Shown: one piece after another, positions 1-64,000 of the stretch | Layout of the letters: each line of letters opens with the position of its first letter | How positions within the stretch are numbered: the first letter of the stretch is position 1 | Program-made: the position numbers and the translations under genes | The notes under the pieces: generated by a model | Databases searched by the model: none | What the model was told of the DNA's origin: nothing | Seen by the model: only the letters and a program-made list of their open reading frames with translations | Assembly: GCF_044324875.1 (NCBI RefSeq) | Contig: NZ_CP172185.1 | Direction: 5' to 3' (one strand) | Origin: Escherichia coli | Lineage (GTDB): Bacteria > Pseudomonadota > Gammaproteobacteria > Enterobacterales > Enterobacteriaceae | DNA length: 64,000 bases

Positions 1-144
1 TGTTTTACGCGAAATAACATCAATAATCAGGCTCATAATGGCATTCCTGATAAATGGCGCATATCCTTAGCGAGTCCATTTATCTAAATAAGACAAAGGT
101 AATCACTTAACAACGAGGCATACCTGATATTAATAATGGCAGGA

Positions 145-1500
145 TTATTTCAAGTCGGGTAAGTCGTTGTATAAGCCCTGTTTAATTCCCGCTAATGGAA
201 TAAGGTTATTCACCGCAGCGGCATAATTTACGGCGGCGACCCAGCCATCATAATTGGCATTTATTTCAGCCGATTGCGCCTGAAAGACATCTTGCTCGAC
301 GGTTAATAGATCATTCAGACTGCGTTTGCCCAATTTATATTCATTTTGGTACACATCTCGCGTTTTGTGCGCACTTTCGGATTGTGCTAAACCGGCTTCT
401 TCGCGACCCCGTGCGCCTGTCCAGTTGGCATATGCCACAGACGCTCGTTGCAGCACATCCAGTTTTGCCTGTTCGACCTGCGAGGCAGAGATTTTTTGTT
501 GCCCTTCGGCCTGTTGCACCTGGGCAGAAACCGCGCCGCCCTGATACAGCGGCGCGTTAACGTTCAGTTGTAACTGATCATCCCAATACGAGCGGTCGCT
601 GGTCTGGTAGCGCGTTTTACCCCCCTGAATACTGAGCGTTGGCCAGTATTGCGCTTTCGTTTTTTCCACGCCGTACTGTGCTGACTGGCGTAAGTTTTCT
701 GCCGCCAGCACCAGCGGGATGGACTGGTAATCAATATTTTTCAGCGATACCGACTGCTCGGCTAATTCAGCAGGTGGCGCGGCTATCGCCTCCGGCTGTA
801 CGCCAGTGAGCACCGCCAGTTGCGCTTTGGCGCTTGCCATCTGCGCCTGATATTGCTCCAGCGTTGAGCGCATTCCGGCAATGCGCGTCTGGGCCTGTAA
901 TTCATCCGACGATGAGTTCAGGCCAGCGTTAGCGCGCAATGCCGCCATGTTGTAGACGTTTTCCAGCGAGTGAATATTGCGTTGAGCCGCATCGCACAAA
1001 GCCTGATAACGACTGACTTCCATATAGGCAGTCGCCGTTTTCTCTGCAACATCGGTTAAGGTTGCCATCAATTTAAAGCGGTAGCTGTCACGGGCGGCAG
1101 TTTGCAGATTGATATCGTTGTTAGTTTTACCAAAGTCATACACCAGCTGTGTCAGGGTTATGCCATACGAAACGTTGTTATCAAGCCTGCCGCTGGAGTC
1201 CGTTTGTCGGGACGGCCCCGCGTTGCCGGTTAATCCAACGTGCGGATACCAGGCACTTTTGGCTTCATCAATTTGCGCTTCGCCAATACCTATCTGCGCC
1301 GCCTGTTGAGTGACGTCGGGATTTCGCGCAAAGGCGCGTAATATACTTTCCTGTAAAGATAATTGGGCAACTGGCGTTACCGCTGGGGCATTCGCCCATT
1401 GTGGCAGCGGTGCAGCAATTGCAGCTTCTCCCATCACCATAAAACTTATAAAAAAAATAAGTCCATTATTTTTACGGTTTTTAAACTGGAATCGCGCCAT
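145..1500 (-). CDS. TolC-family outer membrane channel protein (efflux / type I secretion outer membrane component), 451 aa with N-terminal signal peptide
   Basis: Translation has a hydrophobic signal-like N-terminus followed by a long region with TolC/OMF-type composition (Q/A/L-rich helical repeats, Y/N/G-rich strands). Not a gene I recall at this position in K-12. Confidence 0.75.
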   Translation of the reverse strand: MARFQFKNRKNNGLIFFISFMVMGEAAIAAPLPQWANAPAVTPVAQLSLQESILRAFARNPDVTQQAAQIGIGEAQIDEAKSAWYPHVGLTGNAGPSRQTDSSGRLDNNVSYGITLTQLVYDFGKTNNDINLQTAARDSYRFKLMATLTDVAEKTATAYMEVSRYQALCDAAQRNIHSLENVYNMAALRANAGLNSSSDELQAQTRIAGMRSTLEQYQAQMASAKAQLAVLTGVQPEAIAAPPAELAEQSVSLKNIDYQSIPLVLAAENLRQSAQYGVEKTKAQYWPTLSIQGGKTRYQTSDRSYWDDQLQLNVNAPLYQGGAVSAQVQQAEGQQKISASQVEQAKLDVLQRASVAYANWTGARGREEAGLAQSESAHKTRDVYQNEYKLGKRSLNDLLTVEQDVFQAQSAEINANYDGWVAAVNYAAAVNNLIPLAGIKQGLYNDLPDLK

Positions 1501-1803
1501 AGATAAGTCACTTCCTTCCAGGTCATTATTTTAACTGGTTTTTATAACCAGTCTCATTTTATTAAGAAGGGTAATAACTTGTGCATCTCTTTTGTCGATC
1601 TTTGATATGGGCAAAGAAATGCAGCTAAAAAGCTTATACGTTATTTATTTAGAATACACTACGACTTTTAGATTACCATCATACACATTAAGAATAATCC
1701 ACGGTAATAAGTGATTAGCATCACAGATTTATCGCGTATATATCATTTTTTTGTGACTTATTTATTAAAGGAATAAGAAAGGTAATTTGAATTAAAGACA
1801 AAG

Positions 1804-1826
1804 GCGCAGTACAGGCTGTACTGCGC
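1804..1826 (-). terminator. Perfect 10-bp stem / 3-nt loop hairpin just downstream of ybaT stop, U-rich tract on minus strand
   Basis: gcgcagtaca-ggc-tgtactgcgc palindrome read directly; located 12 nt 3' of the ybaT stop. Confidence 0.5.
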
Positions 1827-1837
1827 GCAGAGAGGTG

Positions 1838-3130
1838 TTATACGGTTTTATTGCGCTTCATGACCATTGCCACAATAAGGCTGAGTAAGATTGCACCAAT
1901 AATCCATATCAACGCACGGCTGCCCTGGGACCACAGGCTGTAGATAAAGCCAACGATCACCAACAACATCACCAACGTACCAACGATAAGAATCGGCAAC
2001 GAGGCGTGAATATCATGACGCAGGCGGATCGCCACCACAAACACCGCCAGATAGCAGATCAAAAAGGTGGCGCTGGCAACGCTGGCGAGTGAGCCTAAAT
2101 TCAGCGCCGCCGTCATCAGCATAATCAGCACCACGACAATGATGTTGCCCCAGGTACTCTGCCGCCACAGGGATTTATTCATTAGCTTCGGCAGTTCGCG
2201 TTCGCTGCCCATGTTGTCCATGATGTTAAACACGGCGAACAGGTTCGCGTTGATGGCTGAAGCCGTCGCCAGTAAAGCGCCGATGACGACGATCACATAA
2301 CCCACATGCCCGAGCAGCGGAGAAGCAGCCTGCGCTACGGCGGTATCGGCATATTTTTCTAACTCTAATGCCGATACATCGCTAAGCAAAACCAGCGCCA
2401 GCGAGATATAAAGCAACGTGGTAACGCCAATCGCCACCAGAAACGCCCGTGGCATAATGACCTGCGGATCTTTCACTTTATCCGCCGCGTTCGCCATCAT
2501 GCCAAAGCCCGCATAGGCAAGGAAGGTTATCCCGATACAGGAGAAGAACGCACCGGAGCTGGGGGGCGCAGAGACGGAAATATGCGCCGGTTGCAGCGAC
2601 CAGACACCGGCAATAATCAGCAATAACAGAATCATCATTTTAATGCCGACGAGGATCACTTCCAGCCGCCCTACCGCATGGTTGCTTAAGGAGTTGAAAA
2701 GCGTCATCACCGCAATGATTCCCAACGCGTAGAGCAAAATAAGGTGCTCCTCCTGGCTGCCTTCATGCAAAAACTGCACGGCATAAGCGCCAAAAGCACG
2801 GGCGACCATGGCGATGCTCACCGCCAGCGTCAACAGGTACAGTAACGAGAGCGCCAGCGAAAAGACGCCGTTGCCTAATCCGCGACGAAAGAAGTCGATA
2901 ATACCGCCATTGCTGGGATAGCTCGCCCCCAGGCGCGCATAGGCATAACCGGAAAACATCGCCACAATACCGCCAAAAGCAAAGGCGACCCAGGTCGAGG
3001 CTTCCATTAGCAACGCAGCCTGCCCCAGCAGCGCGAAGATCCCCGCCCCCACCATTGCCCCAATACCGATGGAAACGACGTTCCATAGACCGAGGGGTTT
3101 GTTATCGTTATTACCTTCCGTGTTCATCAT
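1838..3130 (-). CDS. ybaT: APC-family amino acid permease YbaT
   Basis: 430-aa polytopic membrane protein, synteny next to glsA as in E. coli. Confidence 0.9.
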   Translation of the reverse strand: MMNTEGNNDNKPLGLWNVVSIGIGAMVGAGIFALLGQAALLMEASTWVAFAFGGIVAMFSGYAYARLGASYPSNGGIIDFFRRGLGNGVFSLALSLLYLLTLAVSIAMVARAFGAYAVQFLHEGSQEEHLILLYALGIIAVMTLFNSLSNHAVGRLEVILVGIKMMILLLLIIAGVWSLQPAHISVSAPPSSGAFFSCIGITFLAYAGFGMMANAADKVKDPQVIMPRAFLVAIGVTTLLYISLALVLLSDVSALELEKYADTAVAQAASPLLGHVGYVIVVIGALLATASAINANLFAVFNIMDNMGSERELPKLMNKSLWRQSTWGNIIVVVLIMLMTAALNLGSLASVASATFLICYLAVFVVAIRLRHDIHASLPILIVGTLVMLLVIVGFIYSLWSQGSRALIWIIGAILLSLIVAMVMKRNKTV

Positions 3131-3132
3131 GA

Positions 3133-4065
3133 TCAGCCCTTAAACACGTTATAGCCGAGTTGCTTAGCGACCGATGCCACCATTTTTTGACCGCGAACAC
3201 TGTTGCCTTCTTCGTCCAGCGGTGGTGAGAACGCGGCAATTCCCATCACGCCAGGGACGACCGCCAGAATACCGCCACCTACACCGCTTTTGCCCGGTAA
3301 ACCAACGCGATACGCCCAGTCACCGGAGCGACCATACAGCCCTTCCATCATCATTTCAGCCAGAATGTACGGCACGTTGTCGGCCTGAAGAACGCGTTTA
3401 TGCGTCAGCGGATTCACACCACCCGCCGCCAGCGTCGCGCCAAGCGTTGCCAGTTCAACAGTATTGATGAGCGTGGAGCACTGACGGGTGTACACGTCAC
3501 AGGCTTCCATTGCATCACAATAGAGATATCCGGCGGAGTACAGCAGCCAGGCAATGGCCCGGTTATGGAAGTTGGTTGTTTGTTCCGACTGGTTTACTTC
3601 GTCAGAGAGCGCTACCTGCTCACCAGCCAGTTGTTGTTGGATATGTAAAATTCGCTGCCAGCGTTGTTCGGCATTTTCAGCGTTAATCAGGCTGGTGGTG
3701 GCAATAGCGCCAGCATTTACCAGTGGCGACAGCGGTTTGCCGCCATGCAACTCTAAGGCGATAACTGAGTTAAAGGGCAATCCGGTCGGGTCAGCGCCAA
3801 CTTTGTCCTGTACCGCCTGCGGGCCGACATCTTCTAACGCAAGGGCTAACGTACAGACTTTCGAGATGGATTCCAGCGCAAAGCGGTAATCACTCTCACC
3901 CGCGCGATAGATGTTGCCATCGCTGGTCACGATAGCCACTGCCGCCAGTTGACCAGGTACATTCGCCAGAAAGGGAATGTAGTCGGCATTTTGTCCGCCG
4001 TTAAGTGAGTGAAATTGGGTGTAAGCCTGATCCACTGCCTGCTGTAATTTGTTTGCATCTAACAT
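3133..4065 (-). CDS. glsA: Glutaminase 1
   Basis: 310-aa ORF; translation matches the glutaminase (YbaS/GlsA) family as recalled; synteny with ybaT. Confidence 0.92.
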   Translation of the reverse strand: MLDANKLQQAVDQAYTQFHSLNGGQNADYIPFLANVPGQLAAVAIVTSDGNIYRAGESDYRFALESISKVCTLALALEDVGPQAVQDKVGADPTGLPFNSVIALELHGGKPLSPLVNAGAIATTSLINAENAEQRWQRILHIQQQLAGEQVALSDEVNQSEQTTNFHNRAIAWLLYSAGYLYCDAMEACDVYTRQCSTLINTVELATLGATLAAGGVNPLTHKRVLQADNVPYILAEMMMEGLYGRSGDWAYRVGLPGKSGVGGGILAVVPGVMGIAAFSPPLDEEGNSVRGQKMVASVAKQLGYNVFKG

Positions 4066-4255
4066 CTTTTGTTAACTCCTTTTTATAGATGCGGGAGGTA
4101 ATTCCTCACCCCGGTGCCGATTTTCAGGCATCCTGATTTAACTTAGCACCCGCAACTTAACTACAGGAAAACAAAGAGATAAATGTCTAATCCTGATGCA
4201 AATCGAGCCGATTTTTTAATCTTTACGGACTTTTACCCGCCTGGTTTATTAATTT

Positions 4256-4275
4256 CTTGACCTTCCCCTTGCTGG
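4256..4275. repeat. attL core (direct repeat copy 1)
   Basis: 20/20 identity with 39269..39288; lies 70 bp downstream of the int stop. Confidence 0.8.
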
Positions 4276-4344
4276 GGACAAAGAACTGCGTGGTGTAAAA
4301 TAACACCACGCAATATCAATAAGTTACATAACCACTTTAACTCT

Positions 4345-5388
4345 CTACCTCCCTTTTTCCTCAAAATGTGGACACTCAATGGACATATCACATAGCGGAT
4401 TATGCATCACAGCATCGCTTAAATAATCCGGCGAAAAATGCGCATAAGTCATTGTCTGAGATATATCTGCATGACCGAGGATTTTTTGAAGAGAAATAAT
4501 ATTCCCCCCATTCATCATAAAATGGGTGGCAAATGTATGCCTCAATACATGAACCGCTTGACCGTCCGGCAAATTAGGCTTAGCCACCTTCAGTTTCAGC
4601 CTAAACCATTTATAACTCACCCGAAATAAACGCCCCTCCTTGCGATGTTTTACAAGCCTAACAACATCATCAGAAACAGGAACAACCCGACGCTTATTAT
4701 TTTTTGTGAAATTAAATACAACCTTATTACCGATAATATGTTCCCCCATTAGCTGATATGCTTCATTCCAGCGACAGCCTGTAGACAACAAAAGGACAGC
4801 CATTCGGTAATAATCTCCCGAACCCTTGCAGATAGAAAGAAACGCACCAATCTCTTCATGATTAAGATAAGCCATCTCTGGGGTTTTTTCCTTGAGGCGA
4901 GGAAGCGACAATACAGGGTTACTACCGTGATATTCACCAATCTCTGCCATAGCCTTTAACGCAGCGCTAAACGCAAAAAGATCATGGTTGATTGTAGATG
5001 CCTTAACCCCTTGATCGAGACGGCGCGATCTATATTCAGCAACCATGCGTTCATCAATCTCGTACATCATAGGGTCACCCATATCAAGACAAATACACTG
5101 GAGGTTATTCAGTCTACGATTCGCGTAATCCTTGTGACGACCTATCAGTAACCACCACGTCGCAATGAAATCGCTTAAATATCGCTTGTCCAGAAGATTA
5201 CCGAAAACATCAACAGAAGGGCGATCAGCAAGAACTTCGCGTTCAAATGCTACAGCCAGATTTTTTTTCTCAAACTTCCGACGAATGCGCCTTCCCTTAC
5301 TTCCGTCGGGTCGAATGTCCACAAAATAGCGACCATCTTCGAGCTTCTTAATTGACATAAGAAGACCCTCCAACAGTCCATTCTCCAT
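4345..5388 (-). CDS. int: Tyrosine integrase, P2 Int family
   Basis: 347 aa; N-terminus MSIKKLEDGRYFVDIRPDG...RRIRRKFEKK and C-terminal HxLRHTFATHF...GHADISQTMTYAHF catalytic region resemble P2 Int as recalled. Confidence 0.92.
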   Translation of the reverse strand: MENGLLEGLLMSIKKLEDGRYFVDIRPDGSKGRRIRRKFEKKNLAVAFEREVLADRPSVDVFGNLLDKRYLSDFIATWWLLIGRHKDYANRRLNNLQCICLDMGDPMMYEIDERMVAEYRSRRLDQGVKASTINHDLFAFSAALKAMAEIGEYHGSNPVLSLPRLKEKTPEMAYLNHEEIGAFLSICKGSGDYYRMAVLLLSTGCRWNEAYQLMGEHIIGNKVVFNFTKNNKRRVVPVSDDVVRLVKHRKEGRLFRVSYKWFRLKLKVAKPNLPDGQAVHVLRHTFATHFMMNGGNIISLQKILGHADISQTMTYAHFSPDYLSDAVMHNPLCDMSIECPHFEEKGR

Positions 5389-5427
5389 CTTGAAAACAGA
5401 TAGAGAAAACGTATTCCTTATAAAGAG

Positions 5428-5727
5428 TTAACCAGTCTGTTTCCCTGATTGGGGTGACGTTGTTTCGACGTGCCCACAGTGTGCGAGAGCCGGGGCTATT
5501 TGCCCGTGTTCTGGGTCGATGCGGTCATACATAAACCAATTCTGATACTTATGAAAACGGGGGTGACCAAATATCTTAATTGCAGATTCCAATGTCATCT
5601 TAGATTTGTCACGCTCATAGCCGTGATAGGTTGTGTAATTAAGCCCTACTAAATCAACAAATTGCTGTTTTGTTAGCCTTTCCGAATCTCGCATGATCGC
5701 TAACTTTTCACCTTGAGTATTTGACAT
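5428..5727 (-). CDS. C: Immunity repressor, P2 C family
   Basis: 99 aa, same length as P2 C; C-terminal QIAPALAH...ETTSP...G motif resembles P2 C as recalled; divergent from the cox-like gene. Confidence 0.85.
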   Translation of the reverse strand: MSNTQGEKLAIMRDSERLTKQQFVDLVGLNYTTYHGYERDKSKMTLESAIKIFGHPRFHKYQNWFMYDRIDPEHGQIAPALAHCGHVETTSPQSGKQTG

Positions 5728-5768
5728 ATTTACGAGTACTCCATATAGTTACGCAAAAACAACATTCC

Positions 5769-5810
5769 TAGCCTAAAACGGCAAAACACCGTCAAAGGCC
5801 GATTAGGCTA
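5769..5810. promoter_or_regulatory. Nested inverted repeat (tagcctaa ... ttaggcta) in the C / cox-like divergent promoter region; candidate repressor operator
   Basis: 8-bp perfect inverted arms at 5769..5776 and 5803..5810 with inner partial symmetry; sits in the lysogeny/lysis switch intergenic region. Confidence 0.4.
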
Positions 5811-5851
5811 AGCAAGCCTCAATCAATGGCAACCTTGGAGTGTATCAAAAA

Positions 5852-6340
5852 ATGGCAAAACAACGAGATTTTGAACAAATCACGACACATCAGCATTGCC
5901 GTCTCTATCCATTAGACGGCTACATCACGATGAACGTGTGCAAAATGAGTTCAACGCAGGCTGGACGCATACGTGATATGAGTCTGAGCGACTTACAACA
6001 ACAGGAGTTTGTTAGCCCAGAGGAGTTTGCATACATCACGGGGCGCACCTACAAAGCAGCCAAAAACATCATGGACCGAAACGAAAGCCTGCTTATTAAG
6101 GAATACGCCACGCCAGACGCAACACGACCTAAGCGATTTATCAGACTCCAGCACTACTGGGCCGCAATTATCAACAACAAAGCATCGCTGACACCACGCG
6201 AGCATCTATTTATCAATGAGATTCGAAACAACAAAACGCTTTACCGCGAGATGATGAAAATCAATCTCAAGATTCGCGAAGGGCGAGAAGTCTCGAAAAA
6301 AAAACCAAGATACTCCCATCAATCGCAATCAGCGGCATAA
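5852..6340 (+). CDS. Cox-like excisionase/regulator domain protein (162 aa from ATG at 5852; the ORF track opens at GTG 5840)
   Basis: Position equivalent to P2 cox; central region (EFAYITGRTYKAAKNIM...LQHYW) loosely resembles the Cox winged-helix; GGAG Shine-Dalgarno 11 nt upstream of ATG 5852. Confidence 0.5.
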   Translation: MAKQRDFEQITTHQHCRLYPLDGYITMNVCKMSSTQAGRIRDMSLSDLQQQEFVSPEEFAYITGRTYKAAKNIMDRNESLLIKEYATPDATRPKRFIRLQHYWAAIINNKASLTPREHLFINEIRNNKTLYREMMKINLKIREGREVSKKKPRYSHQSQSAA

Positions 6341-6500
6341 CACCAAAAGGAGTTTTCCCATGTGCGACCTGAGCAAAGCAGAGCTAATTGCAATCATATT
6401 GTTTGCCATAGATTTTGGTTTTCTTTTGAGCGGCGCAATTCTCCTTCCTGCAATTAACAGGAAAAATTAATCACCACTGCAAATAACAAGAGCCAACAAC

Positions 6501-6716
6501 ATGACCCCAAGACAAGTATTAATCTCCAAAAATGATGACATATTGCACTTTCAAGTAAAATACATAATAGCCACAACAAAGGTAGGAACATCAATCTATA
6601 TACACTATCAGAATTTCTATCTGGAGAGAGTCTTCGAAACGGAAGGAGAAGCCCAGAAGTTTTTGATACACATAAAAGATTGCATAGAAGGAAAAATAAG
6701 ACCAGGGGATCAATAA
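6501..6716 (+). CDS. Hypothetical early-region protein (71 aa)
   Basis: ORF in early operon orientation, abutting the next ORF; no recognisable motif. Confidence 0.4.
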   Translation: MTPRQVLISKNDDILHFQVKYIIATTKVGTSIYIHYQNFYLERVFETEGEAQKFLIHIKDCIEGKIRPGDQ

Positions 6717-7024
6717 TGCGAAAACATTATTCACAACCATATATCCGTAACAGTGCGCCACGCAGCAATAACCGCTGGAGCCTGCGCGAAACACACGCAA
6801 CACCAGGCGGTCACGTTGTAAAACAAACTGGGGAACACACCCGGCTGATTGAGCAGGCTGGACTCGTGATCCACAGATGCAACCGCAATCCGTTTACCGG
6901 AAACCGCATCTTTGCACTGAGCAGCGGCGACAACCAGTTCGGGCAGGATTTCACGCTACACGAAGCCCTGCGAACTGCCGACCGCTTAATCGCGGGGCGC
7001 AGCTTTCAGCACCCGGATTACTAA
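6716..7024 (+). CDS. Hypothetical early-region protein (102 aa from internal ATG)
   Basis: ORF 6680..7024 with likely start at ATG 6716 directly following the upstream stop. Confidence 0.4.
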   Translation: MRKHYSQPYIRNSAPRSNNRWSLRETHATPGGHVVKQTGEHTRLIEQAGLVIHRCNRNPFTGNRIFALSSGDNQFGQDFTLHEALRTADRLIAGRSFQHPDY

Positions 7025-7067
7025 AGAAAAGTCGGCTTAATAAGCCCTGAGCCAGTCTTAATAAGAC

Positions 7068-7325
7068 ATGAGAGGCGATAAGATGAAAAGAGCCTACAAA
7101 GAAATCGCTAACGACATACTTCAGAATTATCACCTAACCCTTGCGAGCAACGGTGTCGCCTATGATGAGCAATCGTTCCGCGCAATGCAGGGTGGGATTC
7201 TTGGGCTGTATATCGCCGCCACAGCCAGCGGCGACCTCGAAGCGCTGGCAGAATTAAAGGTTATCTATCCGAAAGAACTTGGCGAAGACCTGATTAAACC
7301 CTATCTCATTGAGGAGCTAGCATGA
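7068..7325 (+). CDS. Hypothetical early-region protein (85 aa)
   Basis: ORF in early operon orientation; its stop overlaps an unlisted 40-codon membrane-peptide ORF at 7322..7444. Confidence 0.4.
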   Translation: MRGDKMKRAYKEIANDILQNYHLTLASNGVAYDEQSFRAMQGGILGLYIAATASGDLEALAELKVIYPKELGEDLIKPYLIEELA

Positions 7326-7527
7326 ATATTCTTATCTCGTGGTTAATTCTCATCCTCGCCATTATTTGCGCGGTGGGAATCATGCGAATTATTAACGGCA
7401 TTAAAACCATCGAATCATTATTTACTGGCGACAAGCGCCATAAATAAATAACCGGAAATTACCAGAAAGCAAGAAAACATCCGCAACGGCGGAGGGATTC
7501 CCTTACGCCTGAAATAAGGAGCAGCGA

Positions 7528-7743
7528 ATGAGTAAACCACTAACCAGCATTGAGCGAAAAATTGTTTTTATGAATGTGGCAGGCGTGCAGTTCGAAGTGG
7601 ATAAGCAGGTCATCGTCTCCGAAACGAGATGCCCGGCAGCAGGTGAGCAATGCACCTACCTGACACTGGCAGACGGCACGCAAATAACCGCCGTCACCGA
7701 CACCATTCGCGAGCTTGTGATTATCAGAGGGGTTAAACGATGA
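7528..7743 (+). CDS. Hypothetical early-region protein (71 aa)
   Basis: ORF with AGGAG-type ribosome binding site; stop overlaps the next start (ATGA). Confidence 0.45.
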   Translation: MSKPLTSIERKIVFMNVAGVQFEVDKQVIVSETRCPAAGEQCTYLTLADGTQITAVTDTIRELVIIRGVKR

Positions 7744-7952
7744 CCAGCAAATACACCACCAACGCACGCAAGCCAGGCAAGGAGGCACGTCATCACATTG
7801 CCGTTCTGCGCAATCTCATCATGTGCGAAATCGACGACTTTGTGGCGGGACTGGGCCAGCCGGGCGAGCCAGCAACACCGGGCGAAATACACAAAGAACT
7901 ACGCCGCCGCATAGAAAGCGCGGTGGATTACGTCATGAACCCGAACGACTGA
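7740..7952 (+). CDS. Hypothetical early-region protein (70 aa)
   Basis: Translationally coupled to the preceding ORF. Confidence 0.45.
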   Translation: MTSKYTTNARKPGKEARHHIAVLRNLIMCEIDDFVAGLGQPGEPATPGEIHKELRRRIESAVDYVMNPND

Positions 7953-7992
7953 CCAGAACGCGAGCGCGCGCCGGATGACGCACGCATAACGC

Positions 7993-8478
7993 TTAGCGGG
8001 AAGCGCCAACCGTAAGGCTGGCAATGATTTTTTCGGAGAGTGAGAGAGATTCGCGATGATTAAGACCAAGAGCAGCACAAGCTTTATTGCGCGCCGGGTT
8101 GTCCATGCATTCAAGCACCGGAGAGTCCTGCTTCTCAATTTCCACCAGTCGCGCCAGCAACACCTCCGTGCTGAGACCGTCGCTTTCAGTAATCAGGACG
8201 TTATAGCGATGAGCCTGTTCTTTTGCAGCCTGAGCGCGTCGCCCAAATTTCCAGGCGATATTGCAGCCACTAAGCACAGCCACGATACCACCCAGCAACC
8301 AACTGAAATTGCTGCCTGCAAACACAGTAGCCCCAGACGTAAGGATGACAGCATTAATCACCGTATCCATACGGCGGTTAAACACCTCCGAAATATGTTC
8401 AATCCAGTAACTGTTCCAGAGACGAAACATGACCTCGTGTCGCCGTTCGGCATGATTTTCAGTTGGTTGTCTGTTCAT
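7993..8478 (-). CDS. Two-transmembrane-helix small membrane protein (161 aa), oriented against the early operon
   Basis: Two adjacent hydrophobic helices (VINAVILTSGATVFAG; FSWLLGGIVAVLSGCNIAW) followed by a charged helical tail; opposite strand to every neighbouring early gene; 243-bp upstream region of its own. Confidence 0.6.
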   Translation of the reverse strand: MNRQPTENHAERRHEVMFRLWNSYWIEHISEVFNRRMDTVINAVILTSGATVFAGSNFSWLLGGIVAVLSGCNIAWKFGRRAQAAKEQAHRYNVLITESDGLSTEVLLARLVEIEKQDSPVLECMDNPARNKACAALGLNHRESLSLSEKIIASLTVGASR

Positions 8479-8721
8479 TGCGGTTTAACCCTCCTCATCA
8501 TCTCGCCCCTGCCCTTTTTCAGGCGCGGGAGCCGGTTGCCGTGGCACATGAAATTTATCGCTATCAGACATTTATTTTTTCCCGTGTGTTGTTGAACAAA
8601 GTGCCCGCACAGTTTTGACGGAACGGCGGGCGCTTCAAGCGTAACACACCCTTCTTTTCCGGTTGAAGGCGAAAAAAACCGGACAGCTACCCGACACAAA
8701 CCAGACCAGCGGAGAACTGCC

Positions 8722-9276
8722 ATGTACGCACTTAAACCTATGGGGATACCAGGCAAAGCCCCGGCGCATGTGAAAGCCTGGACACAGCAGGAAGATGATT
8801 TGCTGATCACCCTGTACCCGCAGCACACAGCACGAGATATCGCCGGACGTCTGGGGCGCAGCTACGAAGGAGTTTGCGGCCGCATTTCTCGTCTGCGTGA
8901 ACAGGGCAGGATTGGCATCAAGCAGCAAAGACTAAGCGATGAGATGATCGCCACGCTCATCAGGAACCGCCACACCAGGTCCCTCAAGGAACTGGCACAC
9001 ATGGCGAAAGTTTCGACACGCACGGTAACCAACCGATTGAGGGCGCTGGGCTACAGCCTGATCAAATGCGGGGATCTGCATAAAAACACCGTCTACAGCG
9101 ACCGCATCGTTGAGATTATCAGACAGTTACACGACGAGGAGGGCCTGACGTTCAGGGAAATCGCACAGCGCCTTAGCCACGAACTACAGCCGAACCCTAC
9201 CCCGACACTGGCTCAACGTCTCTACTGGCGGTGCACAGCATCCGACGCCGTATTCCGTGAACTGTTACCAGATTGA
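8722..9276 (+). CDS. Putative DNA-binding protein with three tandem helix-turn-helix-like repeats (184 aa)
   Basis: Three ~40-aa segments each with a similar pattern (e.g. ...ARDIAGRLGRSYEGVCGRISRL / ...LKELAHMAKVSTRTVTNRLRALG / ...FREIAQRLSHE). Confidence 0.5.
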   Translation: MYALKPMGIPGKAPAHVKAWTQQEDDLLITLYPQHTARDIAGRLGRSYEGVCGRISRLREQGRIGIKQQRLSDEMIATLIRNRHTRSLKELAHMAKVSTRTVTNRLRALGYSLIKCGDLHKNTVYSDRIVEIIRQLHDEEGLTFREIAQRLSHELQPNPTPTLAQRLYWRCTASDAVFRELLPD

Positions 9277-9394
9277 GCAATCACCATGTACACACAAAAA
9301 AACCGCTTGCAACAACAAACCGGAACAGGGTACGCTTCCCCCGCACCTCATAAAGCGGGTGCCGGGTTTCGCAGCCTGCTGACTAGCAAAGCGC

Positions 9395-9417
9395 ACAACC
9401 GCGCCAGCGGTTTTTTT
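9395..9417 (+). terminator. Intrinsic terminator-like hairpin plus T7 within the 320-bp non-coding stretch after the 8722..9276 gene
   Basis: aaccgc-gcca-gcggtt followed by ttttttt. Confidence 0.45.
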
Positions 9418-9596
9418 GTGCGTACTGTATTGCCACGTCTTTTTCGCACACGAATTATGGCGGGGCGTACGGGGCCGACTTCGGTCGGGCCGGGTTCTTT
9501 GCTAGCCGGTACTGCGAACCTCGTACGTCTCGCCACCCACAGTTTCGCAGCTCTGGATGGTGAGTTTTTAAAACTTACTAGCAAAGAGGCCACACC

Positions 9597-9815
9597 ATGG
9601 CAAACCGCAAACAGCGCCGCGCTACTGCGGAGCATCACCACGTCCGCGCCCAAATCGACAAACGCCTTTTCCGCGCATCACGCGTTGCACGCATCATGCA
9701 CATCAACATGCTGCATGAACGCAGAGGGGCACTACCGAACACCTATATCGCCTCCGTTTTCAGCTATCTGGCGGACGATCTCGCCGAGCTGCAACGCCTC
9801 ATTAACCAGCACTGA
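9597..9815 (+). CDS. Hypothetical protein (72 aa)
   Basis: ORF preceded by an AAGAGG Shine-Dalgarno at 9584..9589. Confidence 0.45.
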   Translation: MANRKQRRATAEHHHVRAQIDKRLFRASRVARIMHINMLHERRGALPNTYIASVFSYLADDLAELQRLINQH

Positions 9816-9887
9816 TAAACATCCCGAAGCCATCCTGCGCCCGTTCGCGGGAGGCTTCCACACATCTGTAGTCGGGAGGATTGCGCC

Positions 9888-10256
9888 ATGATTCTGGCTG
9901 ACGATTTTCTGGAGTACCTGAACAACACCGAGCGCGACCTGTACGCGCGCGTTCTCACCCGTTACGAGAAATACAAACTTTCACTGCCAGAGCATCAACT
10001 CCGCGAAGGCGATATCGACATTGAAGGGCGCTACATCGTCAGGCGCCGCATAGCGGGCTACGGCATCTGGCGTGTCACCGGACGTGAGCATTCATTGCTG
10101 ACCATCTGCCAGAGTCCGTCCGGCGTGATAACGGAGATCGTCGCCGATAGTCTGCGACTCACCCATCACAGCGCCACCCCGGAAGAAACGCTGGCAGAAA
10201 CCCAGCGTCTGTGTCGCGTCATTGCCAACGCCGCCCTCCGCGCAGACAGGAGGTAA
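9888..10256 (+). CDS. Hypothetical protein (122 aa) immediately upstream of gene A
   Basis: ORF in early operon orientation, ends 4 nt before the A start. Confidence 0.5.
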   Translation: MILADDFLEYLNNTERDLYARVLTRYEKYKLSLPEHQLREGDIDIEGRYIVRRRIAGYGIWRVTGREHSLLTICQSPSGVITEIVADSLRLTHHSATPEETLAETQRLCRVIANAALRADRR

Positions 10257-10259
10257 GCG

Positions 10260-12749
10260 ATGGAGTTCGTCAGAGACTGGCAAAAACCGCGCCCCGCTAT
10301 CGGGCGCGAAGGCTTACCCGTACCTGAAACCGCACTGGATACCATCCTGAAGTGTTACCGCGCAGACGAAGAGCGCGCACTGCACGCTGAAGAGCAGGGT
10401 CATCCGCTTGCGGGCACAACCATCGGTAACGCGATCGACAAGTGGGAAGGCGCACAGGAGCGCCAGGAAGAGGCCATCACGCTCACACAGGAAGCGAGAA
10501 GACACCCGCCCACCCTTATTGAGGAAACCCTCAAAGAGCTGGACACCCTGCCCAAGTGGTTGAGGCTGCCGCTGATTAAGCACCTGAACTTTTTAAGGCG
10601 CAAACAGGAGGACGAACAGCAGAAAGGCAAGCGCGGCAAGGACACCCGCAAATATGAGCGCTTCCTGAAAAACGGCATCCCCGCACGTCTTCGCCGTATT
10701 CGTGAGATTAACGCTCGCTTTGCACCGTTAAGTTTTCAGGCCGCTGCCATGCGCGAGAGTCTGGAAGAACTGATCACACTGCCGAACCTGAGCCGTGAAC
10801 GCATCCAGAAAATAGCCGTACTGCTTGCCAGCGCCGTTAAAATGCATCTTGCCGACGCAATGGACAAGGCCCGCGAAATAACAGGGAACGACAAAGACGA
10901 CAACCTGAACAACTGGCTGATTGCCTACCAGTATATTGGTCGCCGTGTCCTGAAGCTGGGGATCACCCCACCATACTGGAGCGCCCTTGAACTCCGCCCC
11001 GACCGCAGAAGCCCCCCGGACGTGACACTGGTTCCGGGCGCTGTTTTGCGCCTGAACGACGCCGAATGGTGGAATAAAAAACTTCGCCAGATGCACGACG
11101 TCTGGCGTGAGGAACTTTTACGTGCAGCGGGCCTTGTATCCCGCCAGACCTCCGTTTATGTGAGCCGTGAAGCGCTGGCAGACTTCCGCGAAAAACAGGC
11201 CCGTACCCGCGATTTTCTCAAAGCGCACGACGTGGAGAACGAAGACGGCGAACGCATCAGTCTGGAAGATATCTACTACGCCAGTACATCCAACCCGCAT
11301 AACCGCCGCAACGAGATGATGGCGTGCGTTAAGGGAATGGAGCTTATCGCACAGGAACGCGGCGACGTGGCCTTCTTCGTCACGGTCACAGCCCCGTCTC
11401 GTTTTCACAGCGTCACCGACGCAGGCACGCTGAACCCGAAATACAAAGGCGCAACCGTAAAGGACGCCAGCGACTATCTGGTTTATAACTTCTTCGCCTC
11501 CGCCCGCAAACTCATCAAAAAAGAGAAGCGGGGCTGGTACGGCATTCGCACCGTGGAGCCTCACCACGACGGCACGCCCCACTGGCACATGCTGGTATTC
11601 ACAAGCCCTGAGAACGAAGAGCGCATCACGGAAATCATGTGCAATGCCGCCATTCGCGAAGACCGGGCAGAGCTGGGCGACGACATCACCCCGCGCTTCA
11701 AGTGCGAGAAGATAGATCCCGAAAAAGGCACGCCAACCAGCTACATCGCCACCTACATAGGCAAAGGCATTGACGCCGCTGCATTCGGCGACACGGATCC
11801 AAAAACAGGTAAACCGCCCGTTGACCACGAAAGCGGAAAACCTATGGCGGACACCGTGGAAAACGCCGTCGCCTGGGCGCGCCTGCATCGCATTCGCCAG
11901 TTCCAGTTCTTTGGCCTCCCTTCCCGTCAGGTGTGGCGTGAGTTCCGCCGCCTTGCCGGACAAATGGCACGCAACCCGAAGGGGCCGCAGGCACTGACCA
12001 ACCCCAAAGCCGACGCCCTCCTTGTTGCAGCCGATACGGGGTGTTTTGCCAGCTACATCATGCATCAGGGCGGTGTGCTCATTCCCCGTAGTGAATATCT
12101 GGCCCGCACAGCCTACGTCACCGCAGAAGAGCCGAACAATTACAGCGAATTCCCCGAGCGCATTTACGGTATCCGCATGCCGGAACTGGGGGAGGACTTC
12201 ACGTTATGCACCCACCCGGAAGAGTGGAAAATCGTCAGAAAGGAACCGGAACCAGACAACCGCACGGGCGAGGGTTTTGACCTTCAGGGCGGCCCCGCCG
12301 CCCCTTGGACTCGTGGCAATAACTGTCACCCTGACGAAAAAACAACCAACAACAGCACACAAACCGGACAGTCAGAGTGGGCAAAACTGCCCCCCTTACC
12401 CCCATCGTCGGACGGTTTTGTGAGCTGGTTTAAGTCGCTTAAGAGGCCGGACAGGAAAAAACTACAAAGATTGCTCAAAAAACGCACCGAAGAGAGTCGC
12501 CAGAACGCCAGCGGCGGCACCGACACACCCACCGACACCATTAACCTGGGCGTTGTGCTGCCGGAACTGCCGGAAATCGTGCAAGTCCGCCGCGATCTGG
12601 AAGCGCTGGGCGCGGACTTCCCCGAAGCAATGGCCCATTCCGTCTTTATGGGTGCCCGCGTTCGTCTGGGTAACGGTCGCACCGTTCACCGCGACGAGCA
12701 GACCGGGCGCATCACCGTCACCAGTCTGCAACCGGAGGCGAAACCATGA
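10260..12749 (+). CDS. A: Replication initiation protein, P2 gene A family (rolling-circle endonuclease)
   Basis: 829 aa; contains an HUH-type metal-binding motif (HDGTPHWHMLVF) and a downstream tyrosine motif (SYIATYIGKG), as in rolling-circle initiators; position as for P2 A. Confidence 0.85.
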   Translation: MEFVRDWQKPRPAIGREGLPVPETALDTILKCYRADEERALHAEEQGHPLAGTTIGNAIDKWEGAQERQEEAITLTQEARRHPPTLIEETLKELDTLPKWLRLPLIKHLNFLRRKQEDEQQKGKRGKDTRKYERFLKNGIPARLRRIREINARFAPLSFQAAAMRESLEELITLPNLSRERIQKIAVLLASAVKMHLADAMDKAREITGNDKDDNLNNWLIAYQYIGRRVLKLGITPPYWSALELRPDRRSPPDVTLVPGAVLRLNDAEWWNKKLRQMHDVWREELLRAAGLVSRQTSVYVSREALADFREKQARTRDFLKAHDVENEDGERISLEDIYYASTSNPHNRRNEMMACVKGMELIAQERGDVAFFVTVTAPSRFHSVTDAGTLNPKYKGATVKDASDYLVYNFFASARKLIKKEKRGWYGIRTVEPHHDGTPHWHMLVFTSPENEERITEIMCNAAIREDRAELGDDITPRFKCEKIDPEKGTPTSYIATYIGKGIDAAAFGDTDPKTGKPPVDHESGKPMADTVENAVAWARLHRIRQFQFFGLPSRQVWREFRRLAGQMARNPKGPQALTNPKADALLVAADTGCFASYIMHQGGVLIPRSEYLARTAYVTAEEPNNYSEFPERIYGIRMPELGEDFTLCTHPEEWKIVRKEPEPDNRTGEGFDLQGGPAAPWTRGNNCHPDEKTTNNSTQTGQSEWAKLPPLPPSSDGFVSWFKSLKRPDRKKLQRLLKKRTEESRQNASGGTDTPTDTINLGVVLPELPEIVQVRRDLEALGADFPEAMAHSVFMGARVRLGNGRTVHRDEQTGRITVTSLQPEAKP

Positions 12750-13156
12750 ACCGTTATCATTGTGTACTGCCGCGCCACTACTTCGGTCAGATTATGCGCT
12801 CGCGTATTCCGGCGGTCACGCTGCGAAACCTGAGCACGGTACCGCAGCCGGGCGATGAGCTGGAAATCGCCGTAGCAGGCCCTGACCGTTCAGCCAGCTG
12901 CGTGACCGCCGACGTGCTGAACGCCGTGCCCGTAGGTGGTGACTGGCTGGTTGCCATCCGCTTCCGCCAAGACCCGTTCGCACCTGAACCGCTCACCCCC
13001 GCAGGCCGCATCATGCAGAACTGGCGGGATGAAGGCGCGAAGGCGAACTGCGAAAAACTGATTAACAGGATTGCCACGACAAACCGACATGCCGCGCTGG
13101 CGCGCCGGATATACCCCGCAAAACCGACACAACCAACAGGAGTAAAACGCCCATGA
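12746..13156 (+). CDS. Hypothetical protein (136 aa), start overlaps the gene A stop
   Basis: ATGA overlap with A; unknown function. Confidence 0.5.
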   Translation: MNRYHCVLPRHYFGQIMRSRIPAVTLRNLSTVPQPGDELEIAVAGPDRSASCVTADVLNAVPVGGDWLVAIRFRQDPFAPEPLTPAGRIMQNWRDEGAKANCEKLINRIATTNRHAALARRIYPAKPTQPTGVKRP

Positions 13157-13292
13157 AAAGAATCGCCGGAACCCACAGAGACACAAAAAGACACCAAAAG
13201 CAGCAAAGACACATTGAATAAACGAAAACTGGTGATATGATTTGTTCAAAGATGTTATGATTTATTCATAAGTAACCTTTCAGGCTTAAGTT

Positions 13293-13667
13293 ATGAATAA
13301 ACAGGATTTTGGACTTGATACCCTTTTGAGTATGCATGGTTACCAGCATCACATGGATAACGGGTACTGGTGGAAAATTGAGGCTTACCGGGTAAGTCCA
13401 AGTCCGTTCAGACCTCACGGGATACGCTACAATCTGACGTTACATGACCGCTACAATTCGCGTGTGTTTGGTATGGACAACGCACATGGAATAAAACCGC
13501 CAAAGAAGGGAAGATTTACAGGAAAGTTAACTGTTTATGATCATGTGCACCGTACCCCGGTGGATAAAGGTTATCCCTATGAGTTTGTATCCGCAGAACA
13601 ATTGTTATCTGATTTCTTTGATAACGTTGATCGGCTCATTAACGAAGTTACAAAGGGGAAAGCATGA
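13293..13667 (+). CDS. Hypothetical small protein (124 aa), first gene of an overlapping two-gene module in the A-to-Q cargo region
   Basis: ORF with own upstream promoter-like region (direct repeats atgatttgtt / atgatttatt); stop overlaps the next start (ATGA). H/Y/W-rich; no motif I can assign with confidence. Confidence 0.6.
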   Translation: MNKQDFGLDTLLSMHGYQHHMDNGYWWKIEAYRVSPSPFRPHGIRYNLTLHDRYNSRVFGMDNAHGIKPPKKGRFTGKLTVYDHVHRTPVDKGYPYEFVSAEQLLSDFFDNVDRLINEVTKGKA

Positions 13668-14050
13668 AAGCCCGCATCGGGATCATCCCGGAAAAAGTCC
13701 TGCGTCAGCGCCTGATTGAAATTGCCAAGGGGGAGCGGAAACCACACCCCGACGAGCCAAGGGTATGGTTTTCATCCATCAATGCGGCGGGTCAGGCGCT
13801 GAGCAATGAAAATATCTCCCTTCTTCGTCTTATGGATGAGGAGAAACCGCAGACCATGACCGAACTTGCGGAGTTATCCGGCAGAAAACTGAGTAACCTG
13901 TCTGTAACCCTGAAAATGCTGAGCAGCTACGGTTTTGTCAGTCTGGAAAAGAAAGGAAATACCGTACACCCGAAGGCACTTTTTACCGATTTTGAAATCA
14001 TCGTTGATCCGTCCGTCGGTTCAGTACATCGCGCCACCGCCCGCCCCTGA
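13664..14050 (+). CDS. Putative winged-helix DNA-binding protein (128 aa), second gene of the two-gene module
   Basis: Central MarR/winged-helix-like segment (MTELAELSGRKLSNLSVTLKMLSSYGFVSLEKKG); translationally coupled to 13293..13667. Confidence 0.6.
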   Translation: MKARIGIIPEKVLRQRLIEIAKGERKPHPDEPRVWFSSINAAGQALSNENISLLRLMDEEKPQTMTELAELSGRKLSNLSVTLKMLSSYGFVSLEKKGNTVHPKALFTDFEIIVDPSVGSVHRATARP

Positions 14051-14063
14051 AGTGTGCAATAAA

Positions 14064-14090
14064 CAGCCCCGGTCGGGGCTGTTTTTTATT
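14064..14090. terminator. Bidirectional intrinsic terminator between the converging 13664..14050 and 14086..14460 genes
   Basis: cagcccc-ggtc-ggggctg hairpin followed by ttttttatt. Confidence 0.6.
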
Positions 14091-14460
14091 CCAGAATCAG
14101 CTGTTCAGGTGTGCAGCCGTACAGTCTGGCAAGGCGCTCAATATTTGCCCTGCGCGGGCGTTCTGTTCTTTCGAATTCGGACACGGTAGCCTGCCTGATA
14201 CCCAGCGCATCCGCCACCTGCTTTTGCGTCATTCCGCGATAGATTCGCCACGCCGCCTGCATGGTGCAGCCACGTTCCGAGAGGATGTTGACCACCTCGT
14301 TGGGATACAGCGTATCAGGCGATGCACTCGGTTCGTTCTGGACGTCCTCGTAGAGTTCGTCAAGGTCGCTGTCTCCTGCCAGTTTTTCAAACAACGCCAC
14401 TGGCAGAATGACGGATACCCTGTTACCCGCACCGTCAGTAATAAACTGAATCTGACTCAT
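14086..14460 (-). CDS. XRE-family helix-turn-helix protein (124 aa), candidate antitoxin
   Basis: C-terminal HTH_XRE-like segment (MTQKQVADALGIRQATVSEFERTERPRRANIERLARLYG); downstream of and co-oriented with a RelE/ParE-like ORF. Confidence 0.6.
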   Translation of the reverse strand: MSQIQFITDGAGNRVSVILPVALFEKLAGDSDLDELYEDVQNEPSASPDTLYPNEVVNILSERGCTMQAAWRIYRGMTQKQVADALGIRQATVSEFERTERPRRANIERLARLYGCTPEQLILE

Positions 14461-14533
14461 TTGCCCCTCCTGCTAAACATCGGTTTATTTTTTAATTTGC
14501 TGCCGGTGATAAAAAACGGCGGGTCGCCCCGCC

Positions 14534-14806
14534 TTAGTATGTTGTCGAGGTTCTCCGCTGAATACGGAGGATCCTGATAACCACTATCTGCCCTCCCTCA
14601 ATCGTGAACCTGACACGGTAATGATTTACCCTGAGTCTGTACTCCCCGCCCGAGTCAGTGAGCTTTTTAATATCCAGATTCTGGAACTTCGGATAGCCAT
14701 AAAGCGCGTTAACTTTCTCGCGTAAGGATTTCTGATCCCTCGCTGGCAAAACCCGTAAATCTTTGATTGCCCGAGGGGTCCACATGATTTCAGTCGTCAT
14801 AAACAC
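14534..14806 (-). CDS. RelE/ParE-superfamily toxin-like protein (about 88-90 aa; start GTG 14806 or ATG 14800)
   Basis: N-terminal ...WTPRAIKDLRVL... and C-terminal YRLRVNHYRVRF...IVVIRI segments resemble RelE/ParE/HigB-type toxins. Confidence 0.6.
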   Translation of the reverse strand: MFMTTEIMWTPRAIKDLRVLPARDQKSLREKVNALYGYPKFQNLDIKKLTDSGGEYRLRVNHYRVRFTIEGGQIVVIRILRIQRRTSTTY

Positions 14807-14851
14807 ACCGGAAGCAAATTATTAAAGAGCCGTGCCCGCTGGCACACCTTA

Positions 14852-14880
14852 AATATAGGTTTTAACCCCTATATTGTCAA
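14852..14880 (-). promoter_or_regulatory. Sigma70-like promoter (TTGACA-N17-TATATT on minus strand) with an embedded 7-bp inverted repeat operator, upstream of the RelE-like gene
   Basis: Minus-strand ttgaca / 17-bp spacer / tatatt; spacer contains atatagg...cctatat palindrome (plus 14853..14874). Confidence 0.55.
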
Positions 14881-15057
14881 ACAAAATCCCTATATCATGA
14901 AGTAAAAAAGCACCTCCCGCGACCTCCCTTTCCGGTGCACGAAAGTGCACAAATTTGCACAATTTTTTTGAACGACTTTTTGCCCTTCCGGCCCGTGTGG
15001 CGTCTGGATCCGTCGGGGATCCGTGCGTGCACGAAAAAAGGCCTTTTTCTGCGCGCA

Positions 15058-15076
15058 GGTGACGGGGGAACAGCCC
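15058..15076 (+). other. Candidate cos (cohesive end) 19-mer ggtgacgggggaacagccc
   Basis: GC-rich 19-mer in the non-coding region between early/cargo genes and the portal gene; matches 13 of 19 positions of the P2 cos sequence as I recall it (GGCGAGGCGGGGAAAGCAC). Tentative. Confidence 0.3.
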
Positions 15077-15389
15077 GCGTTTCAGGGGGTAAATAGCATT
15101 CCCTGAACGATGTTGCAGTGACACAACAGAATGGCTGTATTTCTCACGCTGAGCGTGAAAAAGACGTAAGGGCTTTTGATTTGATGGGGTGAAAGATAAG
15201 GCCGTCAAAATCGCACTGAGGCAGCGAGAATATGTCGTCAGAGTTGCGGGGTTGCGTAAGCATCCGCCCGGCGATGATGGCTACAGGGCTGGAGATGTTG
15301 TGAAATTATCTGAAGGAATAACCAGCTTGCAGGAGAACCCGGGCAAAGTCAGAATAGCGGCAGGCATCAACTCAAAAGAGGATAATGTC

Positions 15390-15893
15390 ATGAGCCACTT
15401 TAATGATTTATGCCAGATCAATCGTGAAGCTGAAGAAAAACGCGCTGAGGCAGCTCAAATTTTGCGGGATGAAGCGGCAAGGCTGATTGATTTCTATGAA
15501 GAATGGCTGGGGCTTCCATCCATGTACTGGGAAGACGATGATGGCGACCTGCACCGCTACGTGGAGACAGGCTTGCCATGTAAGACAGCGGCGGATTTTA
15601 GTCCTCTTTCAGTCCACAATATCGCATCTGCACCAGACAATATTTTCCGCATGGCCGTACGAACCTGGGTAAAGTCATCTGACAGCAGCTACCCGGTAAG
15701 CGTGGTTATTGCACTTGAATTATATTCAGTAGATGCGGAACGGGTGTCTCTGAGAGTCCGGGTGGAAGACGATATTTCTGTTCGCGTATTTATCAATAAA
15801 CCCAGCGAAGAAGCCTGGGGCGATGTTGTTATGCACATGAAAAAGCACATCGCTAATCACCTGAAAAAGCGAGCGCCATCAGCACTTCGTTAA
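15390..15893 (+). CDS. Hypothetical protein (167 aa from ATG 15390 with AAGAGG ribosome binding site), orphan gene next to the portal gene
   Basis: ORF 15189..15893 with best start at 15390; acidic, no recognisable motif; preceded by about 580 bp without credible coding potential. Confidence 0.55.
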   Translation: MSHFNDLCQINREAEEKRAEAAQILRDEAARLIDFYEEWLGLPSMYWEDDDGDLHRYVETGLPCKTAADFSPLSVHNIASAPDNIFRMAVRTWVKSSDSSYPVSVVIALELYSVDAERVSLRVRVEDDISVRVFINKPSEEAWGDVVMHMKKHIANHLKKRAPSALR

Positions 15894-15908
15894 GCAGAGC
15901 TGGAGAGT

Positions 15909-15933
15909 CGGGGCATAAATTTTTTATGCCCCG
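15909..15933. terminator. Bidirectional hairpin (11-bp stem cggggcataaa / tttatgccccg) between the orphan gene and Q
   Basis: Perfect 11-bp stem, 3-nt loop, A/T tracts on both sides. Confidence 0.6.
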
Positions 15934-15959
15934 GCGAAGCAGCAGACAAGCGAAGCGCG

Positions 15960-17015
15960 TCAGGATATGGGCCGGGTGTCTAACAGTGCGTAAGGGTTAA
16001 AACGGATCACCTCTTCGCCCAGCCAGTCGTTGACGTGTTTCATTGCTTCCATGACGGGCATCAGTTCGTTAATGGCAAACACACGGGCTGCCTTCTCCAC
16101 ATCCCCGAATGACCCCTTCTCACCCGGCATGGCCCCCATCAGCTGAGGTGGCACGCGGTGCACAGCCAGCACGTCATCACGCGATGCGGCCTTGACGTTC
16201 ATGAACTCATCCTTTGCGGTGATTTGCTGAAACGGCAAAATCTGTACGCCATCCTTACCACCTCCCGCCGCGTGGATGAGCAGATTTTTAAACGCCCCGC
16301 CACCACGCGCGCTTTGCAGCGTTTCCCGCAGTTTTTCCATGCTTTCACGGTCAACCTGCGCCGCACCGATGTAGACAATACAGCCCGCGTGTGAGCCGTT
16401 ATCGTAGTAGAGCTTGCGGAAGATATCGGCGGAATGTGACAGGCTGGCAGACAGCAGGCCGCCCAGGTAATCCGGCATCCCGTAAATCTCCTGGTTGATA
16501 TCAGGATTCATCAGGTGGCATATCGTCCCCTCACGAAAGCGGTACTCTTCCTGTCCTTCCTGTATATACCACCATGATTTCATATCGCTGCCACGTCGCA
16601 TGTATTTCGCCAGCGCCCGGCGCAGGGCCAGCGGTTCGCCAAGCATGTTGCGCCGCAGCTCAAGACAGGCATTACCGAACACAAACCAGTCCATCGCCAC
16701 CCCGGCGAACTCCTGGCGGGACAGCAGAGGATGTGGAATATAGCAGCCCAGCAGCACATTACGTTTGAAGCTGAGCGCCGACTGGTGCCAGGACGTCTGG
16801 CGGGCAGCCCGTGCCAGTCCGTACCAGTCAACGGGCGTTTCAAACCACCGCCCGTTGTCGGCGCAGTACATGCTGTCCAGCAGGTCGGCCCCTGACAGCC
16901 GGTAAGGTCCTTCAAACGTGAAGGCACTCAGTGTCGGGTCGCTTCGCAGGGAATCCGCAAGGCTGCCCTGCGCTGCGCGGGCGTTCGTACGTCGTTGTTT
17001 ATTTTTTCTGCTCAT
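15960..17015 (-). CDS. Q: Portal protein, P2 gpQ family
   Basis: 351 aa (P2 Q is about 344 aa as recalled); divergent from the O-N-M-L capsid operon and adjacent to P as in P2. Confidence 0.85.
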   Translation of the reverse strand: MSRKNKQRRTNARAAQGSLADSLRSDPTLSAFTFEGPYRLSGADLLDSMYCADNGRWFETPVDWYGLARAARQTSWHQSALSFKRNVLLGCYIPHPLLSRQEFAGVAMDWFVFGNACLELRRNMLGEPLALRRALAKYMRRGSDMKSWWYIQEGQEEYRFREGTICHLMNPDINQEIYGMPDYLGGLLSASLSHSADIFRKLYYDNGSHAGCIVYIGAAQVDRESMEKLRETLQSARGGGAFKNLLIHAAGGGKDGVQILPFQQITAKDEFMNVKAASRDDVLAVHRVPPQLMGAMPGEKGSFGDVEKAARVFAINELMPVMEAMKHVNDWLGEEVIRFNPYALLDTRPIS

Positions 17016-18766
17016 CAGAACTCCGTAACACTGAAGGGGGCGGCATCATGTTCACCGCCGACAGGTTCGTTGATAACGGCCAGCATGGTGGCCCATGCAA
17101 GATCGCCATGGCTTACGCCTCTTGCGCGATCTGTTTCGTAGGTGATAAATCCGGCCTGCGTTTTTGTTTTGCGTACCGCGTTAAAGGCGCTCACCAGTTC
17201 GCGCTCGCTGCGGTCGTACTCCCACCGCCCGGCGCGCATGAGCTGCAGCATCTTCAGAACCAGCGTGCGCTTTGATGACAGGGTGAAGGTGTAGGGAATG
17301 GCTGCCGGAAAAAAGCGCTTCACAATCTGATACACCGCATCCCCGTGACCGCCGGTTACGTCAATACCGATATGCTCAACGTTATAGCGAAAGGTGAACT
17401 CTTCAATGACCTTCGCCTGCGCCTCAAACTCCAGCCCCTGCACCCGCCGCGTCTCCACGGTGCGAAAACGCCCGCCCGGTACGGCTGGCGGCACCACCAC
17501 GACAACCGCCCCGCTGTCACCGTTCCCGCTACTGCCGTTGGCGTCGTACCCAATCCACACAGGGCGGTTCCCCATCGGACGCGGTGCAAACGGCTTCCAG
17601 TCCGGCCACTCGTCGTATCCGTCAACACCGCAGCCAATCAGGATATTCAGGTTAAATGCCGATTCCCCTTCGCGAGCAAATTCACACATGTAGAGATTGC
17701 GGAACTCGTCTTCAGTGTTATTGCGCCGGATTTTGTCAATGTTGGTTAACGTCCATCCCTGACTGACCACATCTTCCAGCGTCACAATTTGCCGCCAGAT
17801 ATAGTCAGGACAGATAAGGCCGTTATGAAGCGCATTCCAGCTCACATCAAAATGCTGACGTTTATGAGTACGAAGCCCTTCATTCCAGTGATCGCCGTTC
17901 CAGTATGCATACGCCTCATGTGTTTCACTTGATGGCGTGGAAAAATAGGTACACCGCAAACCATCCAGCGTTGCCATAGCAGCAGCCACCTTGCGCAGCT
18001 CTGCGAAACGCCCCGTCCAGAAAAACTCATCAAAATACAGATTCCCTGTGTACGCTTGCGCGGTGGCCGCAGAAGTGCCGAGAAAATGCAGCTCTGCACC
18101 GTTGGAGAGGATGACTTTATCGCCCCCTTTCAGTTCCACATCAACTTCAGATGCAGCCTTCTGAATAATGCTTTTAAACTGGAGCGCCTGACGACGAGAC
18201 GCAGACAAAAAAATCTGGTTACGCTGGTAAGGTTGTGCCACATCGTCACGCAGCGCCATCAGCAGCGCTTCCTGCGCAAAATACCAGGTCGCCCCAATCT
18301 GGCGGGATTTCAGGATCATCCTGTCAGTAATTCCGGCACGCTCACAGGCACCGATAGCATCAAGCCATTTGCGCTGGTGTCCGGCCAGCCTGTCGGTAAT
18401 TTTTTCCCGCAGCGCCGCGATCTGTTCCGGCGTGAAATGATTTTTGCGTTTTTTCGCCCGGCCTTTCTTTCCTGTTGCCGTCTCATCCGGCAGACCGTCA
18501 TGCAGCTTTTTAAGCTGACGGGTCAGCAAATCAATTTCCTTAAAGTCCCCGCCTGTTTTATTCTGTTTTTCCGTGAGCTGAATGAGTCGCGCATCCATGG
18601 ACTGCGTGACACGCTGAACCGGGGGCGTCTCATCCCACTGGTCGCGTTTTTTCCACGAATGGATCGTGTTCTGGTTGATACCCATAAGGCGGCAAATTTC
18701 CGCAACAGGGTAACCCTGCCAGTACAGCTGGCGTGCCCGCTGGCGAACAAATGTATCCTGAATCAT
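17015..18766 (-). CDS. P: Terminase large (ATPase) subunit, P2 gpP family
   Basis: 583 aa; N-terminal HTH-like segment and ATPase-sized body; Q-P pair on the strand opposite to the capsid operon. Confidence 0.85.
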   Translation of the reverse strand: MIQDTFVRQRARQLYWQGYPVAEICRLMGINQNTIHSWKKRDQWDETPPVQRVTQSMDARLIQLTEKQNKTGGDFKEIDLLTRQLKKLHDGLPDETATGKKGRAKKRKNHFTPEQIAALREKITDRLAGHQRKWLDAIGACERAGITDRMILKSRQIGATWYFAQEALLMALRDDVAQPYQRNQIFLSASRRQALQFKSIIQKAASEVDVELKGGDKVILSNGAELHFLGTSAATAQAYTGNLYFDEFFWTGRFAELRKVAAAMATLDGLRCTYFSTPSSETHEAYAYWNGDHWNEGLRTHKRQHFDVSWNALHNGLICPDYIWRQIVTLEDVVSQGWTLTNIDKIRRNNTEDEFRNLYMCEFAREGESAFNLNILIGCGVDGYDEWPDWKPFAPRPMGNRPVWIGYDANGSSGNGDSGAVVVVVPPAVPGGRFRTVETRRVQGLEFEAQAKVIEEFTFRYNVEHIGIDVTGGHGDAVYQIVKRFFPAAIPYTFTLSSKRTLVLKMLQLMRAGRWEYDRSERELVSAFNAVRKTKTQAGFITYETDRARGVSHGDLAWATMLAVINEPVGGEHDAAPFSVTEF

Positions 18767-18920
18767 TTCTCCCCCTCATGTGATTCAGGCAGTTTACTCA
18801 CCCCTTACAGGCCTCCTGCCATGCCCGGTGTTGTCGGCATTCGCTTACAACAAACGCACTTTGTCTGTCCCTGCCCCGTTTTGCCATCATGAGACAAACG
18901 ATCATCACGAGGGCCCGACA

Positions 18921-19757
18921 ATGCCTGAACAGAAAAAAACATCCCGTAAAACATTCCGCGTGGCCGTTTCCGGTCCCACCGCAGACGGTCGCGAAATCAG
19001 CGCCGCAGATTTGCGCGCGGCGGCCAGTAACTTCAACCCTGAGATTTACGGCGCACGCGTGAACGTGGAGCACTGGCTTTCACCGGTTCCGTCCAGTGAA
19101 TTTTCCGCCATGGGTGATGTGACGGCACTGAGCACAGAAGAAATCACCGAAGGTCCGCTGGCCGGTCGTACTGCGCTGTATGCGGAAATCGAACCCACCG
19201 ACCGCATGAAAAATCTGGTCTCCCGGGGTAAGAAAATTTACTCCAGTATTGAGCTGGCACGAAATTTCACCCCTACGGGCACCCCGTATCTTATTGGCCT
19301 TGCCATGACAGACACCCCGGCAAGCATCGGCACGGAGCGTCTTCAGTTCGCCCTGCAGCAGCGCCGTTCGGTCATGACCTTCAATAATCAGCAGACGGAA
19401 GCACCGATGTTCTCTGACGCCATTGAGGCTGAAGTGATCGAACTGACGGAGCGCCGCAGCGAGGAAGGTGCGCAGTGGTTTAACCGCGTGATGAACATGA
19501 TTGGGCGAGGACGCAGGGCTGACGACACCCGGTTCTCCCGCATTCATGACGCCGTTGAGGGGATAGCCTCATCGCATGCCGACCTTCTCGACCGCTTCAG
19601 TGCACTGGAATCGCGCCATCAGGCAGACAGACAGAAAGTCGCCACCCTGTCCACTGAGCTGGCAGAGCTGAAAAACAGACTGCGCGGACTGGACGCTGAT
19701 CAGCAAAGTCGTTTTACGGCAACCGGCGGGCAGTCCAGACAACTGGCTGACTACTGA
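18921..19757 (+). CDS. O: Capsid scaffolding protein, P2 gpO family (278 aa from ATG 18921)
   Basis: Position and size as P2 O; coiled-coil-rich C-terminus; ORF track start 18780 is a 5' over-extension. Confidence 0.8.
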   Translation: MPEQKKTSRKTFRVAVSGPTADGREISAADLRAAASNFNPEIYGARVNVEHWLSPVPSSEFSAMGDVTALSTEEITEGPLAGRTALYAEIEPTDRMKNLVSRGKKIYSSIELARNFTPTGTPYLIGLAMTDTPASIGTERLQFALQQRRSVMTFNNQQTEAPMFSDAIEAEVIELTERRSEEGAQWFNRVMNMIGRGRRADDTRFSRIHDAVEGIASSHADLLDRFSALESRHQADRQKVATLSTELAELKNRLRGLDADQQSRFTATGGQSRQLADY

Positions 19758-19785
19758 CAGAAATAACCACAAGAGGTGATAACCG

Positions 19786-20925
19786 ATGAATCTGATCATG
19801 AGCGATGCCGCGCGGGCCGAGCTTTTTGCTTACCAGGCACAACAGGCAGAGATGAATAACATCACGATATCTGCGCTCTCCTCCCGCTTTTCGGTACAAC
19901 CGGCAGTGCAGCAGAGATTTGAAAACGCATCAAAGGAAAGCCATGATTTTCTTCAGAAAGCCAACAGCATTGGTGTGACAGAGCAGAAAGGTGAAAAGGT
20001 ACTCCTGGACACCACCGGGCCGGTTGCGCGCACGAACAGCAGTTATGACGGTACAAATCGTCGTAACCCGCTGAATGTGGTGGACATGAAAGCGCGACGC
20101 TATGAGTGCGAGCAGGTGAACTACGACACCTTCATCTCCTACCCTCAGCTTGACATGTGGGCCGGACACCCTGACTTCCAGCTGCGTGTGAGTCGCCAGA
20201 TTGCCAGACAGGTGGCACTTGATCGCATCATGACAGGTTTTAACGGTACGCACCATGCGGAAGTCTCGGATATAAAAAAACACCCGCGACTTGAGGACGT
20301 CAATAAGGGGTGGCTGCAGGATATCAGGGACCAGGCCCCGCAACGCGTCATGAAAGACGTGATGCTGACTGCGCGCAATATGGACAATTCGGTGGCATAC
20401 ACCGGCAGATACGCCAATCCCGATGCACTGATCCAGGATGCACGCTCATCCCTGCTTGACGAATGGCACAAGGACGCAGACGACCTCGTTGTCATCATGG
20501 GGCGAAACCTCTTTAACTCCCTGCGCCTGCCGGTCCTGAACAGTATCAGCATGCAGAATGCGAATGCCGAACTGCTTGCCGGACAGCTCATTGTGTCAAC
20601 GCGGACCATTGGCGGCCTTGATGTGTACCTTGCGCCATTTTTCCCGGCTCAGTCAATGCTCATCACCTCATTCAGCAACCTGTCGGTTTACTGGCAGAAG
20701 GGGTCCATGCGTCGTCTCATGAAGGATGAGCCCGAATACAACCGTATCGCCATCTATCAGTCCGTTAACGACTGCTATGTGGTTGAGGACCATGGTAAGT
20801 GCGCACTGATTGAGAATATCAGCTTTGCCGAATATGACCATGACGCGCCGGACTGGTACCGGGACGCCACAAAAGCACTGTCAGCGCAGGCTGAAGACAG
20901 GGATGCAGGGGAAGAGGAGGATTAA
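19786..20925 (+). CDS. N: Major capsid protein, P2 gpN family
   Basis: Several collinear motifs shared with P2 N as recalled (YECEQVNYD, DFQLR, FNGT, LVVIMGR, PAQSMLIT, YVVEDH). Confidence 0.9.
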   Translation: MNLIMSDAARAELFAYQAQQAEMNNITISALSSRFSVQPAVQQRFENASKESHDFLQKANSIGVTEQKGEKVLLDTTGPVARTNSSYDGTNRRNPLNVVDMKARRYECEQVNYDTFISYPQLDMWAGHPDFQLRVSRQIARQVALDRIMTGFNGTHHAEVSDIKKHPRLEDVNKGWLQDIRDQAPQRVMKDVMLTARNMDNSVAYTGRYANPDALIQDARSSLLDEWHKDADDLVVIMGRNLFNSLRLPVLNSISMQNANAELLAGQLIVSTRTIGGLDVYLAPFFPAQSMLITSFSNLSVYWQKGSMRRLMKDEPEYNRIAIYQSVNDCYVVEDHGKCALIENISFAEYDHDAPDWYRDATKALSAQAEDRDAGEEED

Positions 20926-20927
20926 CC

Positions 20928-21710
20928 ATGCTGACACCGGCACAGGCTCATTTCCAGCGCGTGATGGCTTTACGGGCAGGAACGGCAGCAGAAAACGAGG
21001 ATATCGTGGCCCGCACGGCTCATGAGCAGGTCCTTCACCGTCTGCGCCTGGCACAGCAACGCATAAAGGGCGTCCAGGCAAAAGCGGCAAAGGCCGCGCT
21101 CAAGCGTGAAATGCTGCCGGGTTTTGCAGGCTGGATAGACGGCACGCTGGAAGCCGACGGCGGACAGCAGGATGAGGTGATAGCCACACTCATGGTGTGG
21201 GCCGTGGACTGTGGCGACCTGGCGCTTGCACTGCGCATCGGGGATTATGTGGTTCGCCACAACCTCACGATGCCTGACAACTTCGGGCGTACGGCAGCCA
21301 CGGTACTGACCGAGGAAATCTGCAACCCTGTTCTGACACAGGCCGGAACGGATGCACACGCCGATTTGTCCGGCTACATCGAACCGCTGGACACCCTCTG
21401 GCAAATTGTCGCGAACCGGGACATGCCCGATGAGGTCCGCGCCAAGCTGTGCAAGGCATGCGCCTTTGCCCGTCGTGGCCTGACCGATGCCGACAGCATG
21501 GCGGTGAGTCTGAAGCTGTTCCGTGAGGCAATGCACCTTAACCCGAATGCGGGGGTAAAACGTGAGATTGCCACGCTTTCACGGGCCCTGAAAAAGGCCG
21601 GACAGGATGAAGCCGCTGCCGCACAGGAGCCTGCGGCACAGAAAGATACAACCAGAGAACAGACCACGACGCCGAAGGCGAAAGCGAAAGCGAAGGCGAA
21701 ACGTGGTTAA
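20928..21710 (+). CDS. M: Terminase small (endonuclease) subunit, P2 gpM family
   Basis: 260 aa, position after N; Lys/Ala-rich C-terminal tail. Confidence 0.8.
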   Translation: MLTPAQAHFQRVMALRAGTAAENEDIVARTAHEQVLHRLRLAQQRIKGVQAKAAKAALKREMLPGFAGWIDGTLEADGGQQDEVIATLMVWAVDCGDLALALRIGDYVVRHNLTMPDNFGRTAATVLTEEICNPVLTQAGTDAHADLSGYIEPLDTLWQIVANRDMPDEVRAKLCKACAFARRGLTDADSMAVSLKLFREAMHLNPNAGVKREIATLSRALKKAGQDEAAAAQEPAAQKDTTREQTTTPKAKAKAKAKRG

Positions 21711-21812
21711 CGGCTGACCCCGTCAGAAGGCGGCGTGCCGGGCGTTCCGGTTACGGTTTTCCGTTCCCCTTACACCCGGCACCCACCGCTTTTTTTTCTG
21801 AAGGAGCGATTT

Positions 21813-22307
21813 ATGAGCATGGTCGCAAGACCGGAAGCCGCCCCTGCGCGGGACGACATCACCGACACCGACGACGGCGACGCCACCATCACCGCCGGGG
21901 CATTCTGGCCGGAGATTGTGCTGCGGGAGCTGCGCCTTGCAGTACGCCTGCCGGGCCGCATCACCTCCACACGTCTGGCGCACGTTGCCACGGGAGCCGT
22001 GGCTCACGTCACGCGGGAGCTGGAAGAGTGGCAGCAGGCGCAAATCGCCGCAGGATTCAGCACGCTGACAGACGTACCTGCCGCCACCATCAACGGTGAG
22101 AGCGTCAACGCCTGGCATTACCGGCACGCCGTCTACAGCGCCACCCGTGCCCTGATTCTGGAGCGCTGGCGGGATGTGGACACCACCGACAAGGGGGACC
22201 GCAGGGCTGACGCACTGGATGAGCAGGTGGAGGACCTGTGGCGCGACGTGCGCTGGGCGATTTCCGATATTCTCGGCTTTCCCCGTCTTTTTGTGGAGCT
22301 TGTGTGA
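21813..22307 (+). CDS. L: Capsid completion protein, P2 gpL family (164 aa from ATG 21813)
   Basis: Position after M, size as P2 L; stop overlaps the X start. Confidence 0.75.
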   Translation: MSMVARPEAAPARDDITDTDDGDATITAGAFWPEIVLRELRLAVRLPGRITSTRLAHVATGAVAHVTRELEEWQQAQIAAGFSTLTDVPAATINGESVNAWHYRHAVYSATRALILERWRDVDTTDKGDRRADALDEQVEDLWRDVRWAISDILGFPRLFVELV

Positions 22308-22504
22308 TGAAAGTGAGGGCACTTCAGGGGGACACCGTCGATTTACTCTGTTTCCGGCACTACGGCACCACGCAGGGGGTGACCGCACAGGTACTTGATG
22401 CCAATCCAGGGCTCTGCCGCCAGGTAATTCTGGAAGCGGGACAGGAGGTGGAGATGCCGGAGCCGGAAAGGAAACAGCAACGCGAAAAGGTAAAGCTATG
22501 GTGA
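22307..22504 (+). CDS. X: Tail protein X (65 aa)
   Basis: Small ORF MKVRALQGDTVDLLCFRHYG... at the position of P2 X. Confidence 0.7.
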   Translation: MKVRALQGDTVDLLCFRHYGTTQGVTAQVLDANPGLCRQVILEAGQEVEMPEPERKQQREKVKLW

Positions 22505-22788
22505 CGGGATTTTTTCAGCGCGTCAGTGACTGGATCACCTTCTGGGCGTCAGTGACGGCAACAACCATTGGTGTTATGACCATCAGCGAAAAAATTGCGC
22601 TGGCCGGGCTGCTTCTGGGGTCACTTTCCGCCATCCATGCCTGGTGCCACCGCAGGCGTACGGAGCAGGCAATGAAGCGCCGCAATGACCTTATCGCCCG
22701 CATCCTGGCACGTTCAGAAAACCGCGAGCTTCACGACGGTGAGAGACGGGCACTGGACAGCGTGAGACAGGACGGAGAAGAGCGGTGA
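22498..22788 (+). CDS. Putative holin (96 aa)
   Basis: Small protein with hydrophobic segment(s) immediately upstream of the endolysin. Confidence 0.5.
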   Translation: MVTGFFQRVSDWITFWASVTATTIGVMTISEKIALAGLLLGSLSAIHAWCHRRRTEQAMKRRNDLIARILARSENRELHDGERRALDSVRQDGEER

Positions 22789-23330
22789 AACTGCCGGTAA
22801 AACGTTATGCGGTGGCGGCCATTGTGGCGCTGGGCGTCTCCATGGCACCCGGTGAACTGAGAACCTCACGGGAAGCACAGATAAAAATCGCCACCCGGGA
22901 AGAGTGCCGGGCGACACCGTACCGGGATATTGCAGGAGTAATGACCGTGGGATGTGGTTCAACAGGGGGCGTGGAGAACCGGGTTTACGGAGAAAAGGAG
23001 GTGGCCCGCCGCTGGGTGAATGACCTGCGGCACGCGGAAAACTGTATCAACCAGAACTTCAGCGGTGCCGCCATGCCCCAGTCCGCCTTTGAGGCGATGA
23101 CCGACGCGGCGTTCAACGTCGGCTGTACCGGCCTGATGTGGTACCGGGACAGGAGCGGCAACCGGCAGCGCACCACCATCTGGAAGCACGCACAGGCGCA
23201 CCGCTGGGTGGCGATGTGCGGGAGACTGACCGATTTTGTCAACAGTGGCGGACGCCGCTCACAGGGGCTGGTTAACCGCCGGGAGGAGTTCAGACAGTGG
23301 TGTCTTCGCGACACGGGAGGCAGCACATGA
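22785..23330 (+). CDS. Endolysin (lysozyme-type), possibly a signal-anchor-release form
   Basis: 181 aa with hydrophobic N-terminal segment (YAVAAIVALGVSMAPG) followed by a lysozyme-like region (TPYRD...GVMTVGCGSTGGV). Confidence 0.7.
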   Translation: MKLPVKRYAVAAIVALGVSMAPGELRTSREAQIKIATREECRATPYRDIAGVMTVGCGSTGGVENRVYGEKEVARRWVNDLRHAENCINQNFSGAAMPQSAFEAMTDAAFNVGCTGLMWYRDRSGNRQRTTIWKHAQAHRWVAMCGRLTDFVNSGGRRSQGLVNRREEFRQWCLRDTGGST

Positions 23331-23734
23331 GACCGGTTTACGCCGTGATTGTTGCCCTCATGGTGACCACCCTGACGGCGGCGGCCATGTGGCAGTCATA
23401 CCGGCTGGGGCGTGCCGGTGAGGCACGTGACGCCGCAGAGCAGCAGCTGGGCGAATACAGCCGGGCGCTGCGTGAGTCCTCCGCCGTTATCAGCGATGCC
23501 TCCGCCGTACTGCATGAGGTGATGACGCAGCGACAGAAAAGGGCACAGGAAGGAGAAGTCAGACGTGAACAGCTTCGCGAAATTGCTGCGACGGATGAGT
23601 GCGCCGGCACTCTTCCTGACCACCGTTTTACTGACCGGCTGCGCGAACACACGGAACGCGCCACTGCCCGCGCCCTCCTTCCGGTTCATTCCGGCGGGAC
23701 TGACGACGGGAACACGGCCCCCGCCCTTCCCTGA
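23327..23734 (+). CDS. Spanin inner-membrane subunit (Rz/LysB-like)
   Basis: N-terminal transmembrane helix then coiled-coil-type charged region; contains the embedded lipoprotein ORF in another frame. Confidence 0.65.
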   Translation: MRPVYAVIVALMVTTLTAAAMWQSYRLGRAGEARDAAEQQLGEYSRALRESSAVISDASAVLHEVMTQRQKRAQEGEVRREQLREIAATDECAGTLPDHRFTDRLREHTERATARALLPVHSGGTDDGNTAPALP

Positions 23735-23879
23735 ACACCCCACATGGGGAAATATCGGGATATGGAGCGACAGCCTCCTGGATGCACTGGAAACCTGCAA
23801 CGCAGACAAACAGGCCATTGAGGCGCTGGAGCGCCGGAGACTCAACCGACAGAACGGAGGGGGACATGCTGAAAAGTAA
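23565..23879 (+). CDS. Spanin outer-membrane lipoprotein subunit (Rz1/LysC-like), embedded in and extending past the i-spanin gene
   Basis: Lipobox LLTGC after a signal-like N-terminus, Pro-rich mature region; out-of-frame overlap with 23327..23734. Confidence 0.65.
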   Translation: MNSFAKLLRRMSAPALFLTTVLLTGCANTRNAPLPAPSFRFIPAGLTTGTRPPPFPEHPTWGNIGIWSDSLLDALETCNADKQAIEALERRRLNRQNGGGHAEK

Positions 23880-24330
23880 ATCCCTGAGCACACACATGAG
23901 TACAGCGTGCCGGTGGTGCAGGGCCAACCCGGAAAAGTTCACCGTGTTCATTGAACGTGGCGGGATAGAGACCACCGGCGAGACGCCGACGTTCGTGTAC
24001 AACTACCGGCTCGTGATGTTCGTCATGGACTACACGGGCGACCTGGACGACCTGACGCTTCCACTGATTGTCTGGCTGGCAGAGAACCAGCCGCAGTTGC
24101 TGCTTAATCCTGAGCGCAACGGCGATATTCAGTTCACGGCGGCCATTAACGACGACGACAGTGCGGACGTGCTTTTTGAGCTGCCGCTGCGCGAGCGCGT
24201 GCGCGTCACCCGCAGGGATGACGGCACCCTCACAACGGAACATCTGCCGGAGCCGAAATCGCGCATCCCGCAGGACGGCGACTGGTCGCACATTCTGGAG
24301 GATGTGACGTGGGAGGTGACCGGTGACTGA
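23866..24330 (+). CDS. R: Tail completion protein, P2 gpR family (from ATG 23866)
   Basis: Position after the lysis genes as in P2; GGAGGGGG ribosome binding site before ATG 23866. Confidence 0.7.
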   Translation: MLKSKSLSTHMSTACRWCRANPEKFTVFIERGGIETTGETPTFVYNYRLVMFVMDYTGDLDDLTLPLIVWLAENQPQLLLNPERNGDIQFTAAINDDDSADVLFELPLRERVRVTRRDDGTLTTEHLPEPKSRIPQDGDWSHILEDVTWEVTGD

Positions 24331-24964
24331 CAGGGCTTTCACTGAACTGGACCGCACAATGCGGACCATCAGCAGCGGACTTTCCCCGCAGGCACTGAGC
24401 CGCATTGCCGGACAGCTTGCCAGAGAGGTTCGCCGCAGCCAGCAACAGCGTATGCGCGCACAGAAAGCGCCGGACGGTACACAGTGGGAGCCGCGCAGAC
24501 GGCGCATCAGCCGCCTGCAGCAGCGTATCCGCTTCATCCGGAACAACGAAACCCGCACGCTGAAAAACTGGCATCACGACGTGAGCAGACACGGACGCAC
24601 CATCACCGGCTGGGATGAGGATAAGGGAGGCCTGCGCACCTTCTACCGGGAGGATATCACCCGTTATCTTGAAATCAGCACCCGCCGCATCAGCCGCAAC
24701 GCCACAAAGACCGTACCGATGTTTGCGAAGCTGCGCACGGCACGCTACCTGAAAGCCAGAGGCGATGCGGGCGGTCTGACCGTCGGTTATGACGGCGTGG
24801 CGGCACGCATTGCCCGCGTTCACCAGTTCGGGGAGCGCGACCGGGTGGCCGCAGGGGTGTATACGGATTATCCGGCCCGTGAACTTCTTGGAATAACACC
24901 GGCAGATGAACGGCTGATTGCCGACAGGCTACTGAACCGCATTGCGGGAGAAATATCATCATGA
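24323..24964 (+). CDS. S: Tail completion / virion morphogenesis protein, P2 gpS family
   Basis: Position between R and V; overlapping starts and stops. Confidence 0.7.
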   Translation: MTDRAFTELDRTMRTISSGLSPQALSRIAGQLAREVRRSQQQRMRAQKAPDGTQWEPRRRRISRLQQRIRFIRNNETRTLKNWHHDVSRHGRTITGWDEDKGGLRTFYREDITRYLEISTRRISRNATKTVPMFAKLRTARYLKARGDAGGLTVGYDGVAARIARVHQFGERDRVAAGVYTDYPARELLGITPADERLIADRLLNRIAGEISS

Positions 24965-25542
24965 ACGCGGAGCTTATGCGCCTTATCAGCAACATTATCA
25001 GAACCGGCGTGATTTTCGACGTGAACCCGCAGACCTGGGAGGTCCGGGTGCGCAGTGGCGGACTGGAGACAGGGTGGCTTCGCTGGAGCACCGCGCGGGC
25101 GGGCGCGTTCAGTGTCTGGGTGCCGCCAGCCACCGGTGAACAGGTGGCGTTCGTCTGTATCGGTGGTAATCCCGAAACCGCGATAATCATCGGCAGCCTC
25201 TGGAGCGATGATATCCCGGCACCGGGCAGCACACTGAAGGAAATCATCATGACAGCACCGGACGGTGCGGTATTCCGCTACGATGCAGACGCCGGTGCAC
25301 TGGAGGTTAAGGGGATTAAAACAGCCAGCATTCAGGCCGACACGCGCATCACCCTGGACACGCCGGAGGTGGTGTGTACCCGCAAACTTATCACCGCCAC
25401 CCTGGAGGTGCAGAACGGCGGCGAGATGCGCGGCAGCATATCCCACAGCGGCGGCAGCCTGACATCCAACGGTATCACCGTTCATACGCACACCCACGGT
25501 GGCGTCAGGACGGGCCCGGGCACCACGGGAGGCCCGCAATGA
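24961..25542 (+). CDS. V: Baseplate spike protein, P2 gpV family
   Basis: 193 aa, position and size as P2 V; Gly-rich C-terminus. Confidence 0.8.
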   Translation: MNAELMRLISNIIRTGVIFDVNPQTWEVRVRSGGLETGWLRWSTARAGAFSVWVPPATGEQVAFVCIGGNPETAIIIGSLWSDDIPAPGSTLKEIIMTAPDGAVFRYDADAGALEVKGIKTASIQADTRITLDTPEVVCTRKLITATLEVQNGGEMRGSISHSGGSLTSNGITVHTHTHGGVRTGPGTTGGPQ

Positions 25543-25889
25543 CCGCTGTTTACAGGGGGATGAACCCGCAGGGAACCGGCACGCTGAGCGACAGCGAACA
25601 CCTGAAAAACAGCGTGCGGGATATCCTGACCACACCGCCAGGCAGCCGGGTGATGCGCCGCGAATACGGCAGCCTGTTACCGGACCTCATCGACGAGCCC
25701 ATGAACGACACCACGCGTTTACAGTGCATGAGCGCCACGGTGACTGCGCTGGCGCGCCATGAACCCCGTATAGCACTGCAGAACGTCGATGTGAACTGGC
25801 GGGCTGGCGGACGCGCCGTGGTGACGTTATCCGGCATCATCACCGAAACCATGCAGAACATCACATTCAGTATCACCCTGAGGGAGTAA
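25539..25889 (+). CDS. W: Baseplate protein, P2 gpW family (116 aa from ATG 25539)
   Basis: Position after V with ATGA overlap. Confidence 0.8.
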   Translation: MTAVYRGMNPQGTGTLSDSEHLKNSVRDILTTPPGSRVMRREYGSLLPDLIDEPMNDTTRLQCMSATVTALARHEPRIALQNVDVNWRAGGRAVVTLSGIITETMQNITFSITLRE

Positions 25890-25892
25890 ATC

Positions 25893-26789
25893 ATGCCTTC
25901 CGTTGACCTGTCACAGTTACCGGAACCGGCCATCATCGCGCAGCCGGATTTTGAGTCCATCCTGGCAGACATTAAAACCATGATGGTGAGCTCCTTCCCG
26001 GAAGAATACCGCGCCGCCGTCACCCGTGCCCTTACTCTGGAATCCGAGCCATTGAACATCATTTCCCAGGCCATGGCCTTTCGTGAAATGCTGCTTCGCC
26101 AGCGCATCAATGAAGCCGCCCGCGCCTGCATGCTCAGCCACAGCCGGGGCAGTGACCTGGACAATCTGGCCGCCAACAACAACACCCGCCGCCTGGTCAT
26201 TCATCCGGCCACTGATACCACGGAAGCAGTGATGGAAAGCGACACATCGCTGCGTCTGCGTGCCCAGTCAGCCTGGGACGGCCTGAGTGTGGCCGGACCG
26301 TCCGGCGCGTATGAGTATTTTGCCCGGAGCGCAAGCGGTCTTGTCCGTGATGCGCGCGCCATCAGCCCGTCACCGGCCACAGTCACCGTCTCCATCCTGT
26401 CAGCAGACGGTGACGGCACCGCCGGTGAGGCGTTACTGAACACGGTGCGGACCGCCCTGAATGCCGAGAACGTGCGCCCGGTTGCCGACCGCCTGACTGT
26501 GCAGAGTGCTACCATCGTGAACTGGGAAATGGAAGCGAAGCTGTATTTTTATCCAGGGCCGGAGTCTGAACCCATGCTTGCGGCCGCTGACGCCGCTTTC
26601 CGTGCATGGCTGGCAGACCAGGGCCGTATCGGTCAGGACGTGGCCCTGTCAGCCATCACTGCAGCGCTGCATGTTCACGGTGTCCAGCGCGTTGAGGTCA
26701 TAAAACCCACGCAGAACATCACCATCAGTGACACTCAGGCAGCCAGATGTACCACATTCAGCATCAGCGAAGGAGGACGCAATGAGTGA
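25893..26789 (+). CDS. J: Baseplate assembly protein, P2 gpJ family
   Basis: 298 aa (P2 J about 302 aa as recalled), position after W. Confidence 0.8.
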   Translation: MPSVDLSQLPEPAIIAQPDFESILADIKTMMVSSFPEEYRAAVTRALTLESEPLNIISQAMAFREMLLRQRINEAARACMLSHSRGSDLDNLAANNNTRRLVIHPATDTTEAVMESDTSLRLRAQSAWDGLSVAGPSGAYEYFARSASGLVRDARAISPSPATVTVSILSADGDGTAGEALLNTVRTALNAENVRPVADRLTVQSATIVNWEMEAKLYFYPGPESEPMLAAADAAFRAWLADQGRIGQDVALSAITAALHVHGVQRVEVIKPTQNITISDTQAARCTTFSISEGGRNE

Positions 26790-27345
26790 CAGGAAAAAAA
26801 CAGACAGCGCACAGCACAGTACATCACTGCTTCCACCGTCCGCAGGGCCATTCATGCGCGCCACAGAGGCGACAGGAGTACGCATCAGTGCCATACCGGT
26901 GGACGCCGACACCCTGTGGTCGCCGGACCGCTGCCCTGCTCACCTCCTGCCCTACCTTGCATGGGCATGTTCCGTTGACAGCTGGGACCGCAACTGGCCG
27001 GAAGAGACCAGGCGACAGGTGATTCGGGACGCATGGATGATACATCGCCACAAAGGGACCATCAGTGCACTCCGCCGCATCGTTGAACCACTGGGCTACC
27101 TCATCCGTGTATCAGAATGGTGGGAGTTTGACGGCTCGCCCGGGACCTTCACCATTGAGATTGGCACACTTGAAACCGGAGTAAGTGAAGAGGTGCATGA
27201 AGAAATGGAGCGTCTGATTGCCGATGCGCGCCCCGTCAGCCGCCACCTCGTGGGGCTTAGTATCATCCAGGAAATACACGGTGCCATTTACGCCGCTGCC
27301 GCAGGTTACGACGGCGACATCATCACCATTTACCCGGAAGACTGA
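26782..27345 (+). CDS. I: Baseplate protein, P2 gpI family (187 aa from ATG 26782)
   Basis: Position between J and the tail fibre gene. Confidence 0.8.
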   Translation: MSDRKKTDSAQHSTSLLPPSAGPFMRATEATGVRISAIPVDADTLWSPDRCPAHLLPYLAWACSVDSWDRNWPEETRRQVIRDAWMIHRHKGTISALRRIVEPLGYLIRVSEWWEFDGSPGTFTIEIGTLETGVSEEVHEEMERLIADARPVSRHLVGLSIIQEIHGAIYAAAAGYDGDIITIYPED

Positions 27346-27348
27346 ACC

Positions 27349-29229
27349 ATGAGCACGAGAAAATTCAGAACCCTTATCACCGACATCGGGCTGGCAAAGC
27401 TGGCCGCAACAACGGCGCCTGGCGGTAGACCTGTACGCCTTACGCACATGGCTGTAGGGGACGGCAATGGAGAGCTTCGTCAGCCGCAGAAAAACCAGAC
27501 ATCGCTTTACAATGAGGTTTGGCGCCAGTCTGTCAACCGCGTCTTCACCGACCCGGAGAACCCGAACCGCCTCATCGCCGAACTGGTCATTCCTCCTGAA
27601 ACCGGCGGATTCTGGGTGCGTGAAATTGGTGTGTTTGATGATACAGGTACAATGATTGCAGTAGGAAATACCGCTGAAAGTTACAAGCCCACCAGAGAGG
27701 AAGGTTCAGGGCGGGCGCAGATATTCCGTGCAGTAATCACCGTCACCTCCGACGCCGTGGTGGAACTGGTCATGGACACAACAACAATTCTGCCGACCAC
27801 GGACTACATTGATGAGAAAATAGCGGAACACGCACGTTCCCGTAACCACCCTGACGCGACACTGACAGAAAAAGGATTCACCCAACTGAGCAGCGATACA
27901 AACAGCAATTCCGAAACGCTGGCGGCCACACCAAGAGCCGTCAAGGCTGCATATGACCTTGCAGCCCGTAAAGCACCCGCCAGCCACACCCACCCGTGGA
28001 ATCAGATAACTGGTGTGCCATCAGCCTCGCTGACGGCAAAAGGCATCGTACAGCTGAGCAGCGATACAAACAGCAATTCCGAAACGCTGGCGGCCACACC
28101 AAGAGCCGTCAAGGCTGCATATGACCTTGCAGCCGGTAAAGCACCCGCCAGCCACACCCACCCGTGGAATCAGATAACAGGTGTGCCATCAGCCTCGCTG
28201 ACGGCAAAAGGCACCGTACAGCTGAGCAGCGCCACAAACAGTGAGTCAGAGACTGAGGCCGCCACCCCCAAAGCGGTTAAAGCCTTACACGATATGCTGA
28301 CGAGCAAGTATACAGGACAGGATGCAACCACCGGACGCAAAGGCATCGTACAGCTGAGCAGCGCCACAAACAGCAATTCCGAAACGCTGGCGGCCACACC
28401 AAGAGCCGTCAAGGCTGCATATGACCTTGCAGCCAGTAAAGCCTCTGCCAGCCACACCCATCCGTGGAATCAGATAACAGGTGTTCCATCAGCCTCGCTG
28501 ACGGCAAAAGGCATCGTACAGCTGAGCAGCGCCACAAACAGCAATTCCGAAACGCTGGCGGCCACACCAAGAGCTGTTAAAGCTGCGTATGACCTTGCCA
28601 ACAGCAAAGCCGCGGCAGCCCACACTCATCGCTGGGCTCAGATCACAGACGCCCCTGTTTTTTCGTCTGTTGCCCGCGTCATCATGGGTAAACAAAGCAT
28701 AAAAGATATTCTTGATTACCTTGGTTTAGGAGAAGGCTCGACGCTGCCAGTTGGCGTACCCGTTCCGTGGCCTTCGTCAAGACCACCTGAAGGGTGGTTA
28801 CAGTGCAATGGTGCCGCATTCACGCGTACAAAATACCCAAAACTGGCAGTGGCCTACCCTGACCTAAGGCTACCAGATTTGCGCGGGGAATTTATTCGTG
28901 GATGGGATGACCTGCGAATGATTGACAGGGGACGCTTATTGTTATCCACACAGGAAGCAACATATATTTGTACCGCCATACAGGCGTACCACGGCGTAGC
29001 GGGAGGTGCAGATATTCAGGCAGGGATTTCATTTGCATCACATGATAACGACATCATAAACATAACCCCTGATCAACCCAGAACCGGTAACGGCATCCTG
29101 TACGGCAGAAAACCAGTTGACAGATGGGCAATAGCCAGAGCCGGTAAGCTGGTGAGTAATGAAAAAGACAGATGGATAGCGATCAGACCGCGCAATATCG
29201 CTTTTAATTATATTGTGAGGGCAGTTTAA
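27349..29229 (+). CDS. H: Tail fibre protein (gpH-like) with internal 56-aa tandem repeats and C-terminal tail-collar-like domain
   Basis: 626 aa; about five repeats of G(I/T)VQLSS(A/D)TNSNSETLAATPRAVKAAYDLA...SHTHPWNQITGVPSASLTAK; position before the fibre assembly gene. Confidence 0.85.
   Translation: MSTRKFRTLITDIGLAKLAATTAPGGRPVRLTHMAVGDGNGELRQPQKNQTSLYNEVWRQSVNRVFTDPENPNRLIAELVIPPETGGFWVREIGVFDDTGTMIAVGNTAESYKPTREEGSGRAQIFRAVITVTSDAVVELVMDTTTILPTTDYIDEKIAEHARSRNHPDATLTEKGFTQLSSDTNSNSETLAATPRAVKAAYDLAARKAPASHTHPWNQITGVPSASLTAKGIVQLSSDTNSNSETLAATPRAVKAAYDLAAGKAPASHTHPWNQITGVPSASLTAKGTVQLSSATNSESETEAATPKAVKALHDMLTSKYTGQDATTGRKGIVQLSSATNSNSETLAATPRAVKAAYDLAASKASASHTHPWNQITGVPSASLTAKGIVQLSSATNSNSETLAATPRAVKAAYDLANSKAAAAHTHRWAQITDAPVFSSVARVIMGKQSIKDILDYLGLGEGSTLPVGVPVPWPSSRPPEGWLQCNGAAFTRTKYPKLAVAYPDLRLPDLRGEFIRGWDDLRMIDRGRLLLSTQEATYICTAIQAYHGVAGGADIQAGISFASHDNDIINITPDQPRTGNGILYGRKPVDRWAIARAGKLVSNEKDRWIAIRPRNIAFNYIVRAV
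27880..28640 (+). repeat. Tandem 168-bp (56-codon) direct repeats inside the tail fibre gene
   Basis: Repeat unit recurs at 28021, 28189, about 28357 and about 28486 at nucleotide level. Confidence 0.8.
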
Positions 29230-29840
29230 TGAGTAACACTGCAGTTCTGGATGAAAACGGTATCGCCACTTTCGCAGGCGATATCACTGTATATCACTAT
29301 GATGAGGAAACCCGGGAATACACCTCATCCTCTGTGGAGTATCTGGCCCTGGGGGTGGGTACCCCGGCACATTCATGCGCCGATGCCCCGCCAGAGGCAA
29401 TGCCGGGTTACGTGATTTGCCGGACGTCCACGCTGGACGGGTGGGAGTATGTCCCCGATCATCGTGGAGAGACGGTATACAGCACAGAGAACGGTAATCC
29501 GGTCCAGATTACCCAACCAGGTGACTACCCGGAAGGGACAACGACAAAACAGCCTGCCACACCATGGGATACCTGGAACGGTGAGGCGTGGGTAACCGAT
29601 ACAGAACGGCAGCAAGCCGAAGAGCTGGAGGTTGCCAGACAGCAACGCCAGGAACGGGTGGATCAGGCGATGAAGTCCATCGACCTCATCAACCTTAAGT
29701 TGCGGGCAGGTCGCAGTCTGACACCAGAAGAAACGGCAAAACTGAATGCCGTGCTGGATTATATCGACGAGCTGAACGCACTGGATATCAGCACGGGGCC
29801 TGAAATAACCTGGCCGGAAACACCACCAGGAATGGAATGA
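29229..29840 (+). CDS. G: Tail fibre assembly chaperone (gpG/Tfa-like)
   Basis: 203 aa directly after the tail fibre gene. Confidence 0.8.
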   Translation: MSNTAVLDENGIATFAGDITVYHYDEETREYTSSSVEYLALGVGTPAHSCADAPPEAMPGYVICRTSTLDGWEYVPDHRGETVYSTENGNPVQITQPGDYPEGTTTKQPATPWDTWNGEAWVTDTERQQAEELEVARQQRQERVDQAMKSIDLINLKLRAGRSLTPEETAKLNAVLDYIDELNALDISTGPEITWPETPPGME

Positions 29841-29883
29841 GCGGGGAAAAGGAACGGGCATTCATAAATAATTCATCATGCAG

Positions 29884-29903
29884 GTGCCGCAAGAATGCGG
29901 CAC
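29884..29903. terminator. Hairpin (gtgccgc-aagaat-gcggcac) between the converging G and U genes
   Basis: 7-bp perfect stem in the 70-bp gap between convergent gene ends. Confidence 0.45.
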
Positions 29904-29910
29904 ATTACCT

Positions 29911-30399
29911 TCACATCAGATCATTTACGCCGCTTACTGTGGTATTCCAGACCGAACTTAACTTCCCTTTCATTCCCGAAAGCATATCAGACACCGGCGA
30001 CGAGGCCATACTCTCCCGCAAATCCTCATCACAGCGTTCCAGACTGACAGTGAACTCAATTTTTTTGGCCTTACCGTGGCGGTCAAGTTCGCTTCGCGTT
30101 GTGCGGACAGCCGTTATCACATACATGCCGTATATCTGCCCCACACCGTCAATCAGCGGCCATGGGCGACCAGTGTAAGCCTGCGTCGTTAAAAGGCTGA
30201 GGGAAACCTCACCGCCGGTAATTTCGGGATAAAGCACACCGGACAACGTGATCTGGTCGTCACCCGCCCCGATATACTGCCAGCTGGCCGAACGATTGAT
30301 GCGTTCATTTTTAACGTGGCGCCAGGTTTTATTATGTTGCAGTTGTTGATGAGGCAGCGTACGCAACTCAAAAACAAACATGCCGTAAATCATCATCAT
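29911..30399 (-). CDS. U: Tail protein, P2 gpU family
   Basis: 162 aa (P2 U about 159 aa); N-terminus MMMIYGMFVFELRTLPHQ... resembles gpU as recalled. Confidence 0.8.
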   Translation of the reverse strand: MMMIYGMFVFELRTLPHQQLQHNKTWRHVKNERINRSASWQYIGAGDDQITLSGVLYPEITGGEVSLSLLTTQAYTGRPWPLIDGVGQIYGMYVITAVRTTRSELDRHGKAKKIEFTVSLERCDEDLRESMASSPVSDMLSGMKGKLSSVWNTTVSGVNDLM

Positions 30400-30410
30400 G
30401 CGAGGTACTC

Positions 30411-33400
30411 CTAATCTCTGTCACGGAAACTACCGACTGTCTGGCGGATACGGCGTTCCATTTCCGCACGGACGGCATCACCCACCATTTTTGCCAGTTC
30501 GCGCGGGTTTTGCGTGTGAACATCATGCAGGTGAATATGCAGTTCGCCAGTTAATCCCCATGGTGCCGGATCACTCTGACGCGGTCGGGGCGATGCGGGG
30601 GATATGGGCTGGCGTACAGCCTCAACCACCGGACGGGATGTTGCCGTTACGACGGGTGTCATTACCGGCGCAATATTGCCGGACACGACCGGTTTAATTA
30701 CCGGGGAGAGCGTCGGTATAACATCGCCAGCCATAACCGGTTTGATCGCTGGCGAAATAACCGGAGCAACAGACTCAGCCATGACGGAACTGACAGGCTG
30801 AGGCGCTCTCACTATGCCAGCATCGATAACCAGCATGAGCTCGCGTACTGCCTCAAGGACAGGACGGGATATTGCCGCCATCACTGGTGTCATTAGCGGG
30901 GAGAACGTCGGCATGACATCGTGAGTCATAACCGGTTTGATCACCGGCGAAACCACTGGCGTAATATTACCGGACAGTACCGGACGGACGACCGGAGGAA
31001 TAACCGGCACATTATTCACGGACACCACCGGCTTCACGACCGGCGACACGTTCGCCGTGGTGGATATCAGCGGCGAAACACTGACAGGCGGTGGCGCTGG
31101 CAGCGGTGGCAACGAAGGCACACTGACCGACGGCACCTGCGGCAGTCTGACAGGTGGCTCACTGACACTACCCGGTAACAGGGAAGCTGCGCGGTTAAAG
31201 CGTTCCTCCTTCCACTCACCACGAACGGCCAGCGCTTCCGGCAGGTTTTTAAAGATAATATCGCCGGGACCAGTGCGTTTTTTCGCCTGTTTCGCCTCAT
31301 CCAGCAGGCCACCGGTGTTATCGACGATTTTATTCAGGCGACGCATGGTGCCGGTATTCTCCCCCGTCAGCGGAGCAGTTGCTGCAGGTGCAGGTACTGG
31401 CGGCTTTTTGTCTTTGTCATTTTGCGGCGGATTAATGACATTAACATCCGCCAGGAGCATGGCGGCTTTCTCGTTCAGCAGCTCCTTCTGCTTCAGCTCT
31501 TCCGCCTTTTTCCGGGCGCGCTCAACCGCCGACGGAATCAGCCCGAGTTTTTCCAGCACCCGGGTTAACGAGTCAACCAGCAGCGTGACCGGACCGGTCA
31601 CCAGATTGCTGATAAACTCCCCGACCTTCTGCCCGAACGTCCGCCCGGCTTCCGTGCACTTGTCCAGCTCATCCTTTGTTGTGCTTACCGGCGCGAACAG
31701 GTCCACGAACCACTGCCACACACGCCCGATTGTCTGCCCGACGTACTCAAATATCGGTCCCAGCGGTGCCACAGCCTCGCGCAGTGGCGTAAGCCCCTGC
31801 CACAGGCCGGACAGATACCCACCCACGACAGCCTTCAGCTGGTCCCAGTGCCGCCAGATAAGCACTGCCGCACCGACCAGTGCCGCCACCACGAGGCCCA
31901 CCGGACTTAACAGAAAACCCAGCGCCCCGCCAAGTGCGCCCACCGCACCACTCACCATTCCCCACAGCGCAGGCAGACCTGACAGTCTGAGCGCCAGCAT
32001 ACCGATACCGCGCCCCAGAGAAAGCAGAGCACCGCCCGGGGAAGTGAACGCAGCCAGCAGACCACCACGCAGCGTACCGAGTAGTCCGCGCACGCCACGA
32101 AGCCGGACCGCAAGCCGTCCCGCACCGGTATCAAGACCGGCAAACAGCACACGCCAGCCGCCAATACCACTCATCGACCCACCGAGTACGCCGCGCAGCT
32201 GCGTCAGTAACGGCAGCGCACGACCGAGGCCGGATGTGCCGGTCAGCAGGGAAAAGCCAAGACGCAGTTTTGCCAGCGGCCCCAGCAACACGCCGGTAGC
32301 CAGTGACAGCGCCCCCGTGGCCGCAACCGCAGCCAGCAGTGCACCACCGGCAATCAGCAGTTGTTTTGTCAGTTCAGGGTGCGCCTGGGCCAGCGCGGTG
32401 ACTTTCGCAATAACCCGGGTGAACGACTGCGTGACAGAACGCAGCGGCCCGTCAACGAGGTCAGCGACACGGATACGCAGCCCTTCCCATGCGCTGTTCA
32501 GTGATTTCAGGTCGCCGTCCAGGTTGTCCGCCATGATTCTGGCGTTTTCTTCCAGTTCGCCGTTCGCTGCCTGAATCTCACGCGTCAGGCGCGGCAGGTT
32601 TTTTTCGCCTGCCTGTTCAACCAGGCTCATCAGGGAGACATACGCCTCCTGCCCGGCAATATCTGAAAAGAACGAGACTTTTGCCGCGTTACCGTATTTA
32701 CGGGTGGCCTGATACAGCTCATACAGGATATCTTCCATCGGGCGCATGTTCCCGTAAGCATCCTGCGTTTCCACGCCCAGCTGTTTCAGCGCCTTTGCTG
32801 CCGCTTTAGGCGGGTTCACAAGGCGGGACAGACTGGAGCGCAGCGCCGTACCAGCATCACTGCCACGTATCCCCATCGACCCAAGCAACCCGGTCATGGC
32901 TGCGGTCTGTTCAAGAGACAGACCGAGTGAGGCGGCGACCGGTCCCGTATATTTCATCGTCTCACCAAGCCCGCGCAGGTCGGTATTGGTGCGGGTGAAC
33001 GTTGCGGCCAGCGTGTCACCCACGCGGTTCATCTGGTCGGCAGACAACCCGAACTGCGTAAGGATATTTGAGCTGATATCGGCCGTCTGACCGAGGTCCA
33101 TGCCGCTGGCCGTTGCCAGATTCAGCACGCCGGGAAGAGCCGCCTGTATCGCCTGCGGCGTGAACCCCGCCATGGCAAGGAACGCCTGACCGCTGGCAGC
33201 ATCACCTGCGGTAAACTGCGTTTCGGAGCCGAGTTTAAGCGCCTGTTCGCGCAGCGCCTTAAACTGCGGACTGTTTTTGTCAATACGGGTCAGCGCCTGG
33301 ACGCGCGACATCTCCTTACCAAAACTGACCGCCGGTTGCAGGAAACGCCCGGCCGCATAGCCACCTGCCGCTGCCGTGCCGACTGCCGTAAATCCACCCG

Positions 33401-33932
33401 CTTTCAGTTTTCCCGCCATCTCCTGAGCGCGGAAATATTGCTGGCGTGCCTGCGTGACGCGTGCCAGAGTCTGCCGTTCACGTTCCAGCTGTTCGTTGTA
33501 TTGCTGTGTTCGCCGTATGGCCTGTTGAATGGTGTTGTCACTGCCGGAAAGCGCAATACCGTGACGCCGCAGCTCACCACCCAGTTCGCGCATTCGCTGA
33601 ACTTCACGCGCACGGACCTCATTGAGACGCTCAAGTTTGAGGCTCAAATCGTTCATCAGCTTTTTCTGTTTGTCAGACAGCACGGTTCCGGCGCGCTGAA
33701 TTTGCTGAAGTGCGCTTAACTGGCGTTGTGCCCGGGCAATGCCGTTTCCGGCCTTGTTTGCAGCCTCGCGGGCGCGATCAAATGAACGGGCGTGGCGTTC
33801 CAGGTTTTTGATCGCACCCTGCGTTCTCTGTATGGAGTCGCCAAGCTGGCCCATCATGCGACGGGCGTTTTCGGTGGGACGGGTCAGCCTGTCAACAGCG
33901 CTGAAGGCGACCCGTATATCAAGCGTTTTCAT
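30411..33932 (-). CDS. T: Tail tape measure protein (gpT-like), 1173 aa from the ATG overlapping the E' stop, with Pro/Val-rich repetitive C-terminus
   Basis: Very long Ala/Gly/Leu-rich ORF following the E/E' chaperone pair; the ORF track start at 33968 is an over-extension. Confidence 0.85.
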   Translation of the reverse strand: MKTLDIRVAFSAVDRLTRPTENARRMMGQLGDSIQRTQGAIKNLERHARSFDRAREAANKAGNGIARAQRQLSALQQIQRAGTVLSDKQKKLMNDLSLKLERLNEVRAREVQRMRELGGELRRHGIALSGSDNTIQQAIRRTQQYNEQLERERQTLARVTQARQQYFRAQEMAGKLKAGGFTAVGTAAAGGYAAGRFLQPAVSFGKEMSRVQALTRIDKNSPQFKALREQALKLGSETQFTAGDAASGQAFLAMAGFTPQAIQAALPGVLNLATASGMDLGQTADISSNILTQFGLSADQMNRVGDTLAATFTRTNTDLRGLGETMKYTGPVAASLGLSLEQTAAMTGLLGSMGIRGSDAGTALRSSLSRLVNPPKAAAKALKQLGVETQDAYGNMRPMEDILYELYQATRKYGNAAKVSFFSDIAGQEAYVSLMSLVEQAGEKNLPRLTREIQAANGELEENARIMADNLDGDLKSLNSAWEGLRIRVADLVDGPLRSVTQSFTRVIAKVTALAQAHPELTKQLLIAGGALLAAVAATGALSLATGVLLGPLAKLRLGFSLLTGTSGLGRALPLLTQLRGVLGGSMSGIGGWRVLFAGLDTGAGRLAVRLRGVRGLLGTLRGGLLAAFTSPGGALLSLGRGIGMLALRLSGLPALWGMVSGAVGALGGALGFLLSPVGLVVAALVGAAVLIWRHWDQLKAVVGGYLSGLWQGLTPLREAVAPLGPIFEYVGQTIGRVWQWFVDLFAPVSTTKDELDKCTEAGRTFGQKVGEFISNLVTGPVTLLVDSLTRVLEKLGLIPSAVERARKKAEELKQKELLNEKAAMLLADVNVINPPQNDKDKKPPVPAPAATAPLTGENTGTMRRLNKIVDNTGGLLDEAKQAKKRTGPGDIIFKNLPEALAVRGEWKEERFNRAASLLPGSVSEPPVRLPQVPSVSVPSLPPLPAPPPVSVSPLISTTANVSPVVKPVVSVNNVPVIPPVVRPVLSGNITPVVSPVIKPVMTHDVMPTFSPLMTPVMAAISRPVLEAVRELMLVIDAGIVRAPQPVSSVMAESVAPVISPAIKPVMAGDVIPTLSPVIKPVVSGNIAPVMTPVVTATSRPVVEAVRQPISPASPRPRQSDPAPWGLTGELHIHLHDVHTQNPRELAKMVGDAVRAEMERRIRQTVGSFRDRD

Positions 33933-34445
33933 GCTCTGCGTTCCCGCTGCGAAGGGCCGCCCGCTCACGCCAGGCGACCACCTCGCCGGGATCCATCAGG
34001 AAGATTTCAGCGGGAGACCAGTTGAAAATAACGGCGATATCCGCCACAAAGTCTTCAATATGCTCAAAGGGCACGACGGTTATCAGCCTGCCGTCGCCGC
34101 CACGCTCTTCCCGCCAGAGTCCTGACCGGCCAAAAAATTAACCGCCACCCCGCACAGCTGAATAAAATCAGCGGACCCCATGCGCTTAAGCATAACCTCG
34201 TCCAGTCGCGGCGAAGTGACGCGCGGGAGTAACTCAAACATCGCGTCCGTTTTCATGTTCAGCACGTCAAGCAGTGACAGCCCGCGCAGTGAACCGGCCT
34301 GCTGTACAGCAGGCGTGATTTCCACATACGTGATTTTTTTGTTACCGAGCACAAGGGGTGTTTTCAGTGTCACGCCGCGCTCACTGGTCACGTCAGCCAC
34401 ATCAGCACCGTCAGTAACAGGGGCAACAACCGGATTTTCTTTCAT
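33919..34445 (-). CDS. Tail assembly chaperone frameshift product E+E' (programmed -1 frameshift at 34131..34137)
   Basis: Manual translation in the -1 frame after T_TTT_TTG gives an extended product ending at TGA 33919..33921, overlapping the tape measure start. Confidence 0.7.
34083..34445 (-). CDS. E: Tail assembly chaperone, P2 gpE family (zero-frame product)
   Basis: 120-aa ORF upstream of the tape measure gene; carries the slippery heptamer near its 3' end. Confidence 0.8.
   Translation of the reverse strand: MKENPVVAPVTDGADVADVTSERGVTLKTPLVLGNKKITYVEITPAVQQAGSLRGLSLLDVLNMKTDAMFELLPRVTSPRLDEVMLKRMGSADFIQLCGVAVNFLAGQDSGGKSVAATAG
34131..34137 (-). promoter_or_regulatory. Programmed -1 ribosomal frameshift heptamer T TTT TTG (E to E')
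   Basis: Heptamer in frame as (AA)T TTT TTG in the last part of E; conserved mechanism in tail chaperone genes. Confidence 0.7.
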
Positions 34446-34494
34446 GAATAAAACCTCAAATCAGGGGCGACGCCACGCGCCGCCGTGGAAAACA

Positions 34495-35013
34495 TTAACC
34501 ACCAAGACCAATCGCCGAGCGCACGCGGTCCGGGAAGACGCTTTTGCCGTCCTTGCGTTCGATGTGGTTCAGTAAATCAATCTCCAGCACCGGACGGTCG
34601 TTAATGCTGAGTTTGTAGTAGGTACTTTTGACCGCATAGGTGTGAGACGTGACCTCACCCTGTTTGGCCTCCCCGGTATCAATTTCCGTCACGCGACCGC
34701 GAAGCTCAATCTCGTACAGGTCACTCTGTTCTTCATCGTTGTAGTACTCACCGACAAAGCGCAGCAGCGTACCGTCAATCGTGCCGCCGTACTTGAGGAA
34801 CAGTTCGCGGGTCGGCCCGCCCATGGTGAAACTCGCATCCAGCGCGCCGTCATCCAGGCCAAGGTCGATATTTACTGCACCGGCCATACCACCACCGCGA
34901 TAGGCTTCCGTTTTACGGGTCAGTTTGGGGGGCGTGAAGCCGGTCACCCTGCCAATCTGGTTCACCCCGTCAGTAAACAGCGTGAACACCCTGAGATTTT
35001 TTGGTACGGCCAT
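34495..35013 (-). CDS. FII: Tail tube protein, P2 gpFII family
   Basis: 172 aa between the sheath and E genes. Confidence 0.8.
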   Translation of the reverse strand: MAVPKNLRVFTLFTDGVNQIGRVTGFTPPKLTRKTEAYRGGGMAGAVNIDLGLDDGALDASFTMGGPTRELFLKYGGTIDGTLLRFVGEYYNDEEQSDLYEIELRGRVTEIDTGEAKQGEVTSHTYAVKSTYYKLSINDRPVLEIDLLNHIERKDGKSVFPDRVRSAIGLGG

Positions 35014-36296
35014 TAAGCACCTCCAAGCGTCGCAAATGCAGGACCAAAGAATTCATCAGTAAACGTCTGGTAAAGTTCCATATCCTCAAGCGGCGGAACG
35101 GGCGTGTACTTGTAGCGGATACGCACGCGTCCCTGACGAAGTTCCGTGGTGCTGTTATCCACCACGTCATACCAGCACTCCGCACCAACGAGACGTCCTG
35201 ACGTAACCAGCGCATCCAGTTTTGCGCGAATTGCGCTTAACACGTCTTTCACATTAGCAGGGGTCAGCGGGGCATCAATCGTTTCAAACTGCGCTTCCGC
35301 AACAGAATCAGCCAGCACCTGAGCGGTTCGCGTGTACACCTCAAAGATATACGCCTTCGTTTCCGGCGTACGGTTGCCCCAGAAGCGGAAACCGTTACGG
35401 CGAATGATGGTGGTGATTTCCTTGTTGTTGAGATTGTTGGCATCGCTGTCTTCGGACTGAAGGGACCAGAACACCCGGCTGGAAATACCCAGCACATTTC
35501 TTACCGGCACGTTGGACAGCGATTTATGCCAGCCCTGTTCGTGGTCAATACGTGCACGTAAACCGCAGGCGTACGCCGCAGCCGGGAAGACCTCATTAGC
35601 GCCGGATTTCGGGTTATAGGCGATGAAGTCAGGCCAGAGCAGCATAAGTTCGCGCTCGTTAAATCTGGCGCGGTAGCTGATTGCATCAGCGGGCTTCTTG
35701 CAGTTGTGACAGCCCGCGTAGACAAATGCGCGAAGTTTTTCTGCAATTACACACAGGGATTTTGTGACAGCTTCAGTATCCAGTCCGGGAGCTGCGATGA
35801 TGCGCGGACGGTAACCGATGGCATCATCCTGTTCAGCTATCAGAAGTGCATACATACCGGTATAATTACCGTCGCCATCCGTGCCACCAATGACATACTG
35901 GTCCTGCGTTTTGTGTGGGTATACAGGATGTGCATCTTCAGACTCATCAATACCAAAAAATGCCCTGTCTTCAGGATCCAGATGACCGAATGATGTAACT
36001 CCTGTATCCGGGGCGCCCTGAGAACTGGCATCAGGAACGCGCACCACAATCACCTTCGTGCTCACCTGGTCGGCGACAGCCTTAAGCGATTTGTAAAGCG
36101 TCCCCTTTGTGCCGGCCTTACCCAGCACATCACTGACGCGGGTCAGCAGTGTGGGTTTGTTCAGCGGGAACAGAGTTTCATCCGCGTCATCTGCCGTAGC
36201 CACAATACCAATAACACTGGAATCCACATCATTAATGGCGGTGGCAAGGCCGGTACTTTCCCTTACGCGCGCACCATGAAAGCGTGTTTCACTCAT
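35013..36296 (-). CDS. FI: Tail sheath protein, P2 gpFI family (427 aa from ATG 36296)
   Basis: Motifs collinear with P2 FI as recalled (LNKP, KGTLY, EQGWHK, GFRFWGNRT, NYTRTAQV, YTPVPPLE); the ORF track start at 36443 is an over-extension. Confidence 0.88.
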   Translation of the reverse strand: MSETRFHGARVRESTGLATAINDVDSSVIGIVATADDADETLFPLNKPTLLTRVSDVLGKAGTKGTLYKSLKAVADQVSTKVIVVRVPDASSQGAPDTGVTSFGHLDPEDRAFFGIDESEDAHPVYPHKTQDQYVIGGTDGDGNYTGMYALLIAEQDDAIGYRPRIIAAPGLDTEAVTKSLCVIAEKLRAFVYAGCHNCKKPADAISYRARFNERELMLLWPDFIAYNPKSGANEVFPAAAYACGLRARIDHEQGWHKSLSNVPVRNVLGISSRVFWSLQSEDSDANNLNNKEITTIIRRNGFRFWGNRTPETKAYIFEVYTRTAQVLADSVAEAQFETIDAPLTPANVKDVLSAIRAKLDALVTSGRLVGAECWYDVVDNSTTELRQGRVRIRYKYTPVPPLEDMELYQTFTDEFFGPAFATLGGA

Positions 36297-36369
36297 ATGT
36301 TTCACCCTTGTCTGGCTGGTTGATTTTGCGTAATCATTACCCACACACGCGGTAATCTCACCCCTTTGA

Positions 36370-36393
36370 TGTTGTCTCCTGACAGCGACAACA
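36370..36393. promoter_or_regulatory. Perfect dyad TGTTGTC-N10-GACAACA containing TGT-N12-ACA, candidate Ogr-dependent late promoter element shared by divergent FI and D
   Basis: Read directly; fits the TGT-N12-ACA dyad characteristic of P2 late promoters; lies in the 160-bp FI/D divergent region. Confidence 0.5.
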
Positions 36394-36457
36394 AAACAGC
36401 CATTCAACGCCGCTACGGTGCATGAAACCATTACAGAACGCACCAGGAGAGAACACC

Positions 36458-37549
36458 ATGAAAGAGCTGTCAGTTACCGTTCCGTCACCGGATATCGACA
36501 TCACCATCAACAACAACACACTGGCAAACCTCACAGAGCGACTCATGACGCTGACCCTGACGGATAACCGGGCCTTTGAGGCAGACCGCGTCACCCTCAC
36601 CCTTGACGATACGGACGGGCAGTTACAGTTGCCACCACGTGGCGCACGCCTGAGAGTGATGATTGGCTGGCGCGGGGAGGCGCTGGTTAACAAGGGTGTC
36701 TACATCGTTGATGAAGTGACGTGGGAAGGCCCGCCGGACAAACTGACCATCACCGCCAGCAGCGCCGATTTTCGCGAAGAGTTCAACGTGAAGCGTGAAG
36801 TCTCCTGGCACGACGTGACGGTAAAACAGGTTGTGTCAGCCATCGCGCACCGCTACGGCCTGAAAGCACAGATAAGCGATATCCTCATGGATATCGAAAT
36901 TGACCACGCAGACCAGACCGAAGAGAGTGATATATCCTTCCTGACCCGCATGGCTGAAATGCTGGGTGCGATTGCCACCGTAAAAAACGGCAGCCTGTTA
37001 TTCATTCTGCCGGGTGGCGGAACCGGGCCGGACGGAAAAGCCCTGCCTTCGTTCGCCATTACCCGCAGCAGCGGCGACAGTCACCGCTTTCGCATTGCTG
37101 ACCGTGATGCGTATACGGGGGTCCGGGCGCACTGGCTCGATCTGAAGTTCGGGCAAAAGAAAAAAGTGAACGTGAAGCGACGCAGGGAAGCCGGGAAACA
37201 GAAACAGGAGAAGAGCAGCAGCCGGGAAGGTGATTACATGGAAGGCGCGGAAGGTAACGTCTACGTTCTGCGCAGGACTTACCAGAATGAAGAAACCGCA
37301 CGACGTGCAGCAGCTGCAAAGTGGCAGGAACTACAGCGGGGCGCGGCATCATTCTCCATCACGCTGGCGCGCGGTCGTGCCGACCTGTACCCTGAAATGC
37401 ACGGCAGGGTAACAGGTTTTAAAAGCGAGGTGGACAATCAGGACTGGATTATTGCCAGGGTGGAGCACAGCATAGATGAAAGCGGCTTCACCACACAACT
37501 GGAGCTGGAAGCGAAAATCCCCGAATGGATAGCAGATTCAGGCGGATAA
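36458..37549 (+). CDS. D: Tail protein D (gpD-like), 363 aa from ATG 36458
   Basis: Size and position before ogr as P2 D; AGGAGA ribosome binding site upstream of ATG 36458. Confidence 0.8.
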   Translation: MKELSVTVPSPDIDITINNNTLANLTERLMTLTLTDNRAFEADRVTLTLDDTDGQLQLPPRGARLRVMIGWRGEALVNKGVYIVDEVTWEGPPDKLTITASSADFREEFNVKREVSWHDVTVKQVVSAIAHRYGLKAQISDILMDIEIDHADQTEESDISFLTRMAEMLGAIATVKNGSLLFILPGGGTGPDGKALPSFAITRSSGDSHRFRIADRDAYTGVRAHWLDLKFGQKKKVNVKRRREAGKQKQEKSSSREGDYMEGAEGNVYVLRRTYQNEETARRAAAAKWQELQRGAASFSITLARGRADLYPEMHGRVTGFKSEVDNQDWIIARVEHSIDESGFTTQLELEAKIPEWIADSGG

Positions 37550-37592
37550 AATTAAAATGAGCCATCTCCACTCAGCCAGATAAGGAGAAGCC

Positions 37593-37844
37593 ATGTTCCG
37601 TTGTCCCCTGTGCGGTGCATCCGCACGTATCCGCACCAGTCGCAATGAAAATGATTCAGGCACAGTTCGCCTGAAGTACTACCAGTGCAATAACCTCGAA
37701 TGCGGGATCGGCTTTACCACACTGGAGGGTTTTAACAAATTCACATCAAAACGCGCCCCGTCGCCGCAGGGTACAGAGCGGATACCGTGGGAAGATTTTC
37801 CGGGATCTCACAGGGGGAATGCTCAGATGAATCTTGATATTTAA
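37593..37844 (+). CDS. ogr: Zinc-finger late gene activator, Ogr/Delta family
   Basis: 83 aa with CPLC...C-x4-C zinc-finger spacing and N-terminus MFRCPLCG resembling P2 Ogr (MFHCPLC...). Confidence 0.88.
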   Translation: MFRCPLCGASARIRTSRNENDSGTVRLKYYQCNNLECGIGFTTLEGFNKFTSKRAPSPQGTERIPWEDFPGSHRGNAQMNLDI

Positions 37845-37962
37845 GAACAATAATCAGGTTGAGAGGACATCATAAGGCAAGTAGATTAACGGCAGATACT
37901 TTCCCGCAACCACGGGCAAGTATTTAATTATCCATGATGAAATATGACCTAAATTGTTTTTT

Positions 37963-37988
37963 GCCCGCCGGAAAGCGGGCATTTTTTT
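37963..37988 (+). terminator. Intrinsic terminator 1 of the ogr-attR array (gcccgc-cggaaa-gcgggc plus T8)
   Basis: Hairpin and T-run read directly. Confidence 0.75.
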
Positions 37989-38202
37989 ATTCTTTTGTGG
38001 TTATGGGGTCATCAGGAACCACGTGCAGATTATATTTTTGTTTTTTTGGCGTTCCTCCGGCAGCAACGAGTTCATCAATAAGACACTGACACGCCTGAAC
38101 ATCCCGGGCATGTCTTAGTTTCACCTTTATTGATTTAACCTTATCCTCACCGGAGGAGAAATGCAGTTCAATCTCAATATCGTTTCTTCGGAACAATCTC
38201 AT
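37987..38202 (-). CDS. Hypothetical small protein (71 aa) between ogr and attR
   Basis: ORF on the minus strand; no recognisable motif. Confidence 0.4.
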   Translation of the reverse strand: MRLFRRNDIEIELHFSSGEDKVKSIKVKLRHARDVQACQCLIDELVAAGGTPKKQKYNLHVVPDDPITTKE

Positions 38203-38429
38203 ACGCCCCCCTGAATATATCAGAAATGCTAGTATCGAAAAATGAGAAAACAGTTAGACAGGAGAAACATATTAACACAAATCATTTATACCTATAGATG
38301 AAATTATAATTTCATTCATGAATATGATAGATAACTATATTGTGAACAAAATGAAAAATGGCTAAATTAAAAATGGGCATGGAGGAATGCCTCGTAATCA
38401 GTAATACATGATCCATACTTCCTTGTTTT

Positions 38430-38455
38430 GCCCGCCGGAAAGCGGGCATTTTTTT
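38430..38455 (+). terminator. Intrinsic terminator 2 of the array (identical hairpin gcccgc-cggaaa-gcgggc plus T8)
   Basis: Identical stem-loop to terminator 1. Confidence 0.75.
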
Positions 38456-38631
38456 GGCGGTTACCATCGCCTCACCTTCCTGGTTCACACAAAGCAACCC
38501 TGATTTTCCATGAAAACTTCAGGGTTGAGCCAAAAGCACAAAGACAGTAGATTAACCAAGGGTACCCGCCACCTGCCAACAGGAACGGTATCCAGTACGT
38601 ATTAATGACTGACAATTCACATTGCTGTTTT

Positions 38632-38657
38632 GCCCGCCAGAAGGTGGGCATTTTTTT
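38632..38657 (+). terminator. Intrinsic terminator 3 of the array
   Basis: gcccgcc-agaa-ggtgggc hairpin plus T7. Confidence 0.7.
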
Positions 38658-38834
38658 GGCAGTTATCATGGACGCACCTTCATGACACATATTAAGCAGA
38701 CCTGATTTTTCCATGAAAAATTCATGGTTGAGACAAAAGCACAAAAACAGTAGATTAACCACGGGTGCCTGCCACCTGACAACAGGAAGGGGTGTCCATT
38801 ATCCATGATATACAAACGAAAAGTCTTGTCTTTT

Positions 38835-38861
38835 GCCCGCCGTTGCGCGGGCTTTTTTTTT
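38835..38861 (+). terminator. Intrinsic terminator 4 of the array
   Basis: gcccgc-cgttgc-gcgggc hairpin plus T9. Confidence 0.7.
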
Positions 38862-38890
38862 GCCACCCTCACCAGTGAGGGTACCATCAT

Positions 38891-39178
38891 TCAGAGGCGC
38901 GTAAGCCACCCGGCGTTAACATCCTGCCCGTCAACCCTGACCGCAGAGTCTGAACGGCAGGCACCGGAAGCAGTACCAAAAACACCTCTGACAAGTTCCG
39001 CCACCTTCCCGATATCATCAGGCGCCACATTCCTCACCTCGACAGTGATCCGTGGCGTACCATCATCGTTAACAAGCGTGGCTTTAAGGCTGGTACGACG
39101 GGCAAATAACATCAACACCCCCTCCCTTCGGTTCGTTGCACTGGCAGCACGATACCACCAGGAAAAAGAAAAGCCCAC
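38891..39178 (-). CDS. Hypothetical protein (up to 95 aa) adjacent to attR
   Basis: ORF on minus strand; several possible starts; no motif recognised. Confidence 0.35.
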   Translation of the reverse strand: MGFSFSWWYRAASATNRREGVLMLFARRTSLKATLVNDDGTPRITVEVRNVAPDDIGKVAELVRGVFGTASGACRSDSAVRVDGQDVNAGWLTRL

Positions 39179-39203
39179 AACGTCAGGATTGCGGGCTTTT
39201 TTT
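39172..39203 (+). terminator. Intrinsic terminator 5, last phage element before the copA promoter
   Basis: gcccacaa...ttgcgggc hairpin followed by ttttttt. Confidence 0.6.
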
Positions 39204-39268
39204 CTTCAAAAATGGACACTACGTGGACACTGATTAAATAATCCTTTCTTAATCAGACTGTTAAAATG

Positions 39269-39288
39269 CTTGACCTTCCCCTTGCTGG
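39269..39288. repeat. attR core (direct repeat copy 2)
   Basis: Identical to 4256..4275. Confidence 0.8.
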
Positions 39289-39300
39289 AAGGTTTAACCT
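39270..39300 (+). promoter_or_regulatory. copA promoter with CueR-type dyad (TTGACC -35 followed by CCTTCC-N7-GGAAGG)
   Basis: ccttccccttgctggaagg dyad read directly about 50 bp upstream of the copA ATG; matches the MerR-family copA operator as recalled. Confidence 0.75.
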
Positions 39301-39340
39301 TTATCACAGCCAGTCAAAACTGTCTTAAAAGGAGTGTTTT

Positions 39341-41845
39341 ATGTCACAAACTATCGACCTGACCCTGGACGGCCTGTCCTGCGGTCACTGCGTTAAACGC
39401 GTGAAAGAAAGTCTCGAACAGCGCCCGGATGTTGAGCAGGCGGATGTGTCTGTCACTGAAGCGCACGTTACCGGGACTGCCAGTGCAGAACAGCTGATCG
39501 AAACCATCAAACAAGCGGGTTATGACGCATCTGTAAGCCACCCAAAGGCTAAACCGCTGGCGGAGTCATCAATCCCGTCGGAAGCACTGACAGCGGTTTC
39601 TGAGGCGCTTCCGGCAGCGACCGCCGATGACGATGACAGCCAGCAGTTGCTGCTGAGCGGCATGAGCTGCGCCAGCTGTGTCACCCGCGTACAAAATGCG
39701 TTGCAAAGCGTACCGGGCGTCACTCAGGCACGGGTAAACCTGGCGGAGCGTACTGCGCTGGTGATGGGCAGTGCCTCCCCACAAGATTTAGTGCAGGCGG
39801 TGGAAAAAGCGGGCTACGGCGCGGAAGCGATTGAAGATGACGCTAAACGCCGCGAGCGCCAGCAGGAAACCGCCGTCGCTACGATGAAGCGCTTCCGCTG
39901 GCAGGCAATTGTCGCACTGGCGGTGGGTATCCCGGTGATGGTCTGGGGGATGATCGGCGATAACATGATGGTCACCGCTGACAACCGCAGCTTGTGGTTA
40001 GTTATCGGCCTGATAACCCTGGCAGTGATGGTTTTCGCCGGCGGCCATTTTTACCGTAGTGCATGGAAAAGCCTGCTGAACGGTGCAGCGACGATGGATA
40101 CGCTGGTGGCGCTGGGTACTGGCGTGGCGTGGCTCTATTCGATGAGCGTCAACCTGTGGCCGCAGTGGTTCCCGATGGAAGCGCGACATCTTTATTACGA
40201 AGCCAGCGCGATGATTATCGGTCTGATCAATCTCGGTCATATGCTGGAAGCGCGCGCACGTCAGCGTTCTTCAAAGGCGCTGGAGAAATTACTCGATTTA
40301 ACCCCACCGACGGCGCGCCTGGTCACCGACGAAGGTGAAAAAAGCGTGCCGCTGGCGGAAGTGCAGCCAGGTATGTTGCTGCGCCTGACGACCGGCGATC
40401 GCGTGCCGGTAGATGGCGAGATTACCCAGGGCGAAGCATGGCTGGATGAAGCGATGCTGACGGGCGAACCAATCCCGCAGCAAAAAGGCGAAGGCGATAG
40501 CGTCCATGCCGGGACAGTGGTACAGGACGGCAGTGTGCTGTTTCGTGCCAGTGCGGTCGGCAGCCATACTACGCTGTCACGAATCATTCGCATGGTGCGC
40601 CAGGCCCAGAGCAGCAAGCCTGAAATCGGCCAACTGGCGGATAAAATCTCCGCTGTGTTTGTGCCGGTGGTGGTAGTCATTGCGCTGATCAGTGCGGCAA
40701 TCTGGTATTTCTTTGGTCCGGCACCGCAGATTGTCTATACCCTGGTGATTGCCACCACGGTGCTGATTATCGCCTGTCCGTGTGCGCTGGGACTGGCGAC
40801 GCCGATGTCGATTATTTCGGGCGTCGGGCGGGCGGCTGAGTTTGGTGTGCTGGTGCGGGACGCCGACGCGCTGCAACGCGCCAGTACGCTCGACACCGTG
40901 GTGTTCGATAAAACCGGGACGCTGACCGAAGGGAAGCCGCAGGTTGTCGCAGTAAAAACATTTGCTGATGTTGATGAAGCGCAAGCATTGCGTCTGGCGG
41001 CGGCGCTGGAGCAAGGTTCCAGCCACCCGCTGGCACGGGCGATCCTCGATAAAGCAGGTGATATGCAGCTACCGCAGGTCAACGGTTTCCGCACATTGCG
41101 CGGGCTGGGTGTGAGCGGTGAAGCTGAAGGTCATGCGGTATTGCTGGGCAATCAGGCGCTGTTAAATGACCAGCAAGTTGATACTAAAGCGATTGAGGCA
41201 GATATTTCAGCTCAGGCATCGCAAGGTGCAACGCCTGTGCTGCTGGCGGTTGACGGGAAAGCGGTAGCCCTGCTGGCTGTACGCGATCCGTTGCGTAGTG
41301 ATAGCGTGGCGGCGCTGCAACGCCTGCATAAAGCGGGATATCGTCTGGTGATGTTGACCGGGGATAACCCAACCACCGCCAATGCGATCGCCAAAGAAGC
41401 AGGGATTGATGAGGTGATAGCCGGCGTGCTGCCGGACGGTAAAGCCGAAGCGATCAAACGTCTTCAAAGTGAAGGACGTCAGGTGGCAATGGTGGGCGAC
41501 GGCATTAACGATGCGCCAGCGCTGGCTCAGGCGGATGTCGGTATTGCGATGGGTGGCGGCAGTGATGTTGCCATTGAAACCGCGGCGATTACCCTGATGC
41601 GCCATAGCCTGATGGGTGTTGCAGATGCGCTCGCGATTTCCCGCGCAACGCTGCGCAATATGAAGCAGAACCTGCTCGGTGCGTTTATCTACAACAGCAT
41701 TGGTATTCCGGTCGCCGCCGGTATTTTGTGGCCGTTCACTGGAACACTGCTTAACCCGGTGGTTGCCGGAGCGGCAATGGCGCTCTCGTCGATTACCGTA
41801 GTGAGTAACGCCAACCGGTTACTGCGGTTTAAACCGAAAGAGTGA
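39341..41845 (+). CDS. copA: Copper-exporting P-type ATPase
   Basis: 834 aa; two N-terminal GxxCxxC metal-binding motifs, CPC, DKTGT and GDGINDAP motifs. Confidence 0.97.
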
Positions 41846-42273
41846 TTGGTATTTACTTAATGCGTTTGTGAGATCCAGTTCTTGTTGCGCTCCTTTTATG
41901 AGTCATGCCATATAAAGTGACTGGCGCAGGGAGCGCGCAGGGGGCGGCCAATCGCCGCCGCCCCCTGCCCCCCCGGGCTCTGGCGAACAAAATCGCCGCT
42001 GCGCGGTACCCTCAGCTTATCCCTTGCGGCTACCGGGTCGGGCGCGAGGTAACATCCCTGTAAAACGCGCCCTCAGCCCACATCCATGTGGGCTGCCCCG
42101 GCCTTCAGGGAACGCCTCGGCGATTTTGACGCCACCAACACCGGTGCAGTCTTTCGTTTCAAAGCAAAAACAATTTTTCGATCATATTTAAGCTACCACT
42201 GAACAAGCCTCATAACTCCATTTGCGCCATCCCTCCCCGCGCGCTAGCATGATATTTCACAAAGGGAGGTCGT

Positions 42274-43068
42274 ATGGATCTGTTGTACCGGGTAAAAACG
42301 CTTTGGGCCGCGCTGCGCGGTAATCATTACACCTGGCCTGCTATCGATATCTCTCTTCCCGGCAATCGCCATTTTCATCTGATTGGCAGTATTCATATGG
42401 GTAGCCACGATATGGCTCCCCTGCCCACCCGTTTGCTCAAAAAGCTCAAAAACGCCGATGCGCTGATCGTCGAGGCGGATGTTTCCACCAGCGATACGCC
42501 TTTTGCTAATTTGCCTGCCTGCGAGGCGCTGGAAGAGCGCATTAGCGAGGAGCAACTCCAAAATCTGCAGCACATTAGCCAGGAGATGGGCATTTCTACC
42601 TCACTCTTTTCTACCCAACCGCTGTGGCAAATCGCGATGGTTCTTCAGGCGACGCAGGCACAAAAACTGGGGCTGCGGGCAGAATACGGTATCGATTACC
42701 AGCTATTGCAGGCGGCGAAGCAACAACATAAACCCGTGATTGAACTGGAAGGGGCTGAAAACCAGATTGCCATGTTGCTCCAGCTCCCTGACAAAGGACT
42801 GGCGCTGCTGGACGATACGCTGACCCACTGGCACACCAATGCACGGTTGCTGCAACAAATGATGAGCTGGTGGCTGAATGCGCCGCCGCAAAATAATGAA
42901 ATAACGCTGCGTAATACGTTCAGTCAATCGCTGTACGATGTGCTGATGCATCAGCGAAATCTCGCCTGGCGGGACAAATTATGCGCCATGCCGCCGGGGC
43001 GCTATGTGGTCGCAGTCGGTGCACTACACCTGTATGGAGAAGGGAATTTGCCGCAGATGTTGCGCTAA
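42274..43068 (+). CDS. ybaP: TraB-family protein YbaP
   Basis: 264 aa, synteny between copA and ybaK. Confidence 0.85.
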   Translation: MDLLYRVKTLWAALRGNHYTWPAIDISLPGNRHFHLIGSIHMGSHDMAPLPTRLLKKLKNADALIVEADVSTSDTPFANLPACEALEERISEEQLQNLQHISQEMGISTSLFSTQPLWQIAMVLQATQAQKLGLRAEYGIDYQLLQAAKQQHKPVIELEGAENQIAMLLQLPDKGLALLDDTLTHWHTNARLLQQMMSWWLNAPPQNNEITLRNTFSQSLYDVLMHQRNLAWRDKLCAMPPGRYVVAVGALHLYGEGNLPQMLR

Positions 43069-43256
43069 AAAAATGGCCAATATCGCTATTGGCCCGTCAA
43101 AGAGGAATTTCATATTTTTATTATTATGCCGTCACTTTAAGCGACGGTGTAACTCGATTGTCGCTCAATCTCACCATCCTGCCAATACTCTTAGGCAAGA
43201 TGACTCTTTTTTTTGGACCGCCATCAGGCGTATGCTTGCTTCGTTTTTTTGTTTAA

Positions 43257-43751
<495 letters not shown>

Positions 43752-43787
43752 GCATTGTGCCGGATGCGAACATCCGGCACTTTCGGA

Positions 43788-45440
43788 TTACTGCCAGCTC
43801 ACCTCACCTTTCGGTTCATAGACACTCACATCCAGCGGCGAGCTCTTCTGGATATACGCTTTCAGCACTTCGGCATCAATAAAGCCGGTATTCACATAGC
43901 CCGGTTTGTTATCAAGGCGCGGATAGCCATCACCGCCGGTGGCATTGAAGTTTAATGTCGCCATACGGTAAGTTTTCGCTGGATCGACCGGTTCGCCTTT
44001 GATTTTAAGGTCGTTCAGTTTGCCGTCTTTCGCCACAAAGCTAACGTTGGCAAATTGCGGGTAGGCACCTGAATCTGGCTTCATTTGTGCGACGGCGGTC
44101 AGGTAATCAATCACCTCTTTACCGGTCATGTCGGCATACACCACCACATTGCCGAATGGCTGCACTTTCAGCACGTTTTTATAGCTGATATCGCCTGCTT
44201 CGATAGAATCACGAATTCCGCCTCCACTCATCACCGCAAAGTCAGCACCAGTGCGATCCATTTGTGCTGCCAGAATTAACCGCCCCATATTGGTCTGTAC
44301 AAAACGCACTTTGTCACGATCGCCTTCCAGACGACCATTGGTTTCGCCTATTTTCACGTCCAGCTGCGCTTTGCCTTTGTTCTGGAACGGCGATAACAGC
44401 GAGATCATTTGCTGGTTTTCAGCGATTTCAGGAGTGTAAAGCACGCGCTCGCTTTTCCCGTCTTCCCAGGTAACTTTCTTCTTCAGGTTCACCGGAATCA
44501 GCTGGTAGTTAACCATTTTCATTTCGCCATTACGAAACTCAAAATCAGCCCGTCCCACGTATTTGCCCCACTCATGCGCCTGCACAATCCAGATGCCGTT
44601 TTGTTGATCCGGTTTGCATGGCGTACCCGGCACGTAATCGACCTGTTTTTTGTTTTCTGCCGCCATGCAGACCGGATCTTGCGAGTGACCACCGACGATC
44701 ATCGCCAGCGATCCGGCAGGCAGCGCGCGCGCCATCTCCACATCGCCCGGTGCGTTAGAGCCGTGCTCACCATTGTCGTAATGCCCCATATGGGTCGCCG
44801 CGATAATAATGTCTGGCTTTTCTGTCTGTTGCAGCTCCTGAATCACCAGCTTCGCTTCATCGGCGGGCTTACGGAACTCAATATCGGTGAAGTTTTCTGG
44901 GTTGCCTAACTTCGCTGTGTCATCCGTCGTCAGGCCAATAACGGCAATTTTCAGATCCTGACGCTTAAACAGCGCCCATGGTTTAAACAGGCGCTCGCCG
45001 GTACTTTTCTGGTAGATATTGGCAGAAAGTAACGGGAACTTTGCCCACTTTTCCTGCTGGCGTAATACGGTGAGCGGGTTATCAAATTCATGATTACCGA
45101 TTGCCATCGCATCGTAACCCACCAGATTCATGCCGCGAAAATCAGGTTCGGCATCCTGTAAGTCAGACTCGGGCACGCCAGTGTTAATGTCGCCACCGGA
45201 AAGTAGCAGCACGCTACCGCCTTCAGCCGCAACCTCTTTGCGGATACCATCCACCAGCGTTTTTTGCGCCGCCAGACCATATTCGCCATATTCATTGCGC
45301 CAAAAATGCCCATGATGATCATTGGTGTGCAGAACTGTAATTTTGTAGGTTTTATCCTGCTCATACGCCAGAGCAGTTTCACTCGCCAGTGTAAATGTGG
45401 TTAACAGTGCTAACGCCACGCCCCGCTGCAATAATTTCAT
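43788..45440 (-). CDS. ushA: UDP-sugar hydrolase / 5'-nucleotidase (periplasmic)
   Basis: 550 aa with signal peptide and metallophosphoesterase motifs (DHHG, GNHEFD). Confidence 0.95.
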   Translation of the reverse strand: MKLLQRGVALALLTTFTLASETALAYEQDKTYKITVLHTNDHHGHFWRNEYGEYGLAAQKTLVDGIRKEVAAEGGSVLLLSGGDINTGVPESDLQDAEPDFRGMNLVGYDAMAIGNHEFDNPLTVLRQQEKWAKFPLLSANIYQKSTGERLFKPWALFKRQDLKIAVIGLTTDDTAKLGNPENFTDIEFRKPADEAKLVIQELQQTEKPDIIIAATHMGHYDNGEHGSNAPGDVEMARALPAGSLAMIVGGHSQDPVCMAAENKKQVDYVPGTPCKPDQQNGIWIVQAHEWGKYVGRADFEFRNGEMKMVNYQLIPVNLKKKVTWEDGKSERVLYTPEIAENQQMISLLSPFQNKGKAQLDVKIGETNGRLEGDRDKVRFVQTNMGRLILAAQMDRTGADFAVMSGGGIRDSIEAGDISYKNVLKVQPFGNVVVYADMTGKEVIDYLTAVAQMKPDSGAYPQFANVSFVAKDGKLNDLKIKGEPVDPAKTYRMATLNFNATGGDGYPRLDNKPGYVNTGFIDAEVLKAYIQKSSPLDVSVYEPKGEVSWQ

Positions 45441-45657
45441 ACTTCTCTCCCTGACCTGATTTCAACGTGTTGAAAAATAGTATGACGCGACATCATAGAC
45501 AAGTCTGCGTCCGGTGAAGATAAATCTGCATCCAGATTAGAAATTCTGTATTCAGCGTTGAGACTTCCTTCAGGCGACGCATACAGGTATGTTAGTCGGG
45601 TAATAATCACAAATAAGATCATTCTTTACATCGCAACCCTGAAAAAGTGACTTTCCT

Positions 45658-46878
45658 ATGGCAATGAGTGAACAAACCCAGCCTGTGGCGGGCGCGGCTG
45701 CGTCAACGACCAAGGCCCGAACATCGTTTGGTATTTTAGGTGCTATCAGCCTCTCACATCTGCTGAACGACATGATCCAATCGCTGATTCTGGCGATTTA
45801 TCCGCTGCTTCAGTCAGAATTTTCTCTGACATTTATGCAGATTGGCATGATAACCCTCACCTTCCAGCTCGCCTCTTCGCTACTGCAACCAGTGGTCGGC
45901 TACTGGACCGATAAATATCCGATGCCGTGGTCGTTGCCAATTGGCATGTGCTTTACCTTAAGTGGTCTGGTGCTGCTGGCGCTGGCGGGCAGTTTTGGCG
46001 CAGTTCTGCTGGCGGCGGCGCTGGTCGGTACCGGTTCATCGGTCTTTCATCCGGAATCTTCTCGCGTAGCCCGTATGGCTTCCGGCGGGCGGCATGGCCT
46101 GGCGCAATCTATCTTCCAGGTCGGCGGCAACTTTGGCAGTTCCCTGGGACCCTTGCTGGCGGCGGTGATTATCGCGCCTTATGGCAAAGGCAACGTTGCC
46201 TGGTTTGTGCTTGCGGCACTGCTGGCGATCGTGGTGTTGGCGCAAATCAGCCGTTGGTACTCGGCACAGCACCGAATGAATAAAGGAAAACCCAAAGCGA
46301 CGATTATCAATCCGCTGCCGCGCAACAAAGTGGTACTGGCGGTCAGCATTCTGTTAATCCTCATTTTCTCGAAATATTTCTATATGGCGAGCATCAGCAG
46401 CTATTACACCTTTTATCTGATGCAAAAATTCGGATTATCTATCCAGAATGCTCAGCTTCATCTGTTTGCCTTCCTGTTTGCCGTTGCGGCAGGTACGGTG
46501 ATCGGCGGGCCTGTAGGGGATAAAATTGGGCGAAAATATGTGATTTGGGGCTCTATCCTCGGCGTTGCGCCGTTTACGCTGATTTTACCCTACGCCAGCC
46601 TGCACTGGACGGGGGTTTTAACGGTGATTATTGGATTTATCCTCGCTTCGGCATTCTCTGCCATTCTGGTCTACGCTCAGGAGCTACTTCCGGGACGTAT
46701 CGGTATGGTTTCTGGACTCTTTTTCGGTTTTGCTTTTGGCATGGGAGGTCTGGGAGCGGCAGTTCTGGGGCTTATCGCCGATCACACCAGCATCGAGTTA
46801 GTCTATAAAATCTGTGCTTTCCTGCCACTATTGGGGATGTTGACCATATTCCTGCCTGATAACCGGCATAAAGACTGA
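45658..46878 (+). CDS. fsr: MFS transporter Fsr (fosmidomycin resistance)
   Basis: 406-aa polytopic MFS protein, synteny. Confidence 0.9.
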   Translation: MAMSEQTQPVAGAAASTTKARTSFGILGAISLSHLLNDMIQSLILAIYPLLQSEFSLTFMQIGMITLTFQLASSLLQPVVGYWTDKYPMPWSLPIGMCFTLSGLVLLALAGSFGAVLLAAALVGTGSSVFHPESSRVARMASGGRHGLAQSIFQVGGNFGSSLGPLLAAVIIAPYGKGNVAWFVLAALLAIVVLAQISRWYSAQHRMNKGKPKATIINPLPRNKVVLAVSILLILIFSKYFYMASISSYYTFYLMQKFGLSIQNAQLHLFAFLFAVAAGTVIGGPVGDKIGRKYVIWGSILGVAPFTLILPYASLHWTGVLTVIIGFILASAFSAILVYAQELLPGRIGMVSGLFFGFAFGMGGLGAAVLGLIADHTSIELVYKICAFLPLLGMLTIFLPDNRHKD

Positions 46879-47115
46879 TTTCATTGCAGCCAAAGGCAAA
46901 CTTTGGCTGCATCATTTTACAGTCGCCATAAGCCTTTCCTCTGTTAAACCGCCTTCAGTTTTCCGATCCGTGCTTTTTTTGCAGCTAATTCCATTTTTCT
47001 GCAAAATTCAACAATTATTCATAAACATCATCAATGAAATTGTCATAAACTATTACCTGTAATTTTGGTTTTCCCGGCCAAAAATGGACAATAACCACCA
47101 GGAAAAGGAGACGGA

Positions 47116-48792
47116 ATGCATCACGCCACCCCGCTTATCACCACCATTGTTGGCGGCCTTGTGCTCGCCTTTATCCTCGGCATGCTGGCCAATAAACTAC
47201 GTATTTCTCCTCTGGTGGGATATCTGTTAGCGGGTGTGCTGGCAGGACCATTCACTCCGGGCTTTGTTGCCGATACCAAGCTTGCGCCGGAACTGGCTGA
47301 ACTGGGCGTCATTCTGTTGATGTTTGGCGTGGGTCTGCACTTTTCGCTGAAGGATTTGATGGCGGTAAAGGCCATCGCCATTCCCGGCGCGATCGCCCAG
47401 ATAGCCGTGGCGACGCTGCTGGGTATGGCGCTCTCCGCCGTGCTGGGCTGGTCGTTAATGACCGGTATCGTGTTCGGCTTATGCCTTTCCACCGCCAGTA
47501 CCGTGGTGTTACTGCGCGCACTTGAAGAACGGCAATTAATAGACAGTCAGCGTGGGCAAATCGCCATCGGTTGGTTGATTGTGGAAGACCTGGTAATGGT
47601 TCTGACGCTGGTGTTGCTGCCCGCAGTTGCAGGAATGATGGAACAAGGCGATGTGGGCTTTGCCACTCTTGCTGTCGATATGGGGATCACCATCGGCAAG
47701 GTGATCGCATTTATCGCCATTATGATGCTGGTAGGTCGCCGTCTGGTGCCGTGGATTATGGCACGCAGCGCAGCAACCGGTTCCCGTGAGCTGTTTACCC
47801 TGTCGGTGCTGGCGCTGGCGTTAGGGATTGCCTTTGGTGCGGTGGAGCTGTTTGATGTCTCCTTTGCACTCGGTGCGTTCTTTGCCGGGATGGTACTGAA
47901 CGAGTCTGAACTGAGTCACCGTGCCGCCCACGATACGCTGCCATTGCGCGATGCGTTTGCGGTGCTGTTTTTTGTCTCCGTCGGGATGTTGTTTGATCCG
48001 TTAATTCTGATTCAGCAACCGCTGGCAGTGCTGGCGACGCTGGCGATTATTCTGTTTGGTAAGTCGTTAGCCGCTTTTTTCCTGGTGCGACTGTTTGGTC
48101 ACTCCCAACGTACGGCATTAACTATCGCCGCCAGCCTGGCGCAAATTGGTGAGTTCGCGTTTATCCTGGCGGGACTGGGCATGGCGCTGGATCTGTTGCC
48201 GCAAGCCGGGCAGAACCTGGTACTGGCAGGGGCGATTTTGTCGATTATGCTCAACCCGGTCCTGTTTGCGCTGCTGGAGAAATATCTGGCGAAGACCGAA
48301 ACGCTGGAAGAGCAGACGCTGGAAGAGGCTATCGAAGAAGAGAAGCAGATCCCAGTGGATATTTGCAACCATGCGCTACTGGTAGGTTACGGTCGTGTAG
48401 GCAGCCTGCTGGGGGAGAAATTGCTCGCCTCTGATATTCCGCTGGTGGTGATTGAGACGTCACGAACCCGTGTTGATGAACTGCGAGAGCGCGGGGTCCG
48501 CGCAGTATTGGGCAATGCAGCGAACGAAGAAATTATGCAACTGGCGCATCTGGAATGTGCTAAATGGCTGATCCTGACGATTCCCAACGGTTATGAAGCG
48601 GGCGAGATTGTGGCATCTGCCCGCGCGAAAAATCCGGATATTGAGATTATCGCCCGCGCCCATTATGACGATGAAGTGGCGTATATCACCGAACGTGGCG
48701 CGAATCAGGTAGTGATGGGTGAGCGTGAAATTGCTCGTACTATGCTAGAACTGCTGGAAACACCACCGGCGGGTGAAGTGGTGACGGGGTAA
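47116..48792 (+). CDS. ybaL: CPA2-family cation:proton antiporter YbaL with C-terminal TrkA-N domain
   Basis: 558 aa; membrane domain followed by a Rossmann-like GYGRVG segment. Confidence 0.92.
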   Translation: MHHATPLITTIVGGLVLAFILGMLANKLRISPLVGYLLAGVLAGPFTPGFVADTKLAPELAELGVILLMFGVGLHFSLKDLMAVKAIAIPGAIAQIAVATLLGMALSAVLGWSLMTGIVFGLCLSTASTVVLLRALEERQLIDSQRGQIAIGWLIVEDLVMVLTLVLLPAVAGMMEQGDVGFATLAVDMGITIGKVIAFIAIMMLVGRRLVPWIMARSAATGSRELFTLSVLALALGIAFGAVELFDVSFALGAFFAGMVLNESELSHRAAHDTLPLRDAFAVLFFVSVGMLFDPLILIQQPLAVLATLAIILFGKSLAAFFLVRLFGHSQRTALTIAASLAQIGEFAFILAGLGMALDLLPQAGQNLVLAGAILSIMLNPVLFALLEKYLAKTETLEEQTLEEAIEEEKQIPVDICNHALLVGYGRVGSLLGEKLLASDIPLVVIETSRTRVDELRERGVRAVLGNAANEEIMQLAHLECAKWLILTIPNGYEAGEIVASARAKNPDIEIIARAHYDDEVAYITERGANQVVMGEREIARTMLELLETPPAGEVVTG

Positions 48793-48826
48793 ACGGTGGT
48801 TGCCGGATGTAAAATATGAAAAATAT

Positions 48827-48910
48827 GTAGGCATGATAAGACGCGCCAGCGTCGCATCAGGCATTGAGAGCAAAATGCCAGATGCGGCGTGAACGCCTTA
48901 TCTGGCCTAC
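48827..48910. repeat. BIME / REP elements (two inverted REP units)
   Basis: gtaggcatgataagacgcgccagcgtcgcatcaggc and gccagatgcggcgtgaacgccttatctggcctac match REP consensus types. Confidence 0.8.
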
Positions 48911-48924
48911 GAACCGACGATAAC

Positions 48925-50229
48925 TTAACGATCCCAGTAAGACTCTTCCAGGCTGTCTTCACGCTCCGGCAAGCCGCGCGTTAAACGAGGTGAATGCTGG
49001 TTCAGTACCTGATAGCTCACACGGTTAGCATATTTACACACCTGCGCTAACGATGAATAAGTTAACCAGGTGAATTTATGTTTGCTGGAGTTTGGTACGT
49101 TGCTACGGTGGTAGCTGTTGGCGGTAATATCATGCAGCAACGCTGCCAATGCGCCATCCCCTGCTCCGTTAGTGTTCATGATTTTTTCCGGCCCGCCCAT
49201 GTACGGCGCAATGTGCGAATAGACACGCAGCGGATTCTGGCAATCCTTGTGGCGCATGGCGCGGCTAAACTCATACTGGTTAAATTCCGCTATAGCGCCC
49301 GGCAGCAGTGGATGCTGGGTTTTACGTTTCGCTTCGTCTTCAGTAAAGCCCGCCATATACAAGCCGATTGGCCCGGCGGTGCACAGCACCAGATCAACCC
49401 AGTCCAGCGCCTTGTCAGATGCCAACAACGGATCGCTTTCTCCGGTCAACGCTTCGGCCTCATCTTCGTTCATCGCAAGGATAGAGACGTGATCTTTGAG
49501 GAATTGCTGCCACCACTGCGGATTCTCGGCAATGACAAACTTGGTGCCCAGCGTCAGCACCACCGGTACGTTATATTTCTTCGCGTACTCAATGGCTTTC
49601 ATGGTTGCTTCCGGCATGGGTTCACCCGGCTTGCAACGCACCAGATAAGAAGTGAGAACCAGTGCCGAGGCTCCGGCAATCACATCTTCCGGAATACTTT
49701 CAGCCCGCAGCTGGTTCATGTGGCCAGGGCTGATAGCAAAGGTACGTTCCCCGGACTCGCCAATCAGCGTAAAGCAACGACCTATCGGGCCATCCACGCC
49801 TTGTAGATAGTTAAGATCGGTACGGCTGGAGGTGTTACACAGGTAACGATAGGCATAGCTGCCAATTTCAATATTGCTGCACATGACGCCCAGCAGCACC
49901 TAACGGTCGTCCGCGAGCACCGAGTAGTTGTGCATGGTGTTACCAATAGTGCCACCCGCAAACTGATGGGTAATCAGGTTTTTCTGTTTTAGTTCCTGAT
50001 AAAGCGCTTCGGCTACGTCATCCTCAATCACCAGTGAATGCCCGGCGCTTAATCCATAACGCTCAATGAATTCATCATCCACTTTCGCTTCAATATCGAC
50101 CAGCGTTTGATCGATACCCACTACCCAGGCGGCGCTGGTTTCGTTTTCTGGCTGGAACTGCTGAAGCAGCGGATCGCGTGCATTTACAGGGAAGTAATGT
50201 TTGGATTTACGTTTACCGGGAAATTTCAT
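48925..50229 (-). pseudogene. gsk: Inosine-guanosine kinase gene interrupted by an in-frame TAG at codon 110 (minus-strand stop = plus 49900..49902)
   Basis: Two adjacent same-frame ORFs (109 aa + 324 aa) separated by a single TAG; combined length 434 codons equals full-length Gsk. Confidence 0.8.
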
Positions 50230-50380
50230 GGTTGTTTTTACGGGTGGTTAACTGAGCGGCGAATGTTAACACAATCTGACGGGAGCGCGCGAGACGCAGC
50301 CAGTTTCAATATCAGCAGGCGGGATCGCATTTTCATGGCAGTGGTTCCTTACAATGACGTAATTTGAAAGGAGTTTTTGC

Positions 50381-51340
50381 ATGAAGCCGGAAAACCAATT
50401 ACCCGTTCTGGACCTTATTTCTGCTGAAATGAAGACCGTTGTGAATACTCTTCAGCCGGATTTACCGCCCTGGCCCGCTACGGGAACGATTGCTGAGCAA
50501 CGACTGTATTACGCGCTTGAGCGCCGATTCTGGAATGCGGGCGCTCCAGAAATGGCAACCAGAGCTTACATGGTTCCAACAAAATATGGGCAGGTGGAAA
50601 CACGTCTCTTTTGTCCGCAGCCAGATAGTCCGGCGACGCTATTTTATTTGCATGGCGGCGGTTTTATTCTCGGCAATCTCGATACCCACGATCGCATCAT
50701 GCGCCTGCTGGCAAGCTACAGCCAATGTACGGTGATTGGCATTGATTACACCCTTTCACCTGAAGCGCGTTTTCCGCAAGCAATAGAGGAAATTGTGGCT
50801 GCCTGTTGTTATTTCCACCAGCAGGCGGAAGATTATCAAATCAATATGTCCCGCATTGGCTTTGCCGGTGATTCCGCAGGTGCCATGTTGGCGCTCGCCA
50901 GTGCGTTGTGGTTGCGTGATAAACAGATCGATTGCGGTAAAGTTGCGGGCGTTTTGCTGTGGTATGGGCTTTACGGATTACGGGATTCCGTGACTCGTCG
51001 TCTGTTGGGCGGTGTCTGGGATGGCTTAACGCAACGGGATTTACAGATGTATGAAGAGGCGTATTTAAGCAACGACGCGGACCGCGAGTCGCCGTATTAC
51101 TGCCTGTTTAATAATGATCTCACTCGCGAAGTCCCGCCCTGTTTTATTGCCGGGGCGGAGTTCGATCCGCTGCTGGATGACAGCCGTCTGCTTTACCAGA
51201 CGTTAGCGGCGCATCAGCAGCCCTGTGAGTTCAAACTCTACCCAGGCACGCTGCACGCCTTTTTGCATTATTCACGGATGATGAAAACCGCCGACGAGGC
51301 TCTTCGCGACGGCGCTCAATTCTTTACCGCTCAGCTTTAG
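50381..51340 (+). CDS. aes: Acetyl esterase
   Basis: 319 aa with HGGG and GDSAG esterase motifs. Confidence 0.95.
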
Positions 51341-52299
51341 CGATACGCGGCAACAAGATTAGCCATCATTTCAATATGTTCCGGCGTGGCATTAAGCGCC
51401 GGAATATATTCGTATTTTTTCCCGCCCGCACCGAGGAAGACCTCACGGTTTTGCTCGGCAATCTCTTCCAGCGTCTCCAGACAATCCGCAGCAAAGCCCG
51501 GGCACATCACCTGAATATGACCTACGCCTTTTTCTCCGAGCATTTTCAGCGTTTCGTCGGTATAAGGCATCAGCCAGGGTTCCCGCCCAAAGCGCGACTG
51601 AAAGGTCATCATCACTTTTTCCGGTGCCATCCCCAGTGCGGAAGCCAGTTCGCGAGTCGTTGTGCGGCAACGCTGTGGGTAATCATCACCTTCATCTGCA
51701 TAACGTTGAGGAATGCCGTGATAAGAGAGCAGCAGCAGATCCGGCTCGCCATGTTTGGCAAAAGAAGCGCGTACGCTGTTCGCCAGTGCATTAATGTAAT
51801 CGTGGTTATCGGCGTAATCACGAATAAACGATATCCCCGGAATGCTACGTTTGCGCGCCAGAATGCGTGCCAGTTCATCCCATACCGCACCGACCGTTGA
51901 ACAGGAGTATTGCGGATAAAGCGGCAGCACCACAATATGATCTACATGCTCTGCCAGGAGTTCATCTACGGCGCTTTCCAGTGATGGCGAGCCGTAGCTC
52001 ATTCCCAGCGCTACGGGCGTCTCCGGTAAACGTTGTGCCAGCGCCTGCTGTTGCTGGCGGCTGTAAACCATCAGCGGCGAGCCACCTTCCATCCAGACAG
52101 AGGCATACAGCTTCGCCACACGCGGCGAGCGCAGCGGCAAAATCACGCCGCGCAGCAACGGCCACCATAACAACCGTGAGGTATCAACCACGCGTCTGTC
52201 GCTTAAAAATTGTTTCAGATAGCGTTTTACCGCTTCAGGTGTGGGGGCATCGGGCGTACCCAGGTTTGCCAGCAGGATACCGGTTTTAGTCTGACGCAT
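51337..52299 (-). CDS. hemH: Ferrochelatase
   Basis: 320 aa, synteny between aes and adk. Confidence 0.95.
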
Positions 52300-52430
52300 T
52301 ACCGCCTCTTATCGATTCAACTTGTTGATAATTGTAGCGGAAAAGTGAAGAAGAAGAACTAATTGCTGTGAGAGGTATTGCCTGAGGAGGATGAGCAGAC
52401 CTGCCCGAAAGCAGATCTGCTGCGGCTTGA

Positions 52431-53147
<717 letters not shown>

Positions 53148-53255
53148 TCAAGAAAGGCACCTGGGGCTGAAACGGTTAATGGCGAGATAATTTGCGGAAA
53201 GTGCAGATAATGAAAAGAAAAATGCCGGATGACACGAAGGTCATCCGGCATGACA

Positions 53256-55130
53256 TCAGGAAACCAGCAGCTGGTTCATACGACGAATAAACAGGTTCGG
53301 ATCTTCCAGCGTGCCGCGTTCTGCCAGCAGCGCCTGATCCAGCAGCAGTTCTACCCACTCGCTGAACTTCGCTTCATCTTCAGTATCTGCCGCACGTTTC
53401 ACCAGTACGTGATCCGGGTTCAGTTCGAAGATGTATTTCACTTCTGGCACTTTCTGGCCCGCCGCAGCGAACAGTTTCGCCATCTGAGTGCTCATTTCGT
53501 CCGCGTCGGTAGAGACAATCGCTGGCGTATCGGTCAGACGGTGAGTCAGACGGACATCTTTCACGCGCTCGCCGAGCAGGGCTTTCACACGGTCGATGAA
53601 CGGAGTCAGGGCTTTCTCCGCTTCTTTCGCGCTCTCATCAACTTCGTCAGCCAGTTTTTCCAGCGACTCGTCAACTTTAGACACAGACTGGAACGGTTTA
53701 CCGTCGAACTCAGTCAGATAGTTCATCATCCACTCATCGATGCGGTCGGAAAGCAGCAGAACTTCGATGCCTTTCTTACGCAGCAGTTCCAGGTGCGGGC
53801 TGCTCTTCGCTGCCGCATAGCTGTCTGCGGTGATGTAGTAAATTTTCTCCTGCCCTTCTTTCATGCGGGAAACGTAGTCTTCCAGAGACACGGTCTGCGC
53901 AGAAGAATCGGTATGAGTAGACGCAAAACGCAGCAGTTTGGCGATCGCTTCCTGGTTAGCGAAATCTTCCGCCGGACCTTCTTTCAGTACCAGGCCAAAC
54001 TGTTGCCAGAAGGTCTGGTATTTTTCCGCGTCGTCTTTCGCCAGTTTTTCCAGCATTTGCAGCACACGCTTGGTCAGCGCATTGCGCAGGTTACGCGTTA
54101 CCGTGCTGTCCTGGAGGATTTCACGGGAAACGTTCAGCGGCAGATCGCTGGAGTCAATCAGACCACGCACGAAGCGCAGATAGTTCGGCATGAACTGTTC
54201 TGCGTCGTCCATGATGAACACACGCTGGACGTACAGTTTCAGGCCATGTTTATGATCGCGGTTCCACATATCCCACGGAGCCTGGGACGGAATGTACAGC
54301 AGGCTGGTGTACTCCTGCTTACCTTCAACACGGTTGTGGCTCCAGGTCAGCGGATCGTTAAAGTCGTGGGCGATGTGTTTGTAGAACTCTTTGTACTCTT
54401 CATCGGTGATTTCCGACTTGTTACGGGTCCACAGCGCCTGCGCTTTGTTGATTTTCTCCCAGGAGATAACGGTTTCGCCGTCTTTCTCTTCGCGTTTTTC
54501 GATCTCTACCGGCAGCGCGATATGGTCGGAATATTTGCTGATGATGGAACGCACACGCCAGTCATCGAGGAACTCGTCTTCGCCTTCACGCAGATGCAGG
54601 GTGATTTCAGTACCACGATCTTCTTTAGTGATGTCGGCAACGGTGTATTCACCTTCGCCAGCCGATTCCCAGAAGACGCCGTTTTCTGGTTTTTCGCCTG
54701 CCGCGCGAGTACGCACGGTCACTTTGTCAGCCACGATAAAAGCAGAGTAGAAACCAACACCAAACTGACCGATCAGCTGGCTGTCTTTCGCCTGGTCAGA
54801 ACCCAGGGATTCGAGGAATGATTTGGTGCCGGATTTAGCGATAGTCCCCAGATGGTCAATCACTTCGTCGCGGGTCATCCCCACGCCGTTATCGGAGATG
54901 GTCAGCGTGCGCTTGTCTTTATCGAAAGAGACACGAACGCGCAGTTCGCCATCACCTTCGTACAGGTCCGGGTTAGAGAGCGCGCGGAAACGCAGCTTGT
55001 CCGCCGCATCGGAGGCGTTAGAGATAAGCTCACGCAGGAAGATTTCTTTATTGGAATAGAGAGAATGGATCATCAGGTGCAGAAGCTGTTTCACTTCTGA
55101 CTGAAAACCACGAGTTTCTTGTCCTTTCAT
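53256..55130 (-). CDS. htpG: Hsp90-family chaperone HtpG
   Basis: 624 aa; translation matches E. coli HtpG as recalled. Confidence 0.97.
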
Positions 55131-55181
55131 GTAGGTCTACCTCAATAATGCCATTTTAAGGTTAAAAACAGGATGTGGGAG

Positions 55182-55210
55182 AGATGGGGACAAGGGAGAA
55201 TAATTTCAAG
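55182..55210 (-). promoter_or_regulatory. Sigma32 heat-shock promoter of htpG (CTTGAAA-N14-CCCCATCT on minus strand)
   Basis: Minus-strand cttgaaattattctcccttgtccccatct about 50 nt upstream of the htpG ATG; matches the sigma32 consensus. Confidence 0.8.
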
Positions 55211-55239
55211 CGAGAGCAGGTGATCCTGCTCTCGTTTGC

Positions 55240-55844
55240 TTAAAAACGAATCTTATGACGCCCGGCAAGGGAGTGTGACAGCGTGGTGCCATCGACCATT
55301 TCCAGCTCGCCGCCAACCGGTACGCCATGAGCGATTCGGCTGGCTTCCACGTCATATTGCGCGCAAAGCTCGGCAATGTAGTTAGCGGTAGCTTCACCTT
55401 CAACCGTGGGGTTGGTGGCGAGGATCACTTCAGTGATTTTTTCCTCTGCCAGACGCTGTTCCAGACGATCAAGCCCGATATCATCCGGACCGATGCCGTC
55501 CAGCGGTGACAGGTGTCCCATCAACACAAAATAACGGCCTGAAAACTGCCCCGTCTGCTCAATGGCGTAGATGTCCGCCGGACTCTCCACCACGCAGATT
55601 TGACCGTTTTCCTGACGACGCGGATTCGAACAGATGTTACAGACTTCCTGTTCGGTGAAGGTGCGGCAATCGGCGCAGTGGCCGATTTCCGACATCGCCC
55701 GGGTGAGCGCCTGCGCCAGACGCATCCCGCCGCTACGATCGCGCTGAAGCAGCGTGAACGCCATACGCTGCGCCGACTTCGGGCCAACGCCCGGCAGACA
55801 GCGCAGTGCTTCCATAAGCTGTGTTAACAGCGGGCTGGTTTGCA

Positions 55845-55845
<1 letters not shown>
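55240..55845 (-). CDS. recR: Recombination protein RecR
   Basis: 201 aa with C4 zinc finger (CADCRTF...CNIC) and Toprim region. Confidence 0.97.
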
Positions 55846-56189
<344 letters not shown>

Positions 56190-56226
56190 TCACGTTAAGG
56201 ATGACGAACGTAAGCTGTGCTTACGA

Positions 56227-58158
56227 TCAAATGGGGCGGATACTTTCTTCATCCAGCTCCGCATCGAAGAATCGACGCAGGGTCTGAATATTATTATCCG
56301 CAATAATGGACTCGCGCGCCTGCGCAAGTTTTTCTTCGTATATCGCCTGACGCCATTCCAGCGGCGTACGCACCGCGGGATTATCATCTTCAACGATAGT
56401 CAGTTCAACCGTTGAACCTTTTAACGTGCTCAACGCTTCAGCCAGTTTTTGCTGTGCGCCGCGGTTGTTCAAATGCCGCTGAGAGGAGCGCAAATGCAGA
56501 CATACTGCGTTGTCGCTCTCCTCTTTCCAGGCATTTAACGCCACCTGTTCGACCAGTTTTGGTAGCGAAAGTTGACTCACCTGAGCCGCCCACGGGTCGC
56601 GCTCAATGGCTTCTGCCGCCAGCTTCGCCGCCAGTTCCGGCGTTTTTTCATGTTCCAGCGCTTTTTTTAGCGCCTTCGGCGTGGCGACCACTTCTTTTTG
56701 CTGCATCACTGGAGTGGTAGCCTTCCAGCGATACGCTTCTTTTTTGGCTGGCGCTTTTTCCAGCGCCGATGGCACCGGACGCGCCTGAACGCGATCGGTG
56801 ACCGAAGCCAGTCTTTCCAGCGCAGCGTTATTCACCGGCCGCGCGCGGGTAGCGGCTGCCGGTTCACTCTTTTTTGCTTTGGTTGCTCCCTGCACGCGCT
56901 GCAACTGCTGGCGCGCCGCCAGCACCTGGCTGGTGGTTTCCGGGAGCGGTACAGTCGGTGCCTGCTGCGGCGCTGATTGCGGTTGTGGCGGCACCTGGGT
57001 TGGCGTCATTACTGCCGTTGGCGCAACGAGCGCAAAGGACTGGCGTGGCACTTCTGGCTCAGGCAGAGGCATACGCGGATGGAACGCCAGCGCGCGCAGC
57101 AGCGTCATCTCAACACCCATACGGCGGTCTGGCGCATACGGTAATTCTTTGCGACCAATCAACAGCGTCTGATAGTAAAGCTGAATATCCGTCGGCGGTA
57201 TGGTGCGCGCCAGTTCACGCATCCGCAGCTCAATGGCGGCCATGTCGTTGCCAAGAGCAGCAGGCGAAAGTTGTACCATCGCAATACGATGCAACAGACC
57301 GAGCATTTCCACCAGCAACGCTTCCCACTCGATACCACGGGCAGCAGCTTCATTAATTAGCGCCATTACGCGCTCGCCGTTGGCCTCGACCATCGCTTCA
57401 ACCAGCGATAACGCCTGATCGTCGTCAAGCGTACCCAGCATCGCACTGACCGCCTGGGTTGAAACCTGGCCGTCACCGCTGGCAATCGCCTGGTCGGTCA
57501 GACTTAAGGCATCTCGCAGGCTGCCTTCAGCGGCGCGTGCCAACAATTGCAGCGCCCGCGGCTCGTGAGCGATATGTTCTTCGTTGAGGATGTGCTCAAG
57601 CTGATGGCGAATTTGCTCGACATCCAGCGCCTTGAGATGAAATTGCAGACAGCGTGACAAAATCGTCACCGGCAATTTCTGCGGATCGGTCGTCGCCAGC
57701 AAAAACTTAACGTGCTCTGGCGGCTCTTCAAGGGTTTTTAACAGTGCGTTAAAGCTGTGACGCGACAGCATATGCACTTCGTCGATGAGATAAACTTTGA
57801 AACGACCACGCGCCGGAGCGTACTGGACGTTATCCAGCAGGTCGCGAGTGTCTTCAACTTTAGTGCGCGAGGCGGCGTCGATTTCAATCAGATCGACAAA
57901 GCGCCCCTGCTCGATTTCACGACAATTATCGCACACGCCGCACGGCGTCGCGGTAATGCCGGTTTCGCAGTTTAGCCCCTTCGCCAGCAGTCGGGCGATA
58001 GAGGTTTTTCCGACGCCACGGGTACCGGAAAAAAGATAAGCATGATGAATACGCCCTAACGACAAGCCGTTCGCCAGTGCGGTCAGCACATGTTCCTGGC
58101 CGACGACGTCAGCAAAGGTTTGTGGGCGCCATTTTCGGGCTAAGACCTGATAACTCAT
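56227..58158 (-). CDS. dnaX: DNA polymerase III tau subunit (gamma produced by frameshifting)
   Basis: 643 aa with AAA+ motifs; contains the A AAA AAG slippery site. Confidence 0.97.
   Translation of the reverse strand: MSYQVLARKWRPQTFADVVGQEHVLTALANGLSLGRIHHAYLFSGTRGVGKTSIARLLAKGLNCETGITATPCGVCDNCREIEQGRFVDLIEIDAASRTKVEDTRDLLDNVQYAPARGRFKVYLIDEVHMLSRHSFNALLKTLEEPPEHVKFLLATTDPQKLPVTILSRCLQFHLKALDVEQIRHQLEHILNEEHIAHEPRALQLLARAAEGSLRDALSLTDQAIASGDGQVSTQAVSAMLGTLDDDQALSLVEAMVEANGERVMALINEAAARGIEWEALLVEMLGLLHRIAMVQLSPAALGNDMAAIELRMRELARTIPPTDIQLYYQTLLIGRKELPYAPDRRMGVEMTLLRALAFHPRMPLPEPEVPRQSFALVAPTAVMTPTQVPPQPQSAPQQAPTVPLPETTSQVLAARQQLQRVQGATKAKKSEPAAATRARPVNNAALERLASVTDRVQARPVPSALEKAPAKKEAYRWKATTPVMQQKEVVATPKALKKALEHEKTPELAAKLAAEAIERDPWAAQVSQLSLPKLVEQVALNAWKEESDNAVCLHLRSSQRHLNNRGAQQKLAEALSTLKGSTVELTIVEDDNPAVRTPLEWRQAIYEEKLAQARESIIADNNIQTLRRFFDAELDEESIRPI
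56869..56875 (-). promoter_or_regulatory. dnaX programmed -1 frameshift heptamer A AAA AAG (tau/gamma)
   Basis: Plus-strand ctttttt at 56869..56875 = minus aaaaaag within ...GCA AAA AAG AGU GAA..., encoding the ...AKKSE... region of tau. Confidence 0.85.
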
Positions 58159-58286
58159 TGGCAGGCTCTGAAACGCTGGAAGGTGGATTCACGAAGGGGT
58201 AATGCTAACACAGCCCCGTCAGAACGGCGAGGCTGAATGCACATCTTGTGCTGTCCGTAGCGTGGGCAGCACAAGACTGGCGATAA

Positions 58287-58838
58287 TTAATGGCCCGGGA
58301 ACGGGACAAGGCTGTAGCTGGTAATGCCCTGTTTTTCGAGACGCTGTTCGCCGCCGAGATCGAACAGGTTGATAATGAACGCAGCGTCAGCCACTTCACC
58401 ACCCAGACGACGGATCAGTTTAACGGTCGCTTCGATAGTGCCGCCGGTTGCCAGCAGATCGTCCACCACCAGAACTTTGTCGCCCGGTTTGATGGCATCA
58501 ACGTGGATTTCCAGCTGATCGGTGCCGTATTCCAGATCGTAAGTTTCACTGATGGTCTCACGCGGCAGTTTGCCCGGTTTACGGACCGGTACAAAGCCAA
58601 CGCCCAGACCCAGAGCTACCGGAGCGCCAAACAAGAAGCCACGCGCTTCGGTGCCGACAACTTTGGTAATGCCCGCATTTTTGTAACGCTCAACCAGCAA
58701 GTCGATGCTGAGAGCGTAAGCTTTCGGGTCTTCCAGTAAGCTGGTGACATCACGGAAAAGAATGCCGGGTTTTGGGTAGTCCTGAATGCTTTTGATGCTA
58801 TTTTTGAGATACTCAAGCTGCTGTGCAGTCGCGGTCAT
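58287..58838 (-). CDS. apt: Adenine phosphoribosyltransferase (183 aa from [11 protein letters not shown])
   Basis: PRTase motif [13 protein letters not shown]; ORF track start 58892 is an over-extension. Confidence 0.95.
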
Positions 58839-58990
58839 AAGTGTATGCCTGCTTGTTACGGTGGTACTCACGGCGCGTTTTAAACGTATCAAAAGTAACA
58901 GTTGTTTAACCTTTGACCGCCTGCGCCTGTGCTCGAAAACGCCAGAATGTACTGGCTGTACGCAATAATTGCAACTGCGATTGTTGTGCT

Positions 58991-59368
58991 TCAGTGCTTT
59001 TCTTGCTTTTCATCAATCACCGGAATTCGCCACATATAAAAAAGCAAACAGGCGAGAATTACCAGCAACATGATGCGCACCCATGGCATCTGGACGAACC
59101 ACAGAGAAATTGCAAACGTGAGCAAAATAAGCAAAATCGCCCGCGGTTTGACGCCGCGCGGCATCGCATGATGTTTCTGCCAGAAACGTAGATAGCTGCC
59201 AAACCATGAGCGGTACAGCAACCAGGCGTGAAAGCGCGGGGAAGAACGGGCAAAGCACCAGGCCGCCAGCAGGATAAACGGCGTCGTCGGTAATACCGGT
59301 AATACCACGCCCAGCGTACCCAGCACTACCGCCAGCCAGCCAATGATGATTAAAATGATTCGTTGCAT
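58991..59368 (-). CDS. ybaN: Inner membrane protein YbaN (DUF454 family)
   Basis: 125-aa membrane protein, synteny between apt and priC. Confidence 0.85.
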
Positions 59369-59437
59369 ATTGAGTGTTGTCAGCTTACAGAGTGGCTACC
59401 TTAGCATAACAATTATCATTTTCATTGAGGTCTTATC

Positions 59438-59965
59438 GTGAAAACCGCCCTGCTGCTGGAAAAACTGGAAGGACAGCTCGCCACGCTGCGCCAGCGTTGT
59501 GCCCCGGTAGCGCAATTTGCCACGCTAAGTGCGCGTTTTGACAGGCACCTTTTTCAAACCCGTGCGACAACACTACAGGCTTGTCTCGATGAGACGGGCG
59601 ATAATCTGGCTGCGCTTCGTCATGCCGTTGAGCAACAGCAACTGCCGCAAGTCGCCTGGCTGGCAGAACATCTGGCGGCGCAACTGGAAGCCATCGCGCG
59701 TGAAGCCACAGCCTGGTCGCTACGCGAGTGGGACAGCGCGCCACCAAAAATTGCCCGCTGGCAGCGTAAACGTATTCAGCATCAGGATTTTGAGCGGCGG
59801 CTACGTGAGATGGTAACCGAACGTCGAGCCCGCCTGGCGCGGGTGACCGATCTCGTGGAACAGCAAACGCTGCATCGTGAAGTGGAAGCCTATGAAGCGC
59901 GCCTGGCACGCTGCCGCCATGCGCTGGAAAAAATCGAAAACAGGTTAGCGCGTTTAACCCGCTAG
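59438..59965 (+). CDS. priC: Primosomal replication protein N'' (PriC)
   Basis: 175 aa, synteny. Confidence 0.9.
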
Positions 59966-59978
59966 CAATGGAGAGAGT

Positions 59979-60140
59979 ATGTCACTGGAAAATGCCCCTG
60001 ACGATGTCAAACTGGCTGTCGATTTGATTGTGCTGCTGGAAGAAAATCAGATCCCAGCGCGCACCGTGCTGCGCGCGCTGGATATTGTAAAACGCGATTA
60101 TGAAAAGAAATTAACGCGCGATGATGAGGCGGAAAAGTGA
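59979..60140 (+). CDS. ybaM: Small protein YbaM (53 aa; not in ORF track because under 60 aa)
   Basis: Manual translation [53 protein letters not shown] from ATG 59979 to TGA 60138..60140. Confidence 0.8.
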
Positions 60141-60193
60141 AAAATAAATGGGGCCGCTAAATGTCCCCTAAGATTGCGGGCAAACGCAAAACT

Positions 60194-60291
60194 GCCTGAT
60201 GCGCTACGCTTATCAGGCCTACACCGCTCCTGCAATATATTGAATTCTTGCGGTTTCGTAGGCCGGATAAGGCGGTCACGCCGCATCCGGC
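60194..60291. repeat. BIME / REP elements (two inverted REP units)
   Basis: gcctgatgcgctacgcttatcaggcctac and gtaggccggataaggcggtcacgccgcatccggc. Confidence 0.8.
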
Positions 60292-60351
60292 ATGAACAAC
60301 GCGCACTTTGTCAGTAATCTCGGGGCAACTAAATGTCGCCCCCTTTGGTTA

Positions 60352-63300
60352 TTACCCAACCGCTGGTGTCGGATCGTCGCCTTTGTAGTCGCGTTTTACT
60401 TCCGTCACCTCATCGCCCTTCTCGTTGTGCAGATGCACTTCAAGCTGGTTAAAGGCAATGTTGATGTCGTTTTCACGGCACAGCTGATCGATAGTACGGT
60501 TCAGCTCATCGACAGTACGACTACGGTCACGCAGTTCACGCACATACAGACGCAGCTCATGATCCAACGTGCTGGCACCAAACGCCGTAAAGAAGACTTC
60601 CGGCATTGGTTCGTGCATCACCCTTGGGTGCTCAGTCGCCGCCTTCAGTAACACTTTACGCACTTTTTCCAGATCGGAGCCATAGGCCACGCCGAGACGG
60701 ATCACCAGACGCGTAGTTGTGTCAGTCAACGACCAGTTGATCAGACGCTCGGTAACAAACGCTTTATTCGGGATGATCACTTCTTTGCGATCGAAATCGG
60801 TAATCGTTGTCGCACGAATACGGATCTTACTTACCGTCCCCGAGAAGCTACCAATGGTTACCGTATCACCAATGCGTACCGGACGTTCGAACAGAATGAT
60901 CAAACCGGAGACGAAGTTACCGAAGATCTCTTGTAAACCAAAACCAAGACCTACGGATAATGCTGCCGCCAGCCACTGGAGTTTATCCCACGAGACGCCC
61001 AGCGATCCGAACACCGTCATCGCACCAACGGCAATAATGATGTAGTTAAGGATGGTAGTAATGGCATACGACGCGCCCTGGCGCATGTTCAGGCGCGAGA
61101 GCACCAACACTTCCAGCAAACCAGGCAGGTTGCGAATCAACGCCCAGGCTACCATTGAGGCGATAATCGCAAACAACAGACTGCCCATGGTGACGTTTTT
61201 CACCACCGCAGCGCCAGCTTCAGTGCCGTTGTAATGCCAGAGCGTGATGCTGTCGAGATAGCTGAACACGGTGATCAAATCGGACCAAATTGCCCAGAAC
61301 ATGACACCGAACAGCGCAAACATCAGCAACATGGTAATACGCAGCGTCTGCTGGTTAACCTGCTCCAGTGCAATGGTGGGTTCTTCCGGCGGTTCAGCAC
61401 CTTCCGCGCCCTCTTTCACCAGATTCTGCCGACGCGCCAGCGCACGACGCCAGGCGATACGCCGCGCCGCTACGCTTAAGCCACGCAGTACTGTCTGGTA
61501 CAGCAGGTTCCAGATGATCACCAAATAAACGGTTTCAATCCAACGCCCGGAGAGACGCAGCGTGGTGTAGAAATAACCCGTGGCGGTCAGCACCATCAAC
61601 GCAATCGGGATAATCGACAGCACGGTAATGGTGACCAGTCGCATGGTGTGCGACTCTTTATCACGCCAGCTTTCGCGGCACATCGGCCATACCAGGAAGG
61701 CAATCAGCAGCAGGTTGAAGAAAATCATCGCCTGCCCCAGCACATCATCCATCAGATGCAGCGGGGAAAGTTCTGCCACCACAGACCAGAAATGGATAGG
61801 CAGCAACGCGAGACTGATGCGGACAATTTGCCGACGCCAGTGGCTGGTCTGCTGTTCCGGCATACCAAAGTGACGCACGGCAACGCCGTTTTTCTCCAGT
61901 ACCTTCCAGCACAGGCCAAACACCAGCCAGAAAATCGCCAGTTTTTTACTGAACGACCATAGCAGTTCGCTGATGTTGAGCTGCATGGTCAACAGAATCA
62001 GGCCAACCGCGAGAATAATCAGGCACACCGGCAGCGCACGGATCAGGTCGATAAGGATCGCTTTTGGTGTGTTGAGCTGGCTGTCGTTACGCAGGGAACC
62101 CACAGCGGAAGCCAGTTTTTGTTGATACGCTTTCAGCCAGCCCAGACGCCAGTGGATCAGCCCGGCAATCAACAGCAGCGGCAAACCGGCGAGGAAAGCG
62201 ATAAAAACGGCAGGCCAGGCTTTTTCCCAGTTCACCGTGATTTTCATCGACTTAAATTCATCTTTCAGGCTTTGCGGGAACGCTTTGATCCAGTCCCAGT
62301 CCATTGGACGGTTACTGTTCACCCAAAAGATTTGCTGAGTCAGGATGGATTTCAGGTTTTTCGACACACTCATTAACTGCTGCTGGTTGATTTGCAGGTT
62401 AATGGCCATCATCAGCTGGTTACCCAACTGTTTGTTAAGCTGATCCAGCAATTCGCGACGCATATCAACTACTTGCAATAACGCATCGTGAACTTCGCTG
62501 TTGACTTCGTTGGTGTGACCTTCTTCCAGTTTGTTGACGAACGCATCGCTCTGGAAGAGTGCATCACGCTGCTGGTTAACTTCAAACTGTTCGAGACGCA
62601 AATCCGCGATGCGGTTGGTCATGTTTTCCAGTTCATCCGCCGAGGGCAGCGTTTGTTGTTGCTGGTAAAGGATACGAGACAACAGCAGGCTGCCCTTCAG
62701 GACGGCAATCTGCTCTTTAATATTGCGTTCCGATTGCAGCGCCCGCTCCAGCCAGTTTTTGACTTTAATGTTTTGCTGCATCAACTGATTACCGTTTTCA
62801 GTCGCGGTAATCAGACGCTGACTTAACTGCTGGTTAATTTCCAGTTCCTGCTTCACCAGCGGATTAGCCTGAATACGCGCGGCTTCATCCGGGGAGACGG
62901 CCTCCTGCGCCGTTTTTTCGGTTAAAGTCAGGCGCTTGCTGTTTACCGCTTCTTGCAACAGCTGCAACTGGTGCTCCAGACGGGCGCTGTTCGCCGTCAC
63001 GTAATCCCGTTGCTTTTGCAAGGTATCCTGTAAGACTGTGTTCCCTTCCAGGCTTTTACGCTGCTGGTCAATCTCCGCATTCAGCAACGCCTGCTGGGCC
63101 TGCATTAACACTTTCTGGCTGGGACGTAAGGCAGTCTCGCCGACATCAGTCCCATCCAGACGACTGCGAATTTGTTGCAGCTGCTGCGAAGCGTTATACA
63201 TCGCATTTTGCACGCGTTCGGGCTGCGTCTGTAACGAAACCAGCTGGCTGTTATAAGACGCCAGATCGTTTTGTGCGTTTTGCAAATCGTCCAGCGCCTG

Positions 63301-63714
63301 GGCAACGCGAGTTTCCAGCTGGCGCAACGAAAGTGTGCTCAGAATTTTGCGCGTTTCTTCGTCATTATCGACATCGCTAAGTGCAGTTAACGCCGCGGTC
63401 GCCTGGCGCATTTTTTCCGGCGCTTCAGCGACTTTTTGCCGTAGCTGAACTGTCTCTTCTTTTACGCGATCGATTTTATCGAGGGTAGCTAATGTATCTG
63501 TCAGATCCTGCTGCACCAGTTTGTCCTGAGCAGAAAGATCTTTTTGTTTATTCAGTGAGTCAAGTTGTGCCTGCAGGTCCGCTTTTGTCGGCAGATCACC
63601 ATTCGATGACGCCCGCGCAAACGCCGTGTTCTGGCATAACAAGACAAAAACAAAAGCAATAAATGCTGAAAAAACAAAATGCCGTGATCGTTTGTAATAC
63701 TGGAACATAGTCAT
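60352..63714 (-). CDS. mscK: Potassium-dependent mechanosensitive channel MscK
   Basis: 1120 aa; signal peptide, long coiled-coil periplasmic domain, multi-TM region and MscS-like C-terminal domain. Confidence 0.95.
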   Translation of the reverse strand: MTMFQYYKRSRHFVFSAFIAFVFVLLCQNTAFARASSNGDLPTKADLQAQLDSLNKQKDLSAQDKLVQQDLTDTLATLDKIDRVKEETVQLRQKVAEAPEKMRQATAALTALSDVDNDEETRKILSTLSLRQLETRVAQALDDLQNAQNDLASYNSQLVSLQTQPERVQNAMYNASQQLQQIRSRLDGTDVGETALRPSQKVLMQAQQALLNAEIDQQRKSLEGNTVLQDTLQKQRDYVTANSARLEHQLQLLQEAVNSKRLTLTEKTAQEAVSPDEAARIQANPLVKQELEINQQLSQRLITATENGNQLMQQNIKVKNWLERALQSERNIKEQIAVLKGSLLLSRILYQQQQTLPSADELENMTNRIADLRLEQFEVNQQRDALFQSDAFVNKLEEGHTNEVNSEVHDALLQVVDMRRELLDQLNKQLGNQLMMAINLQINQQQLMSVSKNLKSILTQQIFWVNSNRPMDWDWIKAFPQSLKDEFKSMKITVNWEKAWPAVFIAFLAGLPLLLIAGLIHWRLGWLKAYQQKLASAVGSLRNDSQLNTPKAILIDLIRALPVCLIILAVGLILLTMQLNISELLWSFSKKLAIFWLVFGLCWKVLEKNGVAVRHFGMPEQQTSHWRRQIVRISLALLPIHFWSVVAELSPLHLMDDVLGQAMIFFNLLLIAFLVWPMCRESWRDKESHTMRLVTITVLSIIPIALMVLTATGYFYTTLRLSGRWIETVYLVIIWNLLYQTVLRGLSVAARRIAWRRALARRQNLVKEGAEGAEPPEEPTIALEQVNQQTLRITMLLMFALFGVMFWAIWSDLITVFSYLDSITLWHYNGTEAGAAVVKNVTMGSLLFAIIASMVAWALIRNLPGLLEVLVLSRLNMRQGASYAITTILNYIIIAVGAMTVFGSLGVSWDKLQWLAAALSVGLGFGLQEIFGNFVSGLIILFERPVRIGDTVTIGSFSGTVSKIRIRATTITDFDRKEVIIPNKAFVTERLINWSLTDTTTRLVIRLGVAYGSDLEKVRKVLLKAATEHPRVMHEPMPEVFFTAFGASTLDHELRLYVRELRDRSRTVDELNRTIDQLCRENDINIAFNQLEVHLHNEKGDEVTEVKRDYKGDDPTPAVG

Positions 63715-63841
63715 GATGAATGAAGGTTTCTGAACCTGAAGAACGACCTGAAAAAGTCAAACCGCAAGAATATCACGACGCAGTGAACCAGAATAGCAAC
63801 GACGAAAATGTCCAGGAAAAATCCTGGAGTCAGATTCAGGG

Positions 63842-64000
63842 TTATTCGGTAATGGCAGGGTTACGAAGCGTGGGACATAGGAGATACATCTCCAGTAAGA
63901 TGGCGACGTAATCGCGGGCTTCTTTTTTAAGATCAAAAGATTGCGGGGCAAAGAGCCAGTTTTCCATCAGGCCGGAAATATAGCCGCGCATAATAATTGC
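63842..64000 (-). CDS. acrR: TetR-family repressor AcrR, 3' portion only (gene continues past the window end)
   Basis: Manual minus-strand translation from the window edge gives [52 protein letters not shown]-stop, matching the AcrR C-terminus as recalled. Confidence 0.85.

What the first reader, a model, noticed from the sequence alone, without database searches (positions are those of the whole stretch)
22498..23879. Lysis cassette with signal-anchor-type endolysin and embedded spanin pair
The endolysin has a hydrophobic N-terminal segment consistent with a SAR endolysin, which would imply a pinholin-type holin upstream. The o-spanin lipoprotein gene (lipobox LTGC) is embedded out of frame in the i-spanin gene and runs into the start of R. 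Standard biology, but the layout differs from the P2 Y-K-lysA-lysB-lysC set as I recall it.
Basis: inference. Interest (0 to 1): 0.25.

Follow-up and report, generated by a model that had tools for sequence, protein, structure and literature searches.

The report
P2-type prophage lysis cassette, SAR endolysin
This is an ordinary four-gene phage lysis cassette (holin, membrane-anchored lysozyme, two-part spanin) in a P2-like E. coli prophage; the one unusual point is that its P1-type lysozyme has swapped the cysteines its relatives use as an activation switch.

Summary
Window 22498-23879 carries four translationally coupled lysis genes between tail gene X and tail-completion gene R of a P2-like prophage:
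- a 96-aa two-TMD holin
- a 181-aa GH24 lysozyme with a hydrophobic N-terminus
- a 135-aa i-spanin
- a 104-aa lipoprotein o-spanin (lipobox LLTG|C26)

Corrections and refinements:
1. The o-spanin gene is overlapped, not embedded. This is the same layout as P2 lysB/lysC.
2. The real differences from P2 are the absence of lysA and non-homologous holin, endolysin and i-spanin. The holin-endolysin pair is the HP1/P1-Lyz-type module.
3. The hydrophobic N-terminus belongs to the true protein, although RefSeq starts the gene at Met20. It most likely acts as an uncleaved SAR anchor.
4. A pinholin is plausible from topology and composition, but a SAR endolysin does not require one.

Extra finding: the enzyme sits inside the P1-Lyz clade but has lost the SAR cysteine and the catalytic cysteine (now Asp48) and gained Cys57. 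This combination arose independently at least three times. It suggests a fixed C41-C57 disulfide in place of thiol-isomerisation control, which is untested.

Overall this is standard biology and a new member of a known kind.

The parts
22307..22504 (+). Tail protein X gene (upstream flank; its stop overlaps the holin start by 7 nt)
   Evidence: PF05489 1.7e-20. Same position as P2 X.
22498..22788 (+). Holin, 96 aa, class II. Two uncharged segments (residues 12-30 and 33-51) are separated by the loop 'SEK' and followed by a highly basic cytoplasmic tail.
   Evidence: phrog_1350 7e-23. Weak PF16080 (HP1 holin family) match, 19.8 bits, below the cut-off. hhalign against HP1 Hol: probability 75%, E 2.5e-5. 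G37 and G41 are invariant in 9 homologues. Composition.
22785..23330 (+). SAR-type endolysin, 181 aa, GH24 (T4-lysozyme-like) muramidase of the P1 Lyz lineage, GTG start
   Evidence: PF00959 1.4e-21. P1 Lyz 1XJT E 7e-36. AF2 model pLDDT 87.8; TM 0.87 and rmsd 2.2 A to active P1 Lyz.
22785..22853 (+). N-terminal signal-anchor (SAR) segment, residues 1-23: MKLPVKR-YAVAAIVALGVSMAPG
   Evidence: 16 uncharged residues, 50% Gly/Ala/Ser/Thr. P22 is invariant in 30 homologues. Codon-level conservation, and ATG at the equivalent start in five relatives. Modelled as helix 10-20 with pLDDT about 96.
22899..22955 (+). Active-site stretch: E39 (22899-22901), C41 (22905-22907), D48 (22926-22928), T54 (22944-22946), C57 (22953-22955)
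   Evidence: The E-8x-D-5x-T triad and C41 are invariant. The C41/D48/C57 pattern without an N-terminal Cys is surveyed.
23327..23734 (+). i-spanin, 135 aa, with an N-terminal TMD (residues 3-25), a helical periplasmic domain and a single periplasmic Cys92
   Evidence: phrog_214 1.3e-25. Hydropathy. Not a LysB equivalog (TIGR03495 17.8 bits against 92.75).
23565..23879 (+). o-spanin, 104-aa precursor, GTG start. The lipobox LLTG|C26 is at 23631-23642. Mature protein is a 79-aa lipoprotein (Ala at +2, 9 Pro, Cys78). The gene lies in the +1 frame: 170 nt inside the i-spanin gene, 145 nt beyond it, and 14 nt into R.
   Evidence: PF23793 LysC 2e-13. phrog_456 aligns residues 2-95. Geometry. The same overlapped GTG-started gene is present in five relatives.
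23866..24330 (+). Tail completion gene R (downstream flank)
   Evidence: PF06891 4e-38.

Best explanation
This is the lysis module of a P2-like (Peduoviridae) prophage of E. coli. It is transcribed as part of the late head/tail operon, and its genes are translationally coupled by 4-14-nt overlaps.

Proposed mechanism; every step is inferred from homology, and none was tested here:
1. The endolysin is exported by Sec. It stays tethered to the inner membrane, enzymatically restrained, by its short, weakly hydrophobic N-terminal SAR segment.
2. The two-TMD holin accumulates in the inner membrane and triggers at a set time. It most likely acts as a pinholin that collapses the proton-motive force.
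3. Depolarisation lets the SAR helix leave the bilayer. It then folds onto the catalytic domain, as in active P1 Lyz, giving an active muramidase with a canonical Glu39/Asp48/Thr54 triad.
4. Once the murein is degraded, the i-spanin/o-spanin complex fuses the inner and outer membranes.

This enzyme differs from P1 Lyz and from its closest relatives. It has no cysteine in the SAR segment and no catalytic cysteine. Activation therefore cannot use thiol-disulfide isomerisation and must rest on membrane tethering and refolding alone, as in R21. Cys41 probably forms a permanent disulfide with the newly acquired Cys57.
For: Gene identities and boundaries:
- There are no internal promoter-like sites and no +strand terminator-like sites.

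SAR endolysin:
- The closest solved relative is P1 Lyz (E 7e-36). The protein is 40% identical to HP1 Lys and 28% identical to R21 (E 8e-12).
- The N-terminus has basic residues followed by 16 uncharged residues with 50% G/A/S/T. P1 Lyz and HP1 Lys SAR segments show the same fraction.
- P22 is invariant directly after the only AXA-like site (S19-M20-A21). No alternative cleavage site is conserved: the -1 residue of 'APG' is E, H or D in relatives.
- Sister sequences carry a conserved Cys8 in this segment together with C41 and C48. That is the P1 isomerisation set and only makes sense if the segment stays on the mature protein.
- The AF2 model places helix 10-20 (pLDDT about 96) on the body. 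It superposes on active Lyz 1XJT (TM 0.87) far better than on the inactive form 1XJU (TM 0.58).
- The start codon is supported by ATG at the same position in five relatives. It is also supported by 136 third-position differences against 66 and 40 at first and second positions over codons 2-23.

Holin:
- phrog_1350, and a remote match to HP1 Hol, whose neighbour is the homologous Lys.
- TMD1 is 53% G/A/S/T, against 55% for S21 TMD1.
- G37xxxG41xxxA45 in TMD2 has both glycines invariant.

Spanins:
- Lipobox, Ala at +2, the LysC Pfam match, and single periplasmic cysteines in both subunits.
- The same overlapped pair is present in five relatives.

Cysteine rewiring:
- Among about 130 full-length homologues, an N-terminal Cys and C57 never co-occur.
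- Every member that has C41 and a hydrophobic N-terminus has one or the other.
- The C41/D48/C57 state is nested inside the P1-type clade and recurs in P0084/P0102 (sister to HP1 Lys) and in P0148.
Against: - No experiment was done. Export, tethering, release and hole size are all inferred.
- The uncharged N-terminal stretch is only 16 residues, against 24 in P1 Lyz and 20 in HP1 Lys. That length is closer to a signal-peptide h-region. In this particular sequence 'A21-P22-G23|E24' satisfies the -3/-1 rule.
- The holin has no detectable homology to the proven pinholins S21 (hhalign probability 1.4%) or LydD (0.5%). Its Pfam match to the HP1 holin family is below the curated cut-off. SAR endolysins can also work with large-hole holins (PMC9025707).
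- The C41-C57 disulfide is inferred from covariation only. DSSP strands 41-47 and 53-57 suggest the two residues may be two register steps apart in the hairpin, which would be marginal for a disulfide.
- The paper that classifies SAR endolysins by cysteine pattern (Kuty et al. 2010) could not be read. Prior description of this subclass therefore cannot be excluded.
Confidence: 0.8

Rival explanations
1. The N-terminal segment is an ordinary cleavable Sec signal peptide. The lysozyme would then be released soluble into the periplasm. Under this reading, loss of the N-terminal cysteine and acquisition of an internal partner (C57) reflect the segment no longer being part of the mature enzyme.
For: - The h-region-like length of 16 uncharged residues is shorter than the SAR segments of P1 Lyz and HP1 Lys.
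- 'APG|E' fits the -3/-1 rule in this sequence.
- Losing the SAR Cys while gaining C57 is what one would expect if the N-terminus were removed.
Against: - The best AXA-like site (S-M-A) is followed by the invariant Pro22. By established knowledge of LepB specificity, Pro at +1 blocks signal peptidase I.
- The alternative site is not conserved: the -1 residue is E, H or D in clade members.
- The segment is almost identical to that of sister proteins, which must retain it because it carries their regulatory Cys8.
- AF2 models it with pLDDT about 96 as a helix packed on the domain, as in active P1 Lyz.
- A constitutively soluble periplasmic lysozyme would kill the host before assembly is complete.
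Confidence: 0.12
2. The endolysin starts at Met20 (window 22842), as annotated by PGAP in RefSeq E. coli genomes. It would then be a 162-aa cytoplasmic lysozyme that needs a large-hole holin.
For: RefSeq annotates the identical gene this way in strain LH50-c (L007 1045-1533).
Against: - Position 20 is CTC, ATT or CTG (Leu/Ile) in five relatives, which all have ATG at the position of the window's GTG 22785.
- Codons 2-23 are under purifying selection: 9 synonymous against 2 amino-acid-changing codon differences to L008, and a third-position excess of 136 against 66 and 40.
- GGAG lies 7 nt upstream of the GTG, which overlaps the holin stop. No Shine-Dalgarno sequence precedes ATG 22842.
- Other sources annotate the 181-aa form (P0001).
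Confidence: 0.03
3. The holin is a class II large-hole holin rather than a pinholin. It both depolarises the membrane and opens non-specific lesions, and the SAR endolysin simply responds to the depolarisation.
For: - There is no homology to S21 or LydD.
- P1 shows that canonical holins cooperate with a SAR endolysin (PMC9025707).
- At 96 aa with a 45-residue charged tail, the protein is larger than S21 68.
Against: - It is tightly linked and translationally coupled to a SAR endolysin. The pairing is conserved from HP1 to enterobacterial P2-like phages.
- TMD1 is weakly hydrophobic and Thr/Ala/Gly-rich.
- TMD2 carries an invariant GxxxG.
Confidence: 0.35

Closest known systems
Phage P2 lysis region (Y, K, lysA, lysB, lysC) between X and R
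   Same: - Same genomic slot (L-X-[lysis]-R-S).
- Same overlapped +1-frame o-spanin that runs into R: 38 nt in P2, 14 nt here.
- The o-spanin belongs to the LysC Pfam family.
   Different: - There is no lysA.
- The holin has no BLASTP alignment to Y, and the endolysin and i-spanin have only chance-level alignments (E above 1) to K and LysB. The o-spanin is only 24% identical to LysC (E 0.067).
- P2 K has no signal anchor (own knowledge).
Haemophilus phage HP1 hol-lys-Rz module
   Same: - Same gene order (holin, SAR lysozyme, spanin) in a P2-like phage.
- The endolysin is 40% identical (E 7e-35).
- The holin is remotely related (hhalign probability 75%, E 2.5e-5).
   Different: - HP1 Lys keeps the P1-type cysteine set: Cys11 in the SAR segment, the E-G-C motif, and a catalytic Cys. 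The window enzyme has Y8, D48 and C57.
- The module lies elsewhere in the HP1 genome, after the tail tube gene.
Phage P1 Lyz (prototype SAR endolysin; PDB 1XJT active, 1XJU inactive)
   Same: - Closest solved structure: E 7e-36, model TM 0.87 to the active form.
- Same fold, N-terminal signal anchor, and the E-x-C motif.
   Different: - P1 Lyz is activated by disulfide isomerisation using Cys13 (SAR), Cys44 and the catalytic Cys51 (Xu et al. 2005; own knowledge).
- Here the SAR Cys and the catalytic Cys are absent and Asp48 is restored.
Lambdoid phage 21 S21-R21-Rz/Rz1 (pinholin / SAR endolysin paradigm)
   Same: - Same order: class II holin, SAR endolysin, then a two-component spanin.
- The endolysin lacks a SAR cysteine and has a canonical E/D/T triad, as R21 does.
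   Different: - The holin is not detectably homologous to S21 (probability 1.4%) and has no dual-start antiholin.
- R21 is only 28% identical to the endolysin.
- Rz1 of phage 21 is fully embedded in Rz, whereas here the o-spanin is overlapped.
Peduoviridae phages phiT5282H (Novemvirus) and ST16-OXA48phi5.4 (Reipivirus)
   Same: - Closest sequenced phage isolates.
- Same holin family, with holins about 51% identical to the window's.
- Endolysins 66-69% identical.
- Same overlapped spanins and same slot.
   Different: - Their endolysins are P1-type (K-K-C in the SAR segment, E-D-C, Y-Y-C, I57).
- No isolate in the phage collection reaches the identity range of the window-type clade; the best hit is 68.8%.

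Membership tests
SAR (signal-anchor-release) endolysin | Muralytic catalytic domain, here GH24 with the E-8x-D/C-5x-T triad | tested here: met
   PF00959 1.4e-21. E39, D48 and T54 are present; E39 and T54 are invariant in 30 homologues.
SAR (signal-anchor-release) endolysin | N-terminal weakly hydrophobic, Gly/Ala/Ser/Thr-rich transmembrane segment after basic residues | tested here: met
   K2, K6 and R7 precede 16 uncharged residues with 50% G/A/S/T, the same fraction as P1 Lyz and HP1 Lys. The stretch is shorter than theirs (24 and 20 residues).
SAR (signal-anchor-release) endolysin | The segment is part of the real translation product | tested here: met
   Five relatives have ATG at the equivalent codon. 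Met20 is not conserved. Differences show a third-position excess.
SAR (signal-anchor-release) endolysin | The segment is not cleaved by signal peptidase | tested here: inconclusive
   Pro22 is invariant after S-M-A, and no alternative site is conserved. The helix is modelled as part of the fold, as in active Lyz. No signal-peptide predictor or experiment was available.
SAR (signal-anchor-release) endolysin | Sec-dependent export, membrane tethering, and release on depolarisation | not testable with these tools
   Needs expression, fractionation and energy-poison experiments.
P1 Lyz-type regulation (thiol-disulfide isomerisation) | Free cysteine in the SAR segment | tested here: not met
   Residues 1-23 contain no Cys. 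Tyr8 replaces the Cys8 of sister sequences.
P1 Lyz-type regulation (thiol-disulfide isomerisation) | Catalytic Cys in place of Asp (P1 C51), blocked by a disulfide to the Cys two residues after Glu (P1 C44) | tested here: not met
   Asp48 occupies the position. C41, the equivalent of P1 C44, is retained.
Lyz103-type regulation (disulfide caging) | SAR cysteine plus two cysteines flanking the catalytic Glu (definition from Kuty et al. 2010 abstract; own knowledge) | tested here: not met
   The local sequence is R38-E39-E40-C41, and there is no SAR Cys. C-E-x-C members exist elsewhere in the family, for example P0117 and P0176.
Pinholin (S21 68 prototype) | Two TMDs, with a weakly hydrophobic TMD1 able to leave the membrane and a TMD2 carrying small-xxx-small helix-packing motifs | tested here: met
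   Uncharged segments at 12-30 (53% G/A/S/T) and 33-51. G37xxxG41xxxA45 has both glycines invariant. The C-tail is basic. This is compositional evidence only.
Pinholin (S21 68 prototype) | Sequence relationship to a proven pinholin (S21, P1 LydD) | tested here: not met
   hhalign probability is 1.4% to S21 and 0.5% to LydD.
Pinholin (S21 68 prototype) | Forms small holes that depolarise the membrane but do not release a cytoplasmic endolysin | not testable with these tools
   Needs a complementation test with lambda R, as in PMC9025707.
HP1 holin family (PF16080) | Profile match at or above the curated cut-off | tested here: not met
   19.8 bits against a cut-off of 28.8. hhalign to HP1 Hol gives probability 75%, E 2.5e-5. 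It is probably a distant relative.
Two-component spanin, overlapped architecture (P2 LysB/LysC type) | i-spanin: type II inner-membrane protein with an N-terminal TMD and a periplasmic domain | tested here: met
   TMD at residues 3-25. phrog_214 1.3e-25.
Two-component spanin, overlapped architecture (P2 LysB/LysC type) | o-spanin: outer-membrane lipoprotein signal (lipobox, Cys, no Asp at +2) | tested here: met
   LLTG|C26-A27-N28, with a basic n-region (K6, R9, R10). PF23793 LysC scores 50.4 bits against 27.
Two-component spanin, overlapped architecture (P2 LysB/LysC type) | The o-spanin gene starts inside the i-spanin gene in another frame and extends beyond its stop | tested here: met
   +1 frame, 170 nt inside and 145 nt beyond. 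Definition from PMC6139136. Conserved in five relatives.
Two-component spanin, overlapped architecture (P2 LysB/LysC type) | The i-spanin is an equivalog of P2 LysB | tested here: not met
   TIGR03495 scores 17.8 bits against 92.75. BLASTP to LysB gives E 2.5.
Embedded spanin architecture (lambda/phage 21 Rz-Rz1) | The o-spanin gene lies wholly within the i-spanin gene | tested here: not met
   The o-spanin ends at 23879, 145 nt past the i-spanin stop at 23734. Compare phage 21, where Rz1 (40795-40977) lies inside Rz (40575-41036).

The most novel reading that the evidence does not exclude
The endolysin may represent an undescribed regulatory subclass of SAR lysozymes. These enzymes descend from P1-Lyz-type, thiol-isomerisation-controlled ancestors. 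They have repeatedly (at least three times) made the same coordinated change: the SAR cysteine was lost, the catalytic Cys reverted to Asp, and a new Cys appeared three residues after the catalytic Thr. The new Cys would form a permanent disulfide with the conserved Cys next to the catalytic Glu. Covalent redox control would thus have been replaced by purely topological control, with the orphan thiol neutralised by an internal partner.
Probability: 0.4. Interest if true: 0.4.

Novelty: new member of a known kind. Interest (0 to 1): 0.2.

Why it matters
The cassette itself matters little, because every component belongs to a well-understood class. Three points have modest value.

1. Annotation. 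Current RefSeq annotation of this cassette removes exactly the signals that define the biology, namely the SAR segment of the lysozyme and the lipobox of the o-spanin. It leaves the holin and i-spanin as 'hypothetical' or 'tail protein'. Automated surveys of lysis strategies in E. coli prophages will therefore misclassify it.

2. Evolution of regulation. The endolysin family offers a natural experiment. Close relatives (65-70% identical) differ in whether they carry the P1-type cysteine switch. That makes the contribution of disulfide isomerisation to lysis timing directly testable by swapping three residues.

3. Mosaicism. The HP1-type holin/SAR-lysozyme module has replaced Y-K-lysA in the P2 slot, while the P2-style overlapped spanin arrangement has been kept.

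Tried and rejected
- Homology of the holin to the proven pinholins S21 and P1 LydD: none detected.
- Pairwise homology of the holin, endolysin and i-spanin to P2 Y, K and LysB: none detected.
- NCBIfam naming models: no usable hits for the holin or o-spanin. TIGR03495 LysB scores far below its cut-off.
- A dual-start antiholin motif or a lysA-like gene. The N-terminus MVTGFFQR has no second start with an intervening basic residue. No additional TMD-bearing ORF lies inside 22498-23879.
- Internal promoters or terminators. There are no promoter-like sites. The only two terminator-like hairpins are on the minus strand and at chance frequency.
- Reading Kuty et al. 2010 and Young 2013 for the published cysteine-based classification. 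Neither is held in the library. Those statements therefore rest on my own knowledge of the abstracts.
- Measuring the C41-C57 distance. The structure tool returns no coordinates and none are stored in /data. Only DSSP and fold matches were available.
- The Met20 start used by RefSeq: rejected on comparative grounds.
Full report
**1. What is there**

The window holds a P2-like prophage. It runs from an integrase at 4345-5388 to gpD at about 37.5 kb. Its GC content is 55.8%, against 51.5% in the flanks.

| Gene | Coordinates | Length | Start | Family match |
|---|---|---|---|---|
| holin | 22498-22788 | 96 aa | ATG | phrog_1350, 7e-23 |
| endolysin | 22785-23330 | 181 aa | GTG | PF00959, 1.4e-21; phrog_7, 9e-48 |
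| i-spanin | 23327-23734 | 135 aa | ATG | phrog_214, 1.3e-25 |
| o-spanin | 23565-23879 | 104 aa | GTG | PF23793 LysC, 2e-13 (above cut-off) |

Successive genes overlap by 7, 4, 4, 170 and 14 nt. No promoter-like site and no +strand terminator-like site interrupts them. They are therefore co-transcribed and translationally coupled.

The same cassette at 95% identity or better is present in 25 of 5,426 complete E. coli genomes, always on the chromosome.

**2. Spanins: overlapped, not embedded**

- The o-spanin gene starts at 58% of the i-spanin gene, in the +1 frame. It shares 170 nt with it, continues 145 nt beyond its stop, and ends 14 nt inside R.
- Kongari et al. [quoted passage not shown]
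- In the P2 record, lysC (8202-8492) starts inside lysB (7922-8347) and runs 38 nt into R (8455). The window's spanin layout is therefore the P2 layout.
- Phage 21, by contrast, has Rz1 fully embedded in Rz.
- The precursor has a basic n-region (K6, R9, R10), the lipobox LLTG|C26, and Ala-Asn at +2/+3. By the standard Lol sorting rule this directs it to the outer membrane. The mature protein is a proline-rich 79-aa lipoprotein with one further Cys (C78).
- The i-spanin has one TMD (residues 3-25) and one periplasmic Cys (C92). This fits the intermolecular-disulfide theme described for spanins (PMC6139136).
- The same GTG-started, +1-frame, overlapped lipoprotein gene is present in all five relatives examined, and gene callers missed it in most of them.

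**3. Comparison with P2, phage 21, HP1 and P1**

- Relative to P2 (L-X-Y-K-lysA-lysB-lysC-R), the slot and the spanin architecture are conserved but the content is replaced.
  - The holin has no BLASTP alignment to Y.
  - The endolysin and i-spanin have only chance-level alignments to K and LysB.
  - The o-spanin is only 24% identical to LysC (E 0.067).
  - There is no lysA.
- The holin-endolysin pair is instead the module found in Haemophilus phage HP1. The endolysin is 40% identical to HP1 Lys (E 7e-35). The holin family profile matches HP1 Hol (hhalign probability 75%, E 2.5e-5; PF16080 at 19.8 bits, below the cut-off).
- The closest sequenced phages are Enterobacter phage phiT5282H and Klebsiella phage ST16-OXA48phi5.4. 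They carry the same holin family and the same endolysin family (66-69% identical) in the same slot.
- Gene order is that of phage 21 (S-R-Rz/Rz1). R21 is only 28% identical, and S21 is not detectably related to the holin.

**4. Is the endolysin a SAR endolysin?**

Evidence that it is:

- Its best solved relative is the prototype SAR endolysin P1 Lyz (1XJT, E 7e-36).
- The N-terminus reads MKLPVKR-YAVAAIVALGVSMAPG-ELRTS: three basic residues, then 16 uncharged residues with 50% Gly/Ala/Ser/Thr. P1 Lyz and HP1 Lys SAR segments have the same fraction, though the segment here is shorter (16 residues against 24 and 20).

*(a) 'Absent in the true start.'*
- RefSeq does annotate the identical gene from Met20 (L007 1045-1533).
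- However, five relatives have ATG exactly where the window has GTG 22785, and their codon 20 is CTC, ATT or CTG.
- Codons 2-23 differ from the 80%-identical relative L008 by 9 synonymous and 2 amino-acid-changing codons.
- Across ten pairs, differences fall 66/40/136 on codon positions 1/2/3.
- A GGAG lies 7 nt upstream of the GTG, which overlaps the holin stop.
- The segment is therefore translated.

*(b) 'A cleavable signal peptide.'*
- The only AXA-like site (S19-M20-A21) is followed by Pro22, which is invariant in 30 homologues. Pro at +1 blocks signal peptidase I (established knowledge).
- The alternative A-P-G|E site is not conserved; the -1 residue is E, H or D in clade members.
- Sister proteins with a nearly identical segment carry Cys8 together with C41 and C48. 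That is the P1 isomerisation triad, and it requires the segment to stay on the mature protein.
- An AlphaFold2 model (pLDDT 87.8) places residues 10-20 as a helix (pLDDT about 96) packed on the domain. It superposes on the active form of P1 Lyz (1XJT, TM 0.87, rmsd 2.2 A over 178 columns) much better than on the inactive form (1XJU, TM 0.58).
- I rate SAR at about 0.8, a cleaved signal peptide at about 0.12, and a Met20 start at about 0.03.

**5.

*The two states in the alignment.* In the alignment of 30 homologues, two states covary perfectly.
- The P1-type state has Cys8 in the SAR segment, C41, Cys48 at the catalytic Asp position, and Ile/Leu/Met57.
- The window-type state has Tyr8, C41, Asp48 and Cys57.

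*Survey of about 130 full-length homologues.* These comprised close relatives plus 50%-identity cluster representatives from an exhaustive HMMER search. The counts were:
- 58 P1-type sequences.
- 19 window-type sequences.
- 12 sequences with an N-terminal Cys, C41 and Asp48. Several of these carry additional E-x-C-x-x-C or C-E-x-C motifs, the latter being the Lyz103 'caging' arrangement.
- No sequence combining an N-terminal Cys with Cys57.
- Every member with C41 and a hydrophobic N-terminus has one partner candidate or the other.
- Members with C41 alone lack an N-terminal extension and so are presumably cytoplasmic.

*Tree.* An NJ tree was built on the catalytic domain without the three columns in question. 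It puts the window-type clade inside the P1-type clade. It also shows the same C41/D48/C57 no-N-Cys state arising separately in P0084/P0102 (sister to HP1 Lys) and in P0148.

*Inference.*
- This enzyme cannot be activated by thiol-disulfide isomerisation. It has reverted to the canonical Glu39/Asp48/Thr54 triad.
- It probably neutralises the orphan Cys41 with a permanent C41-C57 disulfide.
- Its total of six cysteines is even, against seven in P1-type relatives.
- Control would then be purely topological, as in R21.

*Caveats.*
- No coordinates were available to measure the distance.
- The DSSP register (strands 41-47 and 53-57) leaves the geometry uncertain.
- The paper that classifies SAR endolysins by cysteine content (Kuty et al. 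2010) could not be read.

**6. Is the holin a pinholin?**

Evidence that it could be:

- The 96-aa protein has two uncharged segments (12-30 and 33-51), joined by the invariant loop S-E-K and followed by a strongly basic tail. This gives class II, N-in/C-in topology by the positive-inside rule.
- TMD1 is 53% Gly/Ala/Ser/Thr, against 55% for S21 TMD1. It varies among homologues.
- The end of TMD1, the loop and the start of TMD2 (IGVMTISEKIALAGLLLG) are nearly invariant. They include G37xxxG41(xxxA45).
- The gene is always immediately upstream of the SAR lysozyme.
- These features fit a pinholin.

Evidence that leaves the question open:

- There is no homology to S21 or to the experimentally shown P1 pinholin LydD.
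- There is no dual-start antiholin.
- P1 shows that SAR endolysins also cooperate with canonical holins (PMC9025707).
I rate pinholin at about 0.55-0.65.

**7. Verdict**

- The cassette is a new member of known kinds: an HP1/P1-type holin and SAR lysozyme module plus a P2-style overlapped spanin pair, in the P2 X-R slot.
- The possible point of novelty is the recurrent cysteine rewiring of the endolysin. This is a modest, testable hypothesis about how SAR endolysins lose redox control.
- Interest is low overall (0.2).

Noticed in passing
window 22785-22841 and 23565-23687 (compare L007 1045-1533 and 1891-2082): RefSeq/PGAP annotation of the identical cassette in E. coli LH50-c mis-starts two genes. 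The lysozyme begins at Met20, deleting the signal-anchor segment. lysC begins at codon 42, deleting the signal peptide and lipobox. The holin and i-spanin are annotated 'hypothetical protein'. Holin homologues are named 'phage tail protein' in NCBI and GenBank records.
   Followed up: yes
window 29911-36443 (minus strand) and 36422-37549 (plus strand): The tail module (tail sheath, a phrog_55 protein in the tail-tube position that PHROGs labels 'head closure', tape measure, a tail protein) lies on the minus strand. It is inverted relative to the P2 gene order. The gpD-like gene follows on the plus strand.
   Followed up: no
window 12750-15960: There is a cargo island between replication gene A and portal gene Q, the classic P2 variable locus. 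It holds a ParE-family toxin (14534-14806, minus strand) next to an HTH_3 protein (14086-14460, minus strand). It also holds a plus-strand pair at 13293-13667 (no family) and 13664-14050 (HVO_A0114/MarR-like winged helix). A 234-aa protein of unknown function lies at 15189-15893 (phrog_5091).
   Followed up: partly
window 22498-23879 compared with the whole prophage: The lysis genes have 58-64% GC, against 55.8% for the prophage and 51.5% for the chromosomal flanks. This is consistent with the cassette being a mosaic import.
   Followed up: no
L001 3754-4068; L006 2233-2568; L008 2781-3101; L009 2775-3083; L010 2778-3071: Overlapped +1-frame o-spanin genes with lipoboxes are present in these relatives. 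They are not annotated or called in the phage and metagenome records.
   Followed up: yes
window 22889-22916 (minus strand): A terminator-like hairpin lies on the antisense strand inside the endolysin gene. The count in the region (2) is at the shuffle expectation (2.6), so it is probably chance.
   Followed up: partly

What the first reader, a model, noticed from the sequence alone, without database searches (positions are those of the whole stretch)
27880..28640. Tandem 168-bp in-frame repeats in the tail fibre gene
About five copies of a 56-aa unit with near-identical nucleotide sequence. Such arrays can expand or contract by slipped recombination, changing fibre length and possibly host range. 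The near-identity suggests recent duplication or gene conversion.
Basis: seen in the sequence. Interest (0 to 1): 0.4.

Follow-up and report, generated by a model that had tools for sequence, protein, structure and literature searches.

The report
Variable repeat array in prophage tail fibre
The repeats are real and belong to a well-known phage tail-fibre repeat family; close relatives carry different numbers and orders of the units, so the array does grow, shrink and reshuffle by recombination, which is ordinary tail-fibre biology.

Summary
ORF 27349-29229 (+, 626 aa) is the gpH-type tail fibre of a P2-family prophage in Escherichia coli, inserted between glsA and copA. It carries five in-frame Pfam PF03406 (Phage_fiber_2) units at 27871-28674. 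Three are 56-aa units with an HxH motif, 91-95% identical in DNA. One is a 44-aa variant with no HxH motif, about 55% identical. The last is a terminal unit, 71-78% identical.

Among 115 database proteins with the same N- and C-terminal ends there are 14 unit orders of 5-8 units, and the window's order is a fifteenth.

The window gene is 1881/1881 nt identical to a relative's gene apart from one 522-nt in-frame indel, whose junction lies in a 23-nt stretch shared by unit starts. A second relative differs by one 558-nt indel plus a patch that looks like gene conversion.

Most relatives have one unit carrying an R-pyocin-type knob domain, a proposed second binding site. The window allele lacks it.

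Effects on fibre length and host range are inferred, not tested. The kind of feature is already known, so interest is low.

The parts
27349..29229 (+). Tail-fibre gene (P2 gpH type), 626 aa
   Evidence: ORF listing and translation. Pfam finds PF12571, five PF03406 stretches, PF12789 and PF07484. The exact protein is in public databases as an E. coli tail fiber protein, on 9 contigs.
27358..27801 (+). N-terminal baseplate-attachment domain (PF12571, aa 4-151)
   Evidence: E 5.2e-50. Relatives show 1 mismatch in the first 522 nt of the gene.
27871..28038 (+). Unit U1 (type A, 56 aa, Pf2 core plus HxH tail). HxH codons at 27985-27993.
   Evidence: Nt 16-168 are 153/153 identical to unit 5 of the L001 and L008 alleles, while the first 15 nt match their unit 1. 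This looks like a conversion patch.
28039..28206 (+). Unit U2 (type A). HxH codons at 28153-28161.
   Evidence: It is 168/168 identical to units in seven related loci.
28207..28338 (+). Unit U3 (type B, 44 aa, no HxH)
   Evidence: Pfam PF03406, E 2.4e-16. Against A units it has 13-15 synonymously different codons in the 36-codon core.
28339..28506 (+). Unit U4 (type A). HxH codons at 28453-28461. It is a hybrid of the head of relatives' knob unit and the body of their unit 6.
28507..28674 (+). Unit U5 (terminal type T). HxH codons at 28621-28629. It leads into the C-terminal domain.
   Evidence: PF12789 matches aa 418-434.
28039..28061 (+). Junction interval of the 522-nt in-frame indel (units B+C) relative to locus L010. 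It is a 23-nt stretch identical on both sides.
   Evidence: 0 mismatches in 1881 nt under a single-indel model.
28347..28400 (+). Junction interval of the 558-nt in-frame indel relative to L001, L002 and (by protein comparison) P0019-type alleles (AABCAAT)
   Evidence: 15 mismatches in 1881 nt against L001, 11 of them in the U1 patch. One search gives the protein-level version.
28753..28896 (+). Collar domain (PF07484, aa 469-516) of the C-terminal receptor-binding region
   Evidence: T4 gp37 tip (PDB 2XGF) matches aa 463-521 at E 2e-12.
29229..29840 (+). Tail-fibre assembly chaperone (Caudo_TAP, gpG-like)
   Evidence: E 1.4e-27. Annotated as tail fiber assembly protein in relatives.
25893..27345 (+). 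Baseplate genes gpJ (25893-26789) and gpI (26728-27345) directly upstream
   Evidence: PF04865, PF09684.

Best explanation
The array encodes the middle shaft of a trimeric P2-type tail fibre. It is built from Phage_fiber_2 (PF03406) units of about 36 aa, each followed by one of several tails. Type A has a 20-aa HxH segment. By analogy with T4 gp37 and the R-pyocin fibres, three chains would contribute six histidines to bind one buried iron ion. Type B has a short 8-aa linker. Type C, found in relatives only, has an 86-aa pyocin-type knob domain.

At the DNA level all unit types share a nearly identical first 35 nt or so, and types A, C and T share about 60 nt. Misaligned homologous recombination or replication slippage between units therefore gives in-frame deletions, duplications, reorderings and conversion patches. 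The partner could be within one gene, a sister copy or a co-resident related prophage.

The window allele (A-A-B-A-T) is a short, knob-less product of such events. It is one 522-nt indel away from an A-B-C-A-B-A-T allele. The comparisons show the recombination history. Two things are inferred: that these changes alter fibre length, and that they alter the presence or spacing of a second binding site and hence adsorption or host range.
For: Family and context come (Pfam; P2-family prophage gene order in relatives).

HxH is strictly linked to the 56-aa unit: 53 of 53 units spaced 56 aa apart have it, against 0 of 102 units spaced 44 aa apart. H39, H41 and W43 are invariant in diverse units. HxH sites bind Fe in T4 gp37, the P2 gpV spike and the R1/R2 pyocin fibre shaft (PMC6116203, read).

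One Pf2 unit is present in the solved Mu gpS fibre, PDB 5YVQ and 8JU3.

Variable architecture. Single-event relationships: 1881/1881 nt identity plus one 522-nt indel, with flanks at 5/2274 and 0/2044 mismatches; 558-nt indel; U1 body identical to a relative's unit 5; 1/522 and 0/555 mismatches outside the array.

The shared unit heads are 86-100% identical over nt 1-36 in every class pair, then fall to 36-58% for A against B. Both reconstructed junctions lie in this head region.

Homogenisation rather than protein constraint is shown. The knob identity of the type C insert rests on a profile match to PDB 6CT8, 6CL6 and 6CL5 (E 7.6e-16 to 2.1e-13). A model with pLDDT 74 also matches the same entries at TM 0.6 and rmsd 2.5 A. 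Knob2 is proposed as a second binding site about 100 A from the tip (PMC6116203).

There is experimental precedent that tail-fibre duplications arise and are selected: Enterococcus phage EfV12-phi1 (PMC6365445), and T4 gp37 in Tetart et al. 1996, which that paper cites.
Against: No functional data exist for this fibre, and length or knob changes may be neutral. The trimer structure of the A unit could not be modelled: the linked-trimer AlphaFold run gave pLDDT 30.6. Metal binding and rise per unit are therefore unverified.

The closest relative, L010, comes from a 6.7-kb draft contig, so its unit order could in principle be an assembly product. The direction of each event (deletion or insertion) is inferred only from the prevalence of the knob unit. 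The donor of the U1 patch is absent from the window's own array, so at least that step involved an ancestral or foreign copy.
Confidence: 0.85

Rival explanations
1. The copy-number differences are assembly artefacts. Short-read assemblers collapse or misjoin 168-nt repeats, so the window and its relatives may really have the same array.
For: Many members of the window protein's 90% cluster are partial proteins from contigs of 0.2-2.2 kb that break in or near the array. The nearest relative, L010, is a 6.7-kb draft contig.
Against: Nine of the related loci fetched come from RefSeq complete-genome assemblies, and together they show five unit orders. The exact window protein occurs on 9 contigs, one of 5.75 Mb. 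Other architectures recur on tens to hundreds of contigs, for example 444 and 232. All five window units are distinguishable from one another. The indels include unique knob sequence, which cannot arise by collapse.
Confidence: 0.04
2. The diversity comes mainly from exchange between different phages or prophages, that is, modular swapping of fibre segments between co-resident P2-like or lambdoid elements carrying Pf2 repeats. Slippage within one array would then play a minor part.
For: E. coli genomes hold up to 15 places matching this gene. Strains LH50-c and TUM9803 each carry two related P2-like prophages with different arrays. The U1 patch matches a unit type that is absent from the window's own array. 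CS5L has the same prophage backbone with a different C-terminal domain.
Against: The 522-nt indel sits in an otherwise 100% identical gene with near-identical flanks. That is most simply an event within one lineage. The two routes use the same homology and do not exclude each other.
Confidence: 0.35
3. The array is a programmed high-frequency switch, like a contingency locus, producing mixed fibre lengths within every lysate.
For: Long tandem near-identical in-frame repeats in a host-recognition gene, with many architectures in nature. A clonal phage isolate showed mixed copy numbers in the Enterococcus phage experiment.
Against: There is no dedicated machinery next to the gene: no invertase, and the flanking genes are baseplate, chaperone and tail genes. 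The same allele is stable enough to be found in several isolates, and common alleles are found on hundreds of contigs. Units of 132-390 nt recombine at ordinary homologous-recombination rates (general knowledge, not measured here).
Confidence: 0.07
4. The repeats are a tolerated structural spacer. Copy-number change is real but selectively neutral and does not affect host range, which is set by the C-terminal domain and its chaperone.
For: Host-range engineering of P2 fibres works by swapping the C-terminal region (PMC9942202). All 15 architectures keep the same C-terminal domain.
Against: Rearrangements add, remove or reposition a pyocin-type knob that is proposed to be a second binding site. 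Duplications in other fibres were selected under host resistance.
Confidence: 0.4

Closest known systems
Phage_fiber_2 (Pfam PF03406, 'Pf2') repeats of lambda Stf and related prophage side tail fibres
   Same: Same repeat family (five stretches, 304.9 bits). Pf2 was first noted in lambda Stf and occurs in many E. coli prophage fibres (PMC3368898). The unit is widespread: 1291 cluster representatives at 50% identity match at E<=1e-3, with 1-17 matched stretches per protein.
   Different: Here the repeats sit in a P2 gpH-type fibre (PF12571 N-terminus) rather than a lambdoid Stf (PF08400 N-terminus). They form a mixed array of HxH, short and, in relatives, knob-bearing units.
Phage Mu tail fibre gpS (PDB 5YVQ, 8JU3)
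   Same: Contains one Pf2 unit (KGLVQLTSATDSPSETLAATAKAVKIAMDNA) that aligns to the window units, E 5e-8. It is also the fibre of a contractile-tailed phage and also has a Tfa-type chaperone.
   Different: It has a single copy, no HxH tail after the unit, and a different receptor-binding domain.
T4 gp37 distal fibre: HxH iron sites, and duplications and recombination at conserved motifs ('His boxes')
   Same: The Collar domain and C-terminal NIAFNYIVR motif match PDB 2XGF. HxH motifs occur in a trimeric fibre. Tetart et al. [quoted passage not shown] That recombination at conserved motifs swaps fibre segments in T-even phages is from my own knowledge (Tetart et al. 1998); it was not read here.
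   Different: The T4 repeats are short motifs within the tip needle rather than 44-130-aa Pf2 modules. No experimental link to host range exists for the present array.
R1/R2 pyocin fibres (PDB 6CL5, 6CL6, 6CT8)
   Same: P2-like fibre with shaft repeats, one HxH-Fe site and knob domains. The authors state that repeats allow the fibre length to be adjusted. The insert in the relatives' type C unit is homologous to the pyocin knob.
   Different: The pyocin shaft uses very short helix-plus-turn repeats that are not detectable in sequence, not Pf2 units. The window allele has no knob.
Tandem duplications in the tail-fibre gene of Enterococcus phage EfV12-phi1
   Same: In-frame tandem copy-number change inside a myovirus fibre gene, with mixed copy numbers seen in long reads of a phage isolate.
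   Different: The unit is 1.8 kb and arose de novo under selection in the laboratory. It is unrelated in sequence.

Membership tests
Pfam PF03406 Phage_fiber_2 repeat | Match to the family HMM above the gathering score, in repeated stretches | tested here: met
   304.9 bits against a cut-off of 22, five stretches. Single A, B and C units each match at E 1.8e-18, 2.4e-16 and 4.1e-15.
P2 gpH-type tail fibre | N-terminal PF12571 domain that docks to the baseplate | tested here: met
   aa 4-151, E 5.2e-50.
P2 gpH-type tail fibre | Gene order: baseplate J, I, then the fibre, then a Tfa chaperone, inside a P2-family prophage | tested here: met
   (PF04865, PF09684, PF02413). Relatives' annotation shows P2-family capsid, gpO, gpM, gpV, gpW, gpU, gpD and ogr.
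P2 gpH-type tail fibre | Homotrimeric fibre on the virion that binds the host surface | not testable with these tools
   The linked-trimer model failed (pLDDT 30.6). There are no virion data.
HxH iron-binding site of trimeric fibres and spikes (T4 gp37, P2 gpV, R-pyocin fibre) | His-x-His motif conserved in each chain | tested here: met
   SHTHPW in U1, U2 and U4 and AHTHRW in U5. H39 and H41 are invariant in 11 diverse units. 53 of 53 56-aa units carry HxH.
HxH iron-binding site of trimeric fibres and spikes (T4 gp37, P2 gpV, R-pyocin fibre) | Six histidines from three chains coordinate one buried Fe ion octahedrally | tested here: inconclusive
   The model is unusable. This needs a trimer structure or metal analysis.
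T4 gp37/gp12-type Collar receptor-binding region | PF07484 Collar domain and similarity to the gp37 tip | tested here: met
   (50.2 bits against 24). (2XGF, E 2e-12; short tail fibre 9CUY, E 1.1e-10).
R-pyocin knob domain | Homology to Knob2 of PA0620 | tested here: not met
   The window allele has no such segment. It is present in the relatives' 130-aa unit: profile E 7.6e-16 and fold match at TM 0.6.
Contingency locus or programmed hypervariable repeat | High-frequency, reversible copy-number change within a clonal population | not testable with these tools
   No read data. Only between-strain variation was seen.

The most novel reading that the evidence does not exclude
The array may be a natural module-shuffling system. 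A nearly invariant 35-60-nt head on every unit type would act as a universal crossover site. HxH, short and knob modules could then be inserted, removed and reordered without touching the baseplate-binding or tip domains. That would set both fibre length and the presence and position of a second, knob-borne binding site. Knob-less short alleles such as the window's would have a measurably different host range or adsorption behaviour.
Probability: 0.25. Interest if true: 0.45.

Novelty: already known. Interest (0 to 1): 0.2.

Why it matters
It matters modestly. It is a clean natural example, resolved to single events, of how repeat-mediated recombination remodels a phage host-recognition fibre while its two ends stay constant. 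The set of naturally tolerated architectures (15 orders of A, B, C and T units) could guide engineering of P2, P4 or pyocin-type fibres of different length, with or without a knob. It also warns that this gene is easily broken or collapsed in short-read assemblies and is sometimes misnamed in databases.

Tried and rejected
1. An AlphaFold2 model of a GS-linked trimer of two A units, with an 11-row alignment, gave pLDDT 30.6 and pTM 0.25. It is unusable, so no claim is made about the unit's fold, its rise per unit or its metal site.

2. Megablast against the phage collection found only two partial matches at 81-83% identity. The relatives are prophages in E. coli genomes, not deposited phages.

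3. Sequence searches of the relatives' 130-aa unit against the PDB and Pfam recognised only its Pf2 head. A profile of eight homologues was needed to reach the pyocin knob.

4. Chi-stimulated recombination: the search found no Chi site in the prophage, all 9 matches lying at position 3691 or beyond 40102 in the flanking chromosome. Chi is therefore not involved.

5. Other Pf2 copies in the window that could act as donors: none found.

6. A literature search for 'His box' with tail fiber and recombination found nothing in the open library. The T-even motif-recombination precedent is therefore cited from memory and through a citing paper.

7. Assembly artefact was considered and judged unlikely; see the rival explanations.

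Full report
**Observation**

Tandem Repeats Finder reports two overlapping arrays. One has period 168 (27886-28241, 2.1 copies, 97% matches, score 677). The other has period 300 (28039-28583, 1.8 copies, 91% matches, score 936). The region lies in a 626-aa ORF, 27349-29229 on the + strand.

Splitting the protein at the recurring K-G-x-x-Q-L-S-S motif gives five in-frame units:

| Unit | Coordinates | Length |
|---|---|---|
| U1 | 27871-28038 | 56 aa |
| U2 | 28039-28206 | 56 aa |
| U3 | 28207-28338 | 44 aa |
| U4 | 28339-28506 | 56 aa |
| U5 | 28507-28674 | 56 aa, continuous with the C-terminal domain |

DNA identity is 95.2% for U1/U2, 95.2% for U2/U4 and 91.1% for U1/U4. U5 is 71-78% identical to the others, and U3 is 52-61%. 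The 300-nt period is the A+B pair. No further copies occur elsewhere in the window.

**What the gene is**

Pfam finds the following in the protein:
- the P2-type fibre N-terminal domain PF12571 (aa 4-151, E 5e-50);
- five stretches of PF03406 Phage_fiber_2 (304.9 bits against a cut-off of 22);
- a weak PF12789 match over AAAAHTHRWAQITDAPV;
- the PF07484 Collar domain (aa 469-516).

The upstream ORFs are baseplate J and P2 gpI. The downstream ORF is a Caudo_TAP fibre chaperone. The flanks of the window are E. coli chromosome, 99.0% identical to several genomes.

Relatives' annotation shows a P2-family prophage running from integrase to ogr, inserted between glsA and copA. The exact protein is already public as an E. 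coli 'tail fiber protein', on 9 contigs including one of 5.75 Mb.

Among solved structures, the Collar region and C-terminal motif match the T4 gp37 tip, PDB 2XGF (E 2e-12). One Pf2 unit is present in Mu gpS, PDB 5YVQ and 8JU3.

**Unit grammar**

A 56-aa unit (type A) is a Pf2 core of about 36 aa plus an 'APASHTHPWNQITGVPSASLTA' tail. A 44-aa unit (type B) has the same core plus a short 'YTGQDATTGR' tail.

Across 150 diverse cluster representatives, every unit spaced 56 aa from the next has HxH (53 of 53) and none spaced 44 aa does (0 of 102). H39, H41 and W43 are invariant in an alignment of diverse A units.

HxH motifs in trimeric fibres and spikes form octahedral six-histidine iron sites in T4 gp37, P2 gpV and the R1/R2 pyocin fibre shaft (PMC6116203). 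The window fibre would have four such sites. That is an inference: my attempt to model a linked trimer failed at pLDDT 30.6.

Relatives carry a third unit type, C, of 130 aa: a Pf2 head plus an 86-aa insert. A profile of that insert matches the R2/R1 pyocin fibre knob in PDB 6CT8, 6CL6 and 6CL5 at E 7.6e-16 to 2.1e-13. A monomer model with pLDDT 74 finds the same entries first, at TM 0.6 and rmsd 2.5 A. In pyocins, Knob2 is proposed as a second cell-surface binding site about 100 A from the tip. The window allele has no knob.

**Copy number among relatives**

It is not fixed. Loci from complete E. coli genomes with the same N-terminal domain show these unit orders:

| Unit order | Loci |
|---|---|
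| AABCAAT | L001, L002, L008, L009 |
| ABABAT | L003 |
| AABCAT | L004 |
| ABCABT | L005, L006 |
| ABAABABAAT, with a different C-terminal domain | L007 |
| AABAT | the window |

Of the 120 best database proteins, 115 share both the N- and C-terminal ends. They fall into 14 orders of 5-8 units, and the window's order is not among them.

Four of the genomes (CM2, CS5L, LH50-c, Ch1) carry the prophage at the same chromosomal site, with 99.0-99.5% identity over the 24.3 kb upstream of the fibre gene. They have three different arrays. Family-wide, a single A unit finds 1291 cluster representatives at 50% identity (E<=1e-3), with 1 to 17 matched stretches each.

**Reconstructed events**

1. Locus L010 (GCA_958307545.1, an 800-aa protein, A-B-C-A-B-A-T) is the closest relative. 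Under a single-indel model the window gene is 1881/1881 nt identical. The difference is one 522-nt in-frame block (B+C). Its junction cannot be placed more finely than a 23-nt stretch identical on both sides, window 28039-28061. The flanks differ at 5 of 2274 nt upstream and 0 of 2044 nt downstream.

2. Against L001 (AABCAAT, 812 aa) a single 558-nt indel, with its junction in 28347-28400, leaves 15 mismatches. Eleven of these cluster in U1.

3. That cluster is explained by a mosaic. Window U1 has the first 15 nt of the relative's unit 1, followed by 153 of 153 nt identical to the relative's unit 5. Window U4 has the head of the relative's knob unit followed by the body of its unit 6. Outside the array the genes differ at 1 of 522 and 0 of 555 positions.

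These are the signatures of unequal homologous exchange and gene conversion. Because the knob unit is present in most relatives, deletion in the window lineage is the more economical direction, but that is an inference.

**Why the units recombine in frame**

All unit classes share a nearly identical head. Identity is 86-100% over nt 1-36 for every class pair. It stays at or above 94% to nt 60 between A and C, and at or above 92% between A and T. It then falls to 36-58% between A and B. Both junctions lie in this head.

The near-identity of the A units is not imposed by the protein. B encodes much the same core with 13-15 synonymously different codons out of 36, against 1-3 between A units. No Chi site lies in the prophage.

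I cannot distinguish replication slippage, sister-chromosome exchange and exchange with a second related prophage. Some strains do carry two such prophages.

**Function**

The comparisons establish that recombination remodels the array while both ends stay constant. It is an inference that this changes fibre length, iron-site number, and the presence and position of a knob, and thereby adsorption or host range.

Precedents exist. The pyocin-fibre authors argue that repeats allow length to be adjusted. In-frame tandem duplications in a myovirus fibre gene arose repeatedly under host resistance (PMC6365445). [quoted passage not shown]

Against this, host-range engineering of P2 fibres usually needs only the C-terminal region (PMC9942202). 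A neutral-spacer reading therefore remains plausible.

**Comparison and novelty**

This is a member of a curated repeat family, in a known kind of protein, showing a known kind of plasticity. The exact sequence is already in public databases. The event-level reconstruction, the A/B/C unit grammar and the knob-less state of this allele are useful details, not a new kind of system. Interest is low (0.2).

The most novel reading still open is a module-shuffling system that tunes a second binding site. I put it at about 25%.

Noticed in passing
window 4256-4275 and 39269-39288: A 20-bp direct repeat, CTTGACCTTCCCCTTGCTGG, brackets the prophage and is probably the att core. The right copy runs on into the dyad ACCTTCC...GGAAGGT, 53 nt upstream of the copA ATG (39342). 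From memory this is the copA promoter with its CueR operator. The phage would then integrate into that promoter and regenerate it at the copA side.
   Followed up: partly
window 1-64000 (Chi sites at 3691, 40102, 42485, 42866, 45251, 48441, 50815, 56929, 57309): All nine Chi sequences (GCTGGTGG) lie in the chromosomal flanks and none in the ~35-kb prophage. Shuffles predict 2.5 for the whole window.
   Followed up: partly
window about 29911-36296 (- strand) against 36457-37843 (+ strand): The tail block gpU, tape measure, gpE/E', tube and sheath is on the minus strand. The fibre and chaperone genes upstream, and gpD and ogr downstream, are on the plus strand. The block is therefore inverted relative to the colinear order I recall for P2. 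Coordinates were mapped from the annotation of L009.
   Followed up: no
window 30411-33968 (-); L009 4171-7703: RefSeq relatives annotate the tape-measure gene as an incomplete pseudogene and leave 1.7 kb unannotated. Both the window and L009 nevertheless have an uninterrupted open frame of about 1190 codons there. This is probably an annotation artefact.
   Followed up: partly
window about 14086-14785 (-), mapped from L008 14587-15286: The prophage carries a RelE-family toxin gene next to a helix-turn-helix gene, a likely toxin-antitoxin pair, between the replication and packaging modules.
   Followed up: no
L001 3616-4005 (unit 4 of the relative's fibre gene): Relatives have a 130-aa unit whose 86-aa insert is an R-pyocin-type knob domain that Pfam does not recognise. 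Its position along the shaft differs between alleles.
   Followed up: yes
E. coli LH50-c (NZ_CP100500.1) and TUM9803 (NZ_CP135671.1): Single genomes carry two related P2-like prophages with different fibre arrays. In LH50-c the 670-aa and 744-aa proteins are on the same 5,559,392-bp chromosome. TUM9803 has matches near 2.65 Mb and 5.0 Mb. These could act as recombination partners.
   Followed up: partly
database entries for the window protein and its relatives: Several sources name this tail-fibre protein 'short-chain fatty acid transporter', a propagated misannotation. Many entries are partial proteins from contigs that break in the repeat array.
   Followed up: no
L008 26394-27290 (E. coli CM2): In this otherwise 99.5% identical prophage the baseplate J gene has an internal stop. 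The window's copy (25893-26789) is intact. Some members of this prophage group are therefore decaying.
   Followed up: no
window 27706-27993, 28170-28457 and 28489-28695 (- strand): Minus-strand ORFs of 68-95 codons lie inside or overlap the repeat array. I take them to be by-products of the repeated sequence rather than genes, but I did not test them.
   Followed up: no

What the first reader, a model, noticed from the sequence alone, without database searches (positions are those of the whole stretch)
29841..36457. Tail sheath-tube-chaperone-tape measure-U block lies on the opposite strand to the canonical P2 order
In P2, FI-FII-E-T-U-D form one operon co-oriented with H and G. Here FI, FII, E/E', T and U are on the minus strand between G (plus) and D (plus), so D is divergent from FI rather than downstream of U. 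Every other block keeps the P2 order and orientation. Either a 6.5-kb inversion occurred (requiring D to have its own late promoter) or this is a distinct lineage layout; it could also be an assembly artefact.
Basis: partly seen in the sequence, partly recalled or inferred. Interest (0 to 1): 0.5.

Follow-up and report, generated by a model that had tools for sequence, protein, structure and literature searches.

The report
Inverted tail-gene block, normal for lineage
The flipped sheath-to-gpU tail gene block is real, but it is the standard, already-sequenced layout of a whole branch of P2-family phages (P88 and relatives), so it is ordinary rather than a new rearrangement or an assembly error.

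Summary
In an E. coli P2-family prophage (about 4256-39288), U, T, E/E', FII and FI lie on the minus strand between G (+) and D (+), and the rest keeps P2 order. The layout is not special to this sequence.

- The same arrangement is annotated in reference phages of five Peduoviridae genera: P88, phiT5282H, 3LV2017, SEN4/5 and ST16-OXA48phi5.4.
- It holds in all 47 phage records closest by both D and FI, and in 80 of 80 IMG/VR relatives.
- The 8.7-kb stretch across both junctions aligns as one collinear piece (two in one listed genome) at 98-99% identity in the listed complete E. coli genomes; 27 hold it at 95% or more. This rules out an artefact or a recent strain-specific flip.
- More distant relatives (P2, Fels-2 and others) keep the canonical order.

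Mechanism (inferred): the 161-bp FI-D spacer holds one perfect Ogr-type box, TGTTGT-N12-ACAACA. It is identical in half-sites to the box in the P/O spacer. Its centre lies about 85 bp from the FI start codon and 76 bp from the D start codon. This matches the single shared box that P2 itself uses for its divergent pP/pO promoters. So D most likely has its own late promoter. Interest is low.

The parts
29229..29840 (+). gpG-like tail fibre assembly protein. It is the last gene of the plus-strand baseplate and fibre run.
   Evidence: phrog_105, 1.6e-87. Annotated 'tail fiber assembly protein' in the 99%-identical E. coli TUM9803 prophage.
29884..29903 (.). GC-rich hairpin GTGCCGCA-AGAA-TGCGGCAC in the 70-bp convergent G/U gap (29841-29910). 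It is a likely bidirectional transcript end, but no clean T-run follows the stem.
   Evidence: Fold: 8-bp stem; minus-strand z-score -2.45, plus-strand -1.39. The strict terminator scan did not call it.
29911..30399 (-). gpU-like tail protein, the last gene of the inverted operon.
   Evidence: phrog_76, 3.4e-71. Same position and strand in P88, phiT5282H, 3LV2017 and SEN5.
30411..33932 (-). gpT tape measure protein, 1173 aa from the ATG at 33932.
   Evidence: phrog_28, 4.7e-191. 57% identical to P88 gpT (935 aa), with two insertions. The start was deduced.
33919..34445 (-). gpE (34083-34445) and the gpE+E' frameshift product. The slippery TTTTTTG is at about 34131-34137, and the E' frame stops at 33919, overlapping the T start.
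   Evidence: phrog_103, 1.8e-31. Frame analysis. PGAP annotates the E' piece as 'GpE family phage tail protein' at the homologous place. The P2 record annotates the same -1 frameshift.
34495..35013 (-). gpFII tail tube protein.
   Evidence: TIGR01611, 3.8e-34, above the curated cut-off. phrog_55.
35013..36296 (-). gpFI tail sheath protein, 427 aa, the first gene of the inverted operon.
   Evidence: phrog_23, 8.3e-120. 78% identical to the P88-group sheath. PGAP calls the same 1284-nt CDS.
36297..36457 (.). 161-bp divergent FI/D control region.
   Evidence: Sequence. Alignment of 68 distinct homologous spacers.
36370..36393 (.). Ogr/Delta-type activator box TGTTGT-N12-ACAACA, centred 85.5 bp from the FI ATG and 76.5 bp from the D ATG. 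It is the predicted shared -55 site for divergent late promoters. Predicted transcription starts are near 36326 (-) and 36437 (+).
   Evidence: It is one of only two perfect copies in the 64 kb; the other is in the P/O gap. It is conserved in position across relatives. Its half-site variant matches the P/O box of the same genome in 6 of 6 genomes. The P2 record annotates one shared activator site for pO and pP, with starts 55-56 bp either side.
36458..37549 (+). gpD-like tail/baseplate hub protein (late control D family), 363 aa.
   Evidence: phrog_52, 2.2e-153. 79% identical to P88-group D and 48% to P2 D.
37593..37844 (+). Ogr/Delta zinc-finger late activator.
   Evidence: PF04606, 7.8e-14. 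Annotated 'Ogr/Delta-like zinc finger protein' in TUM9803.
37962..37988 (+). Intrinsic terminator-like hairpin plus T-run downstream of ogr.
   Evidence: 7-bp stem with 6 GC pairs, followed by TTTTTTT.
18829..18852 (.). Comparator: the identical TGTTGT-N12-ACAACA box in the P/O divergent gap of the same prophage.

Best explanation
The window holds an E. coli prophage of the P2 family (Peduoviridae). It belongs to the branch that includes phage P88 (Xuanwuvirus) and the neighbouring genera Novemvirus, Reginaelenavirus, Senquatrovirus and Reipivirus. In this whole branch the FI-FII-E/E'-T-U segment is inverted relative to P2, while D and ogr keep their orientation. So the classical F operon is split into two divergent late units: FI to U on one strand, and D on the other (ogr probably keeps its own promoter).

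Shown here: the layout is real, it is inherited across the clade, it is present in independently assembled complete genomes, and it occurs in phages reported to be inducible or spontaneously active.

Inferred here: both units are switched on by the phage's Ogr protein acting at a single dyad-symmetric box (TGTTGT-N12-ACAACA, 36370-36393) in the middle of the 161-bp spacer. That box would sit about 55 bp upstream of each of the two divergent start sites. This copies the arrangement that P2 itself uses for its divergent pP and pO promoters.

The inversion was most likely a single old event. One breakpoint lay just upstream of the pF activator box and the other at the U/D boundary, which placed the palindromic box next to D.
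For: Layout in reference genomes:
- P88, phiT5282H, 3LV2017, SEN5, Shae_phiSM, KSP20, 520873, ST16-OXA48phi5.4 and P884B11 all have FI and D adjacent and divergent. The four fetched with long flanks also show G/fibre (+) converging on U (-).
- All 47 phage records that appear in both top-60 tblastn lists have FI and D adjacent and divergent (D at 59% identity or more, FI at 52% or more).
- Every more distant record checked is co-oriented: P2, Fels-2, and SEN8, SW9, BIS20, RSY1, ON170151 and Mannheimia 535AP1.
- 80 of 80 IMG/VR relatives are divergent and adjacent.

This genome:
- The 8.7-kb stretch across both junctions is held at 95% identity or more and 80% coverage or more in 27 complete E. 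coli genomes. The eight listed are 98.0-99.0% identical over 100% of the query, seven as a single piece.
- PGAP annotation of one of them agrees on strands and gene lengths.

Viability: P88 is inducible and lytic (PMC5285337). PhiSM is spontaneously active (PMC6456863). Serratia PP4 particles were seen by electron microscopy (PMC9826266).

Promoter:
- The 12-specified-base palindrome occurs exactly twice in the 64 kb, in the P/O and FI/D gaps.
- It is conserved in position across 68 distinct spacers.
- The left half-site variant in the FI/D box equals that of the P/O box of the same genome in 6 of 6 genomes.
- P2's GenBank record annotates one activator site shared by pO and pP, with starts 55-56 bp either side, and pF with a box about 57 bp upstream of its start.
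- An Ogr/Delta gene is present.
- The TGT-N12-ACA consensus and the four P2 late operons are as summarised in PMC3931495.
Against: - No transcription data were available. The start sites and -10 elements are predictions. The generic sigma-70 scan finds nothing in the spacer, which is expected for activator-dependent promoters but is not positive evidence.
- The bare TGT-N12-ACA motif is not rare: 12 copies in the window, about what chance gives. Only the extended palindrome, its placement and its covariation carry weight.
- A single origin for the inversion rests on identity ranking, not on a formal tree.
- None of the papers I could search comments on the inversion. 'Known' therefore means recorded in annotated reference genomes rather than explicitly discussed.
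Confidence: 0.85

Rival explanations
1. A recent inversion specific to this strain, for example by recombination between inverted repeats or by a Cin/Gin-type invertase.
For: P88 and Fels-2 carry a DNA invertase at the G-proximal edge of the block, so an invertase has lived next to this junction in relatives.
Against: The same layout is found in five genera, 47 of 47 close phage records, 80 of 80 IMG/VR loci and 27 E. coli genomes. No inverted-repeat pair has arms at the two junctions. The G/U gap is only 70 bp, which leaves no room for an invertase gene.
Confidence: 0.01
2. An assembly artefact: a mis-oriented contig or a collapsed repeat.
For: None beyond the departure from P2.
Against: Closed E. 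coli chromosomes carry the block and both junctions at 98-99% identity, seven of the eight listed as a single collinear piece. Independently sequenced phage genomes from induced particles share the layout. There are no repeats at the junctions. A conserved regulatory box sits in the FI/D spacer.
Confidence: 0.01
3. The layout is lineage-typical, but the box in the spacer serves only the FI operon (it is simply the old pF box). D would be expressed from a different, Ogr-independent promoter or at a low constitutive level.
For: The box is what an inverted pF would carry along anyway, so its presence does not by itself prove use by D. No start-site data exist.
Against: - The box centre lies 68.5-76.5 bp from the D ATG in the six genomes where it was measured. 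This leaves a 5' leader of about 15-25 nt if the start is at +55, as for P2 pF.
- A conserved GCGC(A/G)CATG(A/C)(A/G)ACCAT element lies on the D side at the -10 position. It resembles P2 pF's CTGAAAATACC.
- P2 already uses one box for two divergent promoters.
- D is an essential structural protein needed at the same time as the other tail proteins (established P2 biology).
Confidence: 0.12
4. Not an in-place inversion. An ancestor replaced its sheath-to-U module with a homologous module from another phage, inserted in the opposite orientation (mosaic exchange).
For: P2-family phages are mosaic, and other P2-like phages show rearranged tail operons (Smp131, PMC3931495). The N-terminal 20 or so residues of D differ even within the clade, which suggests that this junction has been remodelled.
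Against: FI and the non-inverted neighbour D show similar divergence from P2 (44% and 48% identity). They show the same sharp identity gap between inverted and canonical genomes, as expected if they share one history. The outcome for gene expression is the same either way.
Confidence: 0.1

Closest known systems
Escherichia phage P88 and other Xuanwuvirus members (P884B11, 500465-2, 520873, Citrobacter Shae_phiSM / PhiSM)
   Same: Identical gene order and orientation: G (+), then U-T-E'-E-FII-FI on the minus strand, then D (+) and ogr (+). The FI/D spacer is 157 bp and holds an activator box at the homologous position. D is 79% identical and FI 78%.
   Different: DNA identity is only about 75%, over 41% of the 8.6-kb query. 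P88 carries an invertible fibre segment and a DNA invertase between G and U, where the window has a bare 70-bp gap. P88's box has the TCT half-site variant. The window's tape measure is 1173 aa against 935 aa.
Enterobacter phage phiT5282H (Novemvirus), Klebsiella phages 3LV2017 (Reginaelenavirus) and ST16-OXA48phi5.4 (Reipivirus), Salmonella phages SEN4/SEN5 (Senquatrovirus), Serratia phage KSP20
   Same: The same inverted block and the same FI/D divergent spacer, 151-157 bp, with a box at the same place.
   Different: They are more distant (D 61-74%, FI 52-67% identical), have different hosts and carry different fibre and cargo genes.
Bacteriophage P2 (and Fels-2, 186-like and other canonical Peduoviridae)
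   Same: The same gene set, the E/E' frameshift, the Ogr activator, TGT-N12-ACA boxes, and a single shared box for the divergent P and O promoters.
   Different: In P2, FI-FII-E-E'-T-U-D form one operon from pF, co-oriented with H and G. P2 also has a separate pV with a terminator and orf30 between S and V, whereas here S overlaps V.

Membership tests
Peduoviridae (P2-family temperate myophages) | P2-type structural gene set in P2 order (Q, P | O, N, M ... V, W, J, I, H, G; FI, FII, E, T, U, D) | tested here: met
   PHROG, NCBIfam and Pfam matches. All are present. Only the orientation of FI to U differs.
Peduoviridae (P2-family temperate myophages) | Programmed -1 frameshift giving gpE and gpE+E' upstream of the tape measure gene | tested here: met
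   TTTTTTG site and an open -1 frame that ends over the T start. The P2 record annotates the same feature. Frameshifting itself was not assayed.
Peduoviridae (P2-family temperate myophages) | Ogr/Delta zinc-finger late activator and TGT-N12-ACA boxes upstream of late operons | tested here: met
   PF04606, 7.8e-14. Perfect extended boxes in the P/O and FI/D gaps only. Binding and activation are not testable with these tools.
P88-like lineage with inverted FI-U block (Xuanwuvirus and sister genera) | FI and D adjacent and divergent; G (or the fibre module) convergent with U | tested here: met
P88-like lineage with inverted FI-U block (Xuanwuvirus and sister genera) | D and FI proteins cluster with the lineage rather than with canonical P2-like phages | tested here: met
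   D is 59-79% and FI 52-78% identical to lineage members, against at most 53% and 46% to canonical genomes. No formal tree was built.
Genus Xuanwuvirus specifically | Genus-level nucleotide similarity over the genome (ICTV practice of about 70% over the full length; from my own knowledge) | tested here: inconclusive
   Only the 8.6-kb tail region was compared. It gave 75% identity over 41% of the query to P88. The whole genome was not compared, so I do not assign a genus.
Site-specific invertible segment (Cin/Gin/Hin type) | Flanking inverted crossover sites and an adjacent serine invertase gene | tested here: not met
   No inverted repeats at the two junctions. There is a 70-bp G/U gap and a 161-bp FI/D gap, and no invertase ORF.

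The most novel reading that the evidence does not exclude
A whole branch of Peduoviridae has a rewired late transcription programme that nobody seems to have described. The F operon is split by inversion, and a second bidirectional Ogr-dependent promoter pair (pFI/pD) is built on a single palindromic box, as at pP/pO. The S-V boundary has also lost P2's terminator, orf30 and pV spacer. Three P2 plus-strand late operons (O, V, F) would thus become one long plus-strand run plus a divergent pair. The palindromic activator site would be what made the inversion tolerable in a single step.
Probability: 0.5. Interest if true: 0.25.

Novelty: already known. Interest (0 to 1): 0.1.

Why it matters
It matters mainly as a caution. 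P2 itself is not representative of gene orientation across its family, so departures from P2 should be checked against the roughly 500 sequenced relatives before being called rearrangements or artefacts.

There is also a small positive point. The FI/D spacer looks like a second natural example of one dyad-symmetric Ogr box driving two divergent late promoters. This is easy to test and would help when annotating promoters in P88-like prophages, which are common in E. coli, Klebsiella, Enterobacter, Salmonella, Citrobacter and Serratia.

Tried and rejected
- Inverted repeats flanking the block: none with arms at both junctions, so no sign of a recent or site-specific flip.
- Tandem repeats in the block and in the long tape measure gene: none.
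- Generic sigma-70 scan of the FI/D spacer: no hit. This is uninformative for activator-dependent promoters.
- Bare TGT-N12-ACA as evidence: rejected as too frequent (12 exact copies and 253 one-mismatch copies in 64 kb). Only the extended palindrome, its placement and its covariation were used.
- A separate pV box upstream of V: none within one mismatch in 185 bp, and S overlaps V. The exact box at 24017 lies inside the R-like ORF and is probably chance.
- My initial recollection that Burkholderia phiE52237-type and Ralstonia RSA1-type phages have the inverted block: wrong. The Burkholderia records (compared across closely related records) and Ralstonia RSY1 have FI and D co-oriented.
- Literature searches for an explicit description of the inversion in the P88, SEN4/5, PhiSM, Serratia PP4 and global P2-virus papers: nothing found.
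- tRNA scan for the integration site: none. The prophage is not at a tRNA gene.
- PADLOC, PHROG and NCBIfam searches on cargo ORFs near both prophage ends: nothing convincing.
Full report
**1. What is there**

The window is an E. coli chromosome segment. The host flank copA-ushA is 99% identical to E. coli genomes. It carries a P2-family prophage between glsA (3133-4065) and copA (39341-41845). The prophage is bounded by a 20-bp direct repeat at 4256-4275 and 39269-39288.

ORF listing and family searches give the following order:
- int (-) and A (+);
- Q and P (-);
- O, N, M ... V, J, H (27349-29229) and G (29229-29840), all (+);
- then, on the minus strand, U (29911-30399), T (30411-33932), E (34083-34445, with E' to 33919), FII (34495-35013) and FI (35013-36296);
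- then D (36458-37549, +) and ogr (37593-37844, +; PF04606, 7.8e-14).

The E/E' slippery site TTTTTTG and the -1 frame that ends over the T start are intact.

The only refinements are the FI start (ATG at 36296) and the T start (ATG at 33932). PGAP annotation of a 99%-identical prophage in E. coli TUM9803 gives the same genes, strands and lengths.

**2. Is the layout unusual?**

It is not.
- Phage P88 (NC_026014, Xuanwuvirus) has exactly this arrangement.
- So do phiT5282H (Novemvirus), 3LV2017 (Reginaelenavirus), SEN5 (Senquatrovirus), ST16-OXA48phi5.4 (Reipivirus), Citrobacter Shae_phiSM, Serratia KSP20, 520873 and P884B11.
- I ran tblastn of D and of FI against 50,697 phage records and compared positions and strands. 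All 47 records present in both top-60 lists have FI and D adjacent and divergent. These have D at 59% identity or more and FI at 52% or more.
- All more distant records that could be cross-checked are co-oriented as in P2: P2 itself, Fels-2, and SEN8, SW9, BIS20, RSY1, ON170151 and Mannheimia 535AP1.
- A scan of IMG/VR with D found 221 relatives. In the 80 fetched, 80 of 80 have FI adjacent and divergent. Three of them are about 97% identical to the window.
- The 8.7-kb stretch 29200-37900 spans both junctions. It is held at 95% identity or more and 80% coverage or more in 27 complete E. coli genomes. The eight listed are 98.0-99.0% identical over 100% of the query, seven of them as a single collinear piece.

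This excludes an assembly artefact and a strain-specific event. The clean identity gap between inverted and canonical genomes suggests one old inversion inherited by a clade, but I did not build a tree.

No inverted repeats sit at the junctions, and there is no invertase gene in the 70-bp G/U gap.

Phages with this layout are viable. P88 is inducible and lyses many E. coli strains (PMC5285337; summarised in PMC6456863). PhiSM is spontaneously active. Serratia PP4 particles were seen by electron microscopy (PMC9826266).

**3. How D is probably expressed**

In P2, pF drives FI-FII-E-E'-T-U-D, with an activator site about 57 bp upstream of the start (operons and the TGT-N12-ACA consensus as in PMC3931495).

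In the window, the 161-bp FI/D spacer contains a perfect TGTTGT-N12-ACAACA at 36370-36393. Its centre lies 85.5 bp from the FI ATG and 76.5 bp from the D ATG.

This 12-specified-base palindrome occurs exactly twice in the 64 kb. The other copy (18829-18852) is in the P/O divergent spacer. The bare TGT-N12-ACA motif is as frequent as chance predicts and carries no weight on its own.

Three further observations support function.
- (a) The box is at the homologous position in all 68 distinct spacers aligned. The ACAA of the right half-site and the T.T of the left half-site are invariant.
- (b) In six of six genomes where I could read both spacers, the left half-site variant of the FI/D box equals that of the P/O box of the same genome:

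| Genome | P/O box | FI/D box |
|---|---|---|
| window | TTGT | TTGT |
| P88 | TTCT | TTCT |
| 3LV2017 | GGTTGTG | GGTTGTG |
| SEN5 | TTGTC | TTGTC |
| phiT5282H | GGTCTGGCC | GGTCTGGCC |
| ST16-OXA48phi5.4 | GGTCTGGCC | GGTCTGCCC |

This is what is expected if one phage-specific activator reads both boxes.
- (c) The P2 GenBank record itself annotates a single 'activator binding site; pO, pP promoters', with the P and O starts 56 and 55 bp on either side. One dyad box serving two divergent late promoters is therefore established P2 architecture.

On the D side a conserved element, GCGC(A/G)CATG(A/C)(A/G)ACCAT, lies where a -10 would be. It resembles P2 pF's CTGAAAATACC. On the FI side a conserved (T/G)AATGAT-like element lies at the mirror position.

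The predicted starts are therefore near 36326 (-) and 36437 (+). All of this is inference from sequence; no transcript data were available.

The 43-bp D-ogr spacer contains two overlapping TAAAAT hexamers. So ogr may keep a promoter of its own, as in P2, but this is weakly supported.

The G/U gap holds a stable hairpin (29884-29903) that may end both convergent transcripts. It lacks a clean T-run and was not called by the terminator scan.

**4. Comparison with the known**

It works like P2 late gene control. By every feature I could test it is a member of Peduoviridae, and of the P88-like branch with the inverted block.

I do not assign it to the genus Xuanwuvirus. Only the tail region was compared at the DNA level, giving 75% identity over 41% of the query.

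It is not an invertible segment of the Cin/Gin type: there are no crossover repeats and no invertase. Fels-2 has an invertase immediately upstream of FI, and P88 has one next to U. So the flipped segment is exactly what lies between the fibre/invertase module and D. Whether an invertase ever catalysed the flip is pure speculation.

**5. Verdict**

The stated refutation criterion, reference genomes with the same orientation, is met many times over.

Novelty: already known, in the sense of being recorded in annotated reference genomes and in RefSeq E. coli genomes, although the papers I could search do not comment on it.

The one mildly new point is the inferred bidirectional Ogr-dependent pFI/pD promoter pair. 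Interest is low.

Noticed in passing
window 4256-4275 and 39269-39288: A 20-bp direct repeat, CTTGACCTTCCCCTTGCTGG, brackets the prophage. It puts the integration site in the glsA-copA intergenic region of E. coli, not at a tRNA gene (no tRNA was found in the window).
   Followed up: partly
window 37962-37988 and 38429-38455: The same 27-nt terminator-like hairpin plus T-run, TGCCCGCCGGAAAGCGGGCATTTTTTT, occurs twice, 467 bp apart, in the cargo region between ogr and the right prophage end. The reason is unknown. It could be a duplicated transcript end or the footprint of an inserted cassette.
   Followed up: no
window 30411-33932 (-): The tape measure protein is 1173 aa, against 935 aa in P88 and 815 aa in P2. 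It has insertions in the middle and near residues 913-1097, with no tandem repeats. It would predict a noticeably longer tail. In the 99%-identical E. coli TUM9803 prophage, PGAP flags this gene as an incomplete pseudogene.
   Followed up: partly
window 15111-15128 and ORF 15189-15893 (+): An exact TGTTG-N8-CAACA (TGT-N12-ACA) box sits about 70 bp upstream of a 234-aa ORF of unknown function (phrog_5091). The ORF lies in the accessory-gene region between the replication gene A and portal gene Q. It may be an Ogr-dependent late accessory gene, or the box may be chance.
   Followed up: partly
window 24323-24964 / 24961-25542: The S-like gene overlaps the V-like gene. P2's terminator, orf30 and pV spacer are missing, and no activator box lies within one mismatch upstream of V. 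In this lineage the head/lysis (O) and baseplate (V) operons may be fused or use a degenerate internal promoter. P88 shows the same overlap.
   Followed up: partly
window 29841-29910 compared with L001 (P88) 25416-27564: P88 has an invertible alternative fibre segment and a DNA invertase between G and U. The window has only a 70-bp gap with a hairpin. This junction corresponds to a cargo insertion spot in relatives.
   Followed up: partly
window 12746-14460 and 37850-39270: Small accessory ORFs lie at both variable regions of the prophage. Between A and Q there are phrog_14984, phrog_11214 (with a weak CARF/CasR-like PADLOC hit, 1.5e-5) and an HTH regulator on the minus strand. Between ogr and the right end there are ORFs with no family match. 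No defence system was recognised.
   Followed up: partly
window 36458-36520 compared with relatives: The first 20 or so residues of D are not homologous between the window and P88-type phages, although the rest is 79% identical. The N-terminus of D and the adjoining spacer seem to be a remodelled junction.
   Followed up: no

What the first reader, a model, noticed from the sequence alone, without database searches (positions are those of the whole stretch)
30411..31150. Repetitive Pro/Val-rich C-terminal extension of the tape measure protein
The tape measure protein is about 1173 aa, far longer than the 815 aa I recall for P2 T. The C-terminal 230 aa are PV(I/V)KPV-type repeats encoded by an internal about 240-bp nucleotide duplication (30640..30800 versus 30880..31040). 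Tape-measure length sets tail length, and such C-terminal repeats sometimes carry extra domains.
Basis: seen in the sequence. Interest (0 to 1): 0.3.

Follow-up and report, generated by a model that had tools for sequence, protein, structure and literature searches.

The report
Expanded Pro/Val-rich linker in tape measure
A P2-like E. coli prophage has a tail "ruler" protein in which a short proline/valine-rich linker near the C-terminus has grown by repeat duplication to three to five times its usual length and still varies in copy number between strains; this is a modest curiosity rather than a new kind of system.

Summary
The gene at window 30411..33932 (-) is an intact 1173-aa tape measure protein (TMP; PF10145, E 3e-58) of a P2-family prophage. 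Its nearest phage relative is Xuanwuvirus P88. About 200 residues (aa ~917-1124) are 38-40% Pro+Val. They consist of 16-residue sub-repeats grouped into two diverged 65-77-aa units.

This is not a C-terminal extension. It is an expansion of an internal linker between two conserved elements: the motif GPGDIIFKNLPEALAVRGEW and a 49-aa C-terminal module (HIHLH + helix + SFRDRD). That linker is 46-74 aa in 65 related TMP sequences. In this lineage it is 149, 226 or 291 aa, corresponding to 1, 2 or 3 units, all in frame. The variants arose by recombination between short direct repeats.

No phage record, Pfam or PHROG family, PDB chain or any of 1.84 billion representative proteins holds a homologous block. 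AlphaFold2 predicts coil (pLDDT ~30-35).

Most likely it is a disordered or extended spacer in the tail-length ruler. Each unit probably lengthens the tail, but this is inferred and not shown. RefSeq wrongly marks the gene as a pseudogene. Interest is low to moderate. I class it as a new variant of a known kind.

The parts
30411..33932 (-). Tape measure protein gene. It encodes 1173 aa from the ATG at 33932; the ORF extends up to a GTG at 33968; the stop codon is at 30411-30413.
   Evidence: ORF list and translation. PF10145 E 3.3e-58. phrog_28 E 5.6e-190. 31% identity to P2 gpT over aa 6-633, E 1.5e-86. 65-67% identity to Xuanwuvirus TMPs.
31212..31271 (-). Conserved motif GPGDIIFKNLPEALAVRGEW (aa 888-907). 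It forms the N-terminal border of the linker.
   Evidence: Near-invariant in 11 aligned relatives and present in all 71 sequences measured.
31053..31184 (-). Pro/Ser/Val-rich lead-in SLLPGSVSEPPVRLPQVPSVSVPSLPPLPAPPPVSVSPLISTTA (aa 917-960). It is absent from relatives.
   Evidence: Alignments; coordinates.
30771..31052 (-). Repeat unit 1 (aa 961-1054): sub-repeats NVSPVVKPVVSVN, NVPVIPPVVRPVLSGN, ITPVVSPVIKPVMTHD and VMPTFSPLMTPVMAAI, followed by the cap SRPVLEAVRELMLVIDAGIVRAPQPVSSVMAES.
   Evidence: Self-alignment and sub-repeat listing. Nucleotide repeats D1-D4.
30561..30770 (-). Repeat unit 2 (aa 1055-1124): sub-repeats VAPVISPAIKPVMAGD, VIPTLSPVIKPVVSGN and IAPVMTPVVTAT, followed by the cap SRPVVEAVRQPISPASPRPRQSDPAP. 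The cap motif SRPV.EA(V/I)R is the only part of the block also found in the P88-like and Salmonella relatives.
30747..30941 (-). The 195-nt segment (aa 998-1062) that is exactly duplicated in tandem in E. coli Br_112_kylling, giving a 1238-aa TMP. It is bounded by the direct repeat GATCAAACCGGTTATG.
   Evidence: 195/195 identical tandem copy in L005.
30645..30875 (-). The 231-nt segment (aa 1020-1096) that is deleted in the one-unit allele (1103-aa TMP, e.g. E. coli SCU-115). The junction lies within the repeat CGGCAA(T/C)ATCCCGTCC.
   Evidence: The same allele occurs in IMG/VR contig L014.
30414..30560 (-). Conserved C-terminal module WGLTGELHIHLHDVHTQNPRELAKMVGDAVRAEMERRIRQTVGSFRDRD (aa 1125-1173). 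It is the presumed anchor to the baseplate spike or hub.
   Evidence: Invariant G, H-x-H-L-H, R-E, A-E and S-F columns in alignment A1. AlphaFold2 predicts a helix at 283-306 of the 313-aa segment, pLDDT 70-80. The anchoring role is inferred by analogy with the diffocin TMP (PMC10996793).
29911..30399 (-). gpU-family tail protein, immediately downstream of the TMP gene.
   Evidence: PF06995 E 2.8e-41.
33919..34445 (-). Tail assembly chaperone pair E / E' (the 120-aa ORF at 34083..34445 plus the GpE-family segment at 33919..34074), immediately upstream of the TMP gene.
   Evidence: ORF list. PGAP annotation of the identical region in TUM9803, mapped to window coordinates.

Best explanation
The block is a lineage-specific, repeat-driven expansion of the Pro/Val-rich linker near the C-terminus of the tape measure protein. 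On one side of the linker is the body of the protein that lies in the tube lumen: the coiled-coil N-terminus, the PhageMin_Tail domain, the glycine-rich hydrophobic segment and the GPGDIIFKNLP..RGEW motif. On the other side is the conserved 49-residue C-terminal module, which most likely docks on the baseplate spike or hub.

The linker grew from about 50-70 residues to 149-291 residues. The mechanism was unequal recombination or slippage between 16-23-nt direct repeats created by reiterated Pro-Val codon strings. The process is still active, giving in-frame alleles with one, two (this window) or three units.

The segment has no fold of its own. It behaves as a disordered or extended spacer threaded, as three chains, through the tail tube. 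Because the TMP is the ruler around which the tube polymerises, each 65-77-aa unit should add ruler length. A rough estimate is one to five tube rings per unit, depending on how extended the chain is.

Shown here: the anatomy, the position of the insertion, the absence from relatives, the copy-number polymorphism, its repeat-mediated origin, and the lack of any recognisable domain. Inferred: the trimeric state, anchoring of the C-terminal module, and any effect on tail length.
For: - TMP identity and synteny (sheath, tube, E/E', T, U) match Xuanwuvirus P88.
- Alignment with P88, ST16-OXA48phi5.4 and phiT5282H places the block as an insertion between two conserved elements.
- Linker length is 46-74 aa in 65 relatives and 149, 226 or 291 aa in this lineage.
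- Alleles of 1103, 1173/1180 and 1238 aa are all open reading frames. The third unit is an exact 195/195-nt tandem duplication, and the one-unit allele is a 231-nt deletion; both have junctions in short direct repeats.
- 27 of 5426 complete E. coli genomes carry the block, and 26 of them are in frame.
- The two internal units have diverged, with pS 0.56 and dN/dS about 0.44. This indicates an old, translated duplication.
- AlphaFold2 predicts coil with pLDDT ~30-35 across the block, and confident structure only for the C-terminal helix.
- No domain or homologue was found: Pfam, PHROGs and PDB; 1.84 billion representative proteins gave only 7 weak low-complexity hits.
- Published structures show a trimeric TMP whose C-terminal helices anchor on the spike (PMC10996793).
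Against: - No virion with this allele has been measured. None of 50,697 phage records contains the block, so the tail-length effect is untested.
- In one study P88 (TMP 935 aa) and pro147 (TMP 815 aa) had tails of about 137-140 and 130-131 nm (PMC5285337). This is far less than proportional, which hints that residues C-terminal of the hydrophobic region add little length. These are rough negative-stain estimates.
- Too few substitutions separate the alleles within the block to test selection directly (Sd 2, Nd 2).
- The monomer AlphaFold2 run used an 11-sequence alignment. It cannot exclude an ordered trimeric structure.
Confidence: 0.7

Rival explanations
1. The expansion is neutral and tolerated. 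The linker lies between two functional modules, is free to slip, and collapses inside the tube lumen or hub cavity. On this reading copy number has no measurable effect on tail length or infectivity.
For: - The block is low-complexity and predicted to be disordered.
- Indels are frequent and repeat-mediated.
- The P88 versus pro147 tail lengths suggest that C-terminal extras add little length.
- The block is rare: 27 of 5426 genomes.
Against: - By my estimate, three chains of about 200 residues occupy roughly 80 nm3. That is at least 7-14 nm of a lumen about 3.8 nm wide, so some length effect is hard to avoid.
- The units have persisted long enough to diverge to 72-80% nucleotide identity while staying in frame, with dN/dS about 0.44.
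Confidence: 0.3
2. The block has a role after ejection. The TMP leaves the tube C-terminus first, and the stiff Pro-rich segment acts as an extended rod that helps the protein cross the periplasm and peptidoglycan to the inner membrane. This is analogous to the Pro-rich spacer of TonB. The block might also engage periplasmic prolyl isomerase chaperones.
For: - The block sits next to the C-terminal end, which lies at the tail tip (by analogy, PMC10996793), and downstream of a hydrophobic segment that could insert into membrane.
- The weak compositional matches are spacer or stalk-like PV repeats of unrelated proteins.
Against: - There is no homology to TonB or any other periplasm-spanning protein.
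- Close relatives infect the same hosts with a 46-74-aa linker.
- Nothing here tests behaviour after ejection.
Confidence: 0.12
3. The block is an extra functional domain carried by the TMP (enzymatic, receptor-binding or peptidoglycan-degrading).
For: Some TMPs do carry embedded muralytic domains. An example is the active muramidase domain in the phiIPLA35 TMP, cited in the diffocin paper's reference list.
Against: - There is no Pfam or PHROG hit on the block, while its flanks do hit.
- There is no PDB match.
- AlphaFold2 gives coil at pLDDT ~30-35.
- The composition is 38% Pro+Val with a 16-aa periodicity.
Confidence: 0.03
4. The gene is a decaying pseudogene in a defective prophage, as the RefSeq annotation implies ('incomplete; missing C-terminus'), and the repeats are junk accumulating in dead DNA.
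For: - PGAP flags the gene as a pseudogene in every record inspected.
- One allele (strain 135) has a 10-nt frameshift inside the block.
Against: - The ORF is intact over 1103-1238 codons in 26 of 27 genomes, and all the large indels are multiples of 3.
- The body is under purifying selection, with dN/dS 0.17-0.26.
- The surrounding prophage has a complete P2-type morphogenesis gene set.
- The pseudogene flag reflects a partial match to reference proteins, not a lesion in the sequence.
Confidence: 0.04

Closest known systems
Tape measure protein of Escherichia phage P88 (Xuanwuvirus, Peduoviridae; YP_009113088.1, 935 aa)
   Same: - About 67% identity over the alignable parts.
- Same gene order: D and ogr divergent from sheath, tube, E, E', T, U.
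- Same GPGDIVFKNLP..RGEW motif and same C-terminal HxHLH + helix + SF.D.D module.
- Its 71-aa linker is already 31% Pro+Val and contains one SRPVAEAIR cap.
   Different: - The linker is 71 aa in P88 and 226 aa here.
- P88 has no PS-rich lead-in and no 16-aa sub-repeat array.
- P88 lacks a ~58-aa block in the hydrophobic region.
Bacteriophage P2 gpT (NP_046782.1, 815 aa)
   Same: The N-terminal ~720 residues are homologous (31% identity, E 1.5e-86). The position between E/E' and U is the same, and the overall plan ends in a short strand + helix C-terminus.
   Different: The C-terminal ~90 residues are not alignable. P2 gpT has no GPGDI.FKN motif, no HxHLH motif and no Pro/Val block.
In-frame duplications and deletions in the TMPs of lambda (gpH) and TP901-1 that change tail length
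   Same: The principle is the same: internal in-frame length changes of the ruler protein. Tail length is reported as proportional to the number of TMP repeats (discussed in PMC8616913, which cites Pedersen et al. 2000).
   Different: Those changes are in alpha-helical ruler segments with 11-residue aromatic periodicity, and were engineered or selected in the laboratory. Here the variable segment is non-helical, Pro/Val-rich, close to the C-terminus and naturally polymorphic.
Pro-rich extended spacers such as the TonB periplasmic rod, the titin PEVK region and the PV(A/V)DPVVKPV stalks of surface proteins (the first two from my own knowledge)
   Same: Composition (Pro with Val/Lys), short periodic repeats, predicted lack of a globular fold, and a presumed spacer role. 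One of the weak database matches, P0053, has a PVADPVVKPV array.
   Different: There is no sequence homology (best E 8.5e-7, driven by low complexity). The cellular context is entirely different. This is analogy only.

Membership tests
Phage tail tape measure protein (Pfam PF10145 PhageMin_Tail; PHROG 28) | Significant match to the family profile above the curated cut-off | tested here: met
   PF10145: 197 bits against a cut-off of 33.2, E 3.3e-58. phrog_28: E 5.6e-190.
Phage tail tape measure protein (Pfam PF10145 PhageMin_Tail; PHROG 28) | Gene lies between the tail chaperone pair (E/E') and the downstream tail/baseplate genes, next to the tube and sheath genes | tested here: met
   On the minus strand the order is sheath 35013..36443, tube 34495..35013, E 34083..34445, E' 33919..34074, T, U 29911..30399.
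Phage tail tape measure protein (Pfam PF10145 PhageMin_Tail; PHROG 28) | Protein length determines tail length | not testable with these tools
   This needs electron microscopy of virions. No phage record carries this allele.
P2-family (Peduoviridae) gpT, Xuanwuvirus-type subgroup | Homology to P2 gpT and to P88-type TMPs over the body, within a P2-type late gene set | tested here: met
   31% identity to P2 gpT, E 1.5e-86. 65-67% identity to P88-group TMPs. The locus has a P2-family capsid, GPO scaffold, gpV/W/J/I, gpD and Ogr.
P2-family (Peduoviridae) gpT, Xuanwuvirus-type subgroup | Short (46-74 aa) linker between the GPGDI.FKN motif and the C-terminal module | tested here: not met
   226 aa here, and 149 or 291 aa in sister alleles, against 46-74 aa in 65 relatives. 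This is the feature that makes it a variant.
TMPs with an embedded catalytic or accessory domain (lysozyme, peptidase, Rpf-like) | A recognisable folded domain within the extra segment | tested here: not met
   No Pfam, PHROG or PDB hit on the block. AlphaFold2 pLDDT is ~30-35 with no secondary structure except one 17-residue helix.
TonB-like / PEVK-like Pro-rich spacer proteins | Sequence homology to a known Pro-rich spacer family | tested here: not met
   There were only 7 hits at E <= 1e-3 among 1.84 billion representative proteins. All are unrelated low-complexity arrays.
TonB-like / PEVK-like Pro-rich spacer proteins | Extended, non-globular conformation acting as a mechanical spacer | tested here: inconclusive
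   Composition and the low-confidence coil prediction fit this. The conformation inside a trimer confined in the tube cannot be computed here.

The most novel reading that the evidence does not exclude
The 65-77-aa Pro/Val unit is a natural, recombination-driven 'length dial' on the tail ruler. On this reading the otherwise near-identical prophages carrying 1, 2 or 3 units make tails of discretely different lengths. Alternatively, they differ in how far the ejected TMP reaches across the envelope. Either way, the series would be a ready-made allelic set for measuring how many angstroms per residue a non-helical, proline-rich segment contributes to tail length, and whether tail length is under diversifying selection in the wild.
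Probability: 0.35. Interest if true: 0.45.

Novelty: new variant of a known kind. Interest (0 to 1): 0.3.

Why it matters
The tape-measure model has mostly been tested with helical segments that were engineered in lambda and TP901-1. This lineage offers a natural three-step series (1103, 1173 and 1238 aa) that differs only in a non-helical Pro/Val-rich unit close to the spike anchor. Measuring the tails of these three alleles would show whether residues in that region count towards length, and at what pitch.

There is also a practical point. RefSeq marks this gene as a truncated pseudogene and leaves about 1.7 kb unannotated in 26 of the 27 genomes. Public protein databases therefore hold it only as fragments, and automated prophage-completeness calls for this lineage will be wrong.

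Tried and rejected
- Tandem Repeats Finder on 27000..32000 did not report the duplication; the copies are too diverged and contain indels. The seed-and-extend repeat finder and protein self-alignment did find it.
- megablast against phages found only an 8% match. tblastn was needed to find the P88 group.
- Searching the repeat block alone against 1.84 billion representative proteins gave only low-complexity look-alikes. There is no homologous block elsewhere.
- The word-indexed protein search returned almost only fragments. These were enough to measure linker lengths but not whole-protein lengths.
- PDB searches with the whole protein and with the C-terminal profile found a TMP match to the N-terminal body only (9g8s, E 6e-44) and nothing for the C-terminal third.
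- AlphaFold2 on the C-terminal 313 aa gave mean pLDDT 43. That is too low for a fold search, so none was run.
- Antisense and alternative ORFs under the block (30398..30697, 30604..30801, 30921..31178, 30937..32574, all on the + strand) have no Pfam hit. The 545-aa ORF, the only one also scanned against PHROGs, has no hit there either. They were rejected as embedded genes.
- dN/dS within the block between alleles could not be estimated (4 differences in total), because the 3' part of the gene is a recently shared recombination segment.
- The pseudogene reading from RefSeq was rejected because the ORF is intact.
- I did not run the expensive metagenome and genome-collection scans. Searches already bound the distribution.
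Full report
**What is there**

The finding lies at the 3' end of a minus-strand ORF, window 30411..33968 (1185 codons from a GTG).

The product is a tape measure protein (TMP). It matches PF10145 PhageMin_Tail at ORF residues 240-439 (228-427 in the 1173-aa numbering), E 3.3e-58, and phrog_28 at E 5.6e-190. It shares 31% identity with P2 gpT over aa 6-633, E 1.5e-86.

The neighbouring genes on the same strand are:
- sheath, 35013..36443
- tube, 34495..35013
- the E/E' chaperone pair, 33919..34445
- a gpU-family protein, 29911..30399

The tail-fibre and baseplate genes converge on this block from the + strand. That arrangement looks unusual for P2, but it is the normal order in Xuanwuvirus P88, the nearest sequenced phage, whose TMP is 65-67% identical.

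The window is an E. coli P2-family prophage. The late region is 98-99.6% identical to prophages in strain TUM9803, while the rest of the window differs.

**Checking the observation**

ORF residues 931-1130 are 21.5% Val and 20.5% Pro, against 5.7% Val in the first 930 residues.

The duplication is real but old:
- Window 30688-30803 matches 30883-30998 at 72% identity, offset 195.
- Window 30604-30668 matches 30835-30899 at 80% identity, offset 231.
- At protein level the two units align with score 157. Composition-matched shuffles gave 38 +/- 7.7, with a maximum of 72 in 500 trials.

Beneath the large units lies a 16-residue period, phi-x-P-phi-phi-(S/P)-P-phi-phi-(K/R/T)-P-V-phi-x-x-x. Examples are ITPVVSPVIKPVMTHD and VIPTLSPVIKPVVSGN. 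Each large unit is three such sub-repeats closed by a cap that begins SRPV(L/V)EAVR.

The description 'C-terminal 230 aa' is not.

**Where the block sits**

I aligned the protein with the TMPs of P88 (935 aa), Klebsiella phage ST16-OXA48phi5.4 (995 aa) and Enterobacter phage phiT5282H (988 aa). The block is an insertion between two conserved elements:
- the motif GPGDI(I/V)FKNLP.ALAVRGEW (aa 888-907)
- a 49-residue C-terminal module, WGLTGELHIHLHDVHTQNPRELAKMVGDAVRAEMERRIRQTVGSFRDRD (aa 1125-1173)

It is therefore an expanded internal linker, not an extension.

I measured the distance between the two elements in every related sequence I had retrieved. It is 46-74 aa in 65 sequences from E. coli, Salmonella, Klebsiella, Enterobacter, Symbiopectobacterium and Serratia. 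It is 149, 226 or 291 aa in this lineage only.

P88's 71-aa linker is already 31% Pro+Val and holds one SRPVAEAIR cap. It therefore looks like the seed from which the array grew.

P2 gpT has none of this; its last ~90 residues are unalignable.

**Copy-number polymorphism**

Among 5426 complete E. coli genomes, 27 carry the block.

| Span of the 920-nt query (nt) | Genomes/records | Allele |
|---|---|---|
| 920 | 8 | two units (this window) |
| 1115 | 1 | three units |
| 689 | 17 records, several from the same strains | one unit |
| 679 | 1 | one unit with a 10-nt frameshift |

The translated alleles give TMPs of 1103 aa (one unit), 1173 or 1180 aa (two units) and 1238 aa (three units). All are open reading frames. 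The 679-nt allele is frameshifted and truncates at residue 958.

The third unit in strain Br_112_kylling is an exact 195/195-nt tandem copy bounded by GATCAAACCGGTTATG. The one-unit allele is a 231-nt deletion whose junction lies in the repeat CGGCAA(T/C)ATCCCGTCC. This is ordinary repeat-mediated unequal recombination or slippage, and it has happened recently.

By contrast, the two units in the window have diverged (pS 0.56, dN/dS about 0.44). The first duplication is therefore old and has been kept in frame.

Comparing the window with the one-unit allele, the 5' body has dS 0.31 while the linker plus C-terminal module has dS 0.018. The gene is thus a recombination mosaic. This also means there are too few differences to test selection inside the block.

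IMG/VR holds one two-unit and one one-unit contig.

**Is it a domain?**

No.
- Pfam and PHROGs match the flanks but not the block.
- PDB searches match only the N-terminal body (9g8s, a tail tape measure, E 6e-44).
- A full HMMER scan of 1.84 billion representative proteins with the block alone returned seven hits, best E 8.5e-7. All are unrelated low-complexity Pro/Val arrays.
- None of 50,697 phage records has the block.
- AlphaFold2 on the last 313 residues, with an 11-sequence alignment, gave mean pLDDT 43. Across the block it predicted coil at pLDDT ~30-35, with one 17-residue helix in cap 1. Confidence of 70-80 was reached only for the C-terminal helix.
- The antisense ORFs under the block have no family match.

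**How it most likely works**

Published work on contractile systems shows the TMP as a trimeric coiled coil. It fills the tube lumen, and its C-terminal helices are intertwined with the spike (diffocin, PMC10996793). TMPs in general are described as helical except at the C-terminal extremity (PMC8616913).

By analogy, the conserved 49-aa module here is the anchor, and the Pro/Val block is a spacer between the anchor and the ruler body. This step is inferred.

Some effect on tail length seems hard to avoid. By my estimate, three chains of ~200 residues occupy roughly 80 nm3, which is at least 7-14 nm of a lumen about 3.8 nm wide. At alpha-helical pitch the block would span ~30 nm, and as a polyproline-II-like chain ~60 nm. 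Each 65-77-aa unit would then add between about one and five tube rings.

The only empirical hint points to the low end. In one study P88 (TMP 935 aa) and pro147 (TMP 815 aa) had tails of 137-140 and 130-131 nm (PMC5285337), although their alignable ruler bodies are the same length. That corresponds to about 0.5-0.8 A per extra C-terminal residue. These are uncalibrated negative-stain estimates, so I treat them as suggestive only.

**Rivals**

- A purely neutral, tolerated expansion remains possible (0.3).
- A post-ejection role as a periplasm-spanning rod or chaperone handle is possible but unsupported (0.12).
- An embedded functional domain is effectively excluded (0.03).
- The pseudogene reading implied by RefSeq is effectively excluded (0.04).

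**Comparison with what is known, and novelty**

This is a bona fide P2-family TMP of the Xuanwuvirus type that fails one family-typical feature, the short linker. In-frame length change of TMPs is a classic concept. However, the known cases discussed in the papers I read concern helical repeats. I found no description of a naturally copy-number-variable Pro/Val-rich linker next to the spike anchor; a full-text search for tape measure protein + proline-rich + tail length returned only two unrelated papers. I class it as a new variant of a known kind, of low to moderate interest.

**Annotation note**

RefSeq/PGAP labels this gene 'incomplete; missing C-terminus' and annotates only the first ~590-730 codons in every record I inspected. 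In 26 of the 27 genomes no feature at all lies under the last 920 nt of the gene. The ORF is intact, so this is an artefact of partial matches to reference proteins.

Noticed in passing
window 27349..29229 (+), repeats at 27886..28583: The tail-fibre gene contains near-perfect tandem repeats with periods of 168 and 300 nt, 91-97% identical; Pfam finds Phage_fiber_2 five times. The homologous prophage copies in E. coli TUM9803 have fibres of 812 and 868 aa, against 626 aa here. The fibre therefore also varies by repeat copy number.
   Followed up: partly
window 30411..32160 approx. (-); loci L001, L005-L008, L011, L012: RefSeq/PGAP marks this intact TMP gene as a pseudogene ('incomplete; partial in the middle of a contig; missing C-terminus'). 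It leaves about 1.7 kb unannotated in 26 of 27 complete genomes. Public protein databases consequently hold the C-terminal part only as 'hypothetical protein, partial' fragments.
   Followed up: yes
window 30525..30539 (-), TMP aa 1132-1136: An invariant H-x-H-L-H motif, G(E/D)(I/L)H(I/V)HLH, opens the C-terminal module in the aligned P88-type TMPs. P2 gpT and a Serratia/Klebsiella michiganensis subgroup (FQLVFNDV) lack it. From my own knowledge, HxH motifs on three-fold axes bind iron or zinc in phage spikes and fibres, so this could be a metal site in a trimeric anchor. The only database echo was a non-significant HIT-family match (E 0.78).
   Followed up: no
L001 and L012 (E. coli TUM9803, NZ_CP135671.1): One strain carries this TMP 3' region at three places. 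At least two are complete near-identical P2-like prophages at different chromosomal sites, one beside ytfP/tamB and one beside ihfA. Each is flanked by toxin genes (Hok/Gef at one site, HicAB at the other).
   Followed up: partly
window 32100..32280 approx. (-), within the glycine-rich hydrophobic region of the TMP (coordinates estimated from the alignment): Relative to P88, this TMP has an extra ~58-aa block (…VLFAGLDTGAGRLAVRLRGVRGLLGTLRGGLLAAFTSPGGALLSLGRGIGMLALRLSG…). The Klebsiella and Enterobacter phage TMPs share it. It is a second, independent contributor to the greater length.
   Followed up: no
window 30411..33932 (-) compared with L007: The gene is a recombination mosaic. Between the window and the SCU-115 allele, the 5' 905 codons have dS 0.31. 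The linker and C-terminal module have dS 0.018, and the downstream gpU is the same protein accession in most of the records inspected.
   Followed up: partly
window 31086..31109 (-), TMP aa 942-949 (PPLPAPPP): The lead-in to the repeats contains PP and PPP runs. From my own knowledge, such runs typically need elongation factor P for efficient translation, so they are a possible translational pause site in a late structural gene.
   Followed up: no
window 29840..29911, between the tail-fibre assembly gene (+) and gpU (-): P88 has a DNA invertase and an alternative fibre cassette between gpU and the fibre genes. This prophage lacks them; the two convergent blocks are only ~70 nt apart.
   Followed up: no
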